The notes below the pieces were generated by a model, which saw nothing but the letters and a program-made list of their open reading frames with translations, did no database searches and was not told the origin of the DNA. Shown here piece after piece: positions 1 through 58,502 of a stretch of DNA of 58,502 bases. How positions within the stretch are numbered: position 1 is the first letter of the stretch; every line of letters starts with the position of its first letter. The stretch spans positions 1-58,502 of the forward strand of contig JAFGDJ010000137.1 of NCBI GenBank assembly GCA_016932135.1, read 5' to 3'. Source of the DNA: Spirochaetales bacterium (GTDB taxonomy: Bacteria; Spirochaetota; Spirochaetia; JAFGDJ01). The position numbers and the translations under genes are program-made.

Positions 1-980
1 CCGTCGGCAAAGAATTTCGCCACACCCACGGTATTCAAGGGGGATGTGTACTTATCACGAGATTCTTCCAGCAGGGCGAATTCTTCTTCCAGGTCCGCCT
101 CGGGGTCCAGGGATACGGCGGATCGAACCCGCAGTTTCAGTTTTCCCTCCGACTCCAGAGCGGCCAAAGCCTCCAGGTTCTCCCGGCCCGACATATTCTG
201 AATACCGGTGTAACCCCAGCCGTGCATCCTTTCCTGAAAGAGTTCCATGGCCTCGATCTGCTGTTCCAGACTCAGTTCCTGTACCGGCATAAGACCGGCG
301 GCGGCTTCCTTCATGGCTCCCCAGGGTTCTCCGGTCGCGGGGTCCCGCTCAATCCTACCGCCCGCGGGGTCGGGGGTGTCTTTGGTTATGCCGAGATAGT
401 CCAGGCCGGCGCTGTTGATCCAGCCGATGTGTCCGTCGTAGGAAACCAGGAAGATCGGTTTGTCCGGGCTGATAGCATCCAGGCGTTCCTTCTTGGGCCC
501 TAAGGACACTTCCATACCGGTAAAAGCCCCGGTGGAAAAGCCGGAACCGAAATACATGTCCAGATCCGGGTGTTCTTCCACAAAACTTTGAATCGTTTCC
601 AGCATGGCATCCAGATCGCTCATAACATCGAAAAGACTGATGCTGAACAAATCGGCATCCGCGGTCCCCGGAGGGTGCAGATGGGTTTCAATCATCCCCG
701 GCAACACCATCATGCCCTTCAGGTCCCAAACCTCCGTCCCCGGCCCCACGTAGGCTTCCGCGTCGGCGTTACTGCCCACAAAGACAATGATGCCGTCTGT
801 TACGGCCAGCGCTTCGGCTTTGGTTCCGTTCGCGTCCATGGTGTACACATGCCCGTTCTTCAGTACCATATCCGCCGCTTTTTCCTCAGGCGTGGAAACA
901 CAGCCGGCAAGCGCCAACGCCGCCAGGATAAACCAGGGGACAGAGCACCACAGAAAGAAAGAACTTCGTTTTTTCTTCAT
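1..980 (-). CDS. amidohydrolase-family (Amidohydro_3 / YtcJ-like) lipoprotein, N-terminal part; ORF continues past the left edge
   Basis: Absent from ORF track (no stop in window). Minus-strand ATG at 980-978 with GGAGG 8 nt upstream. My translation is MKKKRSSFFLWCSVPWFILAALALAGC (lipobox) ...MVLKNGHVYTMD...VLPGMIETHLHPP (HxH metal motif) and stays open to position 1. The + strand ORFs listed here are Pro/Arg-rich antisense artefacts. Confidence 0.75.
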   Translation of the reverse strand, partial: MKKKRSSFFLWCSVPWFILAALALAGCVSTPEEKAADMVLKNGHVYTMDANGTKAEALAVTDGIIVFVGSNADAEAYVGPGTEVWDLKGMMVLPGMIETHLHPPGTADADLFSISLFDVMSDLDAMLETIQSFVEEHPDLDMYFGSGFSTGAFTGMEVSLGPKKERLDAISPDKPIFLVSYDGHIGWINSAGLDYLGITKDTPDPAGGRIERDPATGEPWGAMKEAAAGLMPVQELSLEQQIEAMELFQERMHGWGYTGIQNMSGRENLEALAALESEGKLKLRVRSAVSLDPEADLEEEFALLEESRDKYTSPLNTVGVAKFFAD

Positions 981-1180
981 CCAGGGAACCTCCTATATTC
1001 CTTTTTCTAGTACCATTATACCAGTTTCCGGAAAAACGACCTCTGTCATTTGCCTGTTATCTGCATAACGAAGACTTGTAATCTTTTTGAACCTGGGTGG
1101 TTTTATCTAGAAGAATGATGTAAAGACCAACCGTTCGCTCAGAAAAACAATACCCTTATTACATTGAAGGAGTTTTCACC

Positions 1181-3643
1181 ATGAATAAAAAATGCCTGTT
1201 CAAAGGTCTCTTGGCAGCCCTGGGTGCGTTCCTGTTTCTCTCCTGTGTCGGTTTTAAGGGTGACATTCCCCTGCAGACGCAGCAGGAAGAAGAAACCTAT
1301 ATCTCCCCCGCTAATCAAGACGGTAAAAAGGATACCTTAAATATTCCTCTGGATATACCGGAGATAAAGGGGTTGCGGGTTACCGGCTACCGTTTTACCG
1401 TCACAGCCCCCCAGGGAACGATTGTATATCTGTATGAGGAATCTCTGGAAGAAACGAAGGGATTAAAAGGTCTCTTTAAGAAAGCTTCCGTGGATATCCC
1501 CGATTCCCTCATCTGGGACGGCAGGGATTCGCAAAGTAATTTTGTTCCCGACGGTGGATATACCTGGACGGTGGAAGCCTGGGATGCCAAGGGAAACCGG
1601 GGTTCCACCGATCCCGCGCGGGTAACGGTGGATAATACCCCGCCCGTCGGAGCAATTTCTCTTCCGTATACTTTCTTTTCCCCTAACAACGACGATCGAC
1701 AGGATACCCTGCCGGTTTCACATGAACAGTGCAGTATTGAAGATCGCTGGACCTCCAGGATCGTCGACGCCCAGGGCACAGCCTTACGAACCTTCTGGTG
1801 GAAGGGCATTCCGGGGAACTTCCAGTGGGACGGTACCGATAAGGCGGGAGGAGCCCTGCCCGACGGTACCTACGGCTACATCCTTTCTTCCGTCGACAGG
1901 GCGGAAAACTCTTTTGAAACGGCGGTACAGAACATCATCATCGACACATCTCCCGTCACTATCGACCTTACCGTGAATCCTTCGACCTTTTCCCCCAACG
2001 GTGACGGTATTCTGGATACAGTAACCTTCTCGCCGACAGTTCTTCTCCAGGGGACCAAGGAAGTCGCTGAGAGTACCATTACGATAGTAAACTCAACCGG
2101 AATTGCCGTCTTCGCCCGTGCACAGAAAGACGGTATTCTTGGCCCCCTGGAGTTTCAGGGAAAGACCGTCGACGGAAAACGACTCCCCGACGGGGACTAC
2201 TACGGCATTTTTTCGATACTCTATCGAAACGGGGATAACCCCCGTATATCATCAAAAGCCGTAACCCTGGATACCACTCCTCCTTATATCGTCTTCAGCG
2301 CCGATTATCTTCTTTTTTCCCCCGACGGTGACGGCCGGAAAGACACCCTGACCTTGTTCCAGAGCTCCTCGGTGGAAAAAGAATGGAAAGGGGAAATTCT
2401 CGATGCCCGGGGTACTCGTGTTGCCGGAAGGGTATGGGAAGGAAAGACTCCTTCGGTGGAATGGGACGGTATGACGGATAACGGCACTCTAGCCCCCGAC
2501 GGCGGGTATTCCTACCGCCTTACCTGCACCGACGAAGCGGGGAACAGCACCGTCAAGACCCTGCCGGGTATCAGGATCGATACAAGGCCGACACCGGTTA
2601 CTCTCCTGCCTTCCACCCAGGCCTTTTCACCCAACGGCGACGGCACGGCGGATGATATACTCTTTCACCTGGAGCCGCTGATTACGGAAGAGGTTCTTGC
2701 CTGGTCGCTTTCTATTCAAAACAGCACCGATATCGAGGTTCGCCGGTTTATCGGCGACGGAAAATTCATTCCCGACGTGATCCCCTGGGACGGGAGGGAT
2801 GAGACCGGGCTATTGACCGAAGGATTTTACACAGCCCGCCTGGAACTGGAATACGAAAAAGGAAACCTGGCGGTCGATATGACCAAGCAACCCATTCTCC
2901 TGGACGTTTCCGCCCCGGAAATTCTTGTCAACCTGGGCCCCCTGCCCTTCTCTCCCGACGGTGACGGGTATAACGATGTCCTGAGATTCGATGTTACTCT
3001 CCAAGACGAGAGCCCCTTACGGTCCTGGAACGCGGAGATTCTGGACCCCTACGCCCGCGGATTCCATTCCTTCAACGGTTCCGGTATCCCGGCGACACCT
3101 TTCTTCTGGAACGGCCGTTCAGCTTCCGGAGAACTGGTTCAATCCGCCGAGGATTATACCCTCCGCTTCACCGCGGTCGACCGTCTGGGAAACATCGGAA
3201 CTCTCGAGAAGAAAATTCCTGTGGATATTCTGGTTCTTAAAGACGGTGATAAACTGCGGATCGTCATATCCAGCATCTATTTCAAGCCCAATACGGCGGA
3301 TTACCTGGACATAGAACCTGATAAAGCCGCAAAAAACATCCAGACCTTGGACCGGCTGGCGGAAATACTGAAAAAGTACGGAAGCTATAACATCAGTCTG
3401 GAAGGCCATGCCGTCCGGGTATACTGGAACAGACCTGACCGCTGGTTGGCTGAAGAAAATGAAACGCTGCTGCCGTTATCCAAGGAACGGGCGGAGGTAA
3501 TCAGGGATGCCCTGATCCGGCGGGGGATTGTCCCAGCCAGAATGACCACCTTCGGGTACGGCGGATACCAACCGGTGGTTCCCCATGGTGATCTGGATAA
3601 CCGATGGAAAAATCGACGGGTTGAGTTTATTCTCTCCCGGTAA
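1181..3643 (+). CDS. OmpA-family lipoprotein with six tandem FlgD-Ig-like repeats
   Basis: 820-aa ORF with GAAGGAG 8 nt upstream and signal peptide plus lipobox (FLFLSC). Six ~95-aa modules each begin (F/I)SP(N/D/A)(G/N/Q)D(G/D)xxD and carry (W/F)(D/N/Q)Gx..PDGxY. C-terminal OmpA-like domain (LEGHA...FGYGGYQPV...NRRVEFIL). Confidence 0.85.
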   Translation: MNKKCLFKGLLAALGAFLFLSCVGFKGDIPLQTQQEEETYISPANQDGKKDTLNIPLDIPEIKGLRVTGYRFTVTAPQGTIVYLYEESLEETKGLKGLFKKASVDIPDSLIWDGRDSQSNFVPDGGYTWTVEAWDAKGNRGSTDPARVTVDNTPPVGAISLPYTFFSPNNDDRQDTLPVSHEQCSIEDRWTSRIVDAQGTALRTFWWKGIPGNFQWDGTDKAGGALPDGTYGYILSSVDRAENSFETAVQNIIIDTSPVTIDLTVNPSTFSPNGDGILDTVTFSPTVLLQGTKEVAESTITIVNSTGIAVFARAQKDGILGPLEFQGKTVDGKRLPDGDYYGIFSILYRNGDNPRISSKAVTLDTTPPYIVFSADYLLFSPDGDGRKDTLTLFQSSSVEKEWKGEILDARGTRVAGRVWEGKTPSVEWDGMTDNGTLAPDGGYSYRLTCTDEAGNSTVKTLPGIRIDTRPTPVTLLPSTQAFSPNGDGTADDILFHLEPLITEEVLAWSLSIQNSTDIEVRRFIGDGKFIPDVIPWDGRDETGLLTEGFYTARLELEYEKGNLAVDMTKQPILLDVSAPEILVNLGPLPFSPDGDGYNDVLRFDVTLQDESPLRSWNAEILDPYARGFHSFNGSGIPATPFFWNGRSASGELVQSAEDYTLRFTAVDRLGNIGTLEKKIPVDILVLKDGDKLRIVISSIYFKPNTADYLDIEPDKAAKNIQTLDRLAEILKKYGSYNISLEGHAVRVYWNRPDRWLAEENETLLPLSKERAEVIRDALIRRGIVPARMTTFGYGGYQPVVPHGDLDNRWKNRRVEFILSR

Positions 3644-3653
3644 AATACCTTCA

Positions 3654-3698
3654 CCTTTCCTCCCCTTTCATGGTATCTTCTTATGGCGGGAGGAAAGG
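3654..3698 (+). promoter_or_regulatory. 11-bp perfect hairpin pairing an anti-SD-like CCUUUCCUCCC with the panE ribosome-binding site
   Basis: cctttcctccc (3654-3664) is the exact reverse complement of gggaggaaagg (3688-3698), with a 23-nt loop. The right arm is the GGAGGAAAGG SD, 4 nt before ATG 3703. No U-tract follows, so it is not a canonical terminator. Confidence 0.4.
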
Positions 3699-3702
3699 AC
3701 TG

Positions 3703-4623
3703 ATGATTCGACACATTCTTGTTTTCGGTATCGGCGGGGTGGGTGGATACTTCGGCGGTATGCTGGCTAAAAACACCGCGGACCGAAGGATAAGCTTTAT
3801 CGCCCGGGGGGCGCATCTGGAGGCTATCAGAGAGAAGGGTCTTCTCCTGGACACGGATAATGAAAAAGGCCTGGTCTGCCGCCCCCACGGGGTTTATGCA
3901 CACCCGGAAGAGGCTCCGATCCCCGATCTCTGCATTGTTACCGTCAAGGGCTACGATCTGGACGAAGCGGGAGCCCTGCTGAATCGTTACGTAAAGGACC
4001 ATACGGTGGTTCTTCCCCTGTTAAACGGTGTGGATATCCGGGAACGCCTGCGAAAACATATCACCGGCGGTCTTATTCTGCCGTCTTGTGTTTATGTCAG
4101 CGGAAACATTACCGCTCCCGGCCGGGTTGTCCAGCGGGGACCCGCCGGATCGATCATCGCCGGTAAAGACCCCGATCATCCAAACCGGGGGATCGAAGAG
4201 GTGGAAGCGGTTTTTTCAGAAGCGGGAATCCCCTTCACGGTGCAGGACGATCCCTCCCCGGCCATCTGGCAGAAATTTCTCTTTATCGCCGCCTACGGTC
4301 TTGTCTCCGCCCGAAGCCGGAAGAACTTCGGGGAACTTCTTGCAGACCCGGCCTTGACCGGAATGATTGGGGATATCATCACCGAAGCCGCCTCCGTAGC
4401 CCGGGCTGCCGGGGTCGCTTTGTCACCGGAGGCTGAGCAGACTGCCATGGATACCGGCAGGAAGTTCCCCCCGGAAACCAGGACCTCTTTTCAGCGGGAC
4501 GTGGAAGCGGGGAAAGCGAAGAATGAAGGGGATCTCTTCGGTGGAACTCTCATCCGTCTGGGAAAAAGCCTCGGAGTACCCACGCCGGTGACGGAGCGGG
4601 TATTTTCTGAAATTCGGGCCTAG
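3703..4623 (+). CDS. panE: 2-dehydropantoate 2-reductase (ketopantoate reductase, ApbA/PanE family)
   Basis: MIRHILVFGIGGVGGYFGG Rossmann GxGxxG sits at the N-terminus, and the C-terminal ApbA_C-like region reads FQRDVEAGKAKNEGDLFGG..LGVPTPV. I prefer ATG 3703 (strong SD) over the track start 3670. Confidence 0.75.
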   Translation: MIRHILVFGIGGVGGYFGGMLAKNTADRRISFIARGAHLEAIREKGLLLDTDNEKGLVCRPHGVYAHPEEAPIPDLCIVTVKGYDLDEAGALLNRYVKDHTVVLPLLNGVDIRERLRKHITGGLILPSCVYVSGNITAPGRVVQRGPAGSIIAGKDPDHPNRGIEEVEAVFSEAGIPFTVQDDPSPAIWQKFLFIAAYGLVSARSRKNFGELLADPALTGMIGDIITEAASVARAAGVALSPEAEQTAMDTGRKFPPETRTSFQRDVEAGKAKNEGDLFGGTLIRLGKSLGVPTPVTERVFSEIRA

Positions 4624-4625
4624 AC

Positions 4626-5714
4626 ATGGACGTTCACATGACTGATGAAGCCGGCAAACATGAGCGCCTGAAAAAAGGATTCTTTTTTCTTCTTCTGGCG
4701 GTCATCACCGCCCTGGTGATTACGGTTGCCCGGCCTTTTCTGATGCCCCTCCTTCTGGCAGCCATTTCCGCCGGCCTGGCTTATCCCATAAAGCAGCGGT
4801 TGTTTCGGAAGAAAGAACCCCACCGGAACATTCCGGCTCTCCTCACCCTCATCATCTTCTGTTTAATTATTATCTTTCCTACAGCCTTGCTGGGATATTT
4901 TGTCACGGACAGCCTGATAAGCCTGGCCACGGACATCAGCAAGAATGCCATTGATCTGAAAGAAATTTTTACGGAACTGGAAGAAGCCTTCAAGGCCCTT
5001 CCGTTCTTACAGAACCCCCGGATCAGCCAGGTCCTGAGCTTCGATCGCTTCGCCGACCTGATCCAGCAGACGGGCAGCTCCCTTTTGGAGAATCTGGCAG
5101 ATTTTGCCGGCAGCACCGCCCGGTCCTTCCTGATGATCTTCATCTATCTGTACTGTCTGTACTTTTTCATCCGGGACGGAGAAAGCATCATGGCCGGTCT
5201 CGGCCGGTCCGTCCCCCTGGCCGAAGGGGATAAAACGGCGATCATCGAAAAGTTTCTCTCGGTAACCCGGGCGACACTGAAAAGCACCCTGGTCATCGGC
5301 CTCATCCAGGGAACCATCGGCGGCTTTCTGTTCTTCGTTCTGGGCATCAAGGCCCCCGTCCTCTGGGGTACGGCCTTTCTTATCCTGGCGGCCATTCCCG
5401 GTATGGGGCCGGTGCTGATCTGGCTGCCCGCCACCGCCATCCTTCTTATCCTGGGAACCTGGGGAAAAGCCCTGGTTATGCTTCTGGTGGGAGCGGCGGT
5501 GATTCCCCTGGCCGATTACATCCTCCGACCGAGGATTGTCGGACAGGATACCCAGCTGCATCCAGTTCTGGTATTCATCGGGGTTTTCGGCGGTGTGGTG
5601 GTTTTCGGCATCTGGGGTCTTCTCTTCGGACCCCTGGTGATGAGCCTGGCGGTGACCGTTCTGGGTATCTTCACCCGCCTCTTCCGGGGAGAACTGGATA
5701 AGATCCAGGGCTGA
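4626..5714 (+). CDS. AI-2E family transporter (PerM/UPF0118-like permease)
   Basis: 362-aa multi-pass membrane ORF with a family-typical C-terminal half (GLIQGTIGGFLFFVLGI..PVLWG..AIPGMGPVLIWLPA). Starts 2 nt after the panE stop. Confidence 0.75.
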   Translation: MDVHMTDEAGKHERLKKGFFFLLLAVITALVITVARPFLMPLLLAAISAGLAYPIKQRLFRKKEPHRNIPALLTLIIFCLIIIFPTALLGYFVTDSLISLATDISKNAIDLKEIFTELEEAFKALPFLQNPRISQVLSFDRFADLIQQTGSSLLENLADFAGSTARSFLMIFIYLYCLYFFIRDGESIMAGLGRSVPLAEGDKTAIIEKFLSVTRATLKSTLVIGLIQGTIGGFLFFVLGIKAPVLWGTAFLILAAIPGMGPVLIWLPATAILLILGTWGKALVMLLVGAAVIPLADYILRPRIVGQDTQLHPVLVFIGVFGGVVVFGIWGLLFGPLVMSLAVTVLGIFTRLFRGELDKIQG

Positions 5715-5773
5715 TAACCGAAGCCCTTTTGTATTTCTCCGAGGATGTCCGAAGAATCAGAGCGCGGGATTCA

Positions 5774-6430
5774 TTAACGCAAAGGCCACAGCACTTCCAG
5801 ATCCAGATCCCACCACAGGCCCAGGGGCTGATTGGTTCCCCATCTCCACTCCCCGGCGTCGTACACCACCGGATACCCGGCGCCAAACCACAAGCGGTAG
5901 GACACCCCCCGGGGTGAACGATACCCCCAGTAGAAGCTGCCCCCCGGAGCGAGAAGAACACTGAAGAACCTTTCACCGGTTACTTCATGGGGGTACCAGA
6001 TCATACCGGAGACCGGAAGTCCCAGGCCAAGGCCGTACTGAAAGGGCTTTAAGGGTCTGCTGAAGTGGATCACCGCCAGGGCTTCCTGACTGAGGATGAC
6101 GGTACGGTCGGCGATGAAAAAGGGCAGCAGAAGAACACTCGGTCCCACCCCCGCCTTGAGACCCAGGGAACCGGGGAAACGATGTTCCAGGGAACACCGT
6201 AAGCCCAGGTCCCAGGACAGACTCGCCCCGAGGAAAGTCTCCCCTGTATCGGCAGGCAGCGGAGGTACGTAAAAACAAGAAAAAAGCAAAAGCATCAAGA
6301 CAAGGGAAGCTCTGAAACCCGGTTTTTTACAACAGGCTGCCGAATAATGGTCAGACCTGCAGCGAAAGAAAGCAACAGCCCTCGGGTGTTTAAAAGAACT
6401 AAGACAAGGAATCCTTTTCTTTCCGTTCAT
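5774..6430 (-). CDS. hypothetical exported protein, possible small beta-rich outer-membrane/lipoprotein
   Basis: ORF downstream of typA on the same strand. Hydrophobic leader LVLMLLLFSCF, then Gly/aromatic-rich alternating segments. Start uncertain (ATG 6430 or 6295); no recognisable family. Confidence 0.4.
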   Translation of the reverse strand: MNGKKRIPCLSSFKHPRAVAFFRCRSDHYSAACCKKPGFRASLVLMLLLFSCFYVPPLPADTGETFLGASLSWDLGLRCSLEHRFPGSLGLKAGVGPSVLLLPFFIADRTVILSQEALAVIHFSRPLKPFQYGLGLGLPVSGMIWYPHEVTGERFFSVLLAPGGSFYWGYRSPRGVSYRLWFGAGYPVVYDAGEWRWGTNQPLGLWWDLDLEVLWPLR

Positions 6431-6458
6431 AGAAGGGATTATATCACAGCCTAGGCAA

Positions 6459-8288
6459 TCAGGCAAATTGCCGTTCCTTTAACTTCCGAGCTTGAGAGGA
6501 GAGAATTGCCTTTCTCAGCCTGATGGAGCGGGGAGTTATTTCCACCAGTTCGTCCTCTCCGAGGAACTGCACCGCCCTCTCTAAGGTCATGGGAGTTACC
6601 GGAGTCAGGGTGACGGCGTCATCTTTTCCCGCCGCCCTCATATTGGATAGTTTCTTTGTTCTGCAGGGGTTGACGTACAGATCTCCCTCACGGTTACGTT
6701 CCCCGATAATCATTCCCTCGAAAACCTTCTCCTGGGGGGTAATAAACAGCAAGCCCCGGGCTTCCAGATTGAAGAGCCCGTAAGCCACGGCGATGCCTTC
6801 CCGGTCGGAGACCAGGGACCCGGTAAAACGCCCCGGGAAATCACCCCGGTATTCCTCGTACCCGGAAAACAGGGTATTCATAATACCCGTGCCCCGGGTA
6901 TCGGTGAGAAACTCGTCCCGGTAACCGATCAGGGCCCGGGAGGGCGCATTGAAATGGAGTCTGACCCTTCCGGCCTCGAGAAACTTCATATCGGAAAGAC
7001 GTCCCTTACGCCGGGAAATCTTCTCCGTAACGATTCCGGTGTACCCTTCGGCGCAGTCGACAAACAGGTTTTCTATGGGTTCGAGTTTCTTACCGTTTTC
7101 GTGTCTTAAAATAACCTCCGGTCTGCCGACACAGAACTCAAAGCCTTCCCGGCGCAGGGTCTCGATGAGAATAATCATCTGAAATTCACCCCGTCCTTGA
7201 ACGATAAAACCGTCACCGTCTTCAGCTTCCATTACCCGGATGGACACATTTCTCAAGGTTTCTTTCTGAAGACGTTCACCGATCCTGCTGAGCTGCACAT
7301 ACTTGCCTTCTTTTCCCGCGAAAGGCGAACTGCTTCGGGAAAATTTCATGGCCACCGTGGGTTCATCGACCCGTATTCTCGGAAGGGCCTGGGGATGCGC
7401 GGTAGTGCAGATGGTATCTCCTATATGAACATCGTCTATGCCGGCAAGGATGAGGATGTCACCGGCTTCCGCATGGGTGGTATCCACAACCGAAAGCCCC
7501 CCGTAGCTTCGAAGCTTGGAAACCTTAAGCGGGGTAATGGTACCGGACTCACCGATACACCCCAGGGAGTCATTGGCTTTCACCGTACCGCTGTAAATCT
7601 TGCCCACCGCCAGGCGTCCCAGATAATCCGAGTATCCCAGGTCGGAAACCAGCATGCGGAAGGGGCTTTTTACATCCACCTCTGGAGCGGGGATCTTTTC
7701 GAGAATCGTGTCGAAGAGGATCTCGAGATTTTTTCCAGGTTTATCGTGGGAGAAGGAGGCCGTCCCTGCCCTTCCGGCCGCGTACAGCAGGGGAAAATCA
7801 TGGACTTCATCCCCCACACCGAGGTCGATAAGGAGATCGAACACTTCATCGGCCGTTTCCAGAGGCCGGGCATCGGAACGGTCGATCTTGTTGATAACAA
7901 CTATCAGGGGCAGCCCTGCGGCCAAGGCTTTGGACAGGACAAACCTTGTCTGGGGCAGGGGTCCTTCCGCGGCATCCACCAGAAGGAGCGCTCCGTCCGC
8001 CATGGATAGAGCCCGCTCCACCTCTCCGCCGAAGTCGGCGTGACCCGGAGTGTCGATAATGTTTATCTTTACCCCTTTCCACTGGACCGAACAGTTTTTT
8101 GCCGCTATGGTGATTCCCCGCTCCCGTTCCAGGTCCATGCTGTCCATGATCCGCTCGTTCACTACCTGGCCATCCCTGAACACTCCGCTCTGCCGGAACA
8201 TGGCGTCCACGAGGGTTGTCTTTCCATGGTCGACATGGGCAATGATCGCTATATTTCGTATACTTCCGCCGTTATGAGTATGCTTCAT
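6459..8288 (-). CDS. typA: translational GTPase TypA/BipA
   Basis: IRNIAIIAHVDHGKTTLVD (G1), DTPGHADFGGEV (G3), NKIDR (G4), then EF-G-like domains and the BipA C-terminal domain. I prefer the ATG at 8288 (MKHTHNGGSIRN...) to the upstream start at 8363. Confidence 0.92.
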   Translation of the reverse strand: MKHTHNGGSIRNIAIIAHVDHGKTTLVDAMFRQSGVFRDGQVVNERIMDSMDLERERGITIAAKNCSVQWKGVKINIIDTPGHADFGGEVERALSMADGALLLVDAAEGPLPQTRFVLSKALAAGLPLIVVINKIDRSDARPLETADEVFDLLIDLGVGDEVHDFPLLYAAGRAGTASFSHDKPGKNLEILFDTILEKIPAPEVDVKSPFRMLVSDLGYSDYLGRLAVGKIYSGTVKANDSLGCIGESGTITPLKVSKLRSYGGLSVVDTTHAEAGDILILAGIDDVHIGDTICTTAHPQALPRIRVDEPTVAMKFSRSSSPFAGKEGKYVQLSRIGERLQKETLRNVSIRVMEAEDGDGFIVQGRGEFQMIILIETLRREGFEFCVGRPEVILRHENGKKLEPIENLFVDCAEGYTGIVTEKISRRKGRLSDMKFLEAGRVRLHFNAPSRALIGYRDEFLTDTRGTGIMNTLFSGYEEYRGDFPGRFTGSLVSDREGIAVAYGLFNLEARGLLFITPQEKVFEGMIIGERNREGDLYVNPCRTKKLSNMRAAGKDDAVTLTPVTPMTLERAVQFLGEDELVEITPRSIRLRKAILSSQARKLKERQFA

Positions 8289-8521
8289 AGTTATTTCCCG
8301 ATTACTACTAAAAGATGGAATGCCGGCCCCATAAACAGGACCGGTCTTACTATAGCCGGTCAAAGGACTTTATACAAGCCGGTTGCCCGGTCCTGGGTCT
8401 TTTTCAATGAACTCTTTCCACTCCCCGGCTCCCCTAGCACCTTTAACTCATGGAGAAAAGCATATATTGTATCTAGGTTATACGACATTACTTTGCAGAC
8501 TGAATTATATGAGGATATAGT

Positions 8522-9691
8522 ATGAAAAAGAGAACTCCCATCTTTCCCTTAATCCTGTTCATCGGTGTCTTGGCTTCTTCCTGTGCTGGAACACCCGGAG
8601 CGACTTCCTCCGGTTCCTTCCGATCCCCGGAAGAAATGCTTGGAGAATACACATCTCCTTCCGGCGGGACTTTTCCCGGAATCGCCGTTTCCGTTATTCG
8701 CGGAGGAGAGACCGTTTACCGGGAAGTCGCGGGTGTCCGCAGCAGGGATTCCCTTGAGCCGATAAGCGAATCCGACCCCTTTCATATCGGATCAAACACC
8801 AAAGCCATGACCGCCCTGCTCTGCGGCATCATGGTGGACCGGAACCTGTTGTCCTGGCAAACTCCCTTAAGGGAAGTCCTGGGTGACGGCTTCCCCATGA
8901 GGGAGGAATACCGGGACGTAACGGTAGAACAGCTTTTATCCCATACTTCGGGGATTCCGTCGGTGCTACCCCAGAACCCCTGGCTATCCTTTTTCCCTTA
9001 CGATTCGCCCGCTGGAACACAACGGGAACGCATGGCCCGGGAAGCCTTACAGCTTCCTCCCGCTCACGTTGCCGGCTCTGAGTATCTCTATTCAAATCTT
9101 GGTTATGTGGTGGCCGGCTTCCTCTTGGAAGAACTCACCGAAAAAAGCTGGGAAACCCTGATAAAAGAAGAACTTTTTACTCCCCTGGAAATGGAGAACG
9201 CCGGGTTCGGTCCGCCCGCCAAGGGCGACGCTGAAGGGGACCCGCCATCCGCCCCCTGGGGTCATAATCCGGCTCCCGTGAACCCCGGCTTCATGTACGC
9301 TGACAACCCCCTAGCTATGGGTCCCGCCGGGACCGTGCATGCGAACCTTCAGGACCTGGAGAACTATCTATCTTTGTATTTCCATCAAGGACTTTCACCT
9401 CAAGGCGAACAAATAATCAGCCGGAAGAGTCTCCTTGAGCTGATGAAGCCCAGGCTGGAGAGTTATTCCCTGGGATGGTTGACAGGAGTCAGCGACCAGG
9501 GGAAACCCTTTTTAGTCCATGACGGATCCAACACCATGTTCTACTGCAGCTTTCTTGTGTTCCCGGAATCCAAGGATGGTATTATCATCCTGACAAACCG
9601 CGGGGACGGGAAATCAAGCCTTAGGGTAACGGAACTGCTGCTCTACTTCGCCGAAAGCTTTTTGGACGCTACAATTACCGGGGAGGAATAA
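8522..9691 (+). CDS. serine hydrolase, beta-lactamase/PBP-like family (PF00144-type) lipoprotein
   Basis: Signal peptide plus lipobox (LASSC), SxxK motif (GSNTKAMTA) and YxN motif (YSNLGY). Confidence 0.8.
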   Translation: MKKRTPIFPLILFIGVLASSCAGTPGATSSGSFRSPEEMLGEYTSPSGGTFPGIAVSVIRGGETVYREVAGVRSRDSLEPISESDPFHIGSNTKAMTALLCGIMVDRNLLSWQTPLREVLGDGFPMREEYRDVTVEQLLSHTSGIPSVLPQNPWLSFFPYDSPAGTQRERMAREALQLPPAHVAGSEYLYSNLGYVVAGFLLEELTEKSWETLIKEELFTPLEMENAGFGPPAKGDAEGDPPSAPWGHNPAPVNPGFMYADNPLAMGPAGTVHANLQDLENYLSLYFHQGLSPQGEQIISRKSLLELMKPRLESYSLGWLTGVSDQGKPFLVHDGSNTMFYCSFLVFPESKDGIIILTNRGDGKSSLRVTELLLYFAESFLDATITGEE

Positions 9692-9696
9692 ACAGT

Positions 9697-10056
9697 ATGC
9701 CCAGTTATCAGTACAAGCCCAAGGATAAACCTCAAAAACGACGAGCGAATCCCTATGATAAATTTAAAGAGAGCGATCTTATTCTTCGGGACCAGTTGGC
9801 CATTGACAGAACGATTTTAGCCAACGAGCGTACTTTCTTAGCCTATTGTCGAACAGCCCTGGCCCTCGGCCTTACGGGAACCAGCCTGTTAAAATTCCTG
9901 GAAGGAGTTCCCTTCGATATGGCCGGCTGGATCCTTATTGCCCTCGGTGTATCCGTGGCGGGTATCGGTATCCAGCGGACCATTGCCATGGCGCGAAACA
10001 TCGCCACTGCCAGAAGAGATCCGATCGGTCATTCTCAAGGAGAGGGCCCGGTCTGA
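9697..10056 (+). CDS. DUF202 / YidH-family small membrane protein
   Basis: RDQLAIDRTILANERTFLAYCRTALAL signature followed by two TM helices. Confidence 0.65.
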   Translation: MPSYQYKPKDKPQKRRANPYDKFKESDLILRDQLAIDRTILANERTFLAYCRTALALGLTGTSLLKFLEGVPFDMAGWILIALGVSVAGIGIQRTIAMARNIATARRDPIGHSQGEGPV

Positions 10057-10057
10057 A

Positions 10058-10086
10058 GCTCTCCGAATGATTCGGAGAGCCTCTTT
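10058..10086. terminator. bidirectional stem-loop terminator between convergent DUF202 gene and sppA
   Basis: gctctccgaa (10058-10067) / tga loop / ttcggagagc (10071-10080) is a perfect 10-bp stem, followed by ctctttg. Confidence 0.6.
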
Positions 10087-10099
10087 GCATTCCGACCTG

Positions 10100-12490
10100 T
10101 TAATACTGATAGGGCATCAGCAACACGGGTTTCCAGTTGCCGAAATCCCTCAAGACCTGCAGATCCTCGGTAAACCCGACAATACTGTCCGGCAGGCCGG
10201 CTTTTACCAGACCGGTTACATAAAAGGACATCATTTCTCCAGGATTAAAGGTAAAGCCGTCGTACTGCTTTACATCGATGTCTCCGGTGATCCCCGCCAG
10301 TTCCTTCGCTTTGGCCAGAGCGTCATCCAGCGACCCGATTTCGTCGATCAGACCGTTTTCCACAGCCTGACTTCCCGTCCAGATACGCCCTTTCCCCAGC
10401 TCATCAACAACTTCCCGGTCCATTCCCCTGCCCCGGGCAACGGTATCCACAAAAATGTCATAGACGTGGCTGATATAGCGCCGAAAAAGGACGTCCTCCT
10501 CTTCCGTTATATCCCGAGTGATGTTTCCCAAGTCTGCCTTATCCCGGGTAAAAAGAGATACTGTTTCCACATCGATTTTTTCCAACAAGCCTTGAATGTT
10601 GAAATTGAAGCCCGCAACCCCGATAGAACCGGTCAGGGTATCCGGATGGGCGAAGATGTAATCGGAGGTACAGGAAATATAGTATCCCCCGGATCCGGCC
10701 ACCGCTCCCATGGAGACAACCACCGGAAGATTGTACGGTTCGCTGCGGCAGAGGTCGATTTCCCGGGCGATTATATCCGAAGCGAGAGCCGAGCCTCCGG
10801 GGGAATCGACCCGGAGAACAATGGCTTTGGTTCGGGAATTCTTCCGAGCATCCCTCAAGGCCGCCACCAGGGTGTCGGACCCGATACTGCTGCCCGGCAT
10901 GGCTGTGCCCGGATAGATCGGTCCTGTGGCATAGATAATCGCTATTTCAGAGGCATAGGGATCTGCCCAGCTCTGTCTGACCTTTTCAGGAGGAAATGTT
11001 ACCGATATTTCCGCAGTAGCGTCCTCATCAGTAATCAAACCGTCCAATTCTGCTTCATAAATCAGTCCGTCCACCAGCCCCGCCTCCAGAGCGTCCGAAG
11101 CCACCAGGTACGGCCCGTGATTGAACAGATCTTCCGGAGTAGCCGAAAGACGGCCTTCCCGGCCCGTAAAAATGCGTTTTTCATTTTCTTCCTGCAGTCC
11201 CTGAAATAAAGACAGGAGAACCTCTCTTTCGGCTTCCGTCATGGTGGACTTGGTATATCTGTTATTAGCCGTTTTGTATTCATGGCTCTGGAAGTCCACG
11301 GTTTCAATCCCCAGCCGTCTGAACAGCTCGTTATAATAAAAATTGATCGACCCGACTCCCGTCAAGGCAACCATGCCCAGGGGATTCAGGTAGATCTTGT
11401 CGGCCACGGCAGCGGCCAAGGTATAATTGGCCGTATCCACATCTTCATAATAGAAAATGATCCTCTTGCCCGAGGCTTTGAAAGCCTTCAAGGCGTTTTC
11501 CAGTTCGTGAAAGTTGGTTCTGGAAGCCTGGAAAAGAGTGTTTCGGAATACCAGGCCTTGAATCGAGGAGTCTTCAGTCAATCCTTCAATTTCATCGATA
11601 ACACTCCAAACGGATCTTTCTATGGAAGGGAAAGCCGGGAATGGCAGGTCGGCGAGTCCGGGATGCTCCGATAGAAGGGCCCCCGGGTTGTAATCCACAT
11701 ACTCCCGGGACTTTTTCACCAAGAGAGAAGAATACTCCTTAGGATGAACCTGTATAAAATAGGCAGCCTCGGTGGGGTTGAAACTACTGTCCAGACCGGA
11801 ATCAGCCAGGAGCCGCATATTCCTGTAGGAAAGAGAAACTCCCAGGCGGAAGACCTGAGACTGCAGATTCCAGGAACCCTGGAGAGAAACGCCTTCCAGG
11901 GGCTCGGCTCGCAGGTAGAGGGAAGGTAAATCCACCCCATCCTGCCGGAAAGGCATTTCCACCGCCAGTTCAAGCCGATGGCTGTGCTGTTTTAAAAACC
12001 CCAGGGGCCTCACTCCCAAGCCGACCCGGGCGCCCCAAGACTCATCCGGATAGCTCACCCGGTATACCGCCGCCAGGCTGAGGGGCTCTATCGGCCGGCA
12101 AAGCAGCCCGATGCCGTATCGATAATCCTCCAACTCTTTCCCGGTCCAACTGAAATTACCCCCCAGATAGATATTCTGATAAGGAGAAAAAGAGAGGGCC
12201 GCCGTGTTGAAAAGGACTCCCTCTTCCTTTCCCAGAATCCAGCCGAAAGGTGAACCGCCGGCGAGAAAATATAAGTTGTCGGAGAAATCTCCCGTACCGT
12301 CAAAAAGATTTCCCGGGTTCTGGTAAAACCCGAAACCTTCGGCCGCGCCGTAGGACAGCGCCGCGGGGTTAACGGAGACAGCCCTGAGGTCATCCGTCAG
12401 GGTAATGGGATACTCTTCCGGATTGAAGGGGTCCGCCATCATAGGAAGAGCACAGCAAAGCACCATCAAAAAGAAAACAACGCTTTTCAT
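10100..12490 (-). CDS. sppA: signal peptide peptidase SppA (S49, tandem-domain 67K type) with ~260-aa N-terminal beta-rich extension
   Basis: S49 signature VVSMGAVAGSGGYYISC..TLTGSIGV in the C-terminal domain, and a second S49-like domain upstream. Cleavable signal peptide. The N-terminal third shows alternating hydrophobic/Gly-aromatic strands. Confidence 0.8.
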   Translation of the reverse strand: MKSVVFFLMVLCCALPMMADPFNPEEYPITLTDDLRAVSVNPAALSYGAAEGFGFYQNPGNLFDGTGDFSDNLYFLAGGSPFGWILGKEEGVLFNTAALSFSPYQNIYLGGNFSWTGKELEDYRYGIGLLCRPIEPLSLAAVYRVSYPDESWGARVGLGVRPLGFLKQHSHRLELAVEMPFRQDGVDLPSLYLRAEPLEGVSLQGSWNLQSQVFRLGVSLSYRNMRLLADSGLDSSFNPTEAAYFIQVHPKEYSSLLVKKSREYVDYNPGALLSEHPGLADLPFPAFPSIERSVWSVIDEIEGLTEDSSIQGLVFRNTLFQASRTNFHELENALKAFKASGKRIIFYYEDVDTANYTLAAAVADKIYLNPLGMVALTGVGSINFYYNELFRRLGIETVDFQSHEYKTANNRYTKSTMTEAEREVLLSLFQGLQEENEKRIFTGREGRLSATPEDLFNHGPYLVASDALEAGLVDGLIYEAELDGLITDEDATAEISVTFPPEKVRQSWADPYASEIAIIYATGPIYPGTAMPGSSIGSDTLVAALRDARKNSRTKAIVLRVDSPGGSALASDIIAREIDLCRSEPYNLPVVVSMGAVAGSGGYYISCTSDYIFAHPDTLTGSIGVAGFNFNIQGLLEKIDVETVSLFTRDKADLGNITRDITEEEDVLFRRYISHVYDIFVDTVARGRGMDREVVDELGKGRIWTGSQAVENGLIDEIGSLDDALAKAKELAGITGDIDVKQYDGFTFNPGEMMSFYVTGLVKAGLPDSIVGFTEDLQVLRDFGNWKPVLLMPYQY

Positions 12491-12552
12491 ATATCCACCT
12501 CACGTCATTTCAGTATACGTGAAGTGTGCCCGGTTTGTCAGTACAAAGGGTC

Positions 12553-13239
12553 TCAGAGAATGAACCGATATCCCCGGCCGCGGACAGTCTGCAGGTGCTT
12601 CGGCAACTCGGCTTCACCCAAGTGTTTCCGCAGTCTGGCCACGTGAACATCCACCGTCCTGGTGGTGGTTTCGCTTTCATATCCCCAGACTTCATCGAGA
12701 ATTCTGTCCCGGGACAACACCGTGTCGGGATGGGTTACCAGGTATTCCAGTAAGCGGTATTCCTGGGAATGGAGGTTCACCGGCTCCTGTTCCAGGAACA
12801 AGGTGCCCTTTTCCCGGTCCAGGCGAAAGGAACCGAAGGCAACCGGCGACAGGGCGGTTAAGTCGCCTCCCCTGCCACCGGACCGGCGAAGCAGGGCTTC
12901 CATTCTCGCCAGGAGAACAGCCATATCGAAGGGCTTTGCCAGGTAATCATCCGCTCCCTGCCGAAGCCCCATGACGGTGTCCAGACTGGTGTCCCTGGCT
13001 GTGAGCATAAGAACCGGCGTATTGATGCCGGCATCCCGCAGATTCTTACACACGGCAAAACCGTCTCTGCCGGGGAGCATCAGATCCAGCAGAATGATAT
13101 CGAAACCGCCGCTCATAGCTGTTTCCTCCCCTCGGATACCGTCGGCGACGGAGGACACGGCATACCCCTCGGCGGTAAGGCGGTCTTCCAAGGTCATTCT
13201 GACCCCCGCCTCGTCATCAATAATCAGTACCCGGGGCAT
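12553..13239 (-). CDS. OmpR/PhoB-family response regulator
   Basis: Receiver domain (LIIDDE...DIILLDLMLPGRDG...LTAR...KPF) plus winged-helix output (LEYLVTHPDTVLSRDRILDEVWG...RGRGYRF). Confidence 0.9.
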   Translation of the reverse strand: MPRVLIIDDEAGVRMTLEDRLTAEGYAVSSVADGIRGEETAMSGGFDIILLDLMLPGRDGFAVCKNLRDAGINTPVLMLTARDTSLDTVMGLRQGADDYLAKPFDMAVLLARMEALLRRSGGRGGDLTALSPVAFGSFRLDREKGTLFLEQEPVNLHSQEYRLLEYLVTHPDTVLSRDRILDEVWGYESETTTRTVDVHVARLRKHLGEAELPKHLQTVRGRGYRFIL

Positions 13240-14917
13240 GAGCCTCCTCCTTCCCCACCGGGCGGTACGGCAAGGTTAAGATAAACCGGCACCCGGCCTT
13301 TTTTGTCCCGTCGATTCGTTCATAGGGGCTTTCCAAGGTAAGATCGCCCCCGTGGAGCCGGGCTTTTCTGCTGGCAATAAACAAACCGAGACCGCTCCCC
13401 CTTTCCTGTTTCTCCCGGCTAACCCGGTCACGGTAAAAGGGTTCAAACACATGTTTCTGTTCCGCCGGATCGACACCCCTGCCGTCATCTTCCACCATGA
13501 ACACCAGGGTCTTCGGTGACGTGAGCCGGGCTGAAATCCGAATATTCCCCGGTGCGTCCGAATAGGCGTGATGAACGGCATTGAGCACCAGGTTTTCAAG
13601 CATCAGGCGCAGGGCTTCAGGGTCGGCCATGCAGGATGCCGGCAGGCCGCCGGTATCCCAGGTTAGGGAAATGCTCTTTTTAGAGATTGCCTCTTCCAGG
13701 ACTTTTTTCAGGCGTTCAAAAAACTCATCGAACCTCACCGGTACCACGGGCTTCATTTTTTCACTGTTTCCTTCCATGCCGGAGAAAATAAGCATTTCTT
13801 CGATCATAGCCGACAGCCTGCCGGTCTGCTCCCGAATGAGGGGTCCGTAGGCGGCAATCCGCTGGGCCGGGATTTTCTCGTTGGAAAGATTTTCCGCCGC
13901 GGAATGAATAACCGTCAAGGGGGTGCGGAGCTCATGGGAGACCGTGGCGACGAATTCCCGCTCCCTTTCCCGAAGGGACCGGATTCTGTTCACCTGGTAC
14001 AGCAATAGAAGAAAGGCAGCCCCCATGCCGGCTAAGAGAATAATACTGCCCAGCCAGGTGAGGGCCAGATTGCGTTCCACGTTCAGGGAGAATTGGGCTT
14101 CAGGCAGCCCCACCTGGACATAGAGGGTATCCTGCCGGGAAGCCGAGCGAAACCCCGGCAGAATCGGCGGGCGGTTTTCACCGGGGGGTTGGTCAGGTGC
14201 TCCCCGCCAATCGATGAAGGGACTTATGGGAATGACCGGGGGATTCAGTTCCAGGGAAGACCGACCGAACATAGCCGGCAAGAGGCGGAAGCGGTAATCT
14301 TCCAGACCGAATCCTCCCCGAAGATCCGGTCGACTTTCTTCTCCTGCAACTTCAAACCAGCGCAGTTCATATTCCGGCAGAGCCTCGGTAATAGAGGGTT
14401 TCAGATATGCCTCAGTGAAACCTTCAAGATCCAGCAGCAGCACCGCCAAAAGACCTGTGCCTCCGGGCAACCGAAAGATAAGGGAAAGCCGCCGGCTGCC
14501 CATATTGTATACCAGAAAATCTTCTTCCATACCCCAACCCGGGAAATCCGCCGGAGGCTTCTCCGCTGACGGCAGGGACTCTCCTGCCACGGAGACCCAG
14601 GTATCACCGGAATAATAGCCCGCGCCTGCAATCAGGAAGGGAACAGAACCCTCGGGTCCGTATTGCCGGTACAGGTCATTAAGCCGTAAGGTAAGGTTTT
14701 CGGGAGGCAGGTCCGTCAAACCCTGCAGTTCTCGAAGCAGTGTGCCGTACCGCTCATATTCTCTGTACGCCGCCCGGAAAACCGTTGAAACAATGGACTT
14801 GTGTACCCGATCCAGCTCCGAGGCGGCGCTGGAGGAAAACCAGCGGTACTGCAGCACACCCACAACCGTAAGGGCAGCGGCGAAGAGAACAGCTGCCAGC
14901 TTCAATTTGATTTTCAT
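13217..14917 (-). CDS. sensor histidine kinase, two TM helices flanking a ~260-aa periplasmic domain
   Basis: H-box FVATVSHELRTPLT and HATPase N/G boxes (NAVHHA, EDDGRGV, GSGLGLFIA). Overlaps the downstream RR gene by 23 nt. Confidence 0.88.
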   Translation of the reverse strand: MKIKLKLAAVLFAAALTVVGVLQYRWFSSSAASELDRVHKSIVSTVFRAAYREYERYGTLLRELQGLTDLPPENLTLRLNDLYRQYGPEGSVPFLIAGAGYYSGDTWVSVAGESLPSAEKPPADFPGWGMEEDFLVYNMGSRRLSLIFRLPGGTGLLAVLLLDLEGFTEAYLKPSITEALPEYELRWFEVAGEESRPDLRGGFGLEDYRFRLLPAMFGRSSLELNPPVIPISPFIDWRGAPDQPPGENRPPILPGFRSASRQDTLYVQVGLPEAQFSLNVERNLALTWLGSIILLAGMGAAFLLLLYQVNRIRSLREREREFVATVSHELRTPLTVIHSAAENLSNEKIPAQRIAAYGPLIREQTGRLSAMIEEMLIFSGMEGNSEKMKPVVPVRFDEFFERLKKVLEEAISKKSISLTWDTGGLPASCMADPEALRLMLENLVLNAVHHAYSDAPGNIRISARLTSPKTLVFMVEDDGRGVDPAEQKHVFEPFYRDRVSREKQERGSGLGLFIASRKARLHGGDLTLESPYERIDGTKKAGCRFILTLPYRPVGKEEAHAPGTDY

Positions 14918-14978
14918 ACCTCTATCCTAACGTTTTCCCCCTGCAAGCACCAGTTTTCGAGGCTCTTACGGCCCCTTA

Positions 14979-15005
14979 TTTTACATAGTTTACAACCCTT
15001 TTACC
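14979..15005. promoter_or_regulatory. three direct TTTAC repeats in the divergent HK / efflux-operon intergenic region (candidate OmpR-type binding site)
   Basis: TTTTACA (14979-14985), GTTTACA (14988-14994) and TTTTACC (14999-15005). The TTTAC cores are spaced 9 and 11 bp, about one helical turn. Confidence 0.3.
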
Positions 15006-15060
15006 TCCCCTTCACCTTCGCCGGAGAAAAAATGGCTACCTTTGGGCCATGGAGGTACTC

Positions 15061-16353
15061 ATGGAGGCTGAACGGAAAATTATTCATGTAGACACTGTCG
15101 GGCCGCGAACATCGAAGAAAAAACAAAGACGCATCCTTATCCTGGCCGCCGGGTTTGTGTTGGCCGTGGCGGCGGTCTTTTTTATCTTTTTACATTCCGG
15201 CAAGGCTGATAGTGTATCGATCAAAGATTACACTGTCACAACGGTGCGCCGGGGCACCCTGGTTACAACCACCGAAGCCGGAGGCACCGTCGTACTGCCC
15301 CGCACCCTGACCATCACCAGCGGACAGGAAGGGTATACCGAGGAATTGCTGGTATCCGAGGGGGACAGAGTAACCCAGGATAGCGTGTTGGCGGTGCTTC
15401 ATGTGCCGGACCTGGAGGATCAACGGGACAGCCTGGCCATTAAGCTCGAACAGGCCGAACTGGAGCTCGAAAATCTCATCATCGATTATGCCTATGGAAA
15501 GAAAAACCTGGAACGCAGTCTGTCGAGGCTGGAAGATGATATTACCGAAGCTGAAGAAGATGCGGCATCGCTGCGGGAACTGGCCGAGCTGAAGAGTTCC
15601 CGGCAGACCGACTATGAGAACGCTCTGGAGAAAGTCGAAACCTTAAGGGAACAACATGAAGACACGGTGACATCCCTGGAGGAAATGAAGGCTAAGGAAG
15701 CTCTCGCTCTGGAAAAACAAAGGGTCAGTATCCGGCAATTAGAGGTTGACCTGGACAACATTATCGAAGATATCGAAGAAGCGCGGATCAAGAGTCCTAT
15801 TCCCGGTGAGATCCTCAGCATAAACGAAAACCTGGAGATTCCGGGCAGCCTGATTCAAGTAACGGAAGCCTTGTTTGTTGTTTCCGACCGCTCGGAGGTA
15901 TATATCGATTTCGATGTCTATGAACAATACGCCTCGCTCCTCACGATAGGGGGAACCATGACTGTTACCGTCGGCACCAACACCATGGATGCGGAAATCG
16001 TAAAAATCGGAAAAATCGCCACCCTGGACAGTGACGGCCTTTCCGCCACCGTGGAAGTACGGGCCCGACCTTTAACGAACATCGAACTGACCCCCGGCGC
16101 TTCGGCCGTATCAAGCATCGTTATCGGTAAAAATGAAAATACCCTGCTTCTTCCCCGGGGGCCTTACCTGACCACGGGAAACCGGGAATATGTATACAAA
16201 ATAGACGGAACCAAGGCCTATAAAACCCCCGTCACTTACGGATCCATCGAGGGATCTGAAGTGGAGATTCTGGACGGCCTTTCCGCCGGAGATGAGGTCA
16301 TTACCAGCGGTTATCAGAATTTCTTAGATTACGACATGATCGATCTGAAATAG
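15061..16353 (+). CDS. efflux transporter periplasmic adaptor (HlyD/MacA-type membrane fusion protein)
   Basis: N-terminal TM anchor, lipoyl-like hairpin motifs (VSEGDRVTQDSVLAVL; IKSPIPGEILSI), long coiled-coil, beta-barrel C-terminus. ATG 15061 has GGAGG 5 nt upstream; the track start 15049 has none. Confidence 0.85.
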   Translation: MEAERKIIHVDTVGPRTSKKKQRRILILAAGFVLAVAAVFFIFLHSGKADSVSIKDYTVTTVRRGTLVTTTEAGGTVVLPRTLTITSGQEGYTEELLVSEGDRVTQDSVLAVLHVPDLEDQRDSLAIKLEQAELELENLIIDYAYGKKNLERSLSRLEDDITEAEEDAASLRELAELKSSRQTDYENALEKVETLREQHEDTVTSLEEMKAKEALALEKQRVSIRQLEVDLDNIIEDIEEARIKSPIPGEILSINENLEIPGSLIQVTEALFVVSDRSEVYIDFDVYEQYASLLTIGGTMTVTVGTNTMDAEIVKIGKIATLDSDGLSATVEVRARPLTNIELTPGASAVSSIVIGKNENTLLLPRGPYLTTGNREYVYKIDGTKAYKTPVTYGSIEGSEVEILDGLSAGDEVITSGYQNFLDYDMIDLK

Positions 16354-16363
16354 GAGGCATCAC

Positions 16364-17086
16364 ATGATCACCCTTTCCACTATTGGAAAACAGTACGACC
16401 TGGGAACTGTAAAAATCGACGCTCTTAAAAATCTTTCCCTTACCATCGATAGGGGAGAATACATCGCCGTCATGGGACCTTCCGGTTCCGGAAAGTCGAC
16501 CCTTCTCCACATCCTCGGTATTCTCGACACCGCTTCTTCGGGCCGGTACCTCCTGGAGGATTACGACATTACCAACCTTCCCGACCGGGAGCAGGCTCGG
16601 ATACGGAACAAGCACTTCGGTTTTATCTTCCAGAGCTTCAATCTGTTTCCCGAACTCAGCGCTCTGGAAAACGTCATGCTGCCCATGTCCTACGCAGGAA
16701 TAGCCTATTCAAAAAGAAAGGACCGGGCTGCGGCCTTACTGGAAGATGTGGGTTTACAGCACCGGATGCACCACCTGCCCACCATGATGAGCGGCGGAGA
16801 ACAGCAGCGGGTAGCCATTGCCAGAGCCCTCTCCAACGACCCGGATCTCATCCTGGCCGATGAGCCTACGGGCAACCTCCCCTCGGATAAGGGTGAAGAA
16901 ATTCTGACCCTGCTCGAAAGCCTGAACCAACGGGGTGTAACTATCGTCATGGTGACCCATAATGACGCCCAGGCGGAGCGAGCCCGCCGGACAATCCACC
17001 TGAAAGACGGCAGCCTGCTGGAACAGGACAGCCTCCAGGGGGGACAGAGCAACCTACAGGCGTCCGGGGAGGCGATCCATGTTTAA
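16364..17086 (+). CDS. ABC transporter ATP-binding protein (MacB/LolD-type)
   Basis: Walker A GPSGSGKST, signature MSGGEQQRVAIARAL, Walker B LILADEPTGNL. Confidence 0.92.
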   Translation: MITLSTIGKQYDLGTVKIDALKNLSLTIDRGEYIAVMGPSGSGKSTLLHILGILDTASSGRYLLEDYDITNLPDREQARIRNKHFGFIFQSFNLFPELSALENVMLPMSYAGIAYSKRKDRAAALLEDVGLQHRMHHLPTMMSGGEQQRVAIARALSNDPDLILADEPTGNLPSDKGEEILTLLESLNQRGVTIVMVTHNDAQAERARRTIHLKDGSLLEQDSLQGGQSNLQASGEAIHV

Positions 17087-18437
17087 CGAGAGCGGGAAAA
17101 TAATGCTTCGCCGGTCCGTCGGCCGCCTGCTTGAGACCGGGTTGCTGGTGCTGGCGGTAGCCCTGGGTGTGGGCGCGGCGGCGGCGGGAATTTCCCTTTT
17201 GGCGGGTATCCGGAACTACTCTAACGACCTGCTCTCCTCGCCGGAATACCGGGAAATCGTCGTCAGCACCCACGGTAATTCCGAGGACATGGAAGATCCG
17301 GTTTCGCAAAAGCCGGTACGGGAAACCACTGTGTTGACCAGTGAAGATCTGGCGGCCGCCAGGGTCGTCCCTGAAATCTCTTACGCCTATATTGCCAACC
17401 GCCGGATGCTTCACTTCATCAATGAAGCTTCGGTAGCCCGGGAGGAGGAGATGCGACAAAATATGCCCGCGCCGCCGGAAGGTGAAGGCGGAGAACCGGG
17501 GGAGACCGATCCTTTCAGACCCTTAATGTACGGTTCCGAGGACCTGGCGGAGGCTTCGACCGATGAGACTATCCTCATTGTGGAGCTGGAAGAAGCCCGC
17601 GGGTATGCCGTTTCTTCAGATTTTTTCACAGCCCTGGGATTACAGGCAAAGGCCGGCAGTTTATTTACCGAGGAGGATTATAAAAACCCCACCAACGATA
17701 TACTCCTCGGCGCCGATCTGGCGGAGATGATTACTCCCGAGGGAAAAAACTGTGAAGACCTGATCGGAAAGAAACTCCTTGCCCGGGACGGGTATTTTAC
17801 CGTCACGGGGATTATCGATACGGATAACACATCCTACGGCGATTCCTTCTTCAGCCCCTACAGGGATGGGTCTTTCGGCGGTTTCAGGATGCCCGGAATG
17901 GATACGGCTCTGCGTTTTTCCGTGGACGACCCGAAGCAGTTGGAAGAAACGGCGTTCCTGCTGTCCGACTGGTTTACCTCCCTCTATGGAGAAGGTCAAA
18001 TAACGGTATCCAATCCCCGGGCGGAAGCGGAGCAGCTGGTGGCCAGGAACACGGGCATTGGGGTATTGATCCTCTTTCTCAGTCTTACCGGGCTTTTTAT
18101 CGCCGCGGTGAATGTCTCCAATATGCTGATGAGCAGAGCTCTGCGGATGAAAAAGCATGTGGGTATCCTCATGGCCTTAGGTGCTTCCCGTAAAAAGATT
18201 ATGGTTCTTTTCTCCGGTGAAGCTGCCTTGATAACCGGAGCGGGATCGTTGCTGGGGGCCTTGTTGGCTATTCCCCTGAGCCGGACCATGCAGGGAGCTC
18301 TTGATGTAGCCGGGGTTTCGTTGCTCTACATCCTTCCCGGTGTTCTCGCCGCGGCGGGGTTAACCATGCTGTTCAGCCTGCTTCCCATCAGGAGACATAC
18401 CGGTACGGCCCCCGCCGAGGCCATGCATTCGGCGTAA
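17079..18437 (+). CDS. ABC transporter permease, FtsX/MacB-type with large periplasmic domain
   Basis: TM1, ~270-aa extracytoplasmic domain, then three C-terminal TMs with FtsX motif (HVGILMALGASRKKI). 8-nt overlap with the ATPase gene. Confidence 0.85.
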   Translation: MFNESGKIMLRRSVGRLLETGLLVLAVALGVGAAAAGISLLAGIRNYSNDLLSSPEYREIVVSTHGNSEDMEDPVSQKPVRETTVLTSEDLAAARVVPEISYAYIANRRMLHFINEASVAREEEMRQNMPAPPEGEGGEPGETDPFRPLMYGSEDLAEASTDETILIVELEEARGYAVSSDFFTALGLQAKAGSLFTEEDYKNPTNDILLGADLAEMITPEGKNCEDLIGKKLLARDGYFTVTGIIDTDNTSYGDSFFSPYRDGSFGGFRMPGMDTALRFSVDDPKQLEETAFLLSDWFTSLYGEGQITVSNPRAEAEQLVARNTGIGVLILFLSLTGLFIAAVNVSNMLMSRALRMKKHVGILMALGASRKKIMVLFSGEAALITGAGSLLGALLAIPLSRTMQGALDVAGVSLLYILPGVLAAAGLTMLFSLLPIRRHTGTAPAEAMHSA

Positions 18438-18459
18438 TATCAACGAGGTTAGGGACATT

Positions 18460-19767
18460 ATGAAGAAATTTATCAGATTGTTCATACGACATTGGGCCAA
18501 GACACCCTTTAAAGTCAGCATGACGATTTTAGCTGTGGCTTTAGGGACGGGTATTCTCATCCTTTCCTTCAGCGCTGCCTCCATTCTGAAAAAACAGGTA
18601 GCCTCAAGGCTAGAACAAGGCGGGGTGATCCTCTATACCGCCAACGGCCAGTGGAACGCCGACGGGTCGGTGGACCAGGAACACCCCCCCCAGTGGGATT
18701 TTGACGCCCTGGACCTGGTAGTAACGGAAATCGACGCGGTTACCGCTTCCGTACCGGTGCTGATGGTCCCCTTCGATCAGATCACTACGGAGGCCAGATC
18801 ATATAACCTCCGCTCGGCAGTGGGAACCGGGCCGGAATATTTCGACATCTTCTCCCTGGATATCCTCTCCGGCTCGGCCATGACCGAAGAAGACATTGCC
18901 ACGGGAACCCGACGGATCTGGATAAGCCGGAAAACCGCGGAAATTTTATACGGTTCAGCGGAAGCGGCCCTGGGAAAATGGATCAGCCCCCCGGGAGATA
19001 TCATCCGACGGGGCCCGGGGCAGAGAGAGCAGAATCAGATACTTCAATATTCCGTTGCCGGTGTGTATGAGGACCCGACCGACATTGCCCGCCGTTCCTA
19101 TGGCATCGCTGATGTAATATTTCCTTACACATCCCTTATTCCCGGGGGAAGCAATGCGGAGGTTATGAAAAATTTTATATCCGGGCTTTTTGTACTGAAA
19201 AGCGAAGGCCTTTCGGCCGAGAGGACGGCGGCTTCAGTCCGGCAGGTTATGGCTGAAAACTACGGTGACGATGTGAACACCCTGGTATGGGAAGGGTCTC
19301 CCCGCGGAACCTCCGAGTATATGGAAGAACTCCGCCAGGCGGTGGATCTCTTCTCCGTTTCGGTGAATCTTCTGGGAGTGGTGCTTCTCCTCACCAGCTC
19401 GCTGGGTATTTTCAGCATTATGGTGGTGGAATCCCTTTCCCGCCGCCGGGATATTGCCCTGGAACGGGCGCTGGGGGCTTCCCGACGCTTGGTCGTACGG
19501 GAATTCTGGTCCTGGTCCGCAGCTTTGAGTCTCCTGGGAGCCCTCATCGGCGCGCTGATAGCCTTACTCCTGGCAAAACCGGTGTTAGGAACCTTATCGC
19601 CTCTAGCCGGCGAGGTTGCCGTTACCTTCCGTGAAGCGGCCGGCGTTACTCCCGGAGCTTTGCTGACCGGCATTCTTCTTGCCCTGGGGTGCGGCGGTAT
19701 CCTCGGCCTGCTGCCGGCTTTCTCGGCTCTGAAGGGTAACATCTCCGACACCTTACGGGAGGCATGA
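18460..19767 (+). CDS. ABC transporter permease, FtsX/MacB-type (second paralogue)
   Basis: Same architecture as the preceding gene; FtsX motif RRDIALERALGASRRLV. Confidence 0.85.
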   Translation: MKKFIRLFIRHWAKTPFKVSMTILAVALGTGILILSFSAASILKKQVASRLEQGGVILYTANGQWNADGSVDQEHPPQWDFDALDLVVTEIDAVTASVPVLMVPFDQITTEARSYNLRSAVGTGPEYFDIFSLDILSGSAMTEEDIATGTRRIWISRKTAEILYGSAEAALGKWISPPGDIIRRGPGQREQNQILQYSVAGVYEDPTDIARRSYGIADVIFPYTSLIPGGSNAEVMKNFISGLFVLKSEGLSAERTAASVRQVMAENYGDDVNTLVWEGSPRGTSEYMEELRQAVDLFSVSVNLLGVVLLLTSSLGIFSIMVVESLSRRRDIALERALGASRRLVVREFWSWSAALSLLGALIGALIALLLAKPVLGTLSPLAGEVAVTFREAAGVTPGALLTGILLALGCGGILGLLPAFSALKGNISDTLREA

Positions 19768-19768
19768 G

Positions 19769-21058
19769 ATGCGAAAAGCTTTTTTAGTACTTTTGTTGTT
19801 TTTAACCGCGGCGGTATTCCAAGTCACCGCCGAAGAAACCCTCGAAGGCATCGACGCGGTCCGATCCTACGCCCTGGAACATAACCTCACCTATCGTACG
19901 GCAGTGTGGGAGGCCTTGAAAGCCCGCAACAATATTGAAGGAATCTTCACGCTTGATAAGAGCTCCCTTTCCTTAAGCGGAAACTGGAACGATATCGCGG
20001 CAAATCCCCTTCCGGAACTTGAAGCGGGAGTGTCACTCCCTATCCTGGAACAGGTGGCCTTCAACGCTTCCCTGGATAGCGACCTGAAGGGTCGTTTAGG
20101 GATCGTGCTGACCCCCCTGGCCCATTCATCCTCCGACGAACAGGCGGAACTGGCCTATCAGAAGGCCCTGGCCCTGGCCGATGAAACCGCTTTATCGGTG
20201 GAAAACGACACCCTGGCAGCCCTCCTCCGCTGGTCGGCGACGGAACGAAAAACATCCGTCCAGGAAAAGGTGACGGCCCTGAGAGAACAGCTCTACCAGG
20301 ATGATAAAACCCGGTACGCAGCGGGCGAAGCCACTCTGGATGAGGTGCGAAGCTCCTTGAAAGCATGGTCGGAAGCCCGGGTACAGCTCACCACCCTGCA
20401 GAATCAATTACAGCAGACTGTTACAAACCTCTATGCCTTGCTGCATACCGAGCCTGCCGAGGTATCAGTTACCCAAGTGGAAACCGAAGAGCTTCTTTCA
20501 TCGCTGCAGGTGCTCCTGGAAGAGACAGTTTCATCCTCGGGGAATCCATCTTCAACCTGGCAGGTAACATCAACGAAGATTGAAGCCCGAAAGCTGCAAT
20601 TGGAGCTCCAGGATATATGGCTCTTCGATCCCGATCTAAAGGTCAACGCCGGTCTGGATATTGATCTTCATACTCCAGGAATTTCCTCCGTCGGTGGTTC
20701 AGTTACTCTGTCGGTGGGGCTGCAGGATTTCAGGAGTGAAGAAAAGGAAGAACTCACCAGGGACATTGGCCTGGCGGAAGAGCAAATAGCCCTGGCGGTA
20801 GCGGAAAGCAACCTGGCCTATAAGCAAGCCATGGGATCCTTGGAGAACGCGAACCTGGCCAGGCAAATCGTCGAACTTGAACTGGAAGAAACACGGGAAT
20901 TGGCGGATGAATCGGCTTTTTTATACGACCGCGGCGAGATTTCAGCAGCCGAACTTGAAGAAGCCCGGCTGCTCCTTCTTCAGGCGGATAATGACTACTT
21001 TTCCGCATTGGCTGATCAATTCATCGCCCTGCTGGAACTGAGGCGGTATATGGACTAG
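19769..21058 (+). CDS. TolC-family outer-membrane efflux protein
   Basis: Signal peptide and two internally repeated coiled-coil/beta halves typical of OEP/TolC. ATG lies 1 nt after the permease stop. Confidence 0.8.
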   Translation: MRKAFLVLLLFLTAAVFQVTAEETLEGIDAVRSYALEHNLTYRTAVWEALKARNNIEGIFTLDKSSLSLSGNWNDIAANPLPELEAGVSLPILEQVAFNASLDSDLKGRLGIVLTPLAHSSSDEQAELAYQKALALADETALSVENDTLAALLRWSATERKTSVQEKVTALREQLYQDDKTRYAAGEATLDEVRSSLKAWSEARVQLTTLQNQLQQTVTNLYALLHTEPAEVSVTQVETEELLSSLQVLLEETVSSSGNPSSTWQVTSTKIEARKLQLELQDIWLFDPDLKVNAGLDIDLHTPGISSVGGSVTLSVGLQDFRSEEKEELTRDIGLAEEQIALAVAESNLAYKQAMGSLENANLARQIVELELEETRELADESAFLYDRGEISAAELEEARLLLLQADNDYFSALADQFIALLELRRYMD

Positions 21059-21140
21059 GAAATCTCTTTATATAACAGCTACAGTATATTTAAAAAAGGA
21101 AGTTTTTTACTATGATAAGCAAAGAAACCCTTGCGTAAAC

Positions 21141-21169
21141 TTGCCAGTTGTGACAAGAATATCTACAGT
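21141..21169 (+). promoter_or_regulatory. candidate sigma70-type promoter of the liv operon
   Basis: TTGCCA (21141-21146) - 17 nt - TACAGT (21164-21169), about 30 nt upstream of livJ. Pattern match only. Confidence 0.25.
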
Positions 21170-21201
21170 AAAGCAAATTTACACAAAACAAAGGAGTGAG
21201 T

Positions 21202-22317
21202 ATGAAAAAGCGTGTTACCGTTATTATGATTATTGCGCTTCTGGCAACCCTCTTTTTTGCCGGTTGTGCGGAAAAAGAAGCGGAAGTAATCAAGATCGGT
21301 GTCGGCGGCGCTCATAGCGGCGACCTGGCATCCTATGGTCTTCCTTCAGTGAACGCGGCAAAACTCGTCGTGGAGGAATGGAACGCTAAAGGCGGTGTCA
21401 TGGGCAAACAGATTGAATTGGTTGTCGAAGACGATCAGTGTAAACCCGAAGTAGCCACCAATACCGCCAGCAAGCTGGTGGATGAAGGTGTGGTGGCCGT
21501 ACAGGGGCACATCTGCAGCGGCGCGACAAAATCAGCTCTGTCCATCTATGAAGAGTCGAGCATTCCTATTGTTTCACCTTCCGCCACCAACGTGGACCTG
21601 GTGAAGTCCCCCAACTTCTTCCGGACTATAGCCTCCGACGATGCCCAGTCTCAGATGATTGTTGACTTCTGCCTCGACACCCTGGGGGTTACCAAATTTG
21701 CCGTTCTGCACGATAAGGGTGACTACGGTAAGGGTCTGGCGGAATTCGCCGTAGAATTCCTTAAAAAAGACAGCCGAGCTGAAATCCTTCTTTTCGAGGG
21801 AATTACCGTCGGCGCGGTGGATTATTCCGCCGTGTTAAACAAGATCAAGGAATCCGGCGCTGAAGTCATCATCTATGGTGGATACCATCCCGAAGCTTCA
21901 AAACTGGTCGGCCAGATGAAAAAAATGAAAATGGACATCTACTTCATTTCCGATGACGGCGTGAAGGATGATACCTTCATCAAAGTTGCCGGTGAATATG
22001 CCGAAGGCGTATACGCCACCGGTCCGATCGATACCTCGAGCAATCCTCTCTACATCAAGGCAACCAAGGATCATCAGGAAAAATTCGGTGAAGATCCCGG
22101 CGCGTTCTTCTACAATGCCTACGCGGCTACCCAGGCTATTCTCAACGCCATCGACAAGGCAGGAGCCACCGATTTCGACTCCATCACCAAGGCCTTGAGA
22201 ACCTATTATGTGGAAACCCCTCTCGGACGAATTAAATTCGACGAAAAGGGTGATGCCGAAGGTGTCGGATTCGCCGTGTACCAAGTACAGAACGGCGTGT
22301 ATGTTTCTGTAAAATAA
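21202..22317 (+). CDS. livJ: branched-chain amino acid ABC transporter substrate-binding lipoprotein (LivJ/LivK family)
   Basis: AAGGAG SD before ATG 21202 and lipobox FFAGC. Periplasmic_binding_6 hallmarks (IKIGVGGAHSGDLASYG...VVAVQGHICSGAT). Confidence 0.88.
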   Translation: MKKRVTVIMIIALLATLFFAGCAEKEAEVIKIGVGGAHSGDLASYGLPSVNAAKLVVEEWNAKGGVMGKQIELVVEDDQCKPEVATNTASKLVDEGVVAVQGHICSGATKSALSIYEESSIPIVSPSATNVDLVKSPNFFRTIASDDAQSQMIVDFCLDTLGVTKFAVLHDKGDYGKGLAEFAVEFLKKDSRAEILLFEGITVGAVDYSAVLNKIKESGAEVIIYGGYHPEASKLVGQMKKMKMDIYFISDDGVKDDTFIKVAGEYAEGVYATGPIDTSSNPLYIKATKDHQEKFGEDPGAFFYNAYAATQAILNAIDKAGATDFDSITKALRTYYVETPLGRIKFDEKGDAEGVGFAVYQVQNGVYVSVK

Positions 22318-22326
22318 GATGATTTG

Positions 22327-22366
22327 AACGGCTTCCCCTTAACCGGGGAGGCCGTTCATCTTTTCC
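22327..22366 (+). terminator. rho-independent terminator/attenuator after livJ
   Basis: aacggcttcccc / ttaacc / ggggaggccgtt is a 12-bp stem with one G-U pair, followed by catcttttcc. This position (after the binding-protein gene, before the permeases) is typical for differential expression. Confidence 0.6.
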
Positions 22367-22382
22367 ATCATGGATAACACAT

Positions 22383-23291
22383 ATGGATCTTGATTATTTC
22401 TTCCAGCTGTTTTTAGGCGGGATGACTCGAGGCAGTATCTACGCCCTCATTGCTCTCGGGTACACCATGGTGTACGGGATTATTAAACTGATCAATTTCG
22501 CCCACGGCGAAATCTACATGATCGGCGCTTTCACCGCCCTTATCATCGTCGGCGCTCTGGGAATGACAGGGCTAAACCCGGTATTGATTTTTCTCATCGC
22601 CGGGGTTATCGCTGTGCTGACCTCCGCAGGCTACGGGGTTACCATCGAGAGGATCGCCTACAAACCGCTGCGCAATGCACCGCGCCTTTCGGCGCTCATC
22701 AGCGCTATTGGCATGTCTTTATTCCTGCAGAACTATGTTTTGCTTGCCCAGACATCCAATTTTCTTCCTTTCCCCACATTGATTCCCGAGTTTAAATTCC
22801 TGGCGAATGCGGGGGGGATTATATCATCCACCCAGATCATTATCCTGGCTACCACCGCGTTGGTTATGGTAGTCCTGACTCTCTTGATAAAATTTACCAG
22901 GATCGGGAAAGCCATGCGAGCCACCTCGCAGGATCGGCAGATGGCTCAGTTGGTAGGCATCGGCATTAACAAGGTTATCGCCTTCACCTTCGTTATCGGA
23001 TCCTTTACCGCCGCCTTGGGGGGAGTTCTCATTTGCTCCCATATCGGCCAGATAAATTTTTATATCGGCTTTATAGCCGGTATCAAGGCTTTTGTCGCCG
23101 CGGTGCTGGGAGGAATCGGAAGCATTCCCGGGGCTGTCCTGGGCAGTTTCGTTCTGGGGCTTACTGAGAGTTTCGGTACGGGTTACATCTCCAGTGATTA
23201 CGAGGATGTATTCGCGTTCCTCTTTCTCGTTCTGATCCTGACGATCCGTCCTTCCGGAATTCTCGGCAGGGAAAAGAAGGCGAAAGTATGA
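22383..23291 (+). CDS. livH: branched-chain amino acid ABC transporter permease LivH
   Basis: 302-aa multi-TM ORF; LGGMTRGSIYALIALGYTMVYG..INFAHGE is the classic LivH N-terminus. Confidence 0.9.
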   Translation: MDLDYFFQLFLGGMTRGSIYALIALGYTMVYGIIKLINFAHGEIYMIGAFTALIIVGALGMTGLNPVLIFLIAGVIAVLTSAGYGVTIERIAYKPLRNAPRLSALISAIGMSLFLQNYVLLAQTSNFLPFPTLIPEFKFLANAGGIISSTQIIILATTALVMVVLTLLIKFTRIGKAMRATSQDRQMAQLVGIGINKVIAFTFVIGSFTAALGGVLICSHIGQINFYIGFIAGIKAFVAAVLGGIGSIPGAVLGSFVLGLTESFGTGYISSDYEDVFAFLFLVLILTIRPSGILGREKKAKV

Positions 23292-23307
23292 GTTTCAGGG
23301 GAATAGC

Positions 23308-24537
23308 ATGGTAACGTTAAAACAGATACGAAATTCAGTTCTTATCGCCCTCTGGATGATGATCCTCACCTTTCCCATCATGGTGATTAAAGTAAATACC
23401 ATCGAAAACATCGTTATCTGGCGTTGGATGAACCTCCTGTATATTGGAGTGGGAACGGTCATTCTATCTATCTTTTGGTTTTTTCTCATAAACCGGAGGA
23501 AACTCGAACCGGAGGAAAGAAAGAGAAGCTTCGCCCTGAAAGGAAAAATCGAAACCTTGAAAGGGGTCCTGGCAAAGCCGGTGGTTCAGAAGCCGCTGTA
23601 TGCCGCTCTTCTGGTGATAATCATCATCTTCCCCTTTGTATCGTCCCTGTATCAAACGGGAATCATGATTACCGCTTTGATGTACGTCATCCTTGGCCTG
23701 GGGTTGAATATCGTTGTGGGTTTAGGGGGGCTTCTCCACCTGGGATACGCGGCTTTTTACGCCGTGGGGGCCTATACCTATGCCCTGCTGCACCGGTATC
23801 TGGGCCTGAGCTTCTGGGTCTGCCTTCCCATCGGCGCGCTCTCCGCCATGCTGCTGGGTATTCTGGTGGGCCTGCCTGTCTTACGACTCCGGGGGGATTA
23901 TTTGGCCATCGTTACCTTGGCCTTCGGCGAGATTGTCCGGATTCTTCTGGAGAACTTGAGCCAATACACCGGCGGTCCGGCAGGAATTTCAGGGATTCCC
24001 CGGCCCAGCTTTTTCGGAATTAAAATGAGCTTGAGCACGGCCATGAATTACACTTACTTCCTCACCTTTGCCCTGGTATTGTTTACCATCTTCGTAGTCC
24101 GCCGGCTGGAACACTCCCGCTTAGGCAGATCCTGGGTGGCCATGAGGGAGGATGAAGTAGCCAGTGAAGCCATGGGAATCGACATCACCCGGGCAAAACT
24201 CAGTTCCTTCGCCCTGGGAGCCCTGTGGGCCGGCCTGGCAGGGGTTTTTTTCTCCGCCAAGACCACCTTCGTTAACCCGGCAAGCTTTACTCTTTGGGAA
24301 TCGGTGATTATTCTTTGCGTGGTGGTGTTAGGCGGGATCGGTTCCATCAAAGGGGTTGTCCTGGGAGCCATCGTTATCATCCTGCTACCGGAATACCTGC
24401 GGGCTTTTTCACAATACCGGATGCTCTTTTTTGGATTGATCCTGGTTATGATGATGATTTTCCGCCCCGGAGGGTTTATACCGGCAAAAAGGAGAGTATA
24501 TACCTTCGACAAGGCGCAATTAGAGGAGTCGGACTGA
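23308..24537 (+). CDS. livM: branched-chain amino acid ABC transporter permease LivM
   Basis: LGLNIVVGLGGLLHLGYAAFYAVGAYT and GDYLAIVTLAFGEI motifs, with an N-terminal extension of extra TM helices. Confidence 0.9.
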   Translation: MVTLKQIRNSVLIALWMMILTFPIMVIKVNTIENIVIWRWMNLLYIGVGTVILSIFWFFLINRRKLEPEERKRSFALKGKIETLKGVLAKPVVQKPLYAALLVIIIIFPFVSSLYQTGIMITALMYVILGLGLNIVVGLGGLLHLGYAAFYAVGAYTYALLHRYLGLSFWVCLPIGALSAMLLGILVGLPVLRLRGDYLAIVTLAFGEIVRILLENLSQYTGGPAGISGIPRPSFFGIKMSLSTAMNYTYFLTFALVLFTIFVVRRLEHSRLGRSWVAMREDEVASEAMGIDITRAKLSSFALGALWAGLAGVFFSAKTTFVNPASFTLWESVIILCVVVLGGIGSIKGVVLGAIVIILLPEYLRAFSQYRMLFFGLILVMMMIFRPGGFIPAKRRVYTFDKAQLEESD

Positions 24538-24538
24538 T

Positions 24539-25327
24539 ATGGCTGCCATACTTGATGCATCCCAGGTAACCATGGATTTTGGAGGCCTTCGGGCGGTGAA
24601 CAACGCCGATGTTCACATCGATCAGGGGGAAATCGTCGCCCTTATCGGACCCAACGGCGCCGGGAAAACGACCTTCTTCAATGTCATTACCGGGGTATAC
24701 AAACCCACCACCGGAGATGTTCGAATCACAGCCCCGGGAAAGGAAACGGAAAGCATAACCGGGTTAAAACCTAACAAGATTACCGAGAAAGGTCTTGCCC
24801 GGACCTTTCAGAATATCCGGCTTTTCCAGAACATGACGGTCCTGGAAAATGTGATGATCGGCCGTCACTGCCGCATGAAAGCCGGCATTGCCGGAGCAGT
24901 TTTCCGGGACAGAAAAACCCGGGAAGAAGAGGAACAGGTCGTAGCGGACAGTTACGCTATTCTTAAAAAGATCGGACTGGAAACCTTTGTCAACGAACTG
25001 GCCAAAAACCTTCCCTACGGCGCTCAGCGAAGGCTGGAAATCGCCCGGGCTATGGCGACGGAGCCCTTTCTTCTGCTCCTGGATGAACCTGCAGCGGGGA
25101 TGAACCCCCACGAAACCAGGGAACTGGATGAAATGATTCTTAAGATTCGAGCCACCGAAAAGATCTCCATCCTGCTGATCGAACACGATATGAGCCTGGT
25201 AATGAGTATTTCAGACCGCATCTATGTCATGGATTACGGCCTGCTTATCGCCGAAGGCCAACCGAAAGAAGTCCGGGCGAATCCGGCGGTCATCAAGGCG
25301 TATCTGGGAGAGGAATTCAATGCTTAA
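24539..25327 (+). CDS. livG: branched-chain amino acid ABC transporter ATP-binding protein LivG
   Basis: Walker A GPNGAGKTT, LPYGAQRRLEIARAM, LLLDEPAAGM. Confidence 0.92.
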   Translation: MAAILDASQVTMDFGGLRAVNNADVHIDQGEIVALIGPNGAGKTTFFNVITGVYKPTTGDVRITAPGKETESITGLKPNKITEKGLARTFQNIRLFQNMTVLENVMIGRHCRMKAGIAGAVFRDRKTREEEEQVVADSYAILKKIGLETFVNELAKNLPYGAQRRLEIARAMATEPFLLLLDEPAAGMNPHETRELDEMILKIRATEKISILLIEHDMSLVMSISDRIYVMDYGLLIAEGQPKEVRANPAVIKAYLGEEFNA

Positions 25328-26027
25328 GCTGGAAGACGTTGTTACCTGTTACGGGAATATCAAAGCCCTGAAAGGGATTTCAATTACCATACAGCCCGGA
25401 GAGATTATCACGGTGATCGGAGCCAATGGTGCCGGGAAATCCACCACCTTGATGACCATCTGTGGTATTATTCCGCCTCGGCAAGGGAAAATAATCTATG
25501 AAGGCCAGGACATCACCAATGCGGAACCCGATAAAATTGTCGGCATGGGGATATCTCAGGTTCCCGAAGGCCGCCGAATCTTCCCCTTCCTCACCGTGCA
25601 GGAAAACCTGGATATGGGGGCCTATCTTCGCCGGGACACAGACGGAATCAAAAGGGACAGAGACTACATTTACGAACTCTTTCCCATTCTGGCTGAACGG
25701 AGAAACCAGGCCGGCGGTACCTTAAGCGGCGGTGAACAGCAGATGCTGGCCATTTCCCGGGCGTTAATGGCTAAACCGAAGCTTTTACTGATGGACGAGC
25801 CTTCCTTGGGACTGGCTCCCATCATTGTGCAGCAGATCTTCAGCATTATTACCAAGATCAATCAGGAAAACGGTACCACGATTCTTTTGGTTGAGCAAAA
25901 CGCCAACATGGCTCTGAAGGTAGCCCACCGGGGTTATGTCATGGAAACCGGCCGCATAACCATGGAAGACACGGCGAAAGGGCTCGTTTCAAATCCTGAA
26001 GTAAAGGACGCTTATCTAGGGGTGTGA
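25320..26027 (+). CDS. livF: branched-chain amino acid ABC transporter ATP-binding protein LivF
   Basis: Start at MLKLEDV (ATG 25320, overlapping the livG stop). GANGAGKSTT, LSGGEQQMLAISRAL, LLMDEPSLGL. Confidence 0.92.
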   Translation: MLKLEDVVTCYGNIKALKGISITIQPGEIITVIGANGAGKSTTLMTICGIIPPRQGKIIYEGQDITNAEPDKIVGMGISQVPEGRRIFPFLTVQENLDMGAYLRRDTDGIKRDRDYIYELFPILAERRNQAGGTLSGGEQQMLAISRALMAKPKLLLMDEPSLGLAPIIVQQIFSIITKINQENGTTILLVEQNANMALKVAHRGYVMETGRITMEDTAKGLVSNPEVKDAYLGV

Positions 26028-26359
26028 AAACCCTTGCTTTCTCGACGCTCATTTTTCTTTTTGTCCTCTTTTTTTCCGGTTGTAGTGGGGACAGAGTAAC
26101 CCTGGAATACTATTATTCTTCCCACTGCCCTTCCTGTGATAAGGTATTGCCGGTTCTTCGCGTTTTGTCACGGCAGTGGTGCTACCGGGTAAAAACAATA
26201 AATGTACTGACTGATCGGGAATTGGATCATTTTCTTTCGCGTTTAAACCAGGCTGCTTTAAGTGATCACCCCGGCAGGCTGCCGATGCTTTTTATGGATG
26301 ATGAAGTGTATACGGGGACAGAGGAGATCCTATCGGTGCTACAAACCTTGGAGAATTGA
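26024..26359 (+). CDS. small thioredoxin-fold-like CxxC lipoprotein
   Basis: GTG start overlaps the livF TGA (GTGA). Signal peptide plus lipobox (FFSGC) and a HCPSCDKV redox-type CxxC motif. Visibly AT-richer than liv. Confidence 0.55.
   Translation: MKTLAFSTLIFLFVLFFSGCSGDRVTLEYYYSSHCPSCDKVLPVLRVLSRQWCYRVKTINVLTDRELDHFLSRLNQAALSDHPGRLPMLFMDDEVYTGTEEILSVLQTLEN
26086..26099 (+). repeat. degenerate copy of the TGGGGACAGAGGAA word (TGGGGACAGAGtAA)
   Basis: 13/14 match, inside the CxxC lipoprotein ORF (codons GGG GAC AGA GTA). Confidence 0.5.
26314..26325 (+). repeat. 12-nt copy GGGGACAGAGGA(g)
   Basis: Inside the CxxC lipoprotein ORF, read as GGG ACA GAG GAG (G-T-E-E). Confidence 0.55.
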
Positions 26360-26367
26360 CAATCTTG

Positions 26368-26381
26368 TGGGGACAGAGGAA
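26368..26381 (+). repeat. exact copy of 14-mer TGGGGACAGAGGAA (intergenic)
   Basis: 9 nt after the CxxC lipoprotein stop and 64 nt before the namA ATG. Confidence 0.9.
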
Positions 26382-26388
26382 ACCTTTC

Positions 26389-26417
26389 TTGCCCTTCTAT
26401 AGTCGTTTTACTATATT
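26389..26417 (+). promoter_or_regulatory. candidate promoter for namA
   Basis: TTGCCC (26389-26394) - 17 nt - TATATT (26412-26417). Pattern match only. Confidence 0.25.
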
Positions 26418-26444
26418 TAATAATGATAAAGAAAGGAGCAATGA

Positions 26445-27473
26445 ATGAGTAATTTATTTTCTCCGTTAACAATGAAAGATCTAACTCTGCGCAACCGAAT
26501 AGTCATGTCTCCTATGTGCATGTACAGTGCAGATAAGGATGGATTTTCTTCTGACTGGCACAGTCTTCATTATGCGACTCGGGCTATGGGCGGCGTCGGC
26601 CTCATTCTTCAAGAAGCCACCGCCGTTGAAGGACGAGGGCGTATTACCGATGGTGATTTAGGTATCTGGGACGACCGGCATGTGGCAGGGTTTAAGAAGA
26701 TTGTTCAGCAGGTACATCGCTTCGGTGCAAAGATTGGCATTCAACTGGCCCATGCCGGTCGTAAATGCATGATTCCCTCGGAGGATATCATCTCACCTTC
26801 CCCGGTTTGTTACGATGCCAATGACCCACGGTACAGGATACCACGGGAGATGAACGATCAGGATATAGAAACTGTGATACGGGCCTTCCAGGACTCTGCT
26901 TCCAGGGCTGTTGAGACCGGGTACGATCTCGTGCAGATTCACGCAGCCCATGGGTACCTTTTAAATGAATTCCTCACTCCCCTGGTGAATAAACGGACCG
27001 ATAAGTATGGGGGTAGAACCGGGGGGACAGAGCTGCTGCGAGAGGTCATACACGCGGTCAGAAAGGTATGGCCGGAGCATAAGCCACTGGAAGTGAGAGT
27101 TTCTGCCCGGGACTATGAAGCCGATGGAAATGAGCCTGAAGATCTGGCAAAGGTCTTAAACGCCGTCAAGGCTGAGGGCGTGGACAGCGTGAATGTCAGC
27201 TCCGGCAATGTGGTACCGGTACCTTCAGATGCCTACAATTCATACCAGATACCCTTCGCTGAGATCATTCGGATAGAGACTGGTCTTATCGTGACAGGTG
27301 GAGGAATGGTTACCGATGCGACCCAGGCCGACGGCATTATCCGCTCCGGCAGAGCCGATATGGTCTTTTTAGGGAGAGAACTTCTCAGGTCCCCCTACTG
27401 GCCACTGGCCGCCTCAAAATCACTGGGAGCAGAGCTGGATTACTGGCCGGAGCAGTACAAACGGGCGAAGTAA
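26445..27473 (+). CDS. namA: NADPH dehydrogenase, Old Yellow Enzyme family (YqjM/NamA type)
   Basis: LRNRIVMSPMCMYSA...DWH..HYATRA.GGVGLI..EATAV...GIQLAHAGRK...IHAAHGYLLNEFL...GRELLRSPYW; length and motifs match YqjM-class OYEs. Confidence 0.88.
   Translation: MSNLFSPLTMKDLTLRNRIVMSPMCMYSADKDGFSSDWHSLHYATRAMGGVGLILQEATAVEGRGRITDGDLGIWDDRHVAGFKKIVQQVHRFGAKIGIQLAHAGRKCMIPSEDIISPSPVCYDANDPRYRIPREMNDQDIETVIRAFQDSASRAVETGYDLVQIHAAHGYLLNEFLTPLVNKRTDKYGGRTGGTELLREVIHAVRKVWPEHKPLEVRVSARDYEADGNEPEDLAKVLNAVKAEGVDSVNVSSGNVVPVPSDAYNSYQIPFAEIIRIETGLIVTGGGMVTDATQADGIIRSGRADMVFLGRELLRSPYWPLAASKSLGAELDYWPEQYKRAK
27023..27032 (+). repeat. 10-nt core copy GGGGACAGAG
   Basis: Inside namA, read as GGG ACA GAG (G-T-E). 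This short copy could be chance on its own. Confidence 0.35.
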
Positions 27474-27567
27474 TAAATATAATAAATGTTACTTTCAATA
27501 GATCTTATTACAACGCACGATTTATTAAGCCCCTTAGGAATAGTAATATAGCGAATAACATTCTTCC

Positions 27568-28143
27568 CTAATCAATCATGATATATTTCCACACCAACCT
27601 TAAGAACCAATTGGGTGGCCTCTCCAGAATATCCAGGATACCTTTTTGAAGAAAAGCAATGCCATTATAGTTATATTCTGTTGGATTATCGACAATACAC
27701 GCTTTTACTGGGTTCATTGTGACATAAATAAAAGTATATAGATATTGTTTGAAGTTATGAATAATAACACTCTGGAATCGCTCTGCAAAGACATGACCGA
27801 AATATCCAAAAGTTTTATTGAACTTCCGAGCAAAAACACTTTTTATCCACTGCTTAATTTTTGAAATATCTTCATCTCCTAAAGGTTTTATAATGAAATG
27901 ATAATGACTTCCCATGATGCAGAAGTTGTGCAGCTCAAAATTGAATTTCTTTTTCGCCCTACGGATTACAATTAAAAACATTTCCTTCACTCCCGGTAAA
28001 TCAAAGATCTTTTCTCCTCGAACGGCTCTGGAGAATACATGGTAACTTGCACCATATTGTTTTTGACGTGCCCGCCTCATTAACGCCCCCCTTAATTTTG
28101 TCTCTATACTAAGAAAACGTGTCAAATACTTGCTTTGCTTCAT
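27568..28143 (-). CDS. IS200-like HUH / Y1 tyrosine transposase homologue (RAYT-like)
   Basis: 191 aa with YHVFSRAV N-terminal strand, HUH motif (GSHYHFII) and catalytic-Tyr helix (YLYTFIYVTMNPVKA). AT-rich relative to its neighbours. No tnpB and no second IS end recognisable. Confidence 0.75.
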   Translation of the reverse strand: MKQSKYLTRFLSIETKLRGALMRRARQKQYGASYHVFSRAVRGEKIFDLPGVKEMFLIVIRRAKKKFNFELHNFCIMGSHYHFIIKPLGDEDISKIKQWIKSVFARKFNKTFGYFGHVFAERFQSVIIHNFKQYLYTFIYVTMNPVKACIVDNPTEYNYNGIAFLQKGILDILERPPNWFLRLVWKYIMID

Positions 28144-28166
28144 AAAAAAACTTTCTAATAGAAAAA

Positions 28167-28180
28167 TGGGGACAGAGGAA
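28167..28180 (+). repeat. exact copy of 14-mer TGGGGACAGAGGAA (left arm of inverted doublet)
   Basis: Intergenic. Read as ATG GGG ACA GAG GAA GTT TAA (28166-28186). Confidence 0.9.
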
Positions 28181-28221
28181 GTTTAAAATAACTGTATTTT
28201 AATCTAATAGAATACTAATTT

Positions 28222-28235
28222 TTCCTCTGTCCCCA
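28222..28235 (-). repeat. exact copy of 14-mer TGGGGACAGAGGAA, inverted (right arm of doublet)
   Basis: ttcctctgtcccca on the + strand, with a 41-nt AT-rich spacer from the left arm. Confidence 0.9.
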
Positions 28236-28268
28236 ATAAACATGTTCCAAGAAACACACTTTTTTCTC

Positions 28269-28295
28269 TTGTACCACTTCCTTCAGTACTATAAT
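28269..28295 (+). promoter_or_regulatory. candidate promoter for the PEGA-protein operon
   Basis: Perfect TATAAT at 28290-28295. TTGTAC lies 15 nt upstream, which is short spacing. Confidence 0.3.
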
Positions 28296-28343
28296 ATAGT
28301 GACACCAACCTATTGAAAATCTTATATGGTATGGGAGAACTAC

Positions 28344-29885
28344 ATGAAAAAAATGCTCTTCCTTTTTGCGCTCCTTGTTTTTATTCTCACTTCTTTTTCC
28401 CTTTTTTCTGACGACCTTCCCCTATTAGCTGTACCGAACATCGCGGCCTCCAACGTTCCGGAGGCCTTGGCCGGTACCTGTAGAAACATGGTGGAAACAG
28501 CCCTCTTAAAAACCGGCAGGTATACCGTACTGTCTTACACCGATATCGAAGAGATCCTATCTGCCCAGGCGTTTTCCTTATCCGGGTGTACCGACGAGTC
28601 CTGCGCCATCGAGATTGGGAAACTTCTGGCGGCGGATAACATCGTGGTAGGTGAACTTTCCCTGGTAGCAGAAAATCACGTCCTGGCCATCCGCCTGGTG
28701 AACGTCACTTCCGGCAGAACTTTAAGCGCAGAAGTGGTCAATATTGAAGACCTTTCAACCCTGCAGGAAGCAGCGTTCACAGCCGCCTACGCTCTGACGG
28801 GACTAAAATACCTAGCCGGCAGTGCCGTTACCGAAACCGGTGGGCTTTACATTCTTGCCCCGGCGGGCCGTACCCTGGAAGTCTTTCTAGACGGCTCTTC
28901 AAAAGGGTTTACCCCCCTGCTGGTTGAAGATATCCCTTTCGGGGTTCATCTTCTGGAAGCCCGGGCTGAGGGTTATATCTACATCTCTGAAATAAGTGTG
29001 GCGTCTAAAGATATTGTGGAGATTACCGCCGACACGGCCCTGTTGAAAGGAAACCTGTTTCTCGCCGTAACACCTCCGGATGCTTCGGGTTTCCAGGTTT
29101 TCATCGACGGTACCCAGGCCTCCGTCGGTTTACTGAGAGACTTACCGGCGGGACAACGGTCGATCACTATTACCGGCGGAGGATGGTACTACCAGGATAC
29201 GATTACCGTGGAAAGCGGCAAAACCGCCCGGCTCAGCGCATCTCTCTTAGAAGCCGGTACAGCGGTCTTTATCGCTCCCGAAGGAGCTGTCTTGAACCTC
29301 GCCGGTGACCTGGAGATTCCGGAAGCCAAGGTCAACATGGGGATTGATTTGCCCACCGGTGAATGGGCTTATAACATCACCCATCCTGATTACATCCCGG
29401 TTGAAGGAAGATTGACGGTAAAACGCGGGGGGACAGAGGAAGTCAGGCCGGAATATATGCACAACGAAGCCTGGGAACTATCTCGGATGATCGAAGAGGC
29501 GGAAGCCGACTTGCTTAAGGCGCAGAAAAACCGGAAAAGTTTAAATAACCTAGCTCGATTCCTCGGCTTCACGGGGGTGTCAGGCTTAGCCGCCTCCGGA
29601 ACCGCCGAAGGATTGATCCAGTACCACCTGTACAATATCGAAAAAAAGACCCCCCTGTACGAGGCTGCCACCGACACCTCTCTTGCCCAGGAACTGGGTC
29701 GGAGCATCGACAAGAGCATCGCCGCAATCGATCCTTTTCTGCGGAACTTACGAAACTACAGCCTCGTTATCGGCGGATCGAGCCTGGTCGCATCCGGGAT
29801 CTTTTTCCTCCTCCAGCCCGATATAACTAAACTGGAGGAACAACTGGTATCCCTCCAGGCTCGACTCGAGGAGGCGCGGAAATGA
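28344..29885 (+). CDS. PEGA-domain envelope protein with LpoB/CsgG-like N-terminal domain and C-terminal TM anchor
   Basis: Signal peptide. N-domain motif SGCTDESCAIEIGKLLAADNIVVGEL..RLVNVTSGR. PEGA-like modules (LEVFLDGSSKGFTPLLVEDIPFGVHLLEARAEGY). C-terminal TM helix plus a short coiled coil. ATG 28344 follows GGGAGA. Confidence 0.7.
   Translation: MKKMLFLFALLVFILTSFSLFSDDLPLLAVPNIAASNVPEALAGTCRNMVETALLKTGRYTVLSYTDIEEILSAQAFSLSGCTDESCAIEIGKLLAADNIVVGELSLVAENHVLAIRLVNVTSGRTLSAEVVNIEDLSTLQEAAFTAAYALTGLKYLAGSAVTETGGLYILAPAGRTLEVFLDGSSKGFTPLLVEDIPFGVHLLEARAEGYIYISEISVASKDIVEITADTALLKGNLFLAVTPPDASGFQVFIDGTQASVGLLRDLPAGQRSITITGGGWYYQDTITVESGKTARLSASLLEAGTAVFIAPEGAVLNLAGDLEIPEAKVNMGIDLPTGEWAYNITHPDYIPVEGRLTVKRGGTEEVRPEYMHNEAWELSRMIEEAEADLLKAQKNRKSLNNLARFLGFTGVSGLAASGTAEGLIQYHLYNIEKKTPLYEAATDTSLAQELGRSIDKSIAAIDPFLRNLRNYSLVIGGSSLVASGIFFLLQPDITKLEEQLVSLQARLEEARK
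29429..29441 (+). repeat. exact copy of 13-mer GGGGACAGAGGAA inside the PEGA-protein gene
   Basis: Read as GGG ACA GAG GAA (..RGGTEEV..). Confidence 0.9.
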
Positions 29886-31291
29886 AACTGAAATTCATCG
29901 TTCTTTTTGTCATGGTTGTCCTTGTTTTTTCCGCCTGCGATCTCTTCAGTCCGGATCGGTTCTACACCGCCGTGGATACCTACAACCAGACTGAGCAGCC
30001 CCTGGATTCCAACTACTGGCGCAGGCTCTACTATACGGGCGCTGACCTGAATGCCGGGGATATAAACGATCAGAATATTGTTATTGTTGAAAATACGGCT
30101 TATGTCCTGGGATCGTACTACCAAGAGAGAGACAATGTCAGCCGGGTAAAAACCTTCGGACAAATCACTCTTGATACCTTGGAAGCCAGAAGCCTGGAAC
30201 TTCCAATGGGGACAGAGGAAAACCTCTACTGGTGGGAGGACACCTTCACCCAGGCCGACGGGGATCTTTTCCTGGTCTTTTTTGATTCAGAAGCCGCCAC
30301 TGCGTCCCTCCACCTGTACCGATACAGCCCGGTAGACGGCCTATGGGAAGACGTTACCTTGGAGCTGGGAGCAACAACTCCATCGTATATCGAAATGATA
30401 CATTGTAACGATCGTTTCTTCTTTCTCGGATGCTTTGGTGATGAAGACAGAACCCATAAAATCTTTGAATACCTAGCCGGTGAATTTACTGAGATTTTTT
30501 CATACACCCTCGGTATTTTCGCCTATGAATGCCTTATAACCACCAACGGCACTGAGATGATCTTCTTCGACCTTTATGATCTTTCTTTCGTATGGCGCCT
30601 CAGCACTATGGGGGAAGAAATTGTTACAGACCACCCAGATACTGCCGAGTTCACCGACTACAAAACCCAGGCGTTCCTTACCGACTCAAACCGTCTCTGC
30701 CTTCTTCGCTGGGATAAGAACAGCGACCTCGAAATTCCCTTTACCTTTGATCCCCTTATCCTGGACTACGTAGATCTGGATGGTGACCTCACCTGGAAGC
30801 GGGAAAGCTATGATGCCTACCCGCGGCTGGGCGGGGACTCTCTGGAAGCGGAAATGTATCAAAACGATATATACTTTCTGCCTGCTACCGATTGGGACGG
30901 TTCGGATGATCTGGACAATGAGCCGGCGGAACTCTTTCGAATCAACAACGATGATCTTGCCTTGGAGAATCTGGGCTCCCTTCCTTTGAGCACGGAAGGT
31001 ACATTCTGGTATAACTTTGAAATCACGGCGACTTTCAATGATATGCTGTCCTTCAATCTCAACGTGGGTACTATTCAGCGGCCGAAAGCTTATTTTTATA
31101 ACCCCGGAGCCCCGGACGGAAATAAATGGATACCCCTGCCTGATTGCAGGGATATCATGGGAATCACCTGGAGCCCGTGGCCCTACAATGATCTGGGGTG
31201 GTATAACGGGAAATATTATACCGGCGGGGTGGACGGCAGCCCTCAGACTATTTCCCGCTGCCTTCTCGAATACACCCCCCCGGTATTCTAA
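29882..31291 (+). CDS. hypothetical lipoprotein, Trp/Tyr/Asp-rich (possible beta-propeller-like)
   Basis: ATGA start/stop overlap with the PEGA gene and lipobox VFSAC. No family recognised; repeated aromatic-Gly strand patterns. Confidence 0.6.
   Translation: MKLKFIVLFVMVVLVFSACDLFSPDRFYTAVDTYNQTEQPLDSNYWRRLYYTGADLNAGDINDQNIVIVENTAYVLGSYYQERDNVSRVKTFGQITLDTLEARSLELPMGTEENLYWWEDTFTQADGDLFLVFFDSEAATASLHLYRYSPVDGLWEDVTLELGATTPSYIEMIHCNDRFFFLGCFGDEDRTHKIFEYLAGEFTEIFSYTLGIFAYECLITTNGTEMIFFDLYDLSFVWRLSTMGEEIVTDHPDTAEFTDYKTQAFLTDSNRLCLLRWDKNSDLEIPFTFDPLILDYVDLDGDLTWKRESYDAYPRLGGDSLEAEMYQNDIYFLPATDWDGSDDLDNEPAELFRINNDDLALENLGSLPLSTEGTFWYNFEITATFNDMLSFNLNVGTIQRPKAYFYNPGAPDGNKWIPLPDCRDIMGITWSPWPYNDLGWYNGKYYTGGVDGSPQTISRCLLEYTPPVF
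30207..30220 (+). repeat. exact copy of 14-mer TGGGGACAGAGGAA inside the lipoprotein gene
   Basis: Read as ATG GGG ACA GAG GAA (..LPMGTEEN..). Confidence 0.9.
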
Positions 31292-31300
31292 AGAATCCAT

Positions 31301-31326
31301 CCTCGGCCGACTCTAGTCGGTCGAGG
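31301..31326. terminator. stem-loop between convergent lipoprotein and acyltransferase genes
   Basis: cctcggccgac / tcta / gtcggtcgagg is an 11-bp stem with one G-U pair. The loop contains the minus-strand stop codon. Confidence 0.45.
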
Positions 31327-32137
31327 TAACCGCCTCCAGGTGTTCCTCGATACCGAAGCCGGAAAGGAGCCGTTTGTTCAGCTCCGTCATGAAGCGCACC
31401 GCCGGGGCACCGTCCACCACATCGTGGTTCATCGCCAGGGTCAGAGAGAGAACTTCCCGTATTTTGATCTCATCGTTCACCACCAGGGGTTTTTTCCCGA
31501 AACCTCCCACCAGGAGACTTAAGACATGGGGGGTAATGGGAATGGCGTAACCGCTCCCCCCGGCGAACATAGACAGGGCGGATAATCCCACGGTTCCGAA
31601 AAACTTCCGCCGGAGCACGGGGTTCCGGCGCATGATATAGGCCAGGACCAGCCGCCGCATGAAGCGGGGCATTTTTTCCACGACAACCCGGGCGGTGCTT
31701 CTCTGGGTGTCTCCGGCTATGGCCGATTCGGCGGTGGATTTCTGGGCATCCTCGAGTTCCCGGTAGATTTCGTCCAGGCTTTTTTTATCGGCTGCCCTGA
31801 GGATATAGGTGGTGGCGTGGCGTTCCCCCTGGATTTCCCGCTCCACGATGGTATTGACGTCGACATCGTTGAAAATGATGAGTTTCTTCCGCCCTTTCAG
31901 GTACCCTTGCAGCATGGGGTAATCGATCAAGGTATGACTGAAGACGAAGAGAAGATACGCCGTCAGGGAAAGACCTCTGTCCCTCTCCCGACGGTAATGG
32001 CGAATCGCCCGACGAATATCGGTCACATCCACGTCGAAAAGTCCGCGGATAGTGTGGTTCCGTGCCGCTTCGATCTGGTAATCCGCTATCCGCTGCCGCA
32101 CAGGGGGGAAAGGCAGCATTTTATAATCCCTCTGCAT
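31313..32137 (-). CDS. 2-oxoacid dehydrogenase E2-type acyltransferase catalytic domain protein (stand-alone, no lipoyl domain)
   Basis: 274 aa with C-terminal catalytic motif LTLAMNHDVVDGAPAVRF (DHRxxDG / CAT-like His-Asp-Gly). Confidence 0.7.
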   Translation of the reverse strand: MQRDYKMLPFPPVRQRIADYQIEAARNHTIRGLFDVDVTDIRRAIRHYRRERDRGLSLTAYLLFVFSHTLIDYPMLQGYLKGRKKLIIFNDVDVNTIVEREIQGERHATTYILRAADKKSLDEIYRELEDAQKSTAESAIAGDTQRSTARVVVEKMPRFMRRLVLAYIMRRNPVLRRKFFGTVGLSALSMFAGGSGYAIPITPHVLSLLVGGFGKKPLVVNDEIKIREVLSLTLAMNHDVVDGAPAVRFMTELNKRLLSGFGIEEHLEAVTSTD

Positions 32138-32189
32138 GATGGTATTTTACCTAAAAGTCTCTTTTTGGGGAAGAAGGCGGAAAGAGTTA

Positions 32190-32218
32190 TTGACCCAGGG
32201 CGGTGTATCATGGATTAT
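32190..32218 (+). promoter_or_regulatory. candidate sigma70-type promoter
   Basis: TTGACC (32190-32195) - 17 nt - GATTAT (32213-32218) with TG just upstream; 47 nt before the GTG 32266 start. Confidence 0.35.
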
Positions 32219-32265
32219 TGTTTTTACAAAGGCTTTCTTAAGAAATGCTACAAAAGGAGGATTAG

Positions 32266-33531
32266 GTGGACCTTCGTGAAAGGCAGCTCTATGGTATTAT
32301 GATCCTGTTGCTGGCGGGGCTGATCGTTACCGGTTTCCTTTTTCAGGGTTTCGGCCCGACCCTCCGGGGATTCCTGGATATCCAGAGACATCCCGCCAGG
32401 CTGATAAACGATTATACCTCCATCGGCGGAACCGGTGCCACATTAGTAAACGCGGCGGTCACCGCGCTGATCGGTTTACTTCTTGTGGCGATTACCGGGG
32501 TGCGTCTCTCCGGGCCGACCATCGCCGGAGTTCTTACTATCTTAGGGTTCGGATTCTTCGGCAAGACTCCTTTGAACATTCTTCCCATCATCACCGGCGT
32601 ATTCCTGGCCTCTAAAATCGCGAAAAAAACCTTCAGCGAATACCTCTTGATAGCCCTTTTCGGTACGGCTTTGGGTCCCCTGGTTACTTTTCTGGTGTTG
32701 GAGTTCGGTTTGACGGGACTCCCCGCTCTGGTAACGGCAATTCTCGCAGGAATTGTGACGGGGATACTCCTGCCCCCCCTGGCCATGGCCATGTTGCACC
32801 TTCACCAGGGGTACAACCTTTACAACATGGGGCTGACCTGCGGCTTTTTCGGTCTCTTCGCCGCTTCAATCATCACCGCTATCCGAGGTCCGATAGCCAT
32901 CACCGTCATCTGGAACGCTGAACCGCCCCTGCTTTTGCTTCTTCTTATGCCGGTTCTCTCGGTGTACTTTATTCTCGCCGGGATAGTGATGGGAAAGAAG
33001 GACATCTGGCGTTCTTTTATCTCCATTCAACGGCTTCCCGGCCGGCTGCCTTCCGATTTTATCGATATGGCTTCCCCCGCCGGTACCTTTCTCAACATCG
33101 GTCTCCTGGGCCTGGTTTCCTGGCTGTACGTTTTTCTCGTGAAAGGAGCTTTCAACGGCCCGGTGCTGGGGGGCATTCTTACCGTCATGGGCTTCGGAGC
33201 CTTCGGGAAACACCTGAAAAACGTCTGGCCTGTGATGGCCGGGGTCTTTATAAGCTGCCTGGTCTTCGGGAAGGACCCTTCCGCACCCGGTCCGCTGCTG
33301 GCGGCTCTGTTTGCCACCACCCTGGCCCCCCTGGCGGGGGAATTCGGTCCCCTGACGGGAATCATCGCCGGTTTTCTCCACCTGGTGATGGTGGAACGAA
33401 CCGCCGCGTGGCACGGCGGTCTTGATCTGTATAACAACGGCTTCGCCGGAGGTCTTACCGCCGCTTTTCTGGTGGCGGTCATCGATTGGCTCCGGACAAT
33501 CAAACAACGAAAAGAGGCGTTAAAGGGATGA
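32266..33531 (+). CDS. internally duplicated multi-pass membrane protein (DUF1576-like by recollection)
   Basis: GTG start with AAAGGAGGA SD. The two halves share GP(T/V)(I/L)(A/G)G(V/I)LT(I/V)(L/M)GFG(F/A)FGK..N(I/V).P(I/V)..GVF(L/I). Confidence 0.7.
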   Translation: MDLRERQLYGIMILLLAGLIVTGFLFQGFGPTLRGFLDIQRHPARLINDYTSIGGTGATLVNAAVTALIGLLLVAITGVRLSGPTIAGVLTILGFGFFGKTPLNILPIITGVFLASKIAKKTFSEYLLIALFGTALGPLVTFLVLEFGLTGLPALVTAILAGIVTGILLPPLAMAMLHLHQGYNLYNMGLTCGFFGLFAASIITAIRGPIAITVIWNAEPPLLLLLLMPVLSVYFILAGIVMGKKDIWRSFISIQRLPGRLPSDFIDMASPAGTFLNIGLLGLVSWLYVFLVKGAFNGPVLGGILTVMGFGAFGKHLKNVWPVMAGVFISCLVFGKDPSAPGPLLAALFATTLAPLAGEFGPLTGIIAGFLHLVMVERTAAWHGGLDLYNNGFAGGLTAAFLVAVIDWLRTIKQRKEALKG

Positions 33532-33902
33532 TACGAACAGATTTATTGTTGCAGCTGATCACCGAGATCTCCAGTTTTATCCTGGAAGGCCGGCCCAACC
33601 GCATGGTTATATCCCTCCATCAGGAGCCCGGGGGGCTGCACCTGGCAATACTGGATGACAAAAAAAGGACCGATGAAGAGATCACCGAGATATCCCGGGC
33701 TCTCAATAAAACGAAGCGGCCCGAACTCTCCGGGTATTACGGCACTATGACGGGCCATGATTTTCTGGGGAATGCCAGGCTGGATATGCTGGGCTGGCAG
33801 GTGAAACACGCCGATGTAAACCGTACCGCCGAAGGCATCAAGATCGACCTCTGGCTGGGCAACGATAAGTTCGATCCGACGAATTTCAACTTGCCGTCAT
33901 AA
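33528..33902 (+). CDS. hypothetical small cytoplasmic protein, translationally coupled to the upstream membrane protein
   Basis: ATGA overlap at 33528-33531; 124 aa with no recognised domain. Confidence 0.5.
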   Translation: MIRTDLLLQLITEISSFILEGRPNRMVISLHQEPGGLHLAILDDKKRTDEEITEISRALNKTKRPELSGYYGTMTGHDFLGNARLDMLGWQVKHADVNRTAEGIKIDLWLGNDKFDPTNFNLPS

Positions 33903-33904
33903 AA

Positions 33905-33925
33905 CCCCCGGAAGACCTCCGGGGG
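33905..33925. terminator. bidirectional stem-loop terminator
   Basis: cccccgga / agacc / tccggggg is an 8-bp GC-rich stem, flanked by aaaa on the 5' side, between convergent genes. Confidence 0.55.
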
Positions 33926-33952
33926 CAGTTATGGAAAGAAAGATAAAACTAA

Positions 33953-35335
33953 TCAAGCGGATTCTCCCGACTCTGTACTTTTTATAGGATCCGGTTCTCT
34001 ATTCAGTTTGTACCAATCAATATTCCTCGTCAGGACCATCACCAGGGCCAGTAGAGCGAACAGACCGACCGAACCGATGAGCAGAGCATAGTCTTCCGAC
34101 TGAAGCACGGTATAAAGAAAAAGATACAGACTCACCATAACGGGAATCATGGCGAGGCCGGTTTTCCTTCCGGGCATGATCGCCAGGGTATAGAAAACTA
34201 TCAATACCGTTGTTCCCCCGGCCCCCAGAAGGTACGCCGAGGTGAAACCCAGGTGTTCCGAAACGGACAGAAGAAGCAGGTAGAACAGGGTATTGGCCCC
34301 GCCGATCATCAGATACTGAAGGATATGGATCCGCTGCCGAGAAAAGACCTCCATGAGGAAGAAAGCCAGGAAGGGCAGCAAAATAAACAGCACCCCGTAC
34401 TTTACCGAACGTTCCACCCGGGCATAGAGATCCACCGGCTGATATAGGCTGACGCCGAAAGCCGATCCGCTGATATTCCATACCTCCAGATCACCCTCTT
34501 TCCAGACCGCGGGGATGTTTCTCGCCAGGGCATGGATGGACCAGGAAGCGGTAAAGCCTTCTTCATCCTTCAGGTCCCGTTCCTCCGGAAGAAACGCCCC
34601 TTCAAAGGACGGCGCCGGCCAGTCCGAATCAAGAAATACCTTTGTTTCATGCCCGAAGGGGATAAATTCCAGGCTTCCGGCTCCCCGGGTATTCAAGGTT
34701 ACATAGAATTTGTTTGCTTCGTTGTTTTCCCAGCCGGCCTCGAGATTGTATTCCACGTTATAGGGAAAGAGACCCAGGGAACCGCCGTTGGATTGAAAAT
34801 CACCACTTTTTCCGTTCCAGGTTATACCGGTTCCTGCCTCTAAGGCCCTCATTTCCGGCAGTTCAATGAATAGTTTCGCGTCTTTCCAGTAGATATCTCC
34901 GTCTTCCAGGTGGAGCTTTTCAATGTCCGGTTTGAGGAAATTCCCCGACAGGATCATCTCAGCGGCATAGACAGGAACTTCATAGATCCCGCGCTTGCGG
35001 ACCTCTGTCCTTAAGGCAACCCGGATATCCAGATGCTCCGCCGTGATGAAGAAGTTCTTAATTTCCGTTTCCGTTACCTCCCCCCTGTCGGTTTCAACGC
35101 TATAGGTCCTCCGATAGGGAACGGCGATCAAGGGTCCGGCCATGGTCTGGGGACCTCCCCAGAGAGCCATGATCTCCTGTTTCGCCTCTTCGCTTCTGTA
35201 TTGCCGGTCTGCAACGATTACCCGGATCATGGACAGAGGTATGAGAAAAAACAGCACCAGTAGAACGATCAGCACCACCTTGCCCACTGAACCGTAGGAC
35301 AGGCTCCTCAATTTTGTTCCTTTGATCTCTTTCAT
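33953..35335 (-). CDS. creD: cell envelope integrity inner-membrane protein CreD
   Basis: N-terminal TM, then QYRSEEAKQEIMALWGGPQTMAGPLIAVPY, a large periplasmic part and five C-terminal TMs. ATG 35335 has AAAGGAG upstream. Confidence 0.8.
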   Translation of the reverse strand: MKEIKGTKLRSLSYGSVGKVVLIVLLVLFFLIPLSMIRVIVADRQYRSEEAKQEIMALWGGPQTMAGPLIAVPYRRTYSVETDRGEVTETEIKNFFITAEHLDIRVALRTEVRKRGIYEVPVYAAEMILSGNFLKPDIEKLHLEDGDIYWKDAKLFIELPEMRALEAGTGITWNGKSGDFQSNGGSLGLFPYNVEYNLEAGWENNEANKFYVTLNTRGAGSLEFIPFGHETKVFLDSDWPAPSFEGAFLPEERDLKDEEGFTASWSIHALARNIPAVWKEGDLEVWNISGSAFGVSLYQPVDLYARVERSVKYGVLFILLPFLAFFLMEVFSRQRIHILQYLMIGGANTLFYLLLLSVSEHLGFTSAYLLGAGGTTVLIVFYTLAIMPGRKTGLAMIPVMVSLYLFLYTVLQSEDYALLIGSVGLFALLALVMVLTRNIDWYKLNREPDPIKSTESGESA

Positions 35336-35495
35336 AAAAACTCCTTTTCTTCTTATATGTTCCTCCCTAAGGTAGTATGACATTTTGAAAAAAGAATGGC
35401 CCAATTGTGGCAATGTGGTGGCTTTTCTCAGGGATGAACGGGGTTAAAGGCGGCAATCCTTGGTAAGGCGTTTATTCTGTGGTATTCTCCTGATC

Positions 35496-36239
35496 ATGGA
35501 AGCGAATACCCGGCGCCTTGTCTATTGTGTTGACGATGAAGAGAACCTCCGAGTTACCCTGTCTTATGCACTGGAAAAGGAAGGATACCGCTGCTCGGTT
35601 TTCTCCGACGGGGATGAAGCCTGGGCAGCCATGGAGATGTCCCTCCCAGACCTGGCGGTGATCGACATAACCATGCCGAGAATGGATGGGCTGGAACTCT
35701 GTCGGAGGATCCGCCGGGTATCCGAAACCCTGCCGGTAATCTTTCTTACCAGCCGGGACGAGGAGATCGACCGTATTCTTGGGCTTGAACTGGGAGCCGA
35801 TGATTACCTGACCAAGCCGTTCTCCATGAGAGAACTCCTGGCCCGGATAAAGGTCATCTTTCGGCGTATCGAGGCTTACCGGAAGGATACCGCCGGCCCG
35901 GTGAATCATGAGGATAACGGCTTTTTACAAGCCGGCCCGCTGTACATGGATACCCACCGGTATACGGTTCGTTGGAATACCACGCCGATACCTATGACGG
36001 TGACGGAATTCCGCATTCTGGCGGCTCTTATCAAGAATCCCGGGGTGGTGAAAACCCGGGAACAACTCCTTCACGAAGCCTACCCGGAAGACCTCTACGT
36101 CAGTGACCGGTCCGCCGACAGTCATATCAAAAGGATACGAAAGAAAATCCAGGCGGTCGACCCGCTCTTTTCATCCATTGAAACCCTCTACGGCCTGGGT
36201 TACACCTACAGGGATCCGGAAGACCCGGTAACGGCATGA
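35496..36239 (+). CDS. OmpR-family response regulator (CreB-like by context)
   Basis: Receiver (VYCVDDEENL..DLAVIDITMPRMDG..LTSR..KPF) plus winged helix (EFRILAALIKNPGVV..LYGLGYTY). Divergent from creD. Confidence 0.88.
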   Translation: MEANTRRLVYCVDDEENLRVTLSYALEKEGYRCSVFSDGDEAWAAMEMSLPDLAVIDITMPRMDGLELCRRIRRVSETLPVIFLTSRDEEIDRILGLELGADDYLTKPFSMRELLARIKVIFRRIEAYRKDTAGPVNHEDNGFLQAGPLYMDTHRYTVRWNTTPIPMTVTEFRILAALIKNPGVVKTREQLLHEAYPEDLYVSDRSADSHIKRIRKKIQAVDPLFSSIETLYGLGYTYRDPEDPVTA

Positions 36240-37843
36240 AAAAACCATCGGTACTGTATAAGATCTCTTTCAGACTCCTGCTCTTCAATCTTCTCATTGT
36301 CTTTGTACCTCTGTCATCTATCATTTTTCTATCGACCTATGAAGAACAACTTTTACAATCCTTAGAACGATCCATGGTACAGCAGGGACGCATTCTGGCC
36401 GCCGCCTTGGGGGATACCCCCGCCTTGACCGAAGAGAAAGCCGCCGCCTTACTGCAGCGTCTTCAGAAGAGACACGATGCCAGACTCAGGGTGCTGGATA
36501 CCGCCGGCCGGGTCTTATCGGATTCCAGCGTACTGCCGGAAGAGAAGGAACTGTCGGATATCGATTCAGCCTACAGTATGGATAAATGGAGCGGCAGAAG
36601 CCTCTCTGACCCTGGGGAAGAACAACCTCCCGATGAGTCCTGGCTCTATAAACTGGCGTCTTTCCCGGTCCGGCTTCTGCGGAATTACCTGCTGCCGCCG
36701 GCGGTGCCGCTGGGATCGGGGGACTACTACCTGGGAAAGGAACTTCTGCTGGGTAGGGAGGTTCTGGACGCCCTGGAAGGCCGTTACGGTGCCGCGACCA
36801 GGATATCCTCCGGCGGCCAGATATCGGTCACCCTCTACAGTGCCCTACCCGTTCACTTCGGCGAGAGGATAACCGGGGTGGTTCTGGTTTCTCAATCCAC
36901 CTATCGGATCTTGCAGGATCTGTATCGCCTCCGCCTCGACCTGTTCAAGATATTTCTCATCTCCATCCTGACGGCTGTCCTGATAAGTCTTTTTCTTTCT
37001 TTCACCATATCCCGGCCGTTAAAAACCTTGAGCCGTCAGGCTCAACGGATATTTATTCCCGGAGGGAAATTTCAAGGCCGTTTCTATACCGGCGGAAGAA
37101 TGGATGAGATCGGTCAACTCGCTTATGCTTTGGACAGGCTTTCCGACCAGTTGAAGGAGCATATCGAGTTTATTGAATCCTTTGCCTCCGATGTGTCCCA
37201 TGAGCTCAAAAATCCCCTGGCCGCTATCCGTTCTTCCGCCGAAGTTGCCGCGGAAACCCTGGAAGACAGCCAGGAGGCGGTGCGCTTTCTTTCGGTAATT
37301 CAACGGGAGGCCGCCCGGATGGAGCATCTGCTGTCCGCCCTGAGGGATATTACTACGATAGATACCCGTCTTCCCGACGAGGAAAAGGAATCGGTTGATC
37401 TGGTTTCCTTAGCCACTCTTATTGTTCAGGAGTACAGGCAGGTGACCCCCGAAATTCCGGTCAGCTTTATCCCGGACCTGCCGAAGGAAAAAATGTATGT
37501 CTCGGCCTCTCCTCTCCGGTTGACCCAGGCGATAAAAAACATCATCGACAATGCCGTAAGTTTCTCACCCCCCGGAGGAGAGATTACGTTGAAAGTAGGA
37601 AGAAAAGAAGGATTCATTTTTCTTGAACTAGGCGATCGAGGCCCCGGCATCCCGCCGAAGATCATGGATAAAATCTTTCAACGCTTTTTCAGCTCCCGGT
37701 GCGGAACTGCCAAAGGAGATCACACCGGGCTGGGGCTGGCGATCGTAAAAGCCGTGGTTACCGGATACGGCGGGACTGTCGGAGCGAAAAACCGCGAAGG
37801 GGGCGGCGCTTTAATAACCTTCAGATTGCCGGAATCGACTTAA
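36236..37843 (+). CDS. sensor histidine kinase (CreC-like by context) with periplasmic domain, HAMP, HisKA, HATPase
   Basis: ATGA coupling to the RR gene. H-box FASDVSHELKNPLAAI; N/G boxes NIIDNAVSF, GDRGPGI, GLGLAIV. Confidence 0.88.
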   Translation: MKKPSVLYKISFRLLLFNLLIVFVPLSSIIFLSTYEEQLLQSLERSMVQQGRILAAALGDTPALTEEKAAALLQRLQKRHDARLRVLDTAGRVLSDSSVLPEEKELSDIDSAYSMDKWSGRSLSDPGEEQPPDESWLYKLASFPVRLLRNYLLPPAVPLGSGDYYLGKELLLGREVLDALEGRYGAATRISSGGQISVTLYSALPVHFGERITGVVLVSQSTYRILQDLYRLRLDLFKIFLISILTAVLISLFLSFTISRPLKTLSRQAQRIFIPGGKFQGRFYTGGRMDEIGQLAYALDRLSDQLKEHIEFIESFASDVSHELKNPLAAIRSSAEVAAETLEDSQEAVRFLSVIQREAARMEHLLSALRDITTIDTRLPDEEKESVDLVSLATLIVQEYRQVTPEIPVSFIPDLPKEKMYVSASPLRLTQAIKNIIDNAVSFSPPGGEITLKVGRKEGFIFLELGDRGPGIPPKIMDKIFQRFFSSRCGTAKGDHTGLGLAIVKAVVTGYGGTVGAKNREGGGALITFRLPEST

Positions 37844-37892
37844 AGCGCCTACCTTCCAGAGGAACATTCCGTCACTGTAAGCTTGGGAGCCG

Positions 37893-38594
37893 TCAGATAC
37901 GCCGGGCTTCCCGGAGATCTTCCTGGAGTTTTCGTACCGTTTTACCGGTTATCTCGAAAGCCATCCGTTCAAACCCTTCGGCCAATTGTTCCTCGCTTAA
38001 CGTACTGAGGCTGCCTATGGTGACCACGTTCCCCAGAATTTCGTTATATCCAAAAAATCCCGGGGTGATCTCTTCGGAAACCGAGATTCGTCTCTGCCAG
38101 ATAATATCCTTATCACCCTGATGGAAAAGACAGGCATTGATCTTTATCCCCATGGTCACTTCACCGTTCCCGGAGCTGGCTTCTATGCCGTAATCTACAA
38201 TTTCAAGTTCAAGAATGACATCGGCTTCCCTGGTTCGATCCACGATGTAGGTATCCAGGGTCTGAGCCGTATCCTTCAAAAGCCGGTAGGATATCATTCC
38301 CGGGATATCGGTCCTGGAAAGAGCCTGGACGAGTTTTCCCCGGGCGATTTCAGCACCCCCGGCTTTCACCAGGTTGGCGCTGATCTGTAGAAAAGCCATC
38401 ACATAATCATCCCCGTAGGAAGGCATGGAGTAATCCACATCTACCGTGGGTTCGGGGGGTGTAAGCATATCAAGAGCCATGGTGGCTCCTGTCAGGTCAT
38501 AGTAAGCCAAATTATTAACGGTAGCGCAGGATAAGGCTATAAAAACAACAAGAATCACTCCAATCCAGGTTGCCGGCGTTTTTAAGGTTTTCAT
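37893..38594 (-). CDS. hypothetical lipoprotein
   Basis: Signal peptide plus lipobox (FIALSCA); no family recognised. Confidence 0.55.
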   Translation of the reverse strand: MKTLKTPATWIGVILVVFIALSCATVNNLAYYDLTGATMALDMLTPPEPTVDVDYSMPSYGDDYVMAFLQISANLVKAGGAEIARGKLVQALSRTDIPGMISYRLLKDTAQTLDTYIVDRTREADVILELEIVDYGIEASSGNGEVTMGIKINACLFHQGDKDIIWQRRISVSEEITPGFFGYNEILGNVVTIGSLSTLSEEQLAEGFERMAFEITGKTVRKLQEDLREARRI

Positions 38595-38745
38595 AATTCC
38601 TCCGAGGGCTTCGATATCTCTAATAATATAACACTCTTACGATGAAAAACTGTTCCCGGCAGTTTCGGTTTTTTTCGTCTCCGGTCTTTCGGAATTTTGC
38701 CCATGGTCGTTATAACGATTATATTATACCTGATGGAGGAACAAT

Positions 38746-39216
38746 ATGCGTGTGTATCTTATTCAGCACGGGCAGGCAAAATCCAAGGAAGAAGACCCCC
38801 GGCGTGGTCTGACGGATCTGGGAATACAAACAACCCGACGGCAGGCCGAACTCTTCGCTGAAACCAATCCGGTTATCCATGTGATCTGGCACAGCGGGAA
38901 ACAGAGAGCCCTGCAAACCGCGGAGATCTTCGCTGAAGCCTTAGGCATTCCCCAGCGGATTCTGGAACACACAGGTCTGAATCCCGATGATCCGCCGATG
39001 CCTTTGGCGCAGGAACTTTCTTCCTCGCATCATGATATTATGGTGGTGGGCCACCTGCCCTTTCTTTCCCGGCTGGCCGGGGTCCTTCTGTCGTGCAAAG
39101 AGGATACAGAACCGATAACTTTTACCAACAGCGCCGTGATTTGTCTGAGCCGAACTGATTCGACCTGGAAGGTGGATTGGGTTCTTCCCCCGGAGTTGAT
39201 TGTTCCAATCAGGTGA
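38746..39216 (+). CDS. sixA: phosphohistidine phosphatase SixA-like (histidine phosphatase superfamily)
   Basis: MRVYLIQHGQA...LTDLG...SGKQRALQTAEI...MVVGHLPFLS matches SixA length and layout, but the N-terminal motif is QHG rather than RHG. Confidence 0.7.
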   Translation: MRVYLIQHGQAKSKEEDPRRGLTDLGIQTTRRQAELFAETNPVIHVIWHSGKQRALQTAEIFAEALGIPQRILEHTGLNPDDPPMPLAQELSSSHHDIMVVGHLPFLSRLAGVLLSCKEDTEPITFTNSAVICLSRTDSTWKVDWVLPPELIVPIR

Positions 39217-39243
39217 AGCCGACCGGGGAACGGAAAAGGATAT

Positions 39244-40164
39244 TTATTCCTCCAGCATGGTCTTTATGTTTCCCAGGATAGTTCTCATATCCGTCAAATC
39301 CATAGGAAGAACCAGCCGGGTATCCTTCCTGGCAAGCTTGGAAAGTTCTTCGATATAGGCTTCCGAAATCCGGAGGTTCAGGGCTTCCAGTCCTCCCGCT
39401 GAATGCACGGCTTCGGCAATTTTTCTGATACCGGCGGCGGCGGACCTGGACAAGGCGAGAATTTCCTGAGCCTTTCCTTCCGCTTCGTTTATCCTTTTTT
39501 CCTTAATACCTTCCGATCGGTTTATCGCCTCTTCCATCTCCGCCTGGGAATAGTTTATCTTCGATTCCATGTCTCCCAGGCTTCTGGCTATCTCAGCCCG
39601 CTTTTCCCGCTCAGCCTTCATCTGTACTTCCATGGCTTCAAGAATTCCCGGAGGAACATTGATATTCTGGATCTCGTACCGGGACACCTTAACCCCCCAG
39701 GCATCGGAGGCTTCATCCACGGCTTTTACCACCTCTCCGTTAATGGCTTCTCTTTCCTCGAACGTTCTGTCCAGTTCCAGCCGTCCGATGACCGACCGCA
39801 TGGTGGTCTGGGCAAGCTGGATGGTCGCATATCTGTAATCGATAATACCATAGCTGGCCCTTCTGGCGTCGATAACCTTCAGATAAAGCACGCCGTCAAC
39901 CCTGACCTTTACATTGTCCTGGGTAAAACAATCCTGAGCGGGAACATCCACCGCCATTTCCTTCAGGCTGTGTTTATAGCGGACCTTTTCAATAAAAGGC
40001 ACCAGGACATGAAAACCCGCTTCCAGAGTACGGTTGTATTTTCCCAGACGCTCCACCACCATGGCGGTCTTCCCGGGAATAATCCGAATGCTGCGGATAA
40101 TGCTGATAAGAAGAACAAAACCCAGGAGACTCGAAAGAATAAAAAGTGGAAGAAGAGGGTTCAT
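39244..40164 (-). CDS. SPFH/Band-7 (stomatin/paraslipin-like) membrane protein
   Basis: N-terminal TM; IIPGKTAMVVERLGKY..LEAGFH..VP; coiled-coil C-terminus. Confidence 0.88.
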   Translation of the reverse strand: MNPLLPLFILSSLLGFVLLISIIRSIRIIPGKTAMVVERLGKYNRTLEAGFHVLVPFIEKVRYKHSLKEMAVDVPAQDCFTQDNVKVRVDGVLYLKVIDARRASYGIIDYRYATIQLAQTTMRSVIGRLELDRTFEEREAINGEVVKAVDEASDAWGVKVSRYEIQNINVPPGILEAMEVQMKAEREKRAEIARSLGDMESKINYSQAEMEEAINRSEGIKEKRINEAEGKAQEILALSRSAAAGIRKIAEAVHSAGGLEALNLRISEAYIEELSKLARKDTRLVLPMDLTDMRTILGNIKTMLEE

Positions 40165-41096
40165 TCTTTACCTCCTTGTTCGCTGGGGCTTTTTGAGGGT
40201 GTGAGGGTCTCCACCAGAGCTTTTAAACCCGCTATTTCCTCTGGAACCACCGTAACCTCCGAGCTTTCCAGGATACTTCCCAACCTGGCCACATACAATT
40301 CCGCCAGATTTAGGTTCATGGCAGCCTTTCCCCCGGGCATCTTCAAGGCTTCTGCTATTAGCTTCAAACCCTCCGCCGTGGCTTCGGCCACAATCTCCGT
40401 GGCCTGGGCTTTTCCTTCGGCTTCGTTGATTCGCTTCTGTCGTTCACCTATGGAAAGGTTTATCGAAGACTCCCGTTCCCCCTTGGAACGGTTGATTCTG
40501 CCGGCTTTCTCCCCTTCACTGGCCAGAATCCCGGCGCGCTTCTCCCGTTCCGCCCGCATCTGACGTTCCATAGCCTGTTCGATGGTATCCGTGGGGCTGA
40601 TATCCTTGATCTCGTACCGGGTAACCTTGATTCCCCAGGGATCAGACGCTTCGTCCACCGCTTTAACAATGGCATCATTAATCTCGTCCCGTTCTCTGAA
40701 GGTTCTGTCCAGCTCCAGCTTGCCGATTTCGGAACGCATGGTCGTTTTTGCCAGCTGAGCCGTGGCGTAACGGTAATTGTCTATACCGTAACTTGCCTTT
40801 TCCGGGTCCATCACCCGGACGTACAGAAGACCGTCCACGGTCACCTGCACATTGTCACTGGTAATGCAGACTTGGGGTTCCACATCAATTACTTCTTCCT
40901 TCAAGGTTTGCCGGTAGGCAATTCTTTGTACCGCCGGGATGACCAAATGCAGCCCCGCCCCCAGGGTCCTTTTATATTTTCCAAACTGTTCGATAATGAA
41001 AGCCTTTTGTTCGGGAACAATCCTGATCATTTTAAAAAAGACAAACAGCACCAGTAAAGCCAGCGCGGTTACCAGATAAGCTGAGAAGGTATCCAT
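40161..41096 (-). CDS. SPFH/Band-7 (stomatin/paraslipin-like) membrane protein, paralogue
   Basis: Same architecture and roughly half the residues identical to the downstream paralogue by eye. 4-nt overlap coupling. Confidence 0.88.
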   Translation of the reverse strand: MDTFSAYLVTALALLVLFVFFKMIRIVPEQKAFIIEQFGKYKRTLGAGLHLVIPAVQRIAYRQTLKEEVIDVEPQVCITSDNVQVTVDGLLYVRVMDPEKASYGIDNYRYATAQLAKTTMRSEIGKLELDRTFRERDEINDAIVKAVDEASDPWGIKVTRYEIKDISPTDTIEQAMERQMRAEREKRAGILASEGEKAGRINRSKGERESSINLSIGERQKRINEAEGKAQATEIVAEATAEGLKLIAEALKMPGGKAAMNLNLAELYVARLGSILESSEVTVVPEEIAGLKALVETLTPSKSPSEQGGKE

Positions 41097-41111
41097 ATTT
41101 TCCTCCTAGGG

Positions 41112-41606
41112 TCAGGTATCGGTCTCAAGCCGATCCATAAAGTCATCCTTGGGATCTCTTCCGTCGAAGGGCTTGGTGACGGTCAGGATCAGTCCGGAGG
41201 TTTCAATTATCTCCACTGTTTCTCCGACGACAAAACTCTCCACCGGACTTACTGCCGTCCAGCTGGTTCCACGGTACCGGACTCTGCCGGGTTTCTCGGG
41301 AGTTATTTCTTCCAGAACCTTTACCCTGTCTCCGATTCCGTCCTCTTGGGGCCTGTCCAGGAGGGTTCCCCGAAAAACTTTTCTGAACCGCCGCCTTAGG
41401 AAAATGAAAGAGAGTATGGAACTGCCCGCCCATAGGGCCGCCTGCAGACCGAGACTCGCGGTCACCGGAGGCAGTACCGCGGCAGCCAGGGCGGTGAGCA
41501 GGGCTCCCATGCCAAAGAAGAAAATGGTAAAACCCGGAATGATCATTTCTGAAGCAATAAGTAAAACTCCGGCTACACCCCAGAGAAAAGAAGGGTTGGT
41601 AAACAT
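41112..41606 (-). CDS. NfeD-family membrane protein
   Basis: Three TM helices plus a C-terminal OB-fold (GRVRYRGTSWTAVS...GETVEIIE). ATG 41606 has a GAGGAA SD; the track start 41627 is a TTG. Confidence 0.8.
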   Translation of the reverse strand: MFTNPSFLWGVAGVLLIASEMIIPGFTIFFFGMGALLTALAAAVLPPVTASLGLQAALWAGSSILSFIFLRRRFRKVFRGTLLDRPQEDGIGDRVKVLEEITPEKPGRVRYRGTSWTAVSPVESFVVGETVEIIETSGLILTVTKPFDGRDPKDDFMDRLETDT

Positions 41607-41667
41607 GGCACGTTCCTCTTCAGTCAAGCATACGCCCGGAATAACGGTAAAGTCAACGCCCTGGAAC

Positions 41668-41696
41668 TTGACGAAATTCCGGGACCTTTCTATACT
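41668..41696 (+). promoter_or_regulatory. candidate sigma70-type promoter for the sugar-ABC-like operon
   Basis: TTGACG (41668-41673) - 17 nt - TATACT (41691-41696), about 125 nt upstream of ATG 41822. Confidence 0.4.
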
Positions 41697-41821
41697 GAAA
41701 TCGCTCTGTTACATTCTATACTTCCGAGCGTACGATCCTTCCGGTCGACAGGCCAATGGATATGCGCCGTCAGGGTATCACCGGAAACAGTGATGCCTCC
41801 CGTGATTGGAAAGGAAGCTCT

Positions 41822-43300
41822 ATGCACCGACGTTTCTTTCTAGTTCTTTTTACCCTGGTTCTCGCATCCGCCGGCTCTTCTCTGGATATTCATCTTAACG
41901 GACAACCCTGGAAACAGTTCACCCCGGAAGCTCTGGATTCCCTTTCCTATCCCGTGGATCCGGCGGACCCCGGTAAAAGGGGAATAAGCCTGGATGAAGT
42001 TCTGCCCCCCCTGTACAATGCCTATCGACTTTCCGCCTCGGCGGTTTCCGGTGAAATAATATGGGAAGGTGACGACCTGGCGGATTTTTTTCATCAGGGT
42101 TACCTGTCTCTTCAGGGAGAAACCCTTTCCATGGCTTTCCAGGGTCGTTCCATCAATGGCGTTAAAAGCCTGAAGGTTCAGGGTGAGCTCATTACCGACC
42201 GAACCCTGGAAGTATGGATAAGCTGGGAAGGTCCCCGGCTTCTGAAGGAAGAAATACAACGATACGCCGATCTTCATGACACGGATATCCGGGTGATTGA
42301 AGTTCCCAAAACCTCTTCGAAACTCCTTTCAGTCCTCCGGGGCGGCGGCAATCCGCCGGACTTGCTGATGGTTCAATCCAGCGATATACCCACCTTACTC
42401 CTCGCCAACGCCCTGCAGCCCCTGGGGTACCTCAACACGGAGGATCTGGATATCCGCGGGAAGGAAGCCTTTACCACCGGTGGAAGTCTCTGGGGAATAC
42501 CTTTTTACTGCGACCCGCAGATTGTCTTCATCAATAATGCCCTTATACCGGAGAACCCCGATTTTCATTGGACCCTCGAGGATTATGAAAACCTTTCCGC
42601 CGATCTCCTCGTCCGGGGAATAACTCCCTCCGCCTGGAACGCCTATTCCGCTTCCTGGCTCATTCCGTTTCAGTTGGCCTTTGGAAAAAAGCGTCTGGTG
42701 GAACCTGACGGCTCCATTATCGTGAACGACCGGCCCAGCGTGGAAGCTCTGGAATACCTCCTCGATTTGGAAAAAAAAGGGTACCTGGAGGTTCTGGAAC
42801 GGGATGCCATGGTTTCCCTCTTCGTTGCGGGAAAGGTAGCCATGATTCTTTCCGGTTCTTACAGCATCCCCGGGTTCGAAGACATAGATCTTGATTTTTC
42901 CGTGGTGCCCTACCCGCTGCACCCCTCCACCGGCCGAGCCGTTGCTCCTTTGCTGGATTATAAGGCCTTCTGTATGACCCGCCGGACCAGACATCCCGTC
43001 CTGGCTCGGCGGCTGGTGGAATACCTCTCCGGGATCGGGGTGCAGCAGCGATTTCCTCCCAGGCTCTCGAAGCTTCCCGTGCACCTGGTTTCCAGGACCT
43101 TGAGCGAGACGGTATCTCCACATTTCAGCGCCCTGGCCGTCAGCAGCGAGCGGGGGATCCCTATTCCACCGGAAAAAGCCTATGGGGAATATAAAAACAC
43201 CATGTGGAGCCTCCTGCGTTTCGCCTTTACCGGCCAAATGAGTGCCCAGGAAGTTTTAAATCAATGTCAAACGATGGTAGAGAAAAAAATGGTTCCGTAG
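41822..43300 (+). CDS. extracellular solute-binding protein (SBP family 1, sugar type) with ~125-aa N-terminal extra domain
   Basis: Signal peptide MHRRFFLVLFTLVLASAGS. The SBP_bac_1-like body starts at LEVWISWEGPR...PDLLMVQSSD...GIPFYCDPQIVFIN. ATG 41822 follows GGAAAGGAAG. Confidence 0.75.
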   Translation: MHRRFFLVLFTLVLASAGSSLDIHLNGQPWKQFTPEALDSLSYPVDPADPGKRGISLDEVLPPLYNAYRLSASAVSGEIIWEGDDLADFFHQGYLSLQGETLSMAFQGRSINGVKSLKVQGELITDRTLEVWISWEGPRLLKEEIQRYADLHDTDIRVIEVPKTSSKLLSVLRGGGNPPDLLMVQSSDIPTLLLANALQPLGYLNTEDLDIRGKEAFTTGGSLWGIPFYCDPQIVFINNALIPENPDFHWTLEDYENLSADLLVRGITPSAWNAYSASWLIPFQLAFGKKRLVEPDGSIIVNDRPSVEALEYLLDLEKKGYLEVLERDAMVSLFVAGKVAMILSGSYSIPGFEDIDLDFSVVPYPLHPSTGRAVAPLLDYKAFCMTRRTRHPVLARRLVEYLSGIGVQQRFPPRLSKLPVHLVSRTLSETVSPHFSALAVSSERGIPIPPEKAYGEYKNTMWSLLRFAFTGQMSAQEVLNQCQTMVEKKMVP

Positions 43301-43364
43301 TATCGGCTTTCCGAAAAGGAACCTTTTAATAGGAACGCTACAATAGAATGAAAGGAGTTTATGA

Positions 43365-44780
43365 ATGAAGCGAACCCTCACAAGAATCCTTTTTCTGACG
43401 GCGTCCATAGCCCTGCTGTGGACCGGTTGCGTGAGCGCCCCGTCGGGGGGAGAGAACACAGAAGCCTTGCCGGACTGGTCCGTCAGCCTTTCCGGTATCC
43501 GGCAGGACACCCTGACCGCCTCTTATTTCCAGGATGCCAAGGAGCACGGGAGCCACTATGTGGAGCGGGTCTACGAGCGCAAGGGAGAGACCAACACCTA
43601 TAAAGGTATGCCCCTGTGGCTCATCTGCGCCATGGTGGACGGCCCCGACGGGAAACACCCCTACATCTTCGATGAGGACCTTTGGAAGCAGGGCTATGAC
43701 GTAACCATTGTTGCGGCGGACGGTTACTCGGCCACCTTCAACACCGTCGATCTTCCCCCGGATGCCATGATCCTGGCAGATTCGGTGGATGGAGAACCGG
43801 TGTCTCCCAGGATCGCCGGTGATATTCCCGGTAATCTCTGGGTAAAGGATGTGGTTGCCCTGGAACTGGCCCTGGGAAGCGGGGGTGAAACCGAAATCTT
43901 CACCTTGGAAATGGATATCAACGGTGAGGGTTTTTCCTATACCCTGGAAGACCTGGAAGCTTCCCCTTACTACCTGGAAGATATGGGCAGCTACACCACC
44001 AGCGCCGGCACAACCTACACCCATCGATACGGCGGTGTGCGGTTCGCCGACCTTCTCTCGTCCTATGTAAAAATTGAAGATGACACAACCATCACTGTTC
44101 AGGCCATGGACGGCTACGAAATGACTTATAACGGTGCCCAGATAACCGACACCTCCGACGGTGTATGGATTCTGGCTTTTAAGGCGGACGGTGAATACCT
44201 GCCCTTAGACCCCGGATACATTCGCACGGTGAAAGTCGGCCCCGGCACACCCAATATTGAAGGACATTCCTCCGCCAGAATGGTAAAAAAGATCCTTGTC
44301 AGTGCCGAGCCCTACAGGGATTTCAATCTTACCATGGAAGGCCTGATCAACGATGTCCTGGACAGGCAGACGGTTCAGGCGGGGATCAGCTGCCATAAAA
44401 CGGAAGTACAGTATTACAATAAAAAGAGCGATGAGGTTATTGCCTATCAGGGCATTCCCCTGTGGTGTCTTATGGCCTGGTCCGATGACCCCGATTACGC
44501 CCCTCATAAGCAGGACAAATCAATTCTCTCCTACAACGCCGAAGCCGCTGAAGCCGGCTACTCGGTGGTTATCACCGCTTCCGACGGTTTCTCCGTTACC
44601 CTGGATTCCAGAGAGCTGCATAAAAACGACCAGGTTATCCTGGCCATGTATAGGGAAGGAAAGGAATTAGCCGGTGACGAATGGCCATTGATCCTGGTCT
44701 GGGATAAGGACACCGCGGTGGTGCCCCAGGGCATAAAGGCCGTAAAGAACGTTGCAAAGATTTCGCTGATAATCGAATAA
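43365..44780 (+). CDS. lipoprotein with three tandem ~140-aa repeats (molybdopterin-oxidoreductase-fold-like domain, tentative)
   Basis: Lipobox LWTGC. Repeats are marked by Y(K/Q)G(M/I)PLW..(M/A).. / RYGGVRFADLL, then (V/I)x(A/S)xDG(Y/F)(S/E)x(T/M), then ILA...G(E/K).L. Confidence 0.6.
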   Translation: MKRTLTRILFLTASIALLWTGCVSAPSGGENTEALPDWSVSLSGIRQDTLTASYFQDAKEHGSHYVERVYERKGETNTYKGMPLWLICAMVDGPDGKHPYIFDEDLWKQGYDVTIVAADGYSATFNTVDLPPDAMILADSVDGEPVSPRIAGDIPGNLWVKDVVALELALGSGGETEIFTLEMDINGEGFSYTLEDLEASPYYLEDMGSYTTSAGTTYTHRYGGVRFADLLSSYVKIEDDTTITVQAMDGYEMTYNGAQITDTSDGVWILAFKADGEYLPLDPGYIRTVKVGPGTPNIEGHSSARMVKKILVSAEPYRDFNLTMEGLINDVLDRQTVQAGISCHKTEVQYYNKKSDEVIAYQGIPLWCLMAWSDDPDYAPHKQDKSILSYNAEAAEAGYSVVITASDGFSVTLDSRELHKNDQVILAMYREGKELAGDEWPLILVWDKDTAVVPQGIKAVKNVAKISLIIE

Positions 44781-44835
44781 TCCGATTAAAACCGGGGCTC
44801 TTCAGGCTTCCCTGGGGGGTCCCGGACCCTTATTT

Positions 44836-46800
44836 ATGAAAGACCGTATCACCTTAATAAAACTTGTTCCTCTTCTGGCCGTGGTGCTCTTTATCGGTCT
44901 CGCACCCCTGGGAAACGGCATCTTTACCTCCTTTTTCCACGATATCTACGGTCAACGAAGTTTCGCCGGCTTGGAGAACTACCGAAGGATCTTTACCGAC
45001 CAGGCTTTCGGTATGACCATGTCCATTACGGTGCTCTGGGCTTTTCTCAATACTGCTCTGGCCCTCCTGGTGGGCTTTGTCGCCGCCGTCATCCTGGCCG
45101 GAAAAACCCGAGCTCTACCGAAAATTCTCTACGGGGCTCTCCTGGTTCCCTGGGGCATTCCCATTTACATTGCCGTTCCTCTTTGGCGGGCTGTGATCCA
45201 CGGCAGCGGAGGAGCTTCCATCCTTACCCATCTGTTCGGTTTAAGGATCAACCTGCTGCTGCAGCCCCTGGCAGCATTTATCTCCGCCCTGGTCGTAAGC
45301 CTCTGGATGACTGTTCCTTTGACGGCTTTTGTCTTTCTCGGTTCTTTAAAAAAGGTCCCCGGCACGGTTCTGGAAGCAGCCACATTGGACGGTGCAGGCC
45401 GGGGCATTATCGCCCGGTATATCTTTCTGCCCCATATCCGGGAAAGCATCATGGTTATGGCGGTGCTGAATTTTCTCAAGAGTTTTAAAGAATTTTCCCT
45501 GGTTTTTCTCATGACTGCCGGAGGACCACCCCTCCTTTCAGGAATCACCGATACCTATGTGGTAGGGGCAACCACTACCACGGGGATGTACCTTTACGAT
45601 TTGTTCAACGGCACCGATGATTTCGGTATTCCCGCCGCGTATTCCGTGATCGTAGCCGCGGTGGTCCTGGGAATCATGTCCCTATGGCTCATGATGCGCA
45701 GCGGGAAAAAGCACTACAGAAAAATGAAGATTCTCACCCTGATCGTACAGCTCCTTTTCGGAGGACTCCCGGGGCTTCCCTGGGCCGCGGGGTACGCTCT
45801 TTCATTAAAGAAGGACGCCCTCTTTCCCCTCCTGGTGCTACTGCAGGTCCTCCGGGTGCCGGGGGGGCTCTTCTTTCAAAACTTCTTTGAAGCATTCCAA
45901 CCCGCCCTGATACCTGCTCTCTTCGCTTTGTATCTCCGAAAACGCTCTGAAATGCCGATCGGGAAAATTCGAGACCTCAAAGGTCTTCCCTGGAAATTCT
46001 CCGCCGGTTTTGTCACGGGTTTTTTTGTCCTGGCATCTCTCCTGGTACTGTACCTTCTGCTATGGATGAGTTTTTCCGCCGTGGATGCCGTTCATTTTGA
46101 TTCCCTCTTCCCGGAATATCTATCGGGGTTCTCCTACCGCAGAATTTTCGCAGAGGAAGGAATCCTCCGCTATTTTCTGAATACCCTGCTGGTTTCCGGT
46201 ATTACCGGCCTGATTATCCCCTGTATCGCTTTTCCCGCGGCGAGTTTCCTTTCATCGGCGGGGAAAAAGTTCTCCGGCGGGTTTCTTACCTTCATCCAGA
46301 TCCTGGGTATCTCCGGGGGCATGCACGCCCTGATACCCCTGTATTATATCTTCTCCCGTTTGCACCTCATCGACTCATACCTGCCCCTGGTGCTGATTTA
46401 TCTCGATCACGCCGTTCCCTTTTCCCTTTTCACCATGACCGAGTACCTGCGTACCTTTCCCGAGGGGTTGAAGGAAACAGCAAAGCTGGAAGGCATGGGC
46501 CCCTTCTCCTATATGTGGAAGATTCTCCTACCCCTTTCCATACCGGTGGTGGTAACCTCGGTCATGGTGGCGTTTCTCGGAGCATGGAACGGTTTTATGC
46601 CCCCCCTGCTCTTTCTCAACGACGATACCCGGTATACCATCAGTGTAAAATTGTACACCTTTATCGGCAGCATCGCCTCAGGAGCCCCCAAGTGGGGACT
46701 CTTTTCCGCCGCTTCGGTGATTAACTGCCTCTTTATCGGATTACTTTTCGCCCGGTTTCGCCGGCCTCTGGGATCTACCGCCCTGGAAGACTACGAATAA
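44836..46800 (+). CDS. fused two-domain ABC transporter permease (MalF-like + MalG-like in one polypeptide)
   Basis: 654 aa with two EAA-loop motifs: LEAATLDGAGRGIIARYIFLPHI in the first half and KETAKLEGMGPFSYMWKILLPL in the second. Confidence 0.8.
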   Translation: MKDRITLIKLVPLLAVVLFIGLAPLGNGIFTSFFHDIYGQRSFAGLENYRRIFTDQAFGMTMSITVLWAFLNTALALLVGFVAAVILAGKTRALPKILYGALLVPWGIPIYIAVPLWRAVIHGSGGASILTHLFGLRINLLLQPLAAFISALVVSLWMTVPLTAFVFLGSLKKVPGTVLEAATLDGAGRGIIARYIFLPHIRESIMVMAVLNFLKSFKEFSLVFLMTAGGPPLLSGITDTYVVGATTTTGMYLYDLFNGTDDFGIPAAYSVIVAAVVLGIMSLWLMMRSGKKHYRKMKILTLIVQLLFGGLPGLPWAAGYALSLKKDALFPLLVLLQVLRVPGGLFFQNFFEAFQPALIPALFALYLRKRSEMPIGKIRDLKGLPWKFSAGFVTGFFVLASLLVLYLLLWMSFSAVDAVHFDSLFPEYLSGFSYRRIFAEEGILRYFLNTLLVSGITGLIIPCIAFPAASFLSSAGKKFSGGFLTFIQILGISGGMHALIPLYYIFSRLHLIDSYLPLVLIYLDHAVPFSLFTMTEYLRTFPEGLKETAKLEGMGPFSYMWKILLPLSIPVVVTSVMVAFLGAWNGFMPPLLFLNDDTRYTISVKLYTFIGSIASGAPKWGLFSAASVINCLFIGLLFARFRRPLGSTALEDYE

Positions 46801-46839
46801 ATGATAGTGTCCGCGATCGTGGGGATGAAAATACAGTAA

Positions 46840-47382
46840 CTAGGAGTACCTCTGTCCCCCAGCCATGATCCGTTCGGTCAGAAAACCCATCAATGCCGCT
46901 GCGATGACGGTTAAGGCGAGCCGGGTAAAGGTAAAGGCAGGTCCCATAAAGGTGAACTCCATCATTTCCTGGGGAAGTTTTATACAGGCCCAGGCGGTTA
47001 GAAAGACGATGATATTCGCCCGGCGGGCGCCCTTGGCGAGAAGAGCCGCCGCCACGGGAAAGGCGACATACAAAGGCCCGGCGGGAAGCATCCCCAACCC
47101 CAACGAAAGAAGAAATCCTTTAAACCCTGAGGACTCTCCCAGGTGTTTTGTGATGAGTTCTTTCGGCACAAAGACCGAAAAGAGCCCTATCATTACCGTA
47201 ATTGCCGGAAGAATGATAAGCATCTCCAAGAAAAACTTCCAGGAAGCCTCTAAAAAGGCTTGCCGGCGATCCGGCAGTACCAGGGCCAGAATAACCGCTG
47301 CAGCCGCCGTTACCAGGAGGGCCGCCACCCGGCCTTTCGAGAAGGTCTTCTTTTGTATATCCTTCTTTTCCATATCTCTCAC
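46840..47382 (-). CDS. small multi-pass permease subunit (split two-subunit permease)
   Basis: 180 aa, about 5 TMs, 4-nt overlap with the upstream partner. By recollection it resembles the split permease pairs found next to PadR regulators. Confidence 0.6.
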   Translation of the reverse strand: MRDMEKKDIQKKTFSKGRVAALLVTAAAAVILALVLPDRRQAFLEASWKFFLEMLIILPAITVMIGLFSVFVPKELITKHLGESSGFKGFLLSLGLGMLPAGPLYVAFPVAAALLAKGARRANIIVFLTAWACIKLPQEMMEFTFMGPAFTFTRLALTVIAAALMGFLTERIMAGGQRYS

Positions 47383-47861
47383 AGCAGGGCCCCCATAACC
47401 ATTGCGATCATCAGGGCAAAAATAAAACCGAAAACATTGCGATACAGGGTCATCTTCTTACCCAAGACCTTCAGTTCCACCGGCAGGCTCACTATTCCAA
47501 TCATGGTAAGGCTGGTAATGAAGGCCGCCACCGAGGACAGGGCCGCGCCGCTTTCCAACAAGGACCCCGCCAGGGGAAAGGCTAATATTGAGGGGATGAA
47601 CATAATCGCGCCGAAGGTGGCGGACAGCAGGATTCCCCGAAAGCCGCTTTCTCCTCCGACTACCCGGGCAATAAACTCCCGTGGGATGAAGCCCAGGATG
47701 ATTCCGATGAGAATCACGATAATCAACACCCTAGGCGCCATACCGATAAAGGCATGCCAGGCAGCTTTGAGAGCCTGCAGCGCTTTTCTTCGGTTTACAA
47801 TCCCGGCGACTATCAAACCCGTAACCGCTAATCCGTTCATTACCAGGGCGGTCACACTCAT
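47379..47861 (-). CDS. small multi-pass permease subunit (partner of 46840-47382)
   Basis: 160 aa, about 5 TMs, 4-nt overlaps on both sides. Confidence 0.6.
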   Translation of the reverse strand: MSVTALVMNGLAVTGLIVAGIVNRRKALQALKAAWHAFIGMAPRVLIIVILIGIILGFIPREFIARVVGGESGFRGILLSATFGAIMFIPSILAFPLAGSLLESGAALSSVAAFITSLTMIGIVSLPVELKVLGKKMTLYRNVFGFIFALMIAMVMGALL

Positions 47862-48286
47862 TCCGGTTGTACTCCTCTGCTTTCTTGCTTCCCCTCATAC
47901 CTGTCCAGAAACTTACTGAGCATGGCAATTCTTTCCACGATGATCTTTCTCCAGTCCCCCAACAGTTCCCTTCCCGCCGGGGTGAGGGAATAGACTTTTC
48001 TGGCAGGGCCACCCTGCCCCGGTACGAGGTGAGATTCTGTATACCCGCCTATTTCCAGTTCTCTCAGCATTCGGTAGATCACCGCGGCGTCGGGAACCGT
48101 TTCCGACGGCAGTTCATCTTCCAGCAGCTTTGCCAGGTCGTACCCATGCCTCGATTCTTCCTGTAAAAGGAGGAGCAGCATGGCCTGGATAAACCCGTGA
48201 ATCCTCGGTTCATGAAGAAGGCAACATTTACCGTCAGCGGACGCGCGTTTTCTGCCGCAAGGTTCTCTGTTCATATCTAAAAACAT
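47858..48286 (-). CDS. PadR-family transcriptional regulator with Cys-containing N-terminal extension
   Basis: Winged-helix core LLLLLQEESRHGYDLAKLLEDE...YRMLRELEIGGY. The N-terminal ~25 aa contain CGRKRASADGKCC. Confidence 0.8.
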   Translation of the reverse strand: MFLDMNREPCGRKRASADGKCCLLHEPRIHGFIQAMLLLLLQEESRHGYDLAKLLEDELPSETVPDAAVIYRMLRELEIGGYTESHLVPGQGGPARKVYSLTPAGRELLGDWRKIIVERIAMLSKFLDRYEGKQESRGVQPE

Positions 48287-48326
48287 TATATTATTAGTGA
48301 TATTATGTCAATAGTTAAATCTTAGC

Positions 48327-48355
48327 TTGACTCCCCTGACCTGTTCTTCTATGAT
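48327..48355 (+). promoter_or_regulatory. candidate sigma70-type promoter immediately upstream of the GGDEF-EAL gene
   Basis: TTGACT (48327-48332) - 17 nt - TATGAT (48350-48355). The ATG at 48364 lies only 8 nt past the -10 and has no SD. Confidence 0.35.
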
Positions 48356-48363
48356 TAAATGAA

Positions 48364-50703
48364 ATGTTAACAACGGAAAAAAAGCAATTTCTTGAAGAAA
48401 GTTTTTCTGTTATTGAAGAGCGACTTAACTCCTTTTCTCAGTCCTTGCAGATTTATAAAACTATGGTTGAAGCAGGTCCTCCGGTTTCACGGCGAAAAGA
48501 CCTGCAGGAACAAAAAGACAACCCTGAGGATCACACCGACGTTTCTTTATTCGATGGAATATTGCAGGAGATCATCCGGGAAAGCAGTTTTGAAATAAAT
48601 TCCGGCACTGAAGAAGAAGCGAATTACACGATAATATTGGAAAACACCTCCGACGCGGTACTGGAGATGGATACCCACGGGGTCATTCAAAGGGTCAATC
48701 CGGCCGGCGCCAAATTATTTGACTCGGGAGAAGAAAAGCTCCTGGGAACTTCTTTCGTTTCCCTGGTTATGCCTGATTATCGGGAAGGTTTTCGAAAGGG
48801 AATGGAACAGGCCGCCGCGATTCACCGGGATAACAACCACGTTACGACCGATGATATTCTCGTATTCCGCGCCCTGGGCGCCCAGGGCGGACCTCTTTCC
48901 ATGGAAGGCATCTTTTACTCATACATGAAAGATGGCTTCGTGGTTCTGGTACTGTTGATGCGGGATTTGAATTTCAGCCGCAGGCTGTACGATGAACTTC
49001 GTGAAGCCCGGGATCATTACAACGCCCTATCCGAAACCATCAGTGAAACCATTATCCGGCTCGATGATAACTTCAACATCATTTTCGCCAATTCCGCCGT
49101 TCAAAAGACCTTTGGGTTCAGCCGGGACGAGGTCAGCGGTCAGCATTTCAGCATGCTGTTTCCCCCGGGGGGGTTCCAACGGAACCAGGATACTTTTCGA
49201 AAATATTTCTTTGTCGACGATCAGCACAGGAAAGATCTCGGCCTGGACATCACGATAGAAATGCTTGGTAAGAGCAAACACCGGGGCTTATTCCCCCTGG
49301 AGATGTCCTTCGGCAACTCCAAGGAATTCAACGGCCGGACCATGACCTGTATCCTCCGGGATATTACTCAGAGAAAACACAACGAGCGAAGACTTCGTCA
49401 CCTGGCCTACCATGATAAACTTACCGGCCTGGGAAACCGTGATTTGTTCAACAGCGACCTTCAGGCACTACTGCAGGGACTGAAGGAGCACCCTGAAGAT
49501 CTCTACAGCCTTTTATTCCTGGATCTGGACGGATTCAAACAGGTAAACGACACCCTAGGCCATAAAGCCGGCGATGCCCTCTTGGTGGAAACAGCCAAAC
49601 GCCTTCGAAACACCGTCAGGGAAACCGATGCGGTCTACCGATTCGGCGGCGATGAGTTTGTCGTCCTTTTACATACCCTGCAGGAAAAAGATAACGCCGC
49701 CATGATCGGAGGAAAACTTCTGGCGTCGGTTCAAGAGCCTTACCTGATAGACCTGGAAAAGGATTCTACCAGGGTCAATGTGGGTGTCAGTATCGGCGCA
49801 GCCATAATTCCCACGGACGGTGAGTACGCCGACATCATTACCAAGCATGCCGATCTGGCCATGTACAGCGCCAAGAGCGCGGGGAAAAACACCTTTGTCT
49901 TCTATTCCCGCGAGATGGATAAAAGAGCAATGGAACGGTGGGACCTGGAACAAGGCTTGAAGAACGGGCTCTCTAACGGAGATTTTACCTTGTATTATCA
50001 GCCCGTGGTGGATAAAAACGGTACAATTCTCGGAGTGGAGTCTTTAATCCGATGGCCCAGGGGAGACAGGGGATTTGTGTCCCCCTCCACCTTTATTCCC
50101 GCCGCCGAGGAAACCGGTCTCATTATCCCTTTAAGCAACTGGGTTCTGGATACCGCCTGCAGAAAAATACATTATATCAATTCCCAGGGCTACAGGGATC
50201 TTTTTGTTTCCGTCAATATTTCGCCTAAACAATTCGAGCATCCGGGTTTTCTCGAAAATACTATTGAAATTATTGATAAAACGGTTATTCAACCGAAGAA
50301 CCTGAAACTTGAATTAACGGAAACTTGTATCATGAGTAATCCGGAATCGGCCATTGAAAAAATGCACATTCTAAAGAATCGGTATCCCGGGCTGTCCATC
50401 GCCATCGACGACTTCGGCACAGGGTATTCCTCCTTGAGCTATCTTTCCCGTTTCCCGGCGGATATCATAAAAATTGATCTTTCCTTTGTAACGAAACTCT
50501 TTCAGGGGTCCAATCAAAAAATCGTCAACGCCATCTTAAACCTGGCAAAAAGTCTCAATATGCAGGTAGTAGCCGAAGGAGTTGAAACAAAACAGCAGCT
50601 TGATTTTTTTATAACTCAAAAATGCGGTTTATTGCAGGGATTTTTCTTTCACAAACCCCTGGACTTTGAGGATCTTCGTAAGGTTTTATCGGAAAAAGCG
50701 TAA
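48364..50703 (+). CDS. PAS-PAS-GGDEF-EAL signalling protein (diguanylate cyclase / c-di-GMP phosphodiesterase)
   Basis: RFGGDEFVV GGDEF motif. EAL-domain motifs ESLIRW, ELTE, DDFGTGYSS, KIDLSF, EGVET, QGFFF. Confidence 0.9.
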   Translation: MLTTEKKQFLEESFSVIEERLNSFSQSLQIYKTMVEAGPPVSRRKDLQEQKDNPEDHTDVSLFDGILQEIIRESSFEINSGTEEEANYTIILENTSDAVLEMDTHGVIQRVNPAGAKLFDSGEEKLLGTSFVSLVMPDYREGFRKGMEQAAAIHRDNNHVTTDDILVFRALGAQGGPLSMEGIFYSYMKDGFVVLVLLMRDLNFSRRLYDELREARDHYNALSETISETIIRLDDNFNIIFANSAVQKTFGFSRDEVSGQHFSMLFPPGGFQRNQDTFRKYFFVDDQHRKDLGLDITIEMLGKSKHRGLFPLEMSFGNSKEFNGRTMTCILRDITQRKHNERRLRHLAYHDKLTGLGNRDLFNSDLQALLQGLKEHPEDLYSLLFLDLDGFKQVNDTLGHKAGDALLVETAKRLRNTVRETDAVYRFGGDEFVVLLHTLQEKDNAAMIGGKLLASVQEPYLIDLEKDSTRVNVGVSIGAAIIPTDGEYADIITKHADLAMYSAKSAGKNTFVFYSREMDKRAMERWDLEQGLKNGLSNGDFTLYYQPVVDKNGTILGVESLIRWPRGDRGFVSPSTFIPAAEETGLIIPLSNWVLDTACRKIHYINSQGYRDLFVSVNISPKQFEHPGFLENTIEIIDKTVIQPKNLKLELTETCIMSNPESAIEKMHILKNRYPGLSIAIDDFGTGYSSLSYLSRFPADIIKIDLSFVTKLFQGSNQKIVNAILNLAKSLNMQVVAEGVETKQQLDFFITQKCGLLQGFFFHKPLDFEDLRKVLSEKA

Positions 50704-50732
50704 AAAGTTTTAATAAAGAATGGAGGACCGGC

Positions 50733-51023
50733 ATGTTAGAAAACCATGATCTGTTAAAGGAGTACCGAAAAAGCATTGATAATATCGACGCTGCTTTAGT
50801 GTTTCTTCTGGCCGAACGTTTCAGAATTACCAGAAAGGTGGGGTTCTATAAAAAAGAGCACGATCTGCCTCCCGGGGACCCGGAGAGGGAGGAACAGCAG
50901 ATTGCTCGACTAAAGGAACTCTCGAAAACAGCGGACTTAGATCCGGAATTCAGCCGGAAATTTTTGAAATTTATCACCGAAGAGGTTATTCGGCACCACC
51001 AACGGATTCGGGATTATTCTTAA
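50733..51023 (+). CDS. chorismate mutase, monofunctional AroQ class
   Basis: 96 aa; LKEYRKSIDNIDAALVFLLAERFRITRKVGFYK...DPEREEQ. Confidence 0.8.
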   Translation: MLENHDLLKEYRKSIDNIDAALVFLLAERFRITRKVGFYKKEHDLPPGDPEREEQQIARLKELSKTADLDPEFSRKFLKFITEEVIRHHQRIRDYS

Positions 51024-52425
51024 GCGGATTTTTCGCCGGCCGATGTTCCATGGTAAGGCTGAGAAAGATACCCACCAGAATCGCCCAGCTGGCTCCGTAG
51101 AAAGCCAGGACCACTCCGATCAATCCGGCGACCGTGCGTTTCATCCGGTCATTGGCAATCTTGAAACCCAGGGAAAACCCGGCGAAGCCCTGTAAAACCA
51201 TCAGAATACAAAGAATGGGCACCCGGAAAGGTAGAATGAAGGTTACCAGGGGTAAGAAAGTCATCATAATCACCCTCATGATATTGAAGGAAGCTGCTCC
51301 GCCGATGAGGGTATACATGGAATCCTTGCCCTGCTCATAGCGCCGGGCTATAACCATGGTCATGGCCGCCCAGTTCGGTCCCGCCAGGCCGCCGTTCGGA
51401 GCTATCAAAGCATGGATGATATTTCGAATTCCCGTTATCAGGTTCAAACGACCGGTACTGAAACCAATCTCTTCATCGGGTCGGCATTTCGCCGCGTCTT
51501 CCACGGTTTCCGCCGCTAAAACGGTTTCACCAAAGGCCATAATATAGGCAGCCAGGGCGATGGGGACAGAACTTACAAACATTTCCAGCTTCGGCATACC
51601 CAGAGAAAACAGCGACCATTCCCGAATGACGTGTCCAAACTGAGGCAGAAAAAAACCGAACTGGATTCCCGTAAGCTTTGCTTCACCGGTAACAAAGGCG
51701 AGAAACATAACCAATAACAGACTGGGGACGATGCCGTAGCGGGACAGCTTGGCGAGAAACCCTGAAGGGCGCTCCTTAATTCTGCTGGAGACTCGATCGG
51801 AGTAGATCAGAAAGAGTACCAGCGGAACGCCGATAACCAGCACATAGAAGTAGTCCTTAAAAAGGAGTCCCGCGGGGGTTATTCCGTACTCTCCCATTAA
51901 AACGCTCAAGGCAGCCCCGATGATTAAACCGGCTTTCAAGGATTCCGGGACAATCTTCATCATCTTGTTGGCCATACCGGAGAGGCCGAAGATAATGAAG
52001 ATAAGGCCGACTACCAGTTGAAGAGCGATATAGGCCTGCAGGCGTTCCGGTCCCGCCGGATAACGAGCTATAAAGGTCATAATCAGGGGCACCGCCGGGG
52101 TAAGCCAACCTGAAATGGTGGTGTCCCCCAGGAACTGATGCAGGTAGTAACCCAGCTGCTGGACAATGATAATAGTCAGAGCCGCCTCATAGGGAATGCC
52201 GAAAAGATCCTCCAGCAGGGCGACCAGCCCCAGACCCGTAGCCGTCATGATGATTCCCTGAAACAGTTCCGACAGTTCTAAAGGATGATGGACCAGGGGA
52301 AGACGCAGGATAAAGGGTCCCATTTTGATACCCGGCTGCACCTGCCCGTAACGCCGCCGGGCTGTTTTGAACATCAGGGTGCGTTTCCTCGGCGTTACCC
52401 AGGTTTCTTCCCCGGTCTTTTTCAT
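50986..52425 (-). CDS. uncharacterised multi-pass membrane transporter-like protein
   Basis: ~479 aa with at least 10 predicted TM segments. ATG 52425 lies 1 nt after the aroA TAA stop (TAAtATG). The 3' end overlaps the convergent chorismate mutase gene by 38 nt. Confidence 0.65.
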   Translation of the reverse strand: MKKTGEETWVTPRKRTLMFKTARRRYGQVQPGIKMGPFILRLPLVHHPLELSELFQGIIMTATGLGLVALLEDLFGIPYEAALTIIIVQQLGYYLHQFLGDTTISGWLTPAVPLIMTFIARYPAGPERLQAYIALQLVVGLIFIIFGLSGMANKMMKIVPESLKAGLIIGAALSVLMGEYGITPAGLLFKDYFYVLVIGVPLVLFLIYSDRVSSRIKERPSGFLAKLSRYGIVPSLLLVMFLAFVTGEAKLTGIQFGFFLPQFGHVIREWSLFSLGMPKLEMFVSSVPIALAAYIMAFGETVLAAETVEDAAKCRPDEEIGFSTGRLNLITGIRNIIHALIAPNGGLAGPNWAAMTMVIARRYEQGKDSMYTLIGGAASFNIMRVIMMTFLPLVTFILPFRVPILCILMVLQGFAGFSLGFKIANDRMKRTVAGLIGVVLAFYGASWAILVGIFLSLTMEHRPAKNPLKNNPESVGGAE

Positions 52426-52426
52426 A

Positions 52427-53725
52427 TTAGGCTTCAACTCCGTCTTCCAGGTATTCTACCTCCGCCCCCAGGGAAGCCAAGGAAGTATCGAACCCAGGAT
52501 AGGATATGGCGGCCGACTCCACCCGGTCCACCAGGGTAGTACCATCAGCGATCAGACCGGCAATACACATGGCCATGGCAATCCGGTGATCGGCGTAACT
52601 GTTTACCGCGCAGCCTTGCAGCCTGCTGTGACGAATGATTAATTCTTTTTCCGTCAGCTCAAGAGATCCGCCCATCTTGGCCAGCTCTTTCTGCATCATC
52701 AGCGGACGGTCCGTCTCCTTGAGTCGCGAACTTTCGATATTGATAAGACGGGTTTCTCCTTCGGCAAAACATCCGAGAACAGAGAGAATGGGCACCGAAT
52801 CAGGGGTGGGTGAACAATCAATCACCCTCCCCTGGAGCTTTCGTCCTCCATTAACGCGTATTCCGTCAAGGCCATGGTTCAAAACCTCAATATCCGCTCC
52901 CATATCTTTCAGGACATCGATAAGGATCTTGTCTCCCTGCACATCCTGGGTATCCAGACCACGGAGGGTAACGGAGGAATCGGTGACAGCGGAGCCGATA
53001 AGCATAAACGCGCCGGAACTAAAATCTGCCGGCACGGGTTTGTCGAAATTGGCATAAGTCTGACCGCTTTTTACGAAGTACCGGTTGAAGTCCTCCTGGA
53101 CATCTACCTCTACTCCCAGGGAACGCATCCACTGAAGGGTCATCTCAATGTAGGGAATCTCGTTGGCTCGGTCCACCATGATCTCGCTGTCTTTCTCCGC
53201 CAAGGTGGCCGCCAGAATTGTTGTACTGACGTACTGGGAGACAATACCGTCTACAAAGGTTTTTCCGCCTTTTAAAGGACCTCTCACCATAAAGGGCGCG
53301 CTGCCGTTTCCCCGGAGAGTAAACGCTTCAGCGCCCAGAAGCATGAGGGCATTCAGTACCGGTTGGGCGGGCCGCCGGCGAATCTGTTCATCCCCGGTCA
53401 CCACGCACCGACCGTTGAGGGAAGCCAGCATGGCGGACCCCATATACATGGAAGTTCCGGAATTACCCACATCCAGGACATCCTCCGGCAGGCTGAGCTT
53501 ACCGCCTTCCACCGTCCAATAATCGTCCCGGCTCATATCCAGGGGAACACCCAGAGCCCTGATAATTCCCGCCGCTGAGAGGGAATCCTTTGACCGCACG
53601 GGGTTGCGAATGATCGACTTTCCTCTTCCCAGGGCACCGAAATAGAGAGCCCTGATCATGTGAGATTTGGAACCGGGTATCCACACCTCACCCGTCATTG
53701 CGCTTTTCTTTACTCTTGCCAGCAT
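52427..53725 (-). CDS. aroA: 3-phosphoshikimate 1-carboxyvinyltransferase (EPSP synthase)
   Basis: IPGSKSHMIRAL, GNSGTSMY, DHRIAMAM motifs; 432 aa. Confidence 0.92.
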   Translation of the reverse strand: MLARVKKSAMTGEVWIPGSKSHMIRALYFGALGRGKSIIRNPVRSKDSLSAAGIIRALGVPLDMSRDDYWTVEGGKLSLPEDVLDVGNSGTSMYMGSAMLASLNGRCVVTGDEQIRRRPAQPVLNALMLLGAEAFTLRGNGSAPFMVRGPLKGGKTFVDGIVSQYVSTTILAATLAEKDSEIMVDRANEIPYIEMTLQWMRSLGVEVDVQEDFNRYFVKSGQTYANFDKPVPADFSSGAFMLIGSAVTDSSVTLRGLDTQDVQGDKILIDVLKDMGADIEVLNHGLDGIRVNGGRKLQGRVIDCSPTPDSVPILSVLGCFAEGETRLINIESSRLKETDRPLMMQKELAKMGGSLELTEKELIIRHSRLQGCAVNSYADHRIAMAMCIAGLIADGTTLVDRVESAAISYPGFDTSLASLGAEVEYLEDGVEA

Positions 53726-53766
53726 GTTTCTGCTCCTGGAATAATGAAGATACTATTCGTTACGTT

Positions 53767-54195
53767 TTACGGTAATCGTACATTTAAGAGATAGCGAAAG
53801 AGAAAAAAAGTACCGAAAGTGGTAAGCAGCGCCACCAGGGGAATCTTCCAATAAAACCGCCTGTATAAATAGAGCATGGAGCCGCAGAGAAAGAGCAGGG
53901 TCGACGGTATAAAGCCGATGATCACCAGAAGCCCCAGATAAGCCAGGAACAACCCCAGGGTTATCAGCAAACTGCGTTTTCCCTCTTCTTCTCGTTGAAC
54001 CTCCGCCCCCCTGCTGCGGTACAGTTGTATCAGCCGCACAACACCGAGAATGACCGTCAAGGCGGTAACAACACCGGGAAAGAGTCCAGGACTTAAGGCA
54101 ATCGGCCCCATGGTCGGCAGCGTAAGGCTGTAGACCAGCCCCGCTGCACCGATAAGAAGCAACACGATGGTAAAACCCAGTTCCTTTCTGTCCAT
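53767..54195 (-). CDS. tctB: tripartite tricarboxylate transporter small membrane subunit TctB
   Basis: 142 aa with 4 TMs, immediately downstream of tctC. Assignment is largely contextual. Confidence 0.7.
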   Translation of the reverse strand: MDRKELGFTIVLLLIGAAGLVYSLTLPTMGPIALSPGLFPGVVTALTVILGVVRLIQLYRSRGAEVQREEEGKRSLLITLGLFLAYLGLLVIIGFIPSTLLFLCGSMLYLYRRFYWKIPLVALLTTFGTFFLFRYLLNVRLP

Positions 54196-54222
54196 GGATC
54201 TCTCTCCCTTCGTTACTAAGGT

Positions 54223-55248
54223 TTAATTCCTCGGAATGCCGAAATCAGCCGGAGACTTGGTCGCCACACCGGCGTCGTAGAGGAGCCAGGTCGTGGTGGG
54301 TTTCCAGTTATTCACCACTTCCCAGAATTCGTCCCCCGTCTGTCCCATAATTTCGATATACACCTTGTCGGCGAATTCCTTCCACCGAGGATCGGCGCAG
54401 GCCTTGGATGCCGCGTCGGTGAGTATATTCACGATGCTCTCCGGGGTATCCTTATGCACCAGGATCATCACCATGACACCGTAGGGCATAACAGGTTGAA
54501 ATGAGGGTACCTGGGCTCCCAGAGCGGGAACTTCATCCAGAATCTTTTCGTTTGAGAAGGTAGCCAGGAGTTTCACCTTTCCCGCCTTGTAATTTTCCAT
54601 AACGGAGATGAGAGGGTTAAAGGCTACATCCACATGCCCGCCTAACAGGGCGGCGACTACCGCGGCTCCTCCGCCAAAGGGTACGATATTGAAATCCGCG
54701 CCGCTGTACTTCGAGAACAACAAAGCTGAAACATGTCCCAGGGAACCGGGACCGGCAAAACCGGAGATAATCTTTCCGGGCCGGGCCTTGGCGTCGGCAA
54801 TGAGCTCCTCCACCGTATTCCAGGGAGCATCTGCACTGACGTAGCAGGTGGGAGTGAGACTGGACATCATGATAATCGGCTGAAAATCGGTCACATCCAT
54901 ATCCGAAATACCCATAACGTTCCAGGTACCGCAGGATTCAGTGGTGGTAACCAGAAGGGTATAGCCGTCCGCCGGTTTTCCCATGACGTACTGACTGCCG
55001 ATGGCACCGCTGGCCCCTTCCTTGTTCTGGACATAGATCTTCGATCCTCCGAGCTGTTCTTCCAGCAGGGGCAGAAAGTTCCGCGCGATATTATCGGTAA
55101 GCCCGCCGGCTCCCCAGGTGATAACCGCTTCGATCTCTTGCGTGGGATACGCCACGACTTCCTCTTCCGCTTCCCCTCCGGCGAAAACCATGGCGGCTGC
55201 CATAAGGATGAATAAAACGGAAAGAGCAATCCTTGTAAAATTTTTCAT
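54223..55248 (-). CDS. tctC: tripartite tricarboxylate transporter substrate-binding protein TctC (Bug family)
   Basis: Signal peptide, then YPTQEIEAVITWGAGGLTDNIAR...QNKEGASGAIG. ATG 55248 has GGGAGG upstream. Confidence 0.85.
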   Translation of the reverse strand: MKNFTRIALSVLFILMAAAMVFAGGEAEEEVVAYPTQEIEAVITWGAGGLTDNIARNFLPLLEEQLGGSKIYVQNKEGASGAIGSQYVMGKPADGYTLLVTTTESCGTWNVMGISDMDVTDFQPIIMMSSLTPTCYVSADAPWNTVEELIADAKARPGKIISGFAGPGSLGHVSALLFSKYSGADFNIVPFGGGAAVVAALLGGHVDVAFNPLISVMENYKAGKVKLLATFSNEKILDEVPALGAQVPSFQPVMPYGVMVMILVHKDTPESIVNILTDAASKACADPRWKEFADKVYIEIMGQTGDEFWEVVNNWKPTTTWLLYDAGVATKSPADFGIPRN

Positions 55249-55297
55249 ATGAACCTCCCTTGTATCATCAGTGATATAACACCACCGGATGTACACT

Positions 55298-56872
55298 TTA
55301 ATTGGGTTTTTCATTCTTTTTCCGTTGCCGGAAAAGGGAGAAAACCCGGTTTACCATTTTTTTTCTGCCCGACCGGAAGCCGGGCACCTGGTCGAGGATC
55401 TGCAACAGGGCAAAGGCAAAAATAACCAGGGCAATGGGCCGTGAAAAAAGCATCCCCAGGATATCTCCCTCGGATATCATGGATACCCGCCGCATTTCTC
55501 CGTCGGCCATACCCCCCAGAACAAGGCCGATAACCACCGGCCCAACGGGAAATTTAATCAGTTTAAAGAAGTAACCCACCAGCCCGGCGACCACCATAAT
55601 CACAATGTCGAAAACCGAATTCCTGATGGCATAGGCACCGACAAAACAGAGAACCGACACAATGGGCATCAGCGTTTCAGGCCGGACGGAAAGGACTTTC
55701 GGAAAATATTTTGTCACCAATAGTCCCAGGAAAAGAAACAAGAAGTTCGCCAGAACAAGCAGAATGATGATGAACCAGAAGAAATTTTGACTGTTCACCA
55801 TCATCAAGGGGCCCGGTTGCATACCGTGAACGATAAAGGCTCCCATCATCACCGCCGTCACGGCGTCTCCGGGAATTCCCAAGGTCAGCAGCGGGATCAT
55901 GGCTCCACCGATCATGGCGTTATTGGCTACCTCGGGGGCCACTACCCCTTCGTAAGCCCCCTCTCCAAAGGGAGCGGAGGGATGTTTCACCGTTTTTTTC
56001 GCGCTGTCATAGGCTAAAAACGAGGCGATGGTTCCCCCTACCCCCGGCAAGGCTCCAATCCAGGCACCTAGAATCGAGGAACGAATAATCAAGGGAATCA
56101 TCTTGAGAAAGGTTTTAAGCTTAGGGAGAACCTTTCCCAGCTGGTCAATAGCCTTGTGTTGATGGGAGGGCGTTCGCATTTGCACAATCACTTCCGAAAG
56201 TCCGAAGAACCCTATGAGGCTGGGGATAAGGCCTATGCCCGAGAGCAGGTTCATACTGCCGAAGGTAAACCGGGGTATGCCGTACACCGGGTCCATCCCC
56301 ACGGTAGATAAGAGCAGGCCGAAAAGCCCGGCGAGAATCGCCTTTAAAAAAGAGCCTTCTGAAAGGTTCCCTATAGTGATAAGCCCTAGGGTAATAAGCC
56401 CTAAATACTCAAAGGGACCGAATTTCAGAGCAATAACCGATATGGGAGGAGCGAAGGCCGCCAGGAAAAAAACCCCGATAAGCCCGCCGATGAAGGAACC
56501 GATCCTCGCCAGGCCTAAGGCCATGGCGGCTTTTCCCTGCCTGGCCAGGGGATACCCGTCGAAGCCAGTGCAAATTGCTCCGGGAGCGCCGGGAATATTC
56601 AACAGCACCGCCGAAATGGAACCGCCGAAGACACCACCGCAGTACACCCCGATGATCATCGCCATGGCGTATTCCATGGACCAGCTGAAGGTCAGGGACA
56701 CCAGGAGAGCCGTCGCCATGGTGACCGAAAGCCCAGGAAGGGCGCCGATGAGAACACCGCTTAGACTTCCCAAAGCGGTCAGGAGAAGAACATTCAAATC
56801 CATGGCACTCTTCAAGGCTTCACCGAACAACGCGTTACCTCCCGTAAACGTTTTCTCAATTTTAGCCCCCAT
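55298..56872 (-). CDS. tctA: tripartite tricarboxylate transporter large permease TctA
   Basis: 524 aa, about 12 TMs; GALPGLSVTMATALL and GALPGVGGTIASFLAY repeats are typical of TctA. Confidence 0.88.
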   Translation of the reverse strand: MGAKIEKTFTGGNALFGEALKSAMDLNVLLLTALGSLSGVLIGALPGLSVTMATALLVSLTFSWSMEYAMAMIIGVYCGGVFGGSISAVLLNIPGAPGAICTGFDGYPLARQGKAAMALGLARIGSFIGGLIGVFFLAAFAPPISVIALKFGPFEYLGLITLGLITIGNLSEGSFLKAILAGLFGLLLSTVGMDPVYGIPRFTFGSMNLLSGIGLIPSLIGFFGLSEVIVQMRTPSHQHKAIDQLGKVLPKLKTFLKMIPLIIRSSILGAWIGALPGVGGTIASFLAYDSAKKTVKHPSAPFGEGAYEGVVAPEVANNAMIGGAMIPLLTLGIPGDAVTAVMMGAFIVHGMQPGPLMMVNSQNFFWFIIILLVLANFLFLFLGLLVTKYFPKVLSVRPETLMPIVSVLCFVGAYAIRNSVFDIVIMVVAGLVGYFFKLIKFPVGPVVIGLVLGGMADGEMRRVSMISEGDILGMLFSRPIALVIFAFALLQILDQVPGFRSGRKKMVNRVFSLFRQRKKNEKPN

Positions 56873-56932
56873 ATTTCCATTATGTCAAGGATTTTTTGCT
56901 TTTTTAGTGTTTTTTTCGGAATATTTTTGTTT

Positions 56933-58009
56933 TTAAGTAAACGTTTTCTGCACGGTAGACTGTCTTATTTCTAATTTGACATCAATCAGCTTATCTTGAG
57001 CTTCCTCTCCCAGAATGACCTGATTCAGCCGCTCGACGGCTTCAACGCCTACCCGGTACATATCGTGGACTACCGCTGTGGTGGGCGTGGCCAATAATTC
57101 CCCGGTACTTGAATCGTCCAGGCTGATTAAAGAAATATCTTCAGGAATTCTGATACCCTGCTCCTGGCAGAAGCGATACACTCCGCGGGCGACAAAACAG
57201 TTAGGCACTATCAGGGCGTCCAGATCGGTCAACCGTCCAACTATTTCCCTGGAAGATACATAACCGCTTTCCGCGTCAAAACCGCAGAAGATCAGGAGTG
57301 CTTCTTGTATCTTCTCCCCTTCCTCCAACAAAGCCCCCCGGTAGCCCCTCAGCCTGTCCAGCGTGGAGAAGGATCCGCTCAAAGGAGTATCTATCGAAGC
57401 GATCATGGACGGGTAATCGGGGAAAGGCGGCTTTTCCCAGAAGCCGGCAAAGAAACCGATATACTTTCGTCCGAGGTTTAACAGATAACGGGTGGCGAGA
57501 TAACCGGCTTTCTCATCATTGGTACTTACATGAGGCATTCCCTGGATCACTCTGCGGCGTCCCGCTATTACCAGGGGAAGGTGCCGCAGGATTTCCAGTT
57601 CCTCCAGGAACGGACCGGCGGCCACAGGACAATAAATCAACCCGTCGATCATGTAATTGGAGAGCTTGATCAGGAATTCCTTTTCGGTGCTGGACTTCCC
57701 TTCCACCGTCCCGACAACCACCATCTGGCCATACTCGTCGGCCTTATCGATAGCCCCGTTGACGATACTGCTGAAATAGGCCAGGGAAAGTTTCGGCACA
57801 ACGATACCTAAAAGCCCCGAAGTCTTGCTTCTCATATACCGGGCCGCCGGTGAAGGACGATACCCTAAAGACTCAGCCGTATGCATGACTTTTTCCGCCA
57901 GGGCTTCATCCACACTGGTATTGCCGTTTAATACTCTGGATACCGTAGCGGTGGACACCCCGGCCAGGCGGGCAATGTCTCTGATCCCGGTTACTCGCTT
58001 TTTTGACAT
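56933..58009 (-). CDS. LacI-family transcriptional regulator
   Basis: HTH IRDIARLAGVSTATVSRVLNG plus a periplasmic-binding-fold effector domain. Confidence 0.9.
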   Translation of the reverse strand: MSKKRVTGIRDIARLAGVSTATVSRVLNGNTSVDEALAEKVMHTAESLGYRPSPAARYMRSKTSGLLGIVVPKLSLAYFSSIVNGAIDKADEYGQMVVVGTVEGKSSTEKEFLIKLSNYMIDGLIYCPVAAGPFLEELEILRHLPLVIAGRRRVIQGMPHVSTNDEKAGYLATRYLLNLGRKYIGFFAGFWEKPPFPDYPSMIASIDTPLSGSFSTLDRLRGYRGALLEEGEKIQEALLIFCGFDAESGYVSSREIVGRLTDLDALIVPNCFVARGVYRFCQEQGIRIPEDISLISLDDSSTGELLATPTTAVVHDMYRVGVEAVERLNQVILGEEAQDKLIDVKLEIRQSTVQKTFT

Positions 58010-58153
58010 AGCTTACTCCCTCACGTAGGTCTATCATAGTACAAGGCATCCCTTTTGAAAACCTGTGGCAAGGAACTCTTTTTCGCTTTGATTCATTTTA
58101 TTATCGCTAAAATGTAGAAAATGCCCCTGTTTCCTTATATACTTCATTCTGTG

Positions 58154-58502
58154 ATGAAAGAAATAGGCGGGAAAAAAACCATTCTCCTGGTGGATGATGA
58201 AGCCATTGTCACAATGCATGAGACTGCCCTGCTGCGGAAGCACGGTTATGCGGTTATAAACGCGGAAAACAGTTCTGAAGCCCTGGAAATGCTGAAAAAT
58301 CATCATGTAGACTTGATTCTTCTGGATCTCGACCTGGGACGGGATTCTCCCGACGGCACGAAAACGGCTGAAAGGATTCTTCAGGAATGGGATCTGCCCA
58401 TTGTCTTTCTGACCGGCCACGCGGAACGGGAAATGGTGGATAAAGTAAAGGGAATCCCCCGGTACGGCTATGTTCTGAAGAACGCGGGAGAATTTGTCCT
58501 CC
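58154..58502 (+). CDS. response-regulator receiver domain protein, 5' part; runs off right edge
   Basis: Not in the ORF track. ATG 58154 gives MKEIGGKKTILLVDDEAIVTMHETALLRKHGYAVINAENSSEALEML..VDLILLDLDLG...PIVFLTGH, open to the window end. The listed minus ORF 58034-58420 is its antisense shadow. Confidence 0.8.
   Translation, partial: MKEIGGKKTILLVDDEAIVTMHETALLRKHGYAVINAENSSEALEMLKNHHVDLILLDLDLGRDSPDGTKTAERILQEWDLPIVFLTGHAEREMVDKVKGIPRYGYVLKNAGEFVL

Follow-up and report, generated by a model that had tools for sequence, protein, structure and literature searches.

We propose that GGGGACAGAG(GAA), which is repeated in the 58,502-nt stretch of DNA analysed here (the window), is the local form of a 12-nt word, RGGGACRGAGSW, and that a family of RAYT-like Y1/HUH proteins, encoded by single-copy chromosomal genes, apparently has this word as its cognate DNA site. 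The association between word and protein is correlative, and we consider the explanation as a whole to be probable.

The 13-mer GGGGACAGAGGAA is present five times in the window, compared to 0.01 copies expected from dinucleotide shuffles, and none of 100 shuffles contained at least five copies. Its 10-mer core, GGGGACAGAG, is the most over-represented 10-mer of the whole window (12 copies versus 0.19 expected). The 9-mer motif GGGAC[AG]GAG is matched 16 times, with 8 of the matches inside 26080-30220 (binomial P = 5e-6; Table 1). An earlier, sequence-only reading had reported eight copies in this cluster, five exact 13-mers (26369+, 28168+, 28222-, 29429+, 30208+) and three core-only copies (26087, 26314, 27023), and had judged them to exceed chance. 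The positions, the strands of the exact copies and the excess over the shuffled background were all reproduced, as was the placement of five copies inside four ORFs: Trx-like (26087, 26314), OYE/NamA (27023), PEGA/CsgG-like (29429) and a 469-aa ORF (30208). Eight is the count for the cluster but not for the window, and the idea that all copies lie in its AT-richer stretch does not hold, since four further 10-mers are found at 936+, 15361+, 17040+ and 46850-. The copies at 15361 and 26087 have the 14-mer GGGGACAGAGTAAC in common. Three copies in the window are intergenic, while 12 of its 13 coding copies are sense to their gene, and the peptides encoded are GTE, GDR/RDR or GGQ only.

Table 1. 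Copies of the word and associated features in the 58,502-nt window.
Feature	Coordinates	Strand	Context
9-mer-level copy GGGGACGGAGG, G variant	729..741	-	
Core 10-mer	936..948	+	antisense in minus-strand lipoprotein-like ORF running off the left end of the window; outside the stretch first reported
9-mer-level copy	5172-5184	+	
Core 10-mer	15361..15373	+	434-aa ORF, peptide GDRVT; outside the stretch first reported
Core 10-mer	17040..17052	+	240-aa ORF, third frame (GGQS); outside the stretch first reported
9-mer-level copy	25653-25665	+	
Word GGGGACAGAGTAA	26087..26099	+	Trx-like lipoprotein ORF, peptide GDRVT
Word GGGGACAGAGGAG	26314..26326	+	Trx-like ORF, peptide GTEEI
Exact 13-mer	26369..26381	+	intergenic, directly 3' of Trx-like ORF stop codon
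Word GGGGACAGAGCTG	27023..27035	+	OYE/NamA, peptide GGTEL
4.8-kb insertion (island)	27474..32265		relative to orthologous locus L209 of GCA_964410865.1
Y1/HUH tyrosine 'transposase'-like gene (RAYT-like)	27568..28080	-	170 aa from M22; Pfam Y1_Tnp 6e-11
Inverted pair of 14-mer TGGGGACAGAGGAA	28167..28235	28167-28180 +, 28222-28235 -	directly upstream of Y1 gene
Exact 13-mer	29429..29441	+	PEGA/CsgG-like ORF, peptide GTEEV, within island
Exact 13-mer	30208..30220	+	469-aa ORF, peptide GTEEN, within island
9-mer-level copy	31972-31984	-	
Core 10-mer	46847..46859	-	3' end of minus-strand ORF or intergenic gap; outside the stretch first reported

The Y1 gene is present in a single copy and is surrounded by the word cluster. 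Its open frame reaches to 28143, and the form on record is the 170-aa protein, which contains the motifs SHYH (HuH), GHVFAERFQS and YVTMNP, with HuH and the tyrosine intact. The protein scores 69.8 bits against NCBIfam REP_Tyr_transpos, below the cut-off of 80. The top PDB match to the fold of its AF2 model (pLDDT 92) is 4er8, the E. coli RAYT TnpA-REP (TM 0.71-0.73). Plasmids and phages contain essentially no members of the family. The two arms of the TGGGGACAGAGGAA inverted pair upstream of the gene are separated by a 41-nt AT-rich spacer, and as ssDNA the pair folds with -18.3 kcal/mol (z = -6.4); its minus-strand arm corresponds to the sense-strand 'home' copy that is typical of the family.

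The link between the word and a Y1/RAYT-like gene, suspected from the window, was borne out by the same association in about 80 independent loci. The survey was based on 75 metagenomic loci (about 80 in all) that encode Y1 relatives (43-79% identity) and range in GC from 25 to 68%. An exact, sense-strand GGGAC[AG]GAG was found no more than 300 nt upstream of the Y1 gene in 56 of the 75 loci (75%), or in 66 when one mismatch was allowed, at a median distance of 98 nt and with a chance expectation of 0.002 per locus. Motif density is 2.06/kb in the interval -500..0, and out to ±10 kb it is 0.1-0.5/kb per strand versus 0.0076 expected. Overall, Y1 loci contain 0.44 copies/kb versus 0.023/kb for unrelated genome loci (867 kb), and the ±10 kb flanks are at roughly 20 times the background rate. 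Within these flanks no general distance gradient was observed beyond ±500 nt of the Y1 gene; thus, the wider cluster seen in the window and in locus L002 is not a family rule. In L003, GGGGACAGAG is the top 10-mer (14 copies in 20.5 kb), and in L002 the highest count (5) is shared by its overlapping sub-words, the full 10-mer being present four times; the Y1 proteins of these two loci are 74-79% identical to that of the window. Word density is 0.8-1.6 copies/kb throughout L003, L206 and L207. GCA_964410865.1 is word-poor despite an intact Y1 gene (1 copy in 19.6 kb of L209), and L211 has no copy of the motif over 11.4 kb. 'Genome-wide' is here an extrapolation from the ±10 kb flanks, the distal parts of the window and contigs L209, L210 and L211, in which no Y1 gene was called.

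The central R of the motif is nearly uniformly A or G within a locus (e.g., 24:1, 20:0, 19:0), and the variant follows the Y1 tree. It co-varies with Y1 protein residues 99, 100 and 103; in the subclade of the window, G switched to A independently, with an exchange of Y99 for A. In 4er8 the aligned positions are Q95, P96 and W99; Q95 is listed among the GTAG-contacting residues of the E. coli RAYT (PMC6006769). About two independent switches underlie the co-variation, and L203-205, L126 and L138 are exceptions to it.

A logo made from 351 unique copies yielded the 12-nt RGGGACRGAGSW with flanks of ~0 bits, and no conserved hairpin was detected around the word in this set. The flanks GGAAGT and GGAAACCT, which had seemed to pair up between copies, carry no general information, as nothing above ~0 bits is seen beyond motif position +9. 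Family-wide, the word is about three- to four-fold denser between genes, yet most copies (about 59%) lie inside ORFs, 84 in sense and 59 in antisense orientation, with all three reading frames used by the sense copies. Of the 164 neighbouring pairs in direct orientation, 55 are within 100 nt; inverted pairs within 100 nt number only 12 among 263 neighbouring pairs. Between genes, the word is sometimes arranged in tandem or as dimers (L208, L180, L175), and there is a weak bias of the word to the locally G-rich strand (61%).

Comparison of orthologous loci revealed that the word is not confined to an accessory stretch, as had been assumed: of the eight clustered copies, the four from 26087 to 27023 are in DNA syntenic with the related genome GCA_964410865.1, which lacks the island. 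The island (Y1, PEGA/CsgG-like, 469-aa and 2-oxoacid_dh-like genes) has lower GC and four copies in 4.8 kb, and no word is present at its borders (27474 and 32265). The 469-aa ORF, the one island gene searched, has almost no homologues; at the position of its word, the homologue P0037 (41% identity) has SLSDLN and P0038 (43% identity) has a gap. Alignment with the island-less locus had been suggested as a check on the age of the coding copies. The OYE word GGGGACAGAGCTG is identical at the same codons in L209, where the genes are only 71% identical in nucleotide sequence, and is ancestral. The site orthologous to 26087 reads GGGGACAGAA, with one mismatch, that orthologous to 26314 is a partial match without an indel, and the 26369 copy is within a 24-nt segment (26360-26383) that is absent from L209 and flanked by a TCTTG direct repeat. 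Identical words in orthologues without a RAYT had been considered evidence against the link to the Y1 gene. No Y1 gene adjoins the OYE locus L209, but GCA_964410865.1 has one elsewhere (L002), and the OYE copy is thus shown to be ancestral, not RAYT-independent. The gene order TrkA-Y1-ExoI is syntenic in three genomes, and L002, L003 and L207 have three ExoI words in identical form despite 71-75% nucleotide identity; between L002 and L003, only 44% of codons are identical among identical amino acids. Near-word intermediates without indels were seen at orthologous sites. Judging from these alignments, coding copies arise by substitution rather than insertion.

In the explanation we favour, the gene at 27568-28080 belongs to a RAYT-like Y1 family whose members each keep, on the sense strand and some 50-170 nt ahead of their own gene, one or two copies of the word, with the same variant scattered over the chromosome at 0.1-1.6 copies/kb. 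The 4.2-kb cluster is what surrounds the Y1 gene: half of it lies in the inserted island that brought the gene and the other half in adjacent ancestral DNA, where pre-existing near-words have become perfect words. The Y1 protein is predicted to bind the word sequence-specifically, probably as ssDNA, using its counterpart of the region with which E. coli TnpA-REP reads GTAG, and might also cut it. Selection for a function at host level, in ssDNA processing or marking, could retain the copies, or they could be renewed by protein-dependent conversion.

The clustering, as distinct from the word itself, could instead be mainly a by-product of horizontal transfer of the island from a word-rich relative into a word-poor genome. 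We regard this as possible, though the less likely course: the island's absence from the orthologous locus, its lower GC, the near lack of homologues of its 469-aa ORF and the similarity of its word density to that of L003, L206 and L207, the first of which comes from the same sample as the window, fit a transfer, but half of the clustered copies are in syntenic DNA beyond the island, and of those four, three are absent or imperfect in the island-less orthologue; in L002, moreover, where synteny is conserved, the words are packed similarly tightly around the Y1 gene.

It is unlikely that some other machinery reads the word as a signal across the genome, in the way of a DNA-uptake sequence, an operator or a Chi-like or KOPS-like site, with the copies at Y1 promoters reflecting regulation by that system. 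Such a signal would behave much as this word does, being about 12 nt long without flanks, present on either strand and in every frame, arising by substitution and reaching 1-1.6/kb, and the G-rich strand bias and some inverted pairs between genes agree with it. The word nevertheless tracks one protein family across the whole GC range, and in 75-88% of loci its sense-strand peak lies about 100 nt upstream of the Y1 gene. Its variant changes together with residues of the predicted DNA-reading region, and it is at background levels in unrelated genomes and in L211; no other conserved neighbour gene was found among the few loci with listed gene content.

Still less probable is the spread of classical REP/REPIN- or MITE-type insertions by transposition. 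The 24-nt indel with its TCTTG repeats, the intergenic tandems and dimers and the strong hairpin upstream of the Y1 gene are what such elements might leave, but the conserved unit ends at 12 nt and forms no hairpin, inverted pairs are rare, and the 59% of copies in ORFs involve no length change relative to orthologues and have near-word intermediates. The motif is also kept across proteins that are only 43% identical, while REP families differ between RAYTs (PMC6006769). Chance, or codon or peptide bias, to which the few repeated peptides (GTE, GDR) and nearly uniform sense orientation in the window might point, is refuted by the shuffle counts, the intergenic and antisense copies, the use of all frames and the retention of identical codons where synonymous sites have otherwise diverged.

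Neisseria DUS, Pasteurellaceae USS, cyanobacterial HIP1 and Chi are short over-represented genomic words. Like the word studied here, they measure about 8-12 nt, occur at about 0.3-1.5/kb in coding and non-coding DNA and in all frames, and are gained by base substitution, occasionally forming inverted pairs; unlike them, our word is tied to one adjacent gene family, co-varies with its protein and gives no sign of competence or RecBCD involvement, and, unlike HIP1, it is not palindromic. Iterons adjoin the HUH Rep genes of rolling-circle replicons and resemble the upstream copies in that a short site is repeated directly, at intervals of 20-55 nt, just ahead of a gene for a HUH protein, but here the copies are dispersed over the chromosome, with no nick-site hairpin or replicon context.

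The initial statement that no known class of feature explains the word was too strong, since the published consensus GGGGWSAS of repeats flanking TIRYT/RAYT-like genes is fitted (PMC3733652; PMC6006769), and in-frame intragenic REPs have already been reported (PMC6006769, citing PMC3733652). TIRYTs (TIRtrons; Di Nocera et al. 2013, PMC3733652), which correspond to TnpA-Y1 subclass 2.1 or Bertels group 1 (PMC6006769), are RAYT-like genes without REPs whose flanking repeats share this consensus (PMC3733652). GGGGACAG conforms to it and the repeat families are likewise moderate, sometimes with dimers or clusters, but the G-variant word GGGGACGG does not conform, the rule here is one or two direct sense copies upstream, with an inverted downstream copy in only about 20% of loci, and the protein, at 170 aa, is without the C-terminal HTH-like domain found in subclass 2.1. 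Neither dispersal of a bare 12-mer in ORFs nor its conservation at orthologous codons is reported in PMC3733652 or PMC6006769.

REP/REPIN-RAYT systems (REPtrons; E. coli TnpA-REP, 4er8) differ in that known RAYTs recognise hairpins, whereas the word is non-palindromic, with neither a conserved hairpin nor GT[AG]G; most of its copies are in ORFs, by substitution; REP families are lineage-specific, whereas here essentially one word persists down to 43% protein identity and over GC 25-68%; and the Y1 protein scores under the NCBIfam RAYT cut-off. In common with them, the Y1/HUH protein is chromosomal and single-copy and matches 4er8 best in fold; a short repeat flanks its gene and is also found dispersed along the chromosome, in a variant that matches the protein lineage, and the genomic context is syntenic and vertically inherited.

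The repeated word under study is given at several lengths (13-mer GGGGACAGAGGAA; 10-mer core GGGGACAGAG; 9-mer GGGAC[AG]GAG; degenerate form RGGGACRGAGSW). Five exact copies of the 13-mer had been claimed by the sequence-only reading, and all five were recovered at the positions and on the strands claimed, versus 0.01 copies expected from dinucleotide shuffles. The core was the most over-represented 10-mer of the window (12 copies versus 0.19 expected), with four copies (936+, 15361+, 17040+, and 46850-) beyond the eight clustered ones noted before. At the 9-mer level, 16 copies were found, half of which lay in 26080-30220 (binomial P = 5e-6). We conclude that the over-representation of the word is real and not ordinary. 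The claim that five of the eight clustered copies lie inside four ORFs was also correct; the encoded peptides were GDR or GTE, and window-wide all three reading frames were in use. Two copies, at 15361-15374 and 26087-26100, share the 14-mer GGGGACAGAGTAAC, and each encodes GDRVT, in unrelated ORFs. Inverted arms were present at 27023 and 28225 (10 nt) and, as a perfect 15-nt repeat, at 26368-26382 and 28221-28235. The home copies upstream of the window Y1 gene form an inverted pair, with a predicted single-stranded DNA hairpin fold of -18.3 kcal/mol (z = -6.4). Repeat searches of the window revealed no conservation past about 13-16 nt, and the clustered stretch had no match in Rfam. The sole Rfam match in the window was a Moco (molybdenum/tungsten cofactor) riboswitch at 41710-41830 (+), with 61.3 bits versus a gathering score of 36.

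Genes and word copies of the clustered stretch, with the state of each copy in L209, the orthologous locus lacking the island
Feature	Window position	Strand	Remark
Thioredoxin-like lipoprotein	26024-26359		
OYE/NamA flavin oxidoreductase	26445-27473		
Y1_Tnp protein	27568-28080	minus	Pfam Y1_Tnp, 6e-11
PEGA/CsgG-like protein	28326-29885		
Orphan 469-aa protein	29882-31291		
Word copy	26087		Near-word in L209, one mismatch
Word copy	26314		Partial match in L209, without an indel at the site
Intergenic word copy	26369		Absent in L209; 24-nt segment in the window with a TCTTG direct repeat on its flanks
OYE word copy	27023		Identical word in L209 at the same codons, sole copy in its 19.6 kb
Word copies	28168, 28222, 29429, 30208		In the island; no orthologous sequence in L209

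The Y1 protein of the window has both its HuH (SHYH) and its tyrosine (YVTMNP) motifs intact, as well as RFQS; H59, Y119, N123, and P124 are invariant among 35 relatives, whose family consensus is NHYH / GHVW[YG][DE]RF / Y[IV]AxNP. The NCBIfam model of REP-associated tyrosine transposases, NF047646, was matched over its full length at 69.8 bits, under the cut-off of 80, and three Y1 relatives matched the whole model in the same way (64.8-75.3 bits, also below 80). The IS200 model NF033573 scored 25.3 bits and did not reach its cut-off of 55. The sole PDB sequence match was E. coli TnpA-REP (4er8), which was also the top fold match of an AF2 model (pLDDT 92), with a TM-score of 0.71-0.73, versus about 0.53 for the TnpA proteins of IS200, IS608, and ISDra2. 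No second domain was found by Pfam in the 170-aa protein; a longer, 191-aa form of the ORF product was discarded, since it has no database record and the recorded form is 170 aa. About 230 clusters (50% identity) match the protein at E ≤ 1e-30; its relatives are rare, each 90% cluster being found on 1-3 contigs, and searches of plasmids and phages revealed no close ones (best at 33% identity or less).

Profile A2, built from the 35 relatives, yielded 80 metagenomic loci; their Y1 proteins share 43-69% identity with the query, and their DNA has 25-68% GC. The commonest 8-mers upstream of the Y1 genes were GGGACGGA (39 of 79 regions) and GGGACAGA (21 of 79). Of 75 loci, 56 had an exact sense-strand GGGAC[AG]GAG no more than 300 nt upstream of the start codon (median distance, 98 nt; chance, 0.002 per locus), and 66 had one when a single mismatch was allowed. 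Two or more upstream copies were observed in 16 loci, and an inverted copy within 500 nt downstream of the Y1 gene in 11 of 54. Pooled sense-strand density was 2.06/kb in the -500 to 0 interval; per strand, it was about 0.5/kb from 0 to +500 and 0.1-0.5/kb out to ±10 kb, chance being 0.0076, and there was no general distance gradient past 500 nt from the gene. Some single loci reached 1.2-1.5/kb. Overall, density was 0.44/kb over 556 kb of Y1 loci; in the controls, it was zero in 11.4 kb of L211 and 0.023/kb over 867 kb of unrelated genome loci, the latter taken from an exact 14-mer scan of genome contigs that gave, among the matches listed, almost only single chance ones. The upstream site and the density difference bear out the link of the word to the Y1/RAYT-like gene drawn from the window alone, and a tie between the two is strongly supported by these sequence comparisons.

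A logo from 351 unique sites read R-G-G-G-A-C-R-G-A-G-S-W, with about 0 bits in the flanks and no conserved hairpin. Out of 242 copies in the 556 kb, 41% were intergenic, though intergenic DNA makes up 13.6% of the sequence; the remaining 59% lay in ORFs (84 sense, in all three frames, and 59 antisense). Among 164 direct pairs of neighbouring copies, 55 were spaced by no more than 100 nt, spacings of 20-55 nt being common; inverted pairs this close were rare (12). Intergenic tandem arrays, or inverted pairs with palindromic spacers, were seen at L208 4622-4675, where the unit is 23 nt (GGCACCCCGGGGACAGAGGAACG), L180 5008-5141, L175 5422-5466, and L012 317-370; the L012 contig, with an inverted pair, is binned as Clostridia. 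Across all Y1 loci, the locally G-rich strand carried the word in 61% of 371 copies (mean local GC skew +0.019, Wilcoxon P = 4e-7), which may reflect the replication strand or plain composition; the window had the opposite tendency. Orientation by replication strand was rejected, as GC skew and word strand were discordant between the window and locus L003 and poorly correlated across loci (Spearman rho 0.28, P = 0.27), so only a weak local strand bias was left. A role at the RNA level, or of the ribosome-binding-site type, was dismissed because copies run either with or against the genes, use every frame, and vary in their spacing to start codons, and because the stretch has no Rfam match.

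The locus L209 (contig 43 of GCA_964410865.1) is syntenic with the window through the Liv operon, the OYE gene, and DUF1576, and alignment with L209 9603-9968 revealed a 4.8-kb insertion in the window, at 27474-32265. This island contains the Y1 gene, the PEGA/CsgG-like gene, the orphan 469-aa gene, and a 2-oxoacid_dh-like gene. The sequence-only reading had left it to such a locus whether the coding copies are ancestral: the OYE copy is, and those at 26087 and 26314 are imperfect in L209. The intergenic copy at 26369 is missing there. Judging from these per-copy states, the cluster is a composite of a gene-bearing island and adjoining ancestral DNA. Near-words of the ancestral DNA read perfect in the genome that has the Y1 gene next door (window versus L209). 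At about 8250-8290 of L209, opposite window 26080-26100, a short tandem duplication, CTACGGGGAG then CTACGGGGACAGAA, lies directly 5' of the near-word. GCA_964410865.1 is otherwise word-poor, yet it has a tight cluster around its own Y1 gene (locus L002), which suggests an effect of gene proximity or, alternatively, stronger conservation near the gene.

The perfect 15-nt inverted repeat at 26368 and 28221 was considered as the bounds of a mobile OYE and Y1 unit and rejected, because it encloses the ancestral OYE gene, syntenic in L209, and the real insertion is the island. The OYE copy was likewise considered as an overwrite of a conserved GGSxENRxRF motif; this idea was ruled out, since GGR-xGGTE/K is what every one of the closest OYE orthologues has, to as low as 62% identity, and the word was already ancestral in L209. 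In the 469-aa protein, the only homologue alignable at the word position, P0037 (41% identity), is without the GTEE peptide, and a second one, P0038, is gapped there. Past two close relatives, the nearest source-named homologues of the OYE/NamA protein (about 60% identity) belong to Bacillota (Clostridia, Tissierellia), which suggests horizontal acquisition of the gene by this spirochaete lineage. In a further locus, L210, PIN/PhdYeFM and HipA toxin-antitoxin genes occupy the position downstream of OYE where the window has the island, and this site appears to be a hot spot for accessory DNA.

The Y1 proteins of L002 and L003 are 74-79% identical to that of the window, and in both loci word copies are concentrated around the Y1 gene. 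The word was the top 10-mer of L003; in L002, its overlapping sub-words shared the highest count, with four copies of the full 10-mer. Density in L206, L207, and L208 was 1.0-1.6 copies per kb. In three spirochaete genomes (L002 10733-12199, L003 11026-12468, and L207 5676-7151) the Y1 gene lies between a TrkA-type channel gene and the exonuclease I gene (sbcB). The ExoI genes, with 71-75% nucleotide identity, have three words at identical orthologous positions, and codons in the L002-L003 pair are identical at only 44% of identical amino acids. At a fourth, antisense site, L003 has the full word, L207 has a near-word, and the L002 sequence is unrelated, without an indel in any. No insertion was seen at the word sites covered by an alignment of ExoI to solved structures. 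Given this gene order, ExoI, a single-stranded DNA exonuclease, may be functionally linked to the HUH protein. The window and L003 come from one sequencing run (Logan SRR13394437), both at about 71% nucleotide identity to GCA_964410865.1, and locus L001 is identical to window 25719-37473. This one sample has two paralogue-like Y1 genes, copies being counted on contigs; the window and L003 may represent one genome with two Y1 paralogues (74% protein identity) or two co-resident species.

The central R of the word was essentially of one variant per locus (e.g., G:A counts of 24:1, 0:20, and 0:19), and the variant tracked the Y1 tree, with one deep clade of A-type and the other of G-type; within the G-type clade, an A-type subclade groups the window with L002 and L003. 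The variants were best separated by the alignment columns of residues 99, 100, and 103 (window-protein numbering), which fall within GHV[WF]-x-x-RF-x-S (Y-D..K/H in G-type proteins; G-E/C/D..F, or A-E..Q in the subclade of the window, in A-type proteins). Their aligned counterparts in 4er8 are Q95, P96, and W99, of which Q95 reportedly makes contact with the GTAG guide of E. coli TnpA-REP (PMC6006769). With about two independent switches and exceptions in L203-205, L126, and L138, this apparent co-variation is suggestive only.

The reading with the most support takes the word to be the cognate site of the RAYT-like protein. Upstream of the Y1 gene stand one or two home copies, and many more are dispersed over the chromosome; the protein would recognise, and possibly cleave, the word, as its fold, intact catalytic residues, invariant gene-proximal site, and co-variation indicate. 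Coding copies arise via substitution at compatible peptides (GTE, GDR, and GGQ); at least one intergenic copy came by a short indel. Since coding copies are kept far past local synonymous divergence, selection or a homogenising process would have to keep them. It is a rather unlikely extension of the cognate-site reading that a domesticated RAYT-like HUH family maintains, and perhaps writes by short-patch conversion of constant length, a 12-nt signature word chromosome-wide, genes included, as a mark for single-stranded DNA processing, strongest near its own gene. Such a word would be an HUH-read counterpart of Chi or uptake sequences, and action strongest near the gene would account for clustering where the genome is word-poor (the window and L002).

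Among known systems, REP/RAYT, together with its TIRYT/TIRtron variant, comes closest. The window protein shares with RAYT/TnpA-REP proteins the Y1/HUH fold, the HuH motif, and the catalytic tyrosine in a Y...NP motif, and, as in those systems, the flanking repeat is dispersed in the host genome and lineage-specific, judging from its density and from its variant along the Y1 tree. However, known RAYT genes stand beside palindromic REPs with a 5' GT[AG]G, whereas here the unit is a non-palindromic 12-mer with no GTAG. TIRYT/TIRtron flanking repeats have the common motif GGGGWSAS (PMC3733652; PMC6006769), to which GGGGACAG fits, while GGGGACGG of the G-variant clade mismatches at position 7. Those elements have terminal inverted repeats, whereas the usual layout here is direct upstream copies; proteins of TIRYT subclass 2.1 have a median length of 238 aa and a C-terminal HTH-like domain, in contrast to 170 aa without that domain; and their motifs are NH[YF]H, FQ or W[EQ], and Y[IV]HLNP, as against SHYH, RFQS, and YVTMNP here. 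Unlike in either system, the repeat is a bare 12-mer with most of its copies inside genes, and it hardly changes between proteins that have diverged strongly.

IS200/IS605 elements are multi-copy and near-identical, have subterminal hairpins, and often carry tnpB; at the window locus there was no tnpB neighbour and there were no end hairpins, and the Y1 relatives, which show over 20% divergence, occupy syntenic positions in their hosts. In its behaviour the word resembles uptake sequences, HIP1, and Chi, which are not known to be tied to one gene family; DUS/USS in particular are words preferred by the competence machinery without a known link to one neighbouring gene, whereas the word here is tightly linked to the Y1 gene. 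A literature search for the word itself returned primers and miRNAs only. Published surveys of RAYT flanks used 16-mers (bioRxiv 10.1101/119735) or structure searches (PMC6006769), and 16-mer, palindrome, and structure searches would miss a bare 12-mer. For the largest RAYT-like groups, neither a partner sequence nor a function is known (PMC6006769; bioRxiv 10.1101/119735). A RAYT-like family is now tied to a conserved non-palindromic word that is dense, mostly coding, kept at orthologous codons, and apparently co-varying with residues in the likely DNA-reading region of the protein. The word offers a concrete and cheap test of what RAYT-like proteins recognise, and it takes the REP/RAYT idea beyond mobile hairpins outside genes, to words that arise by substitution within them.
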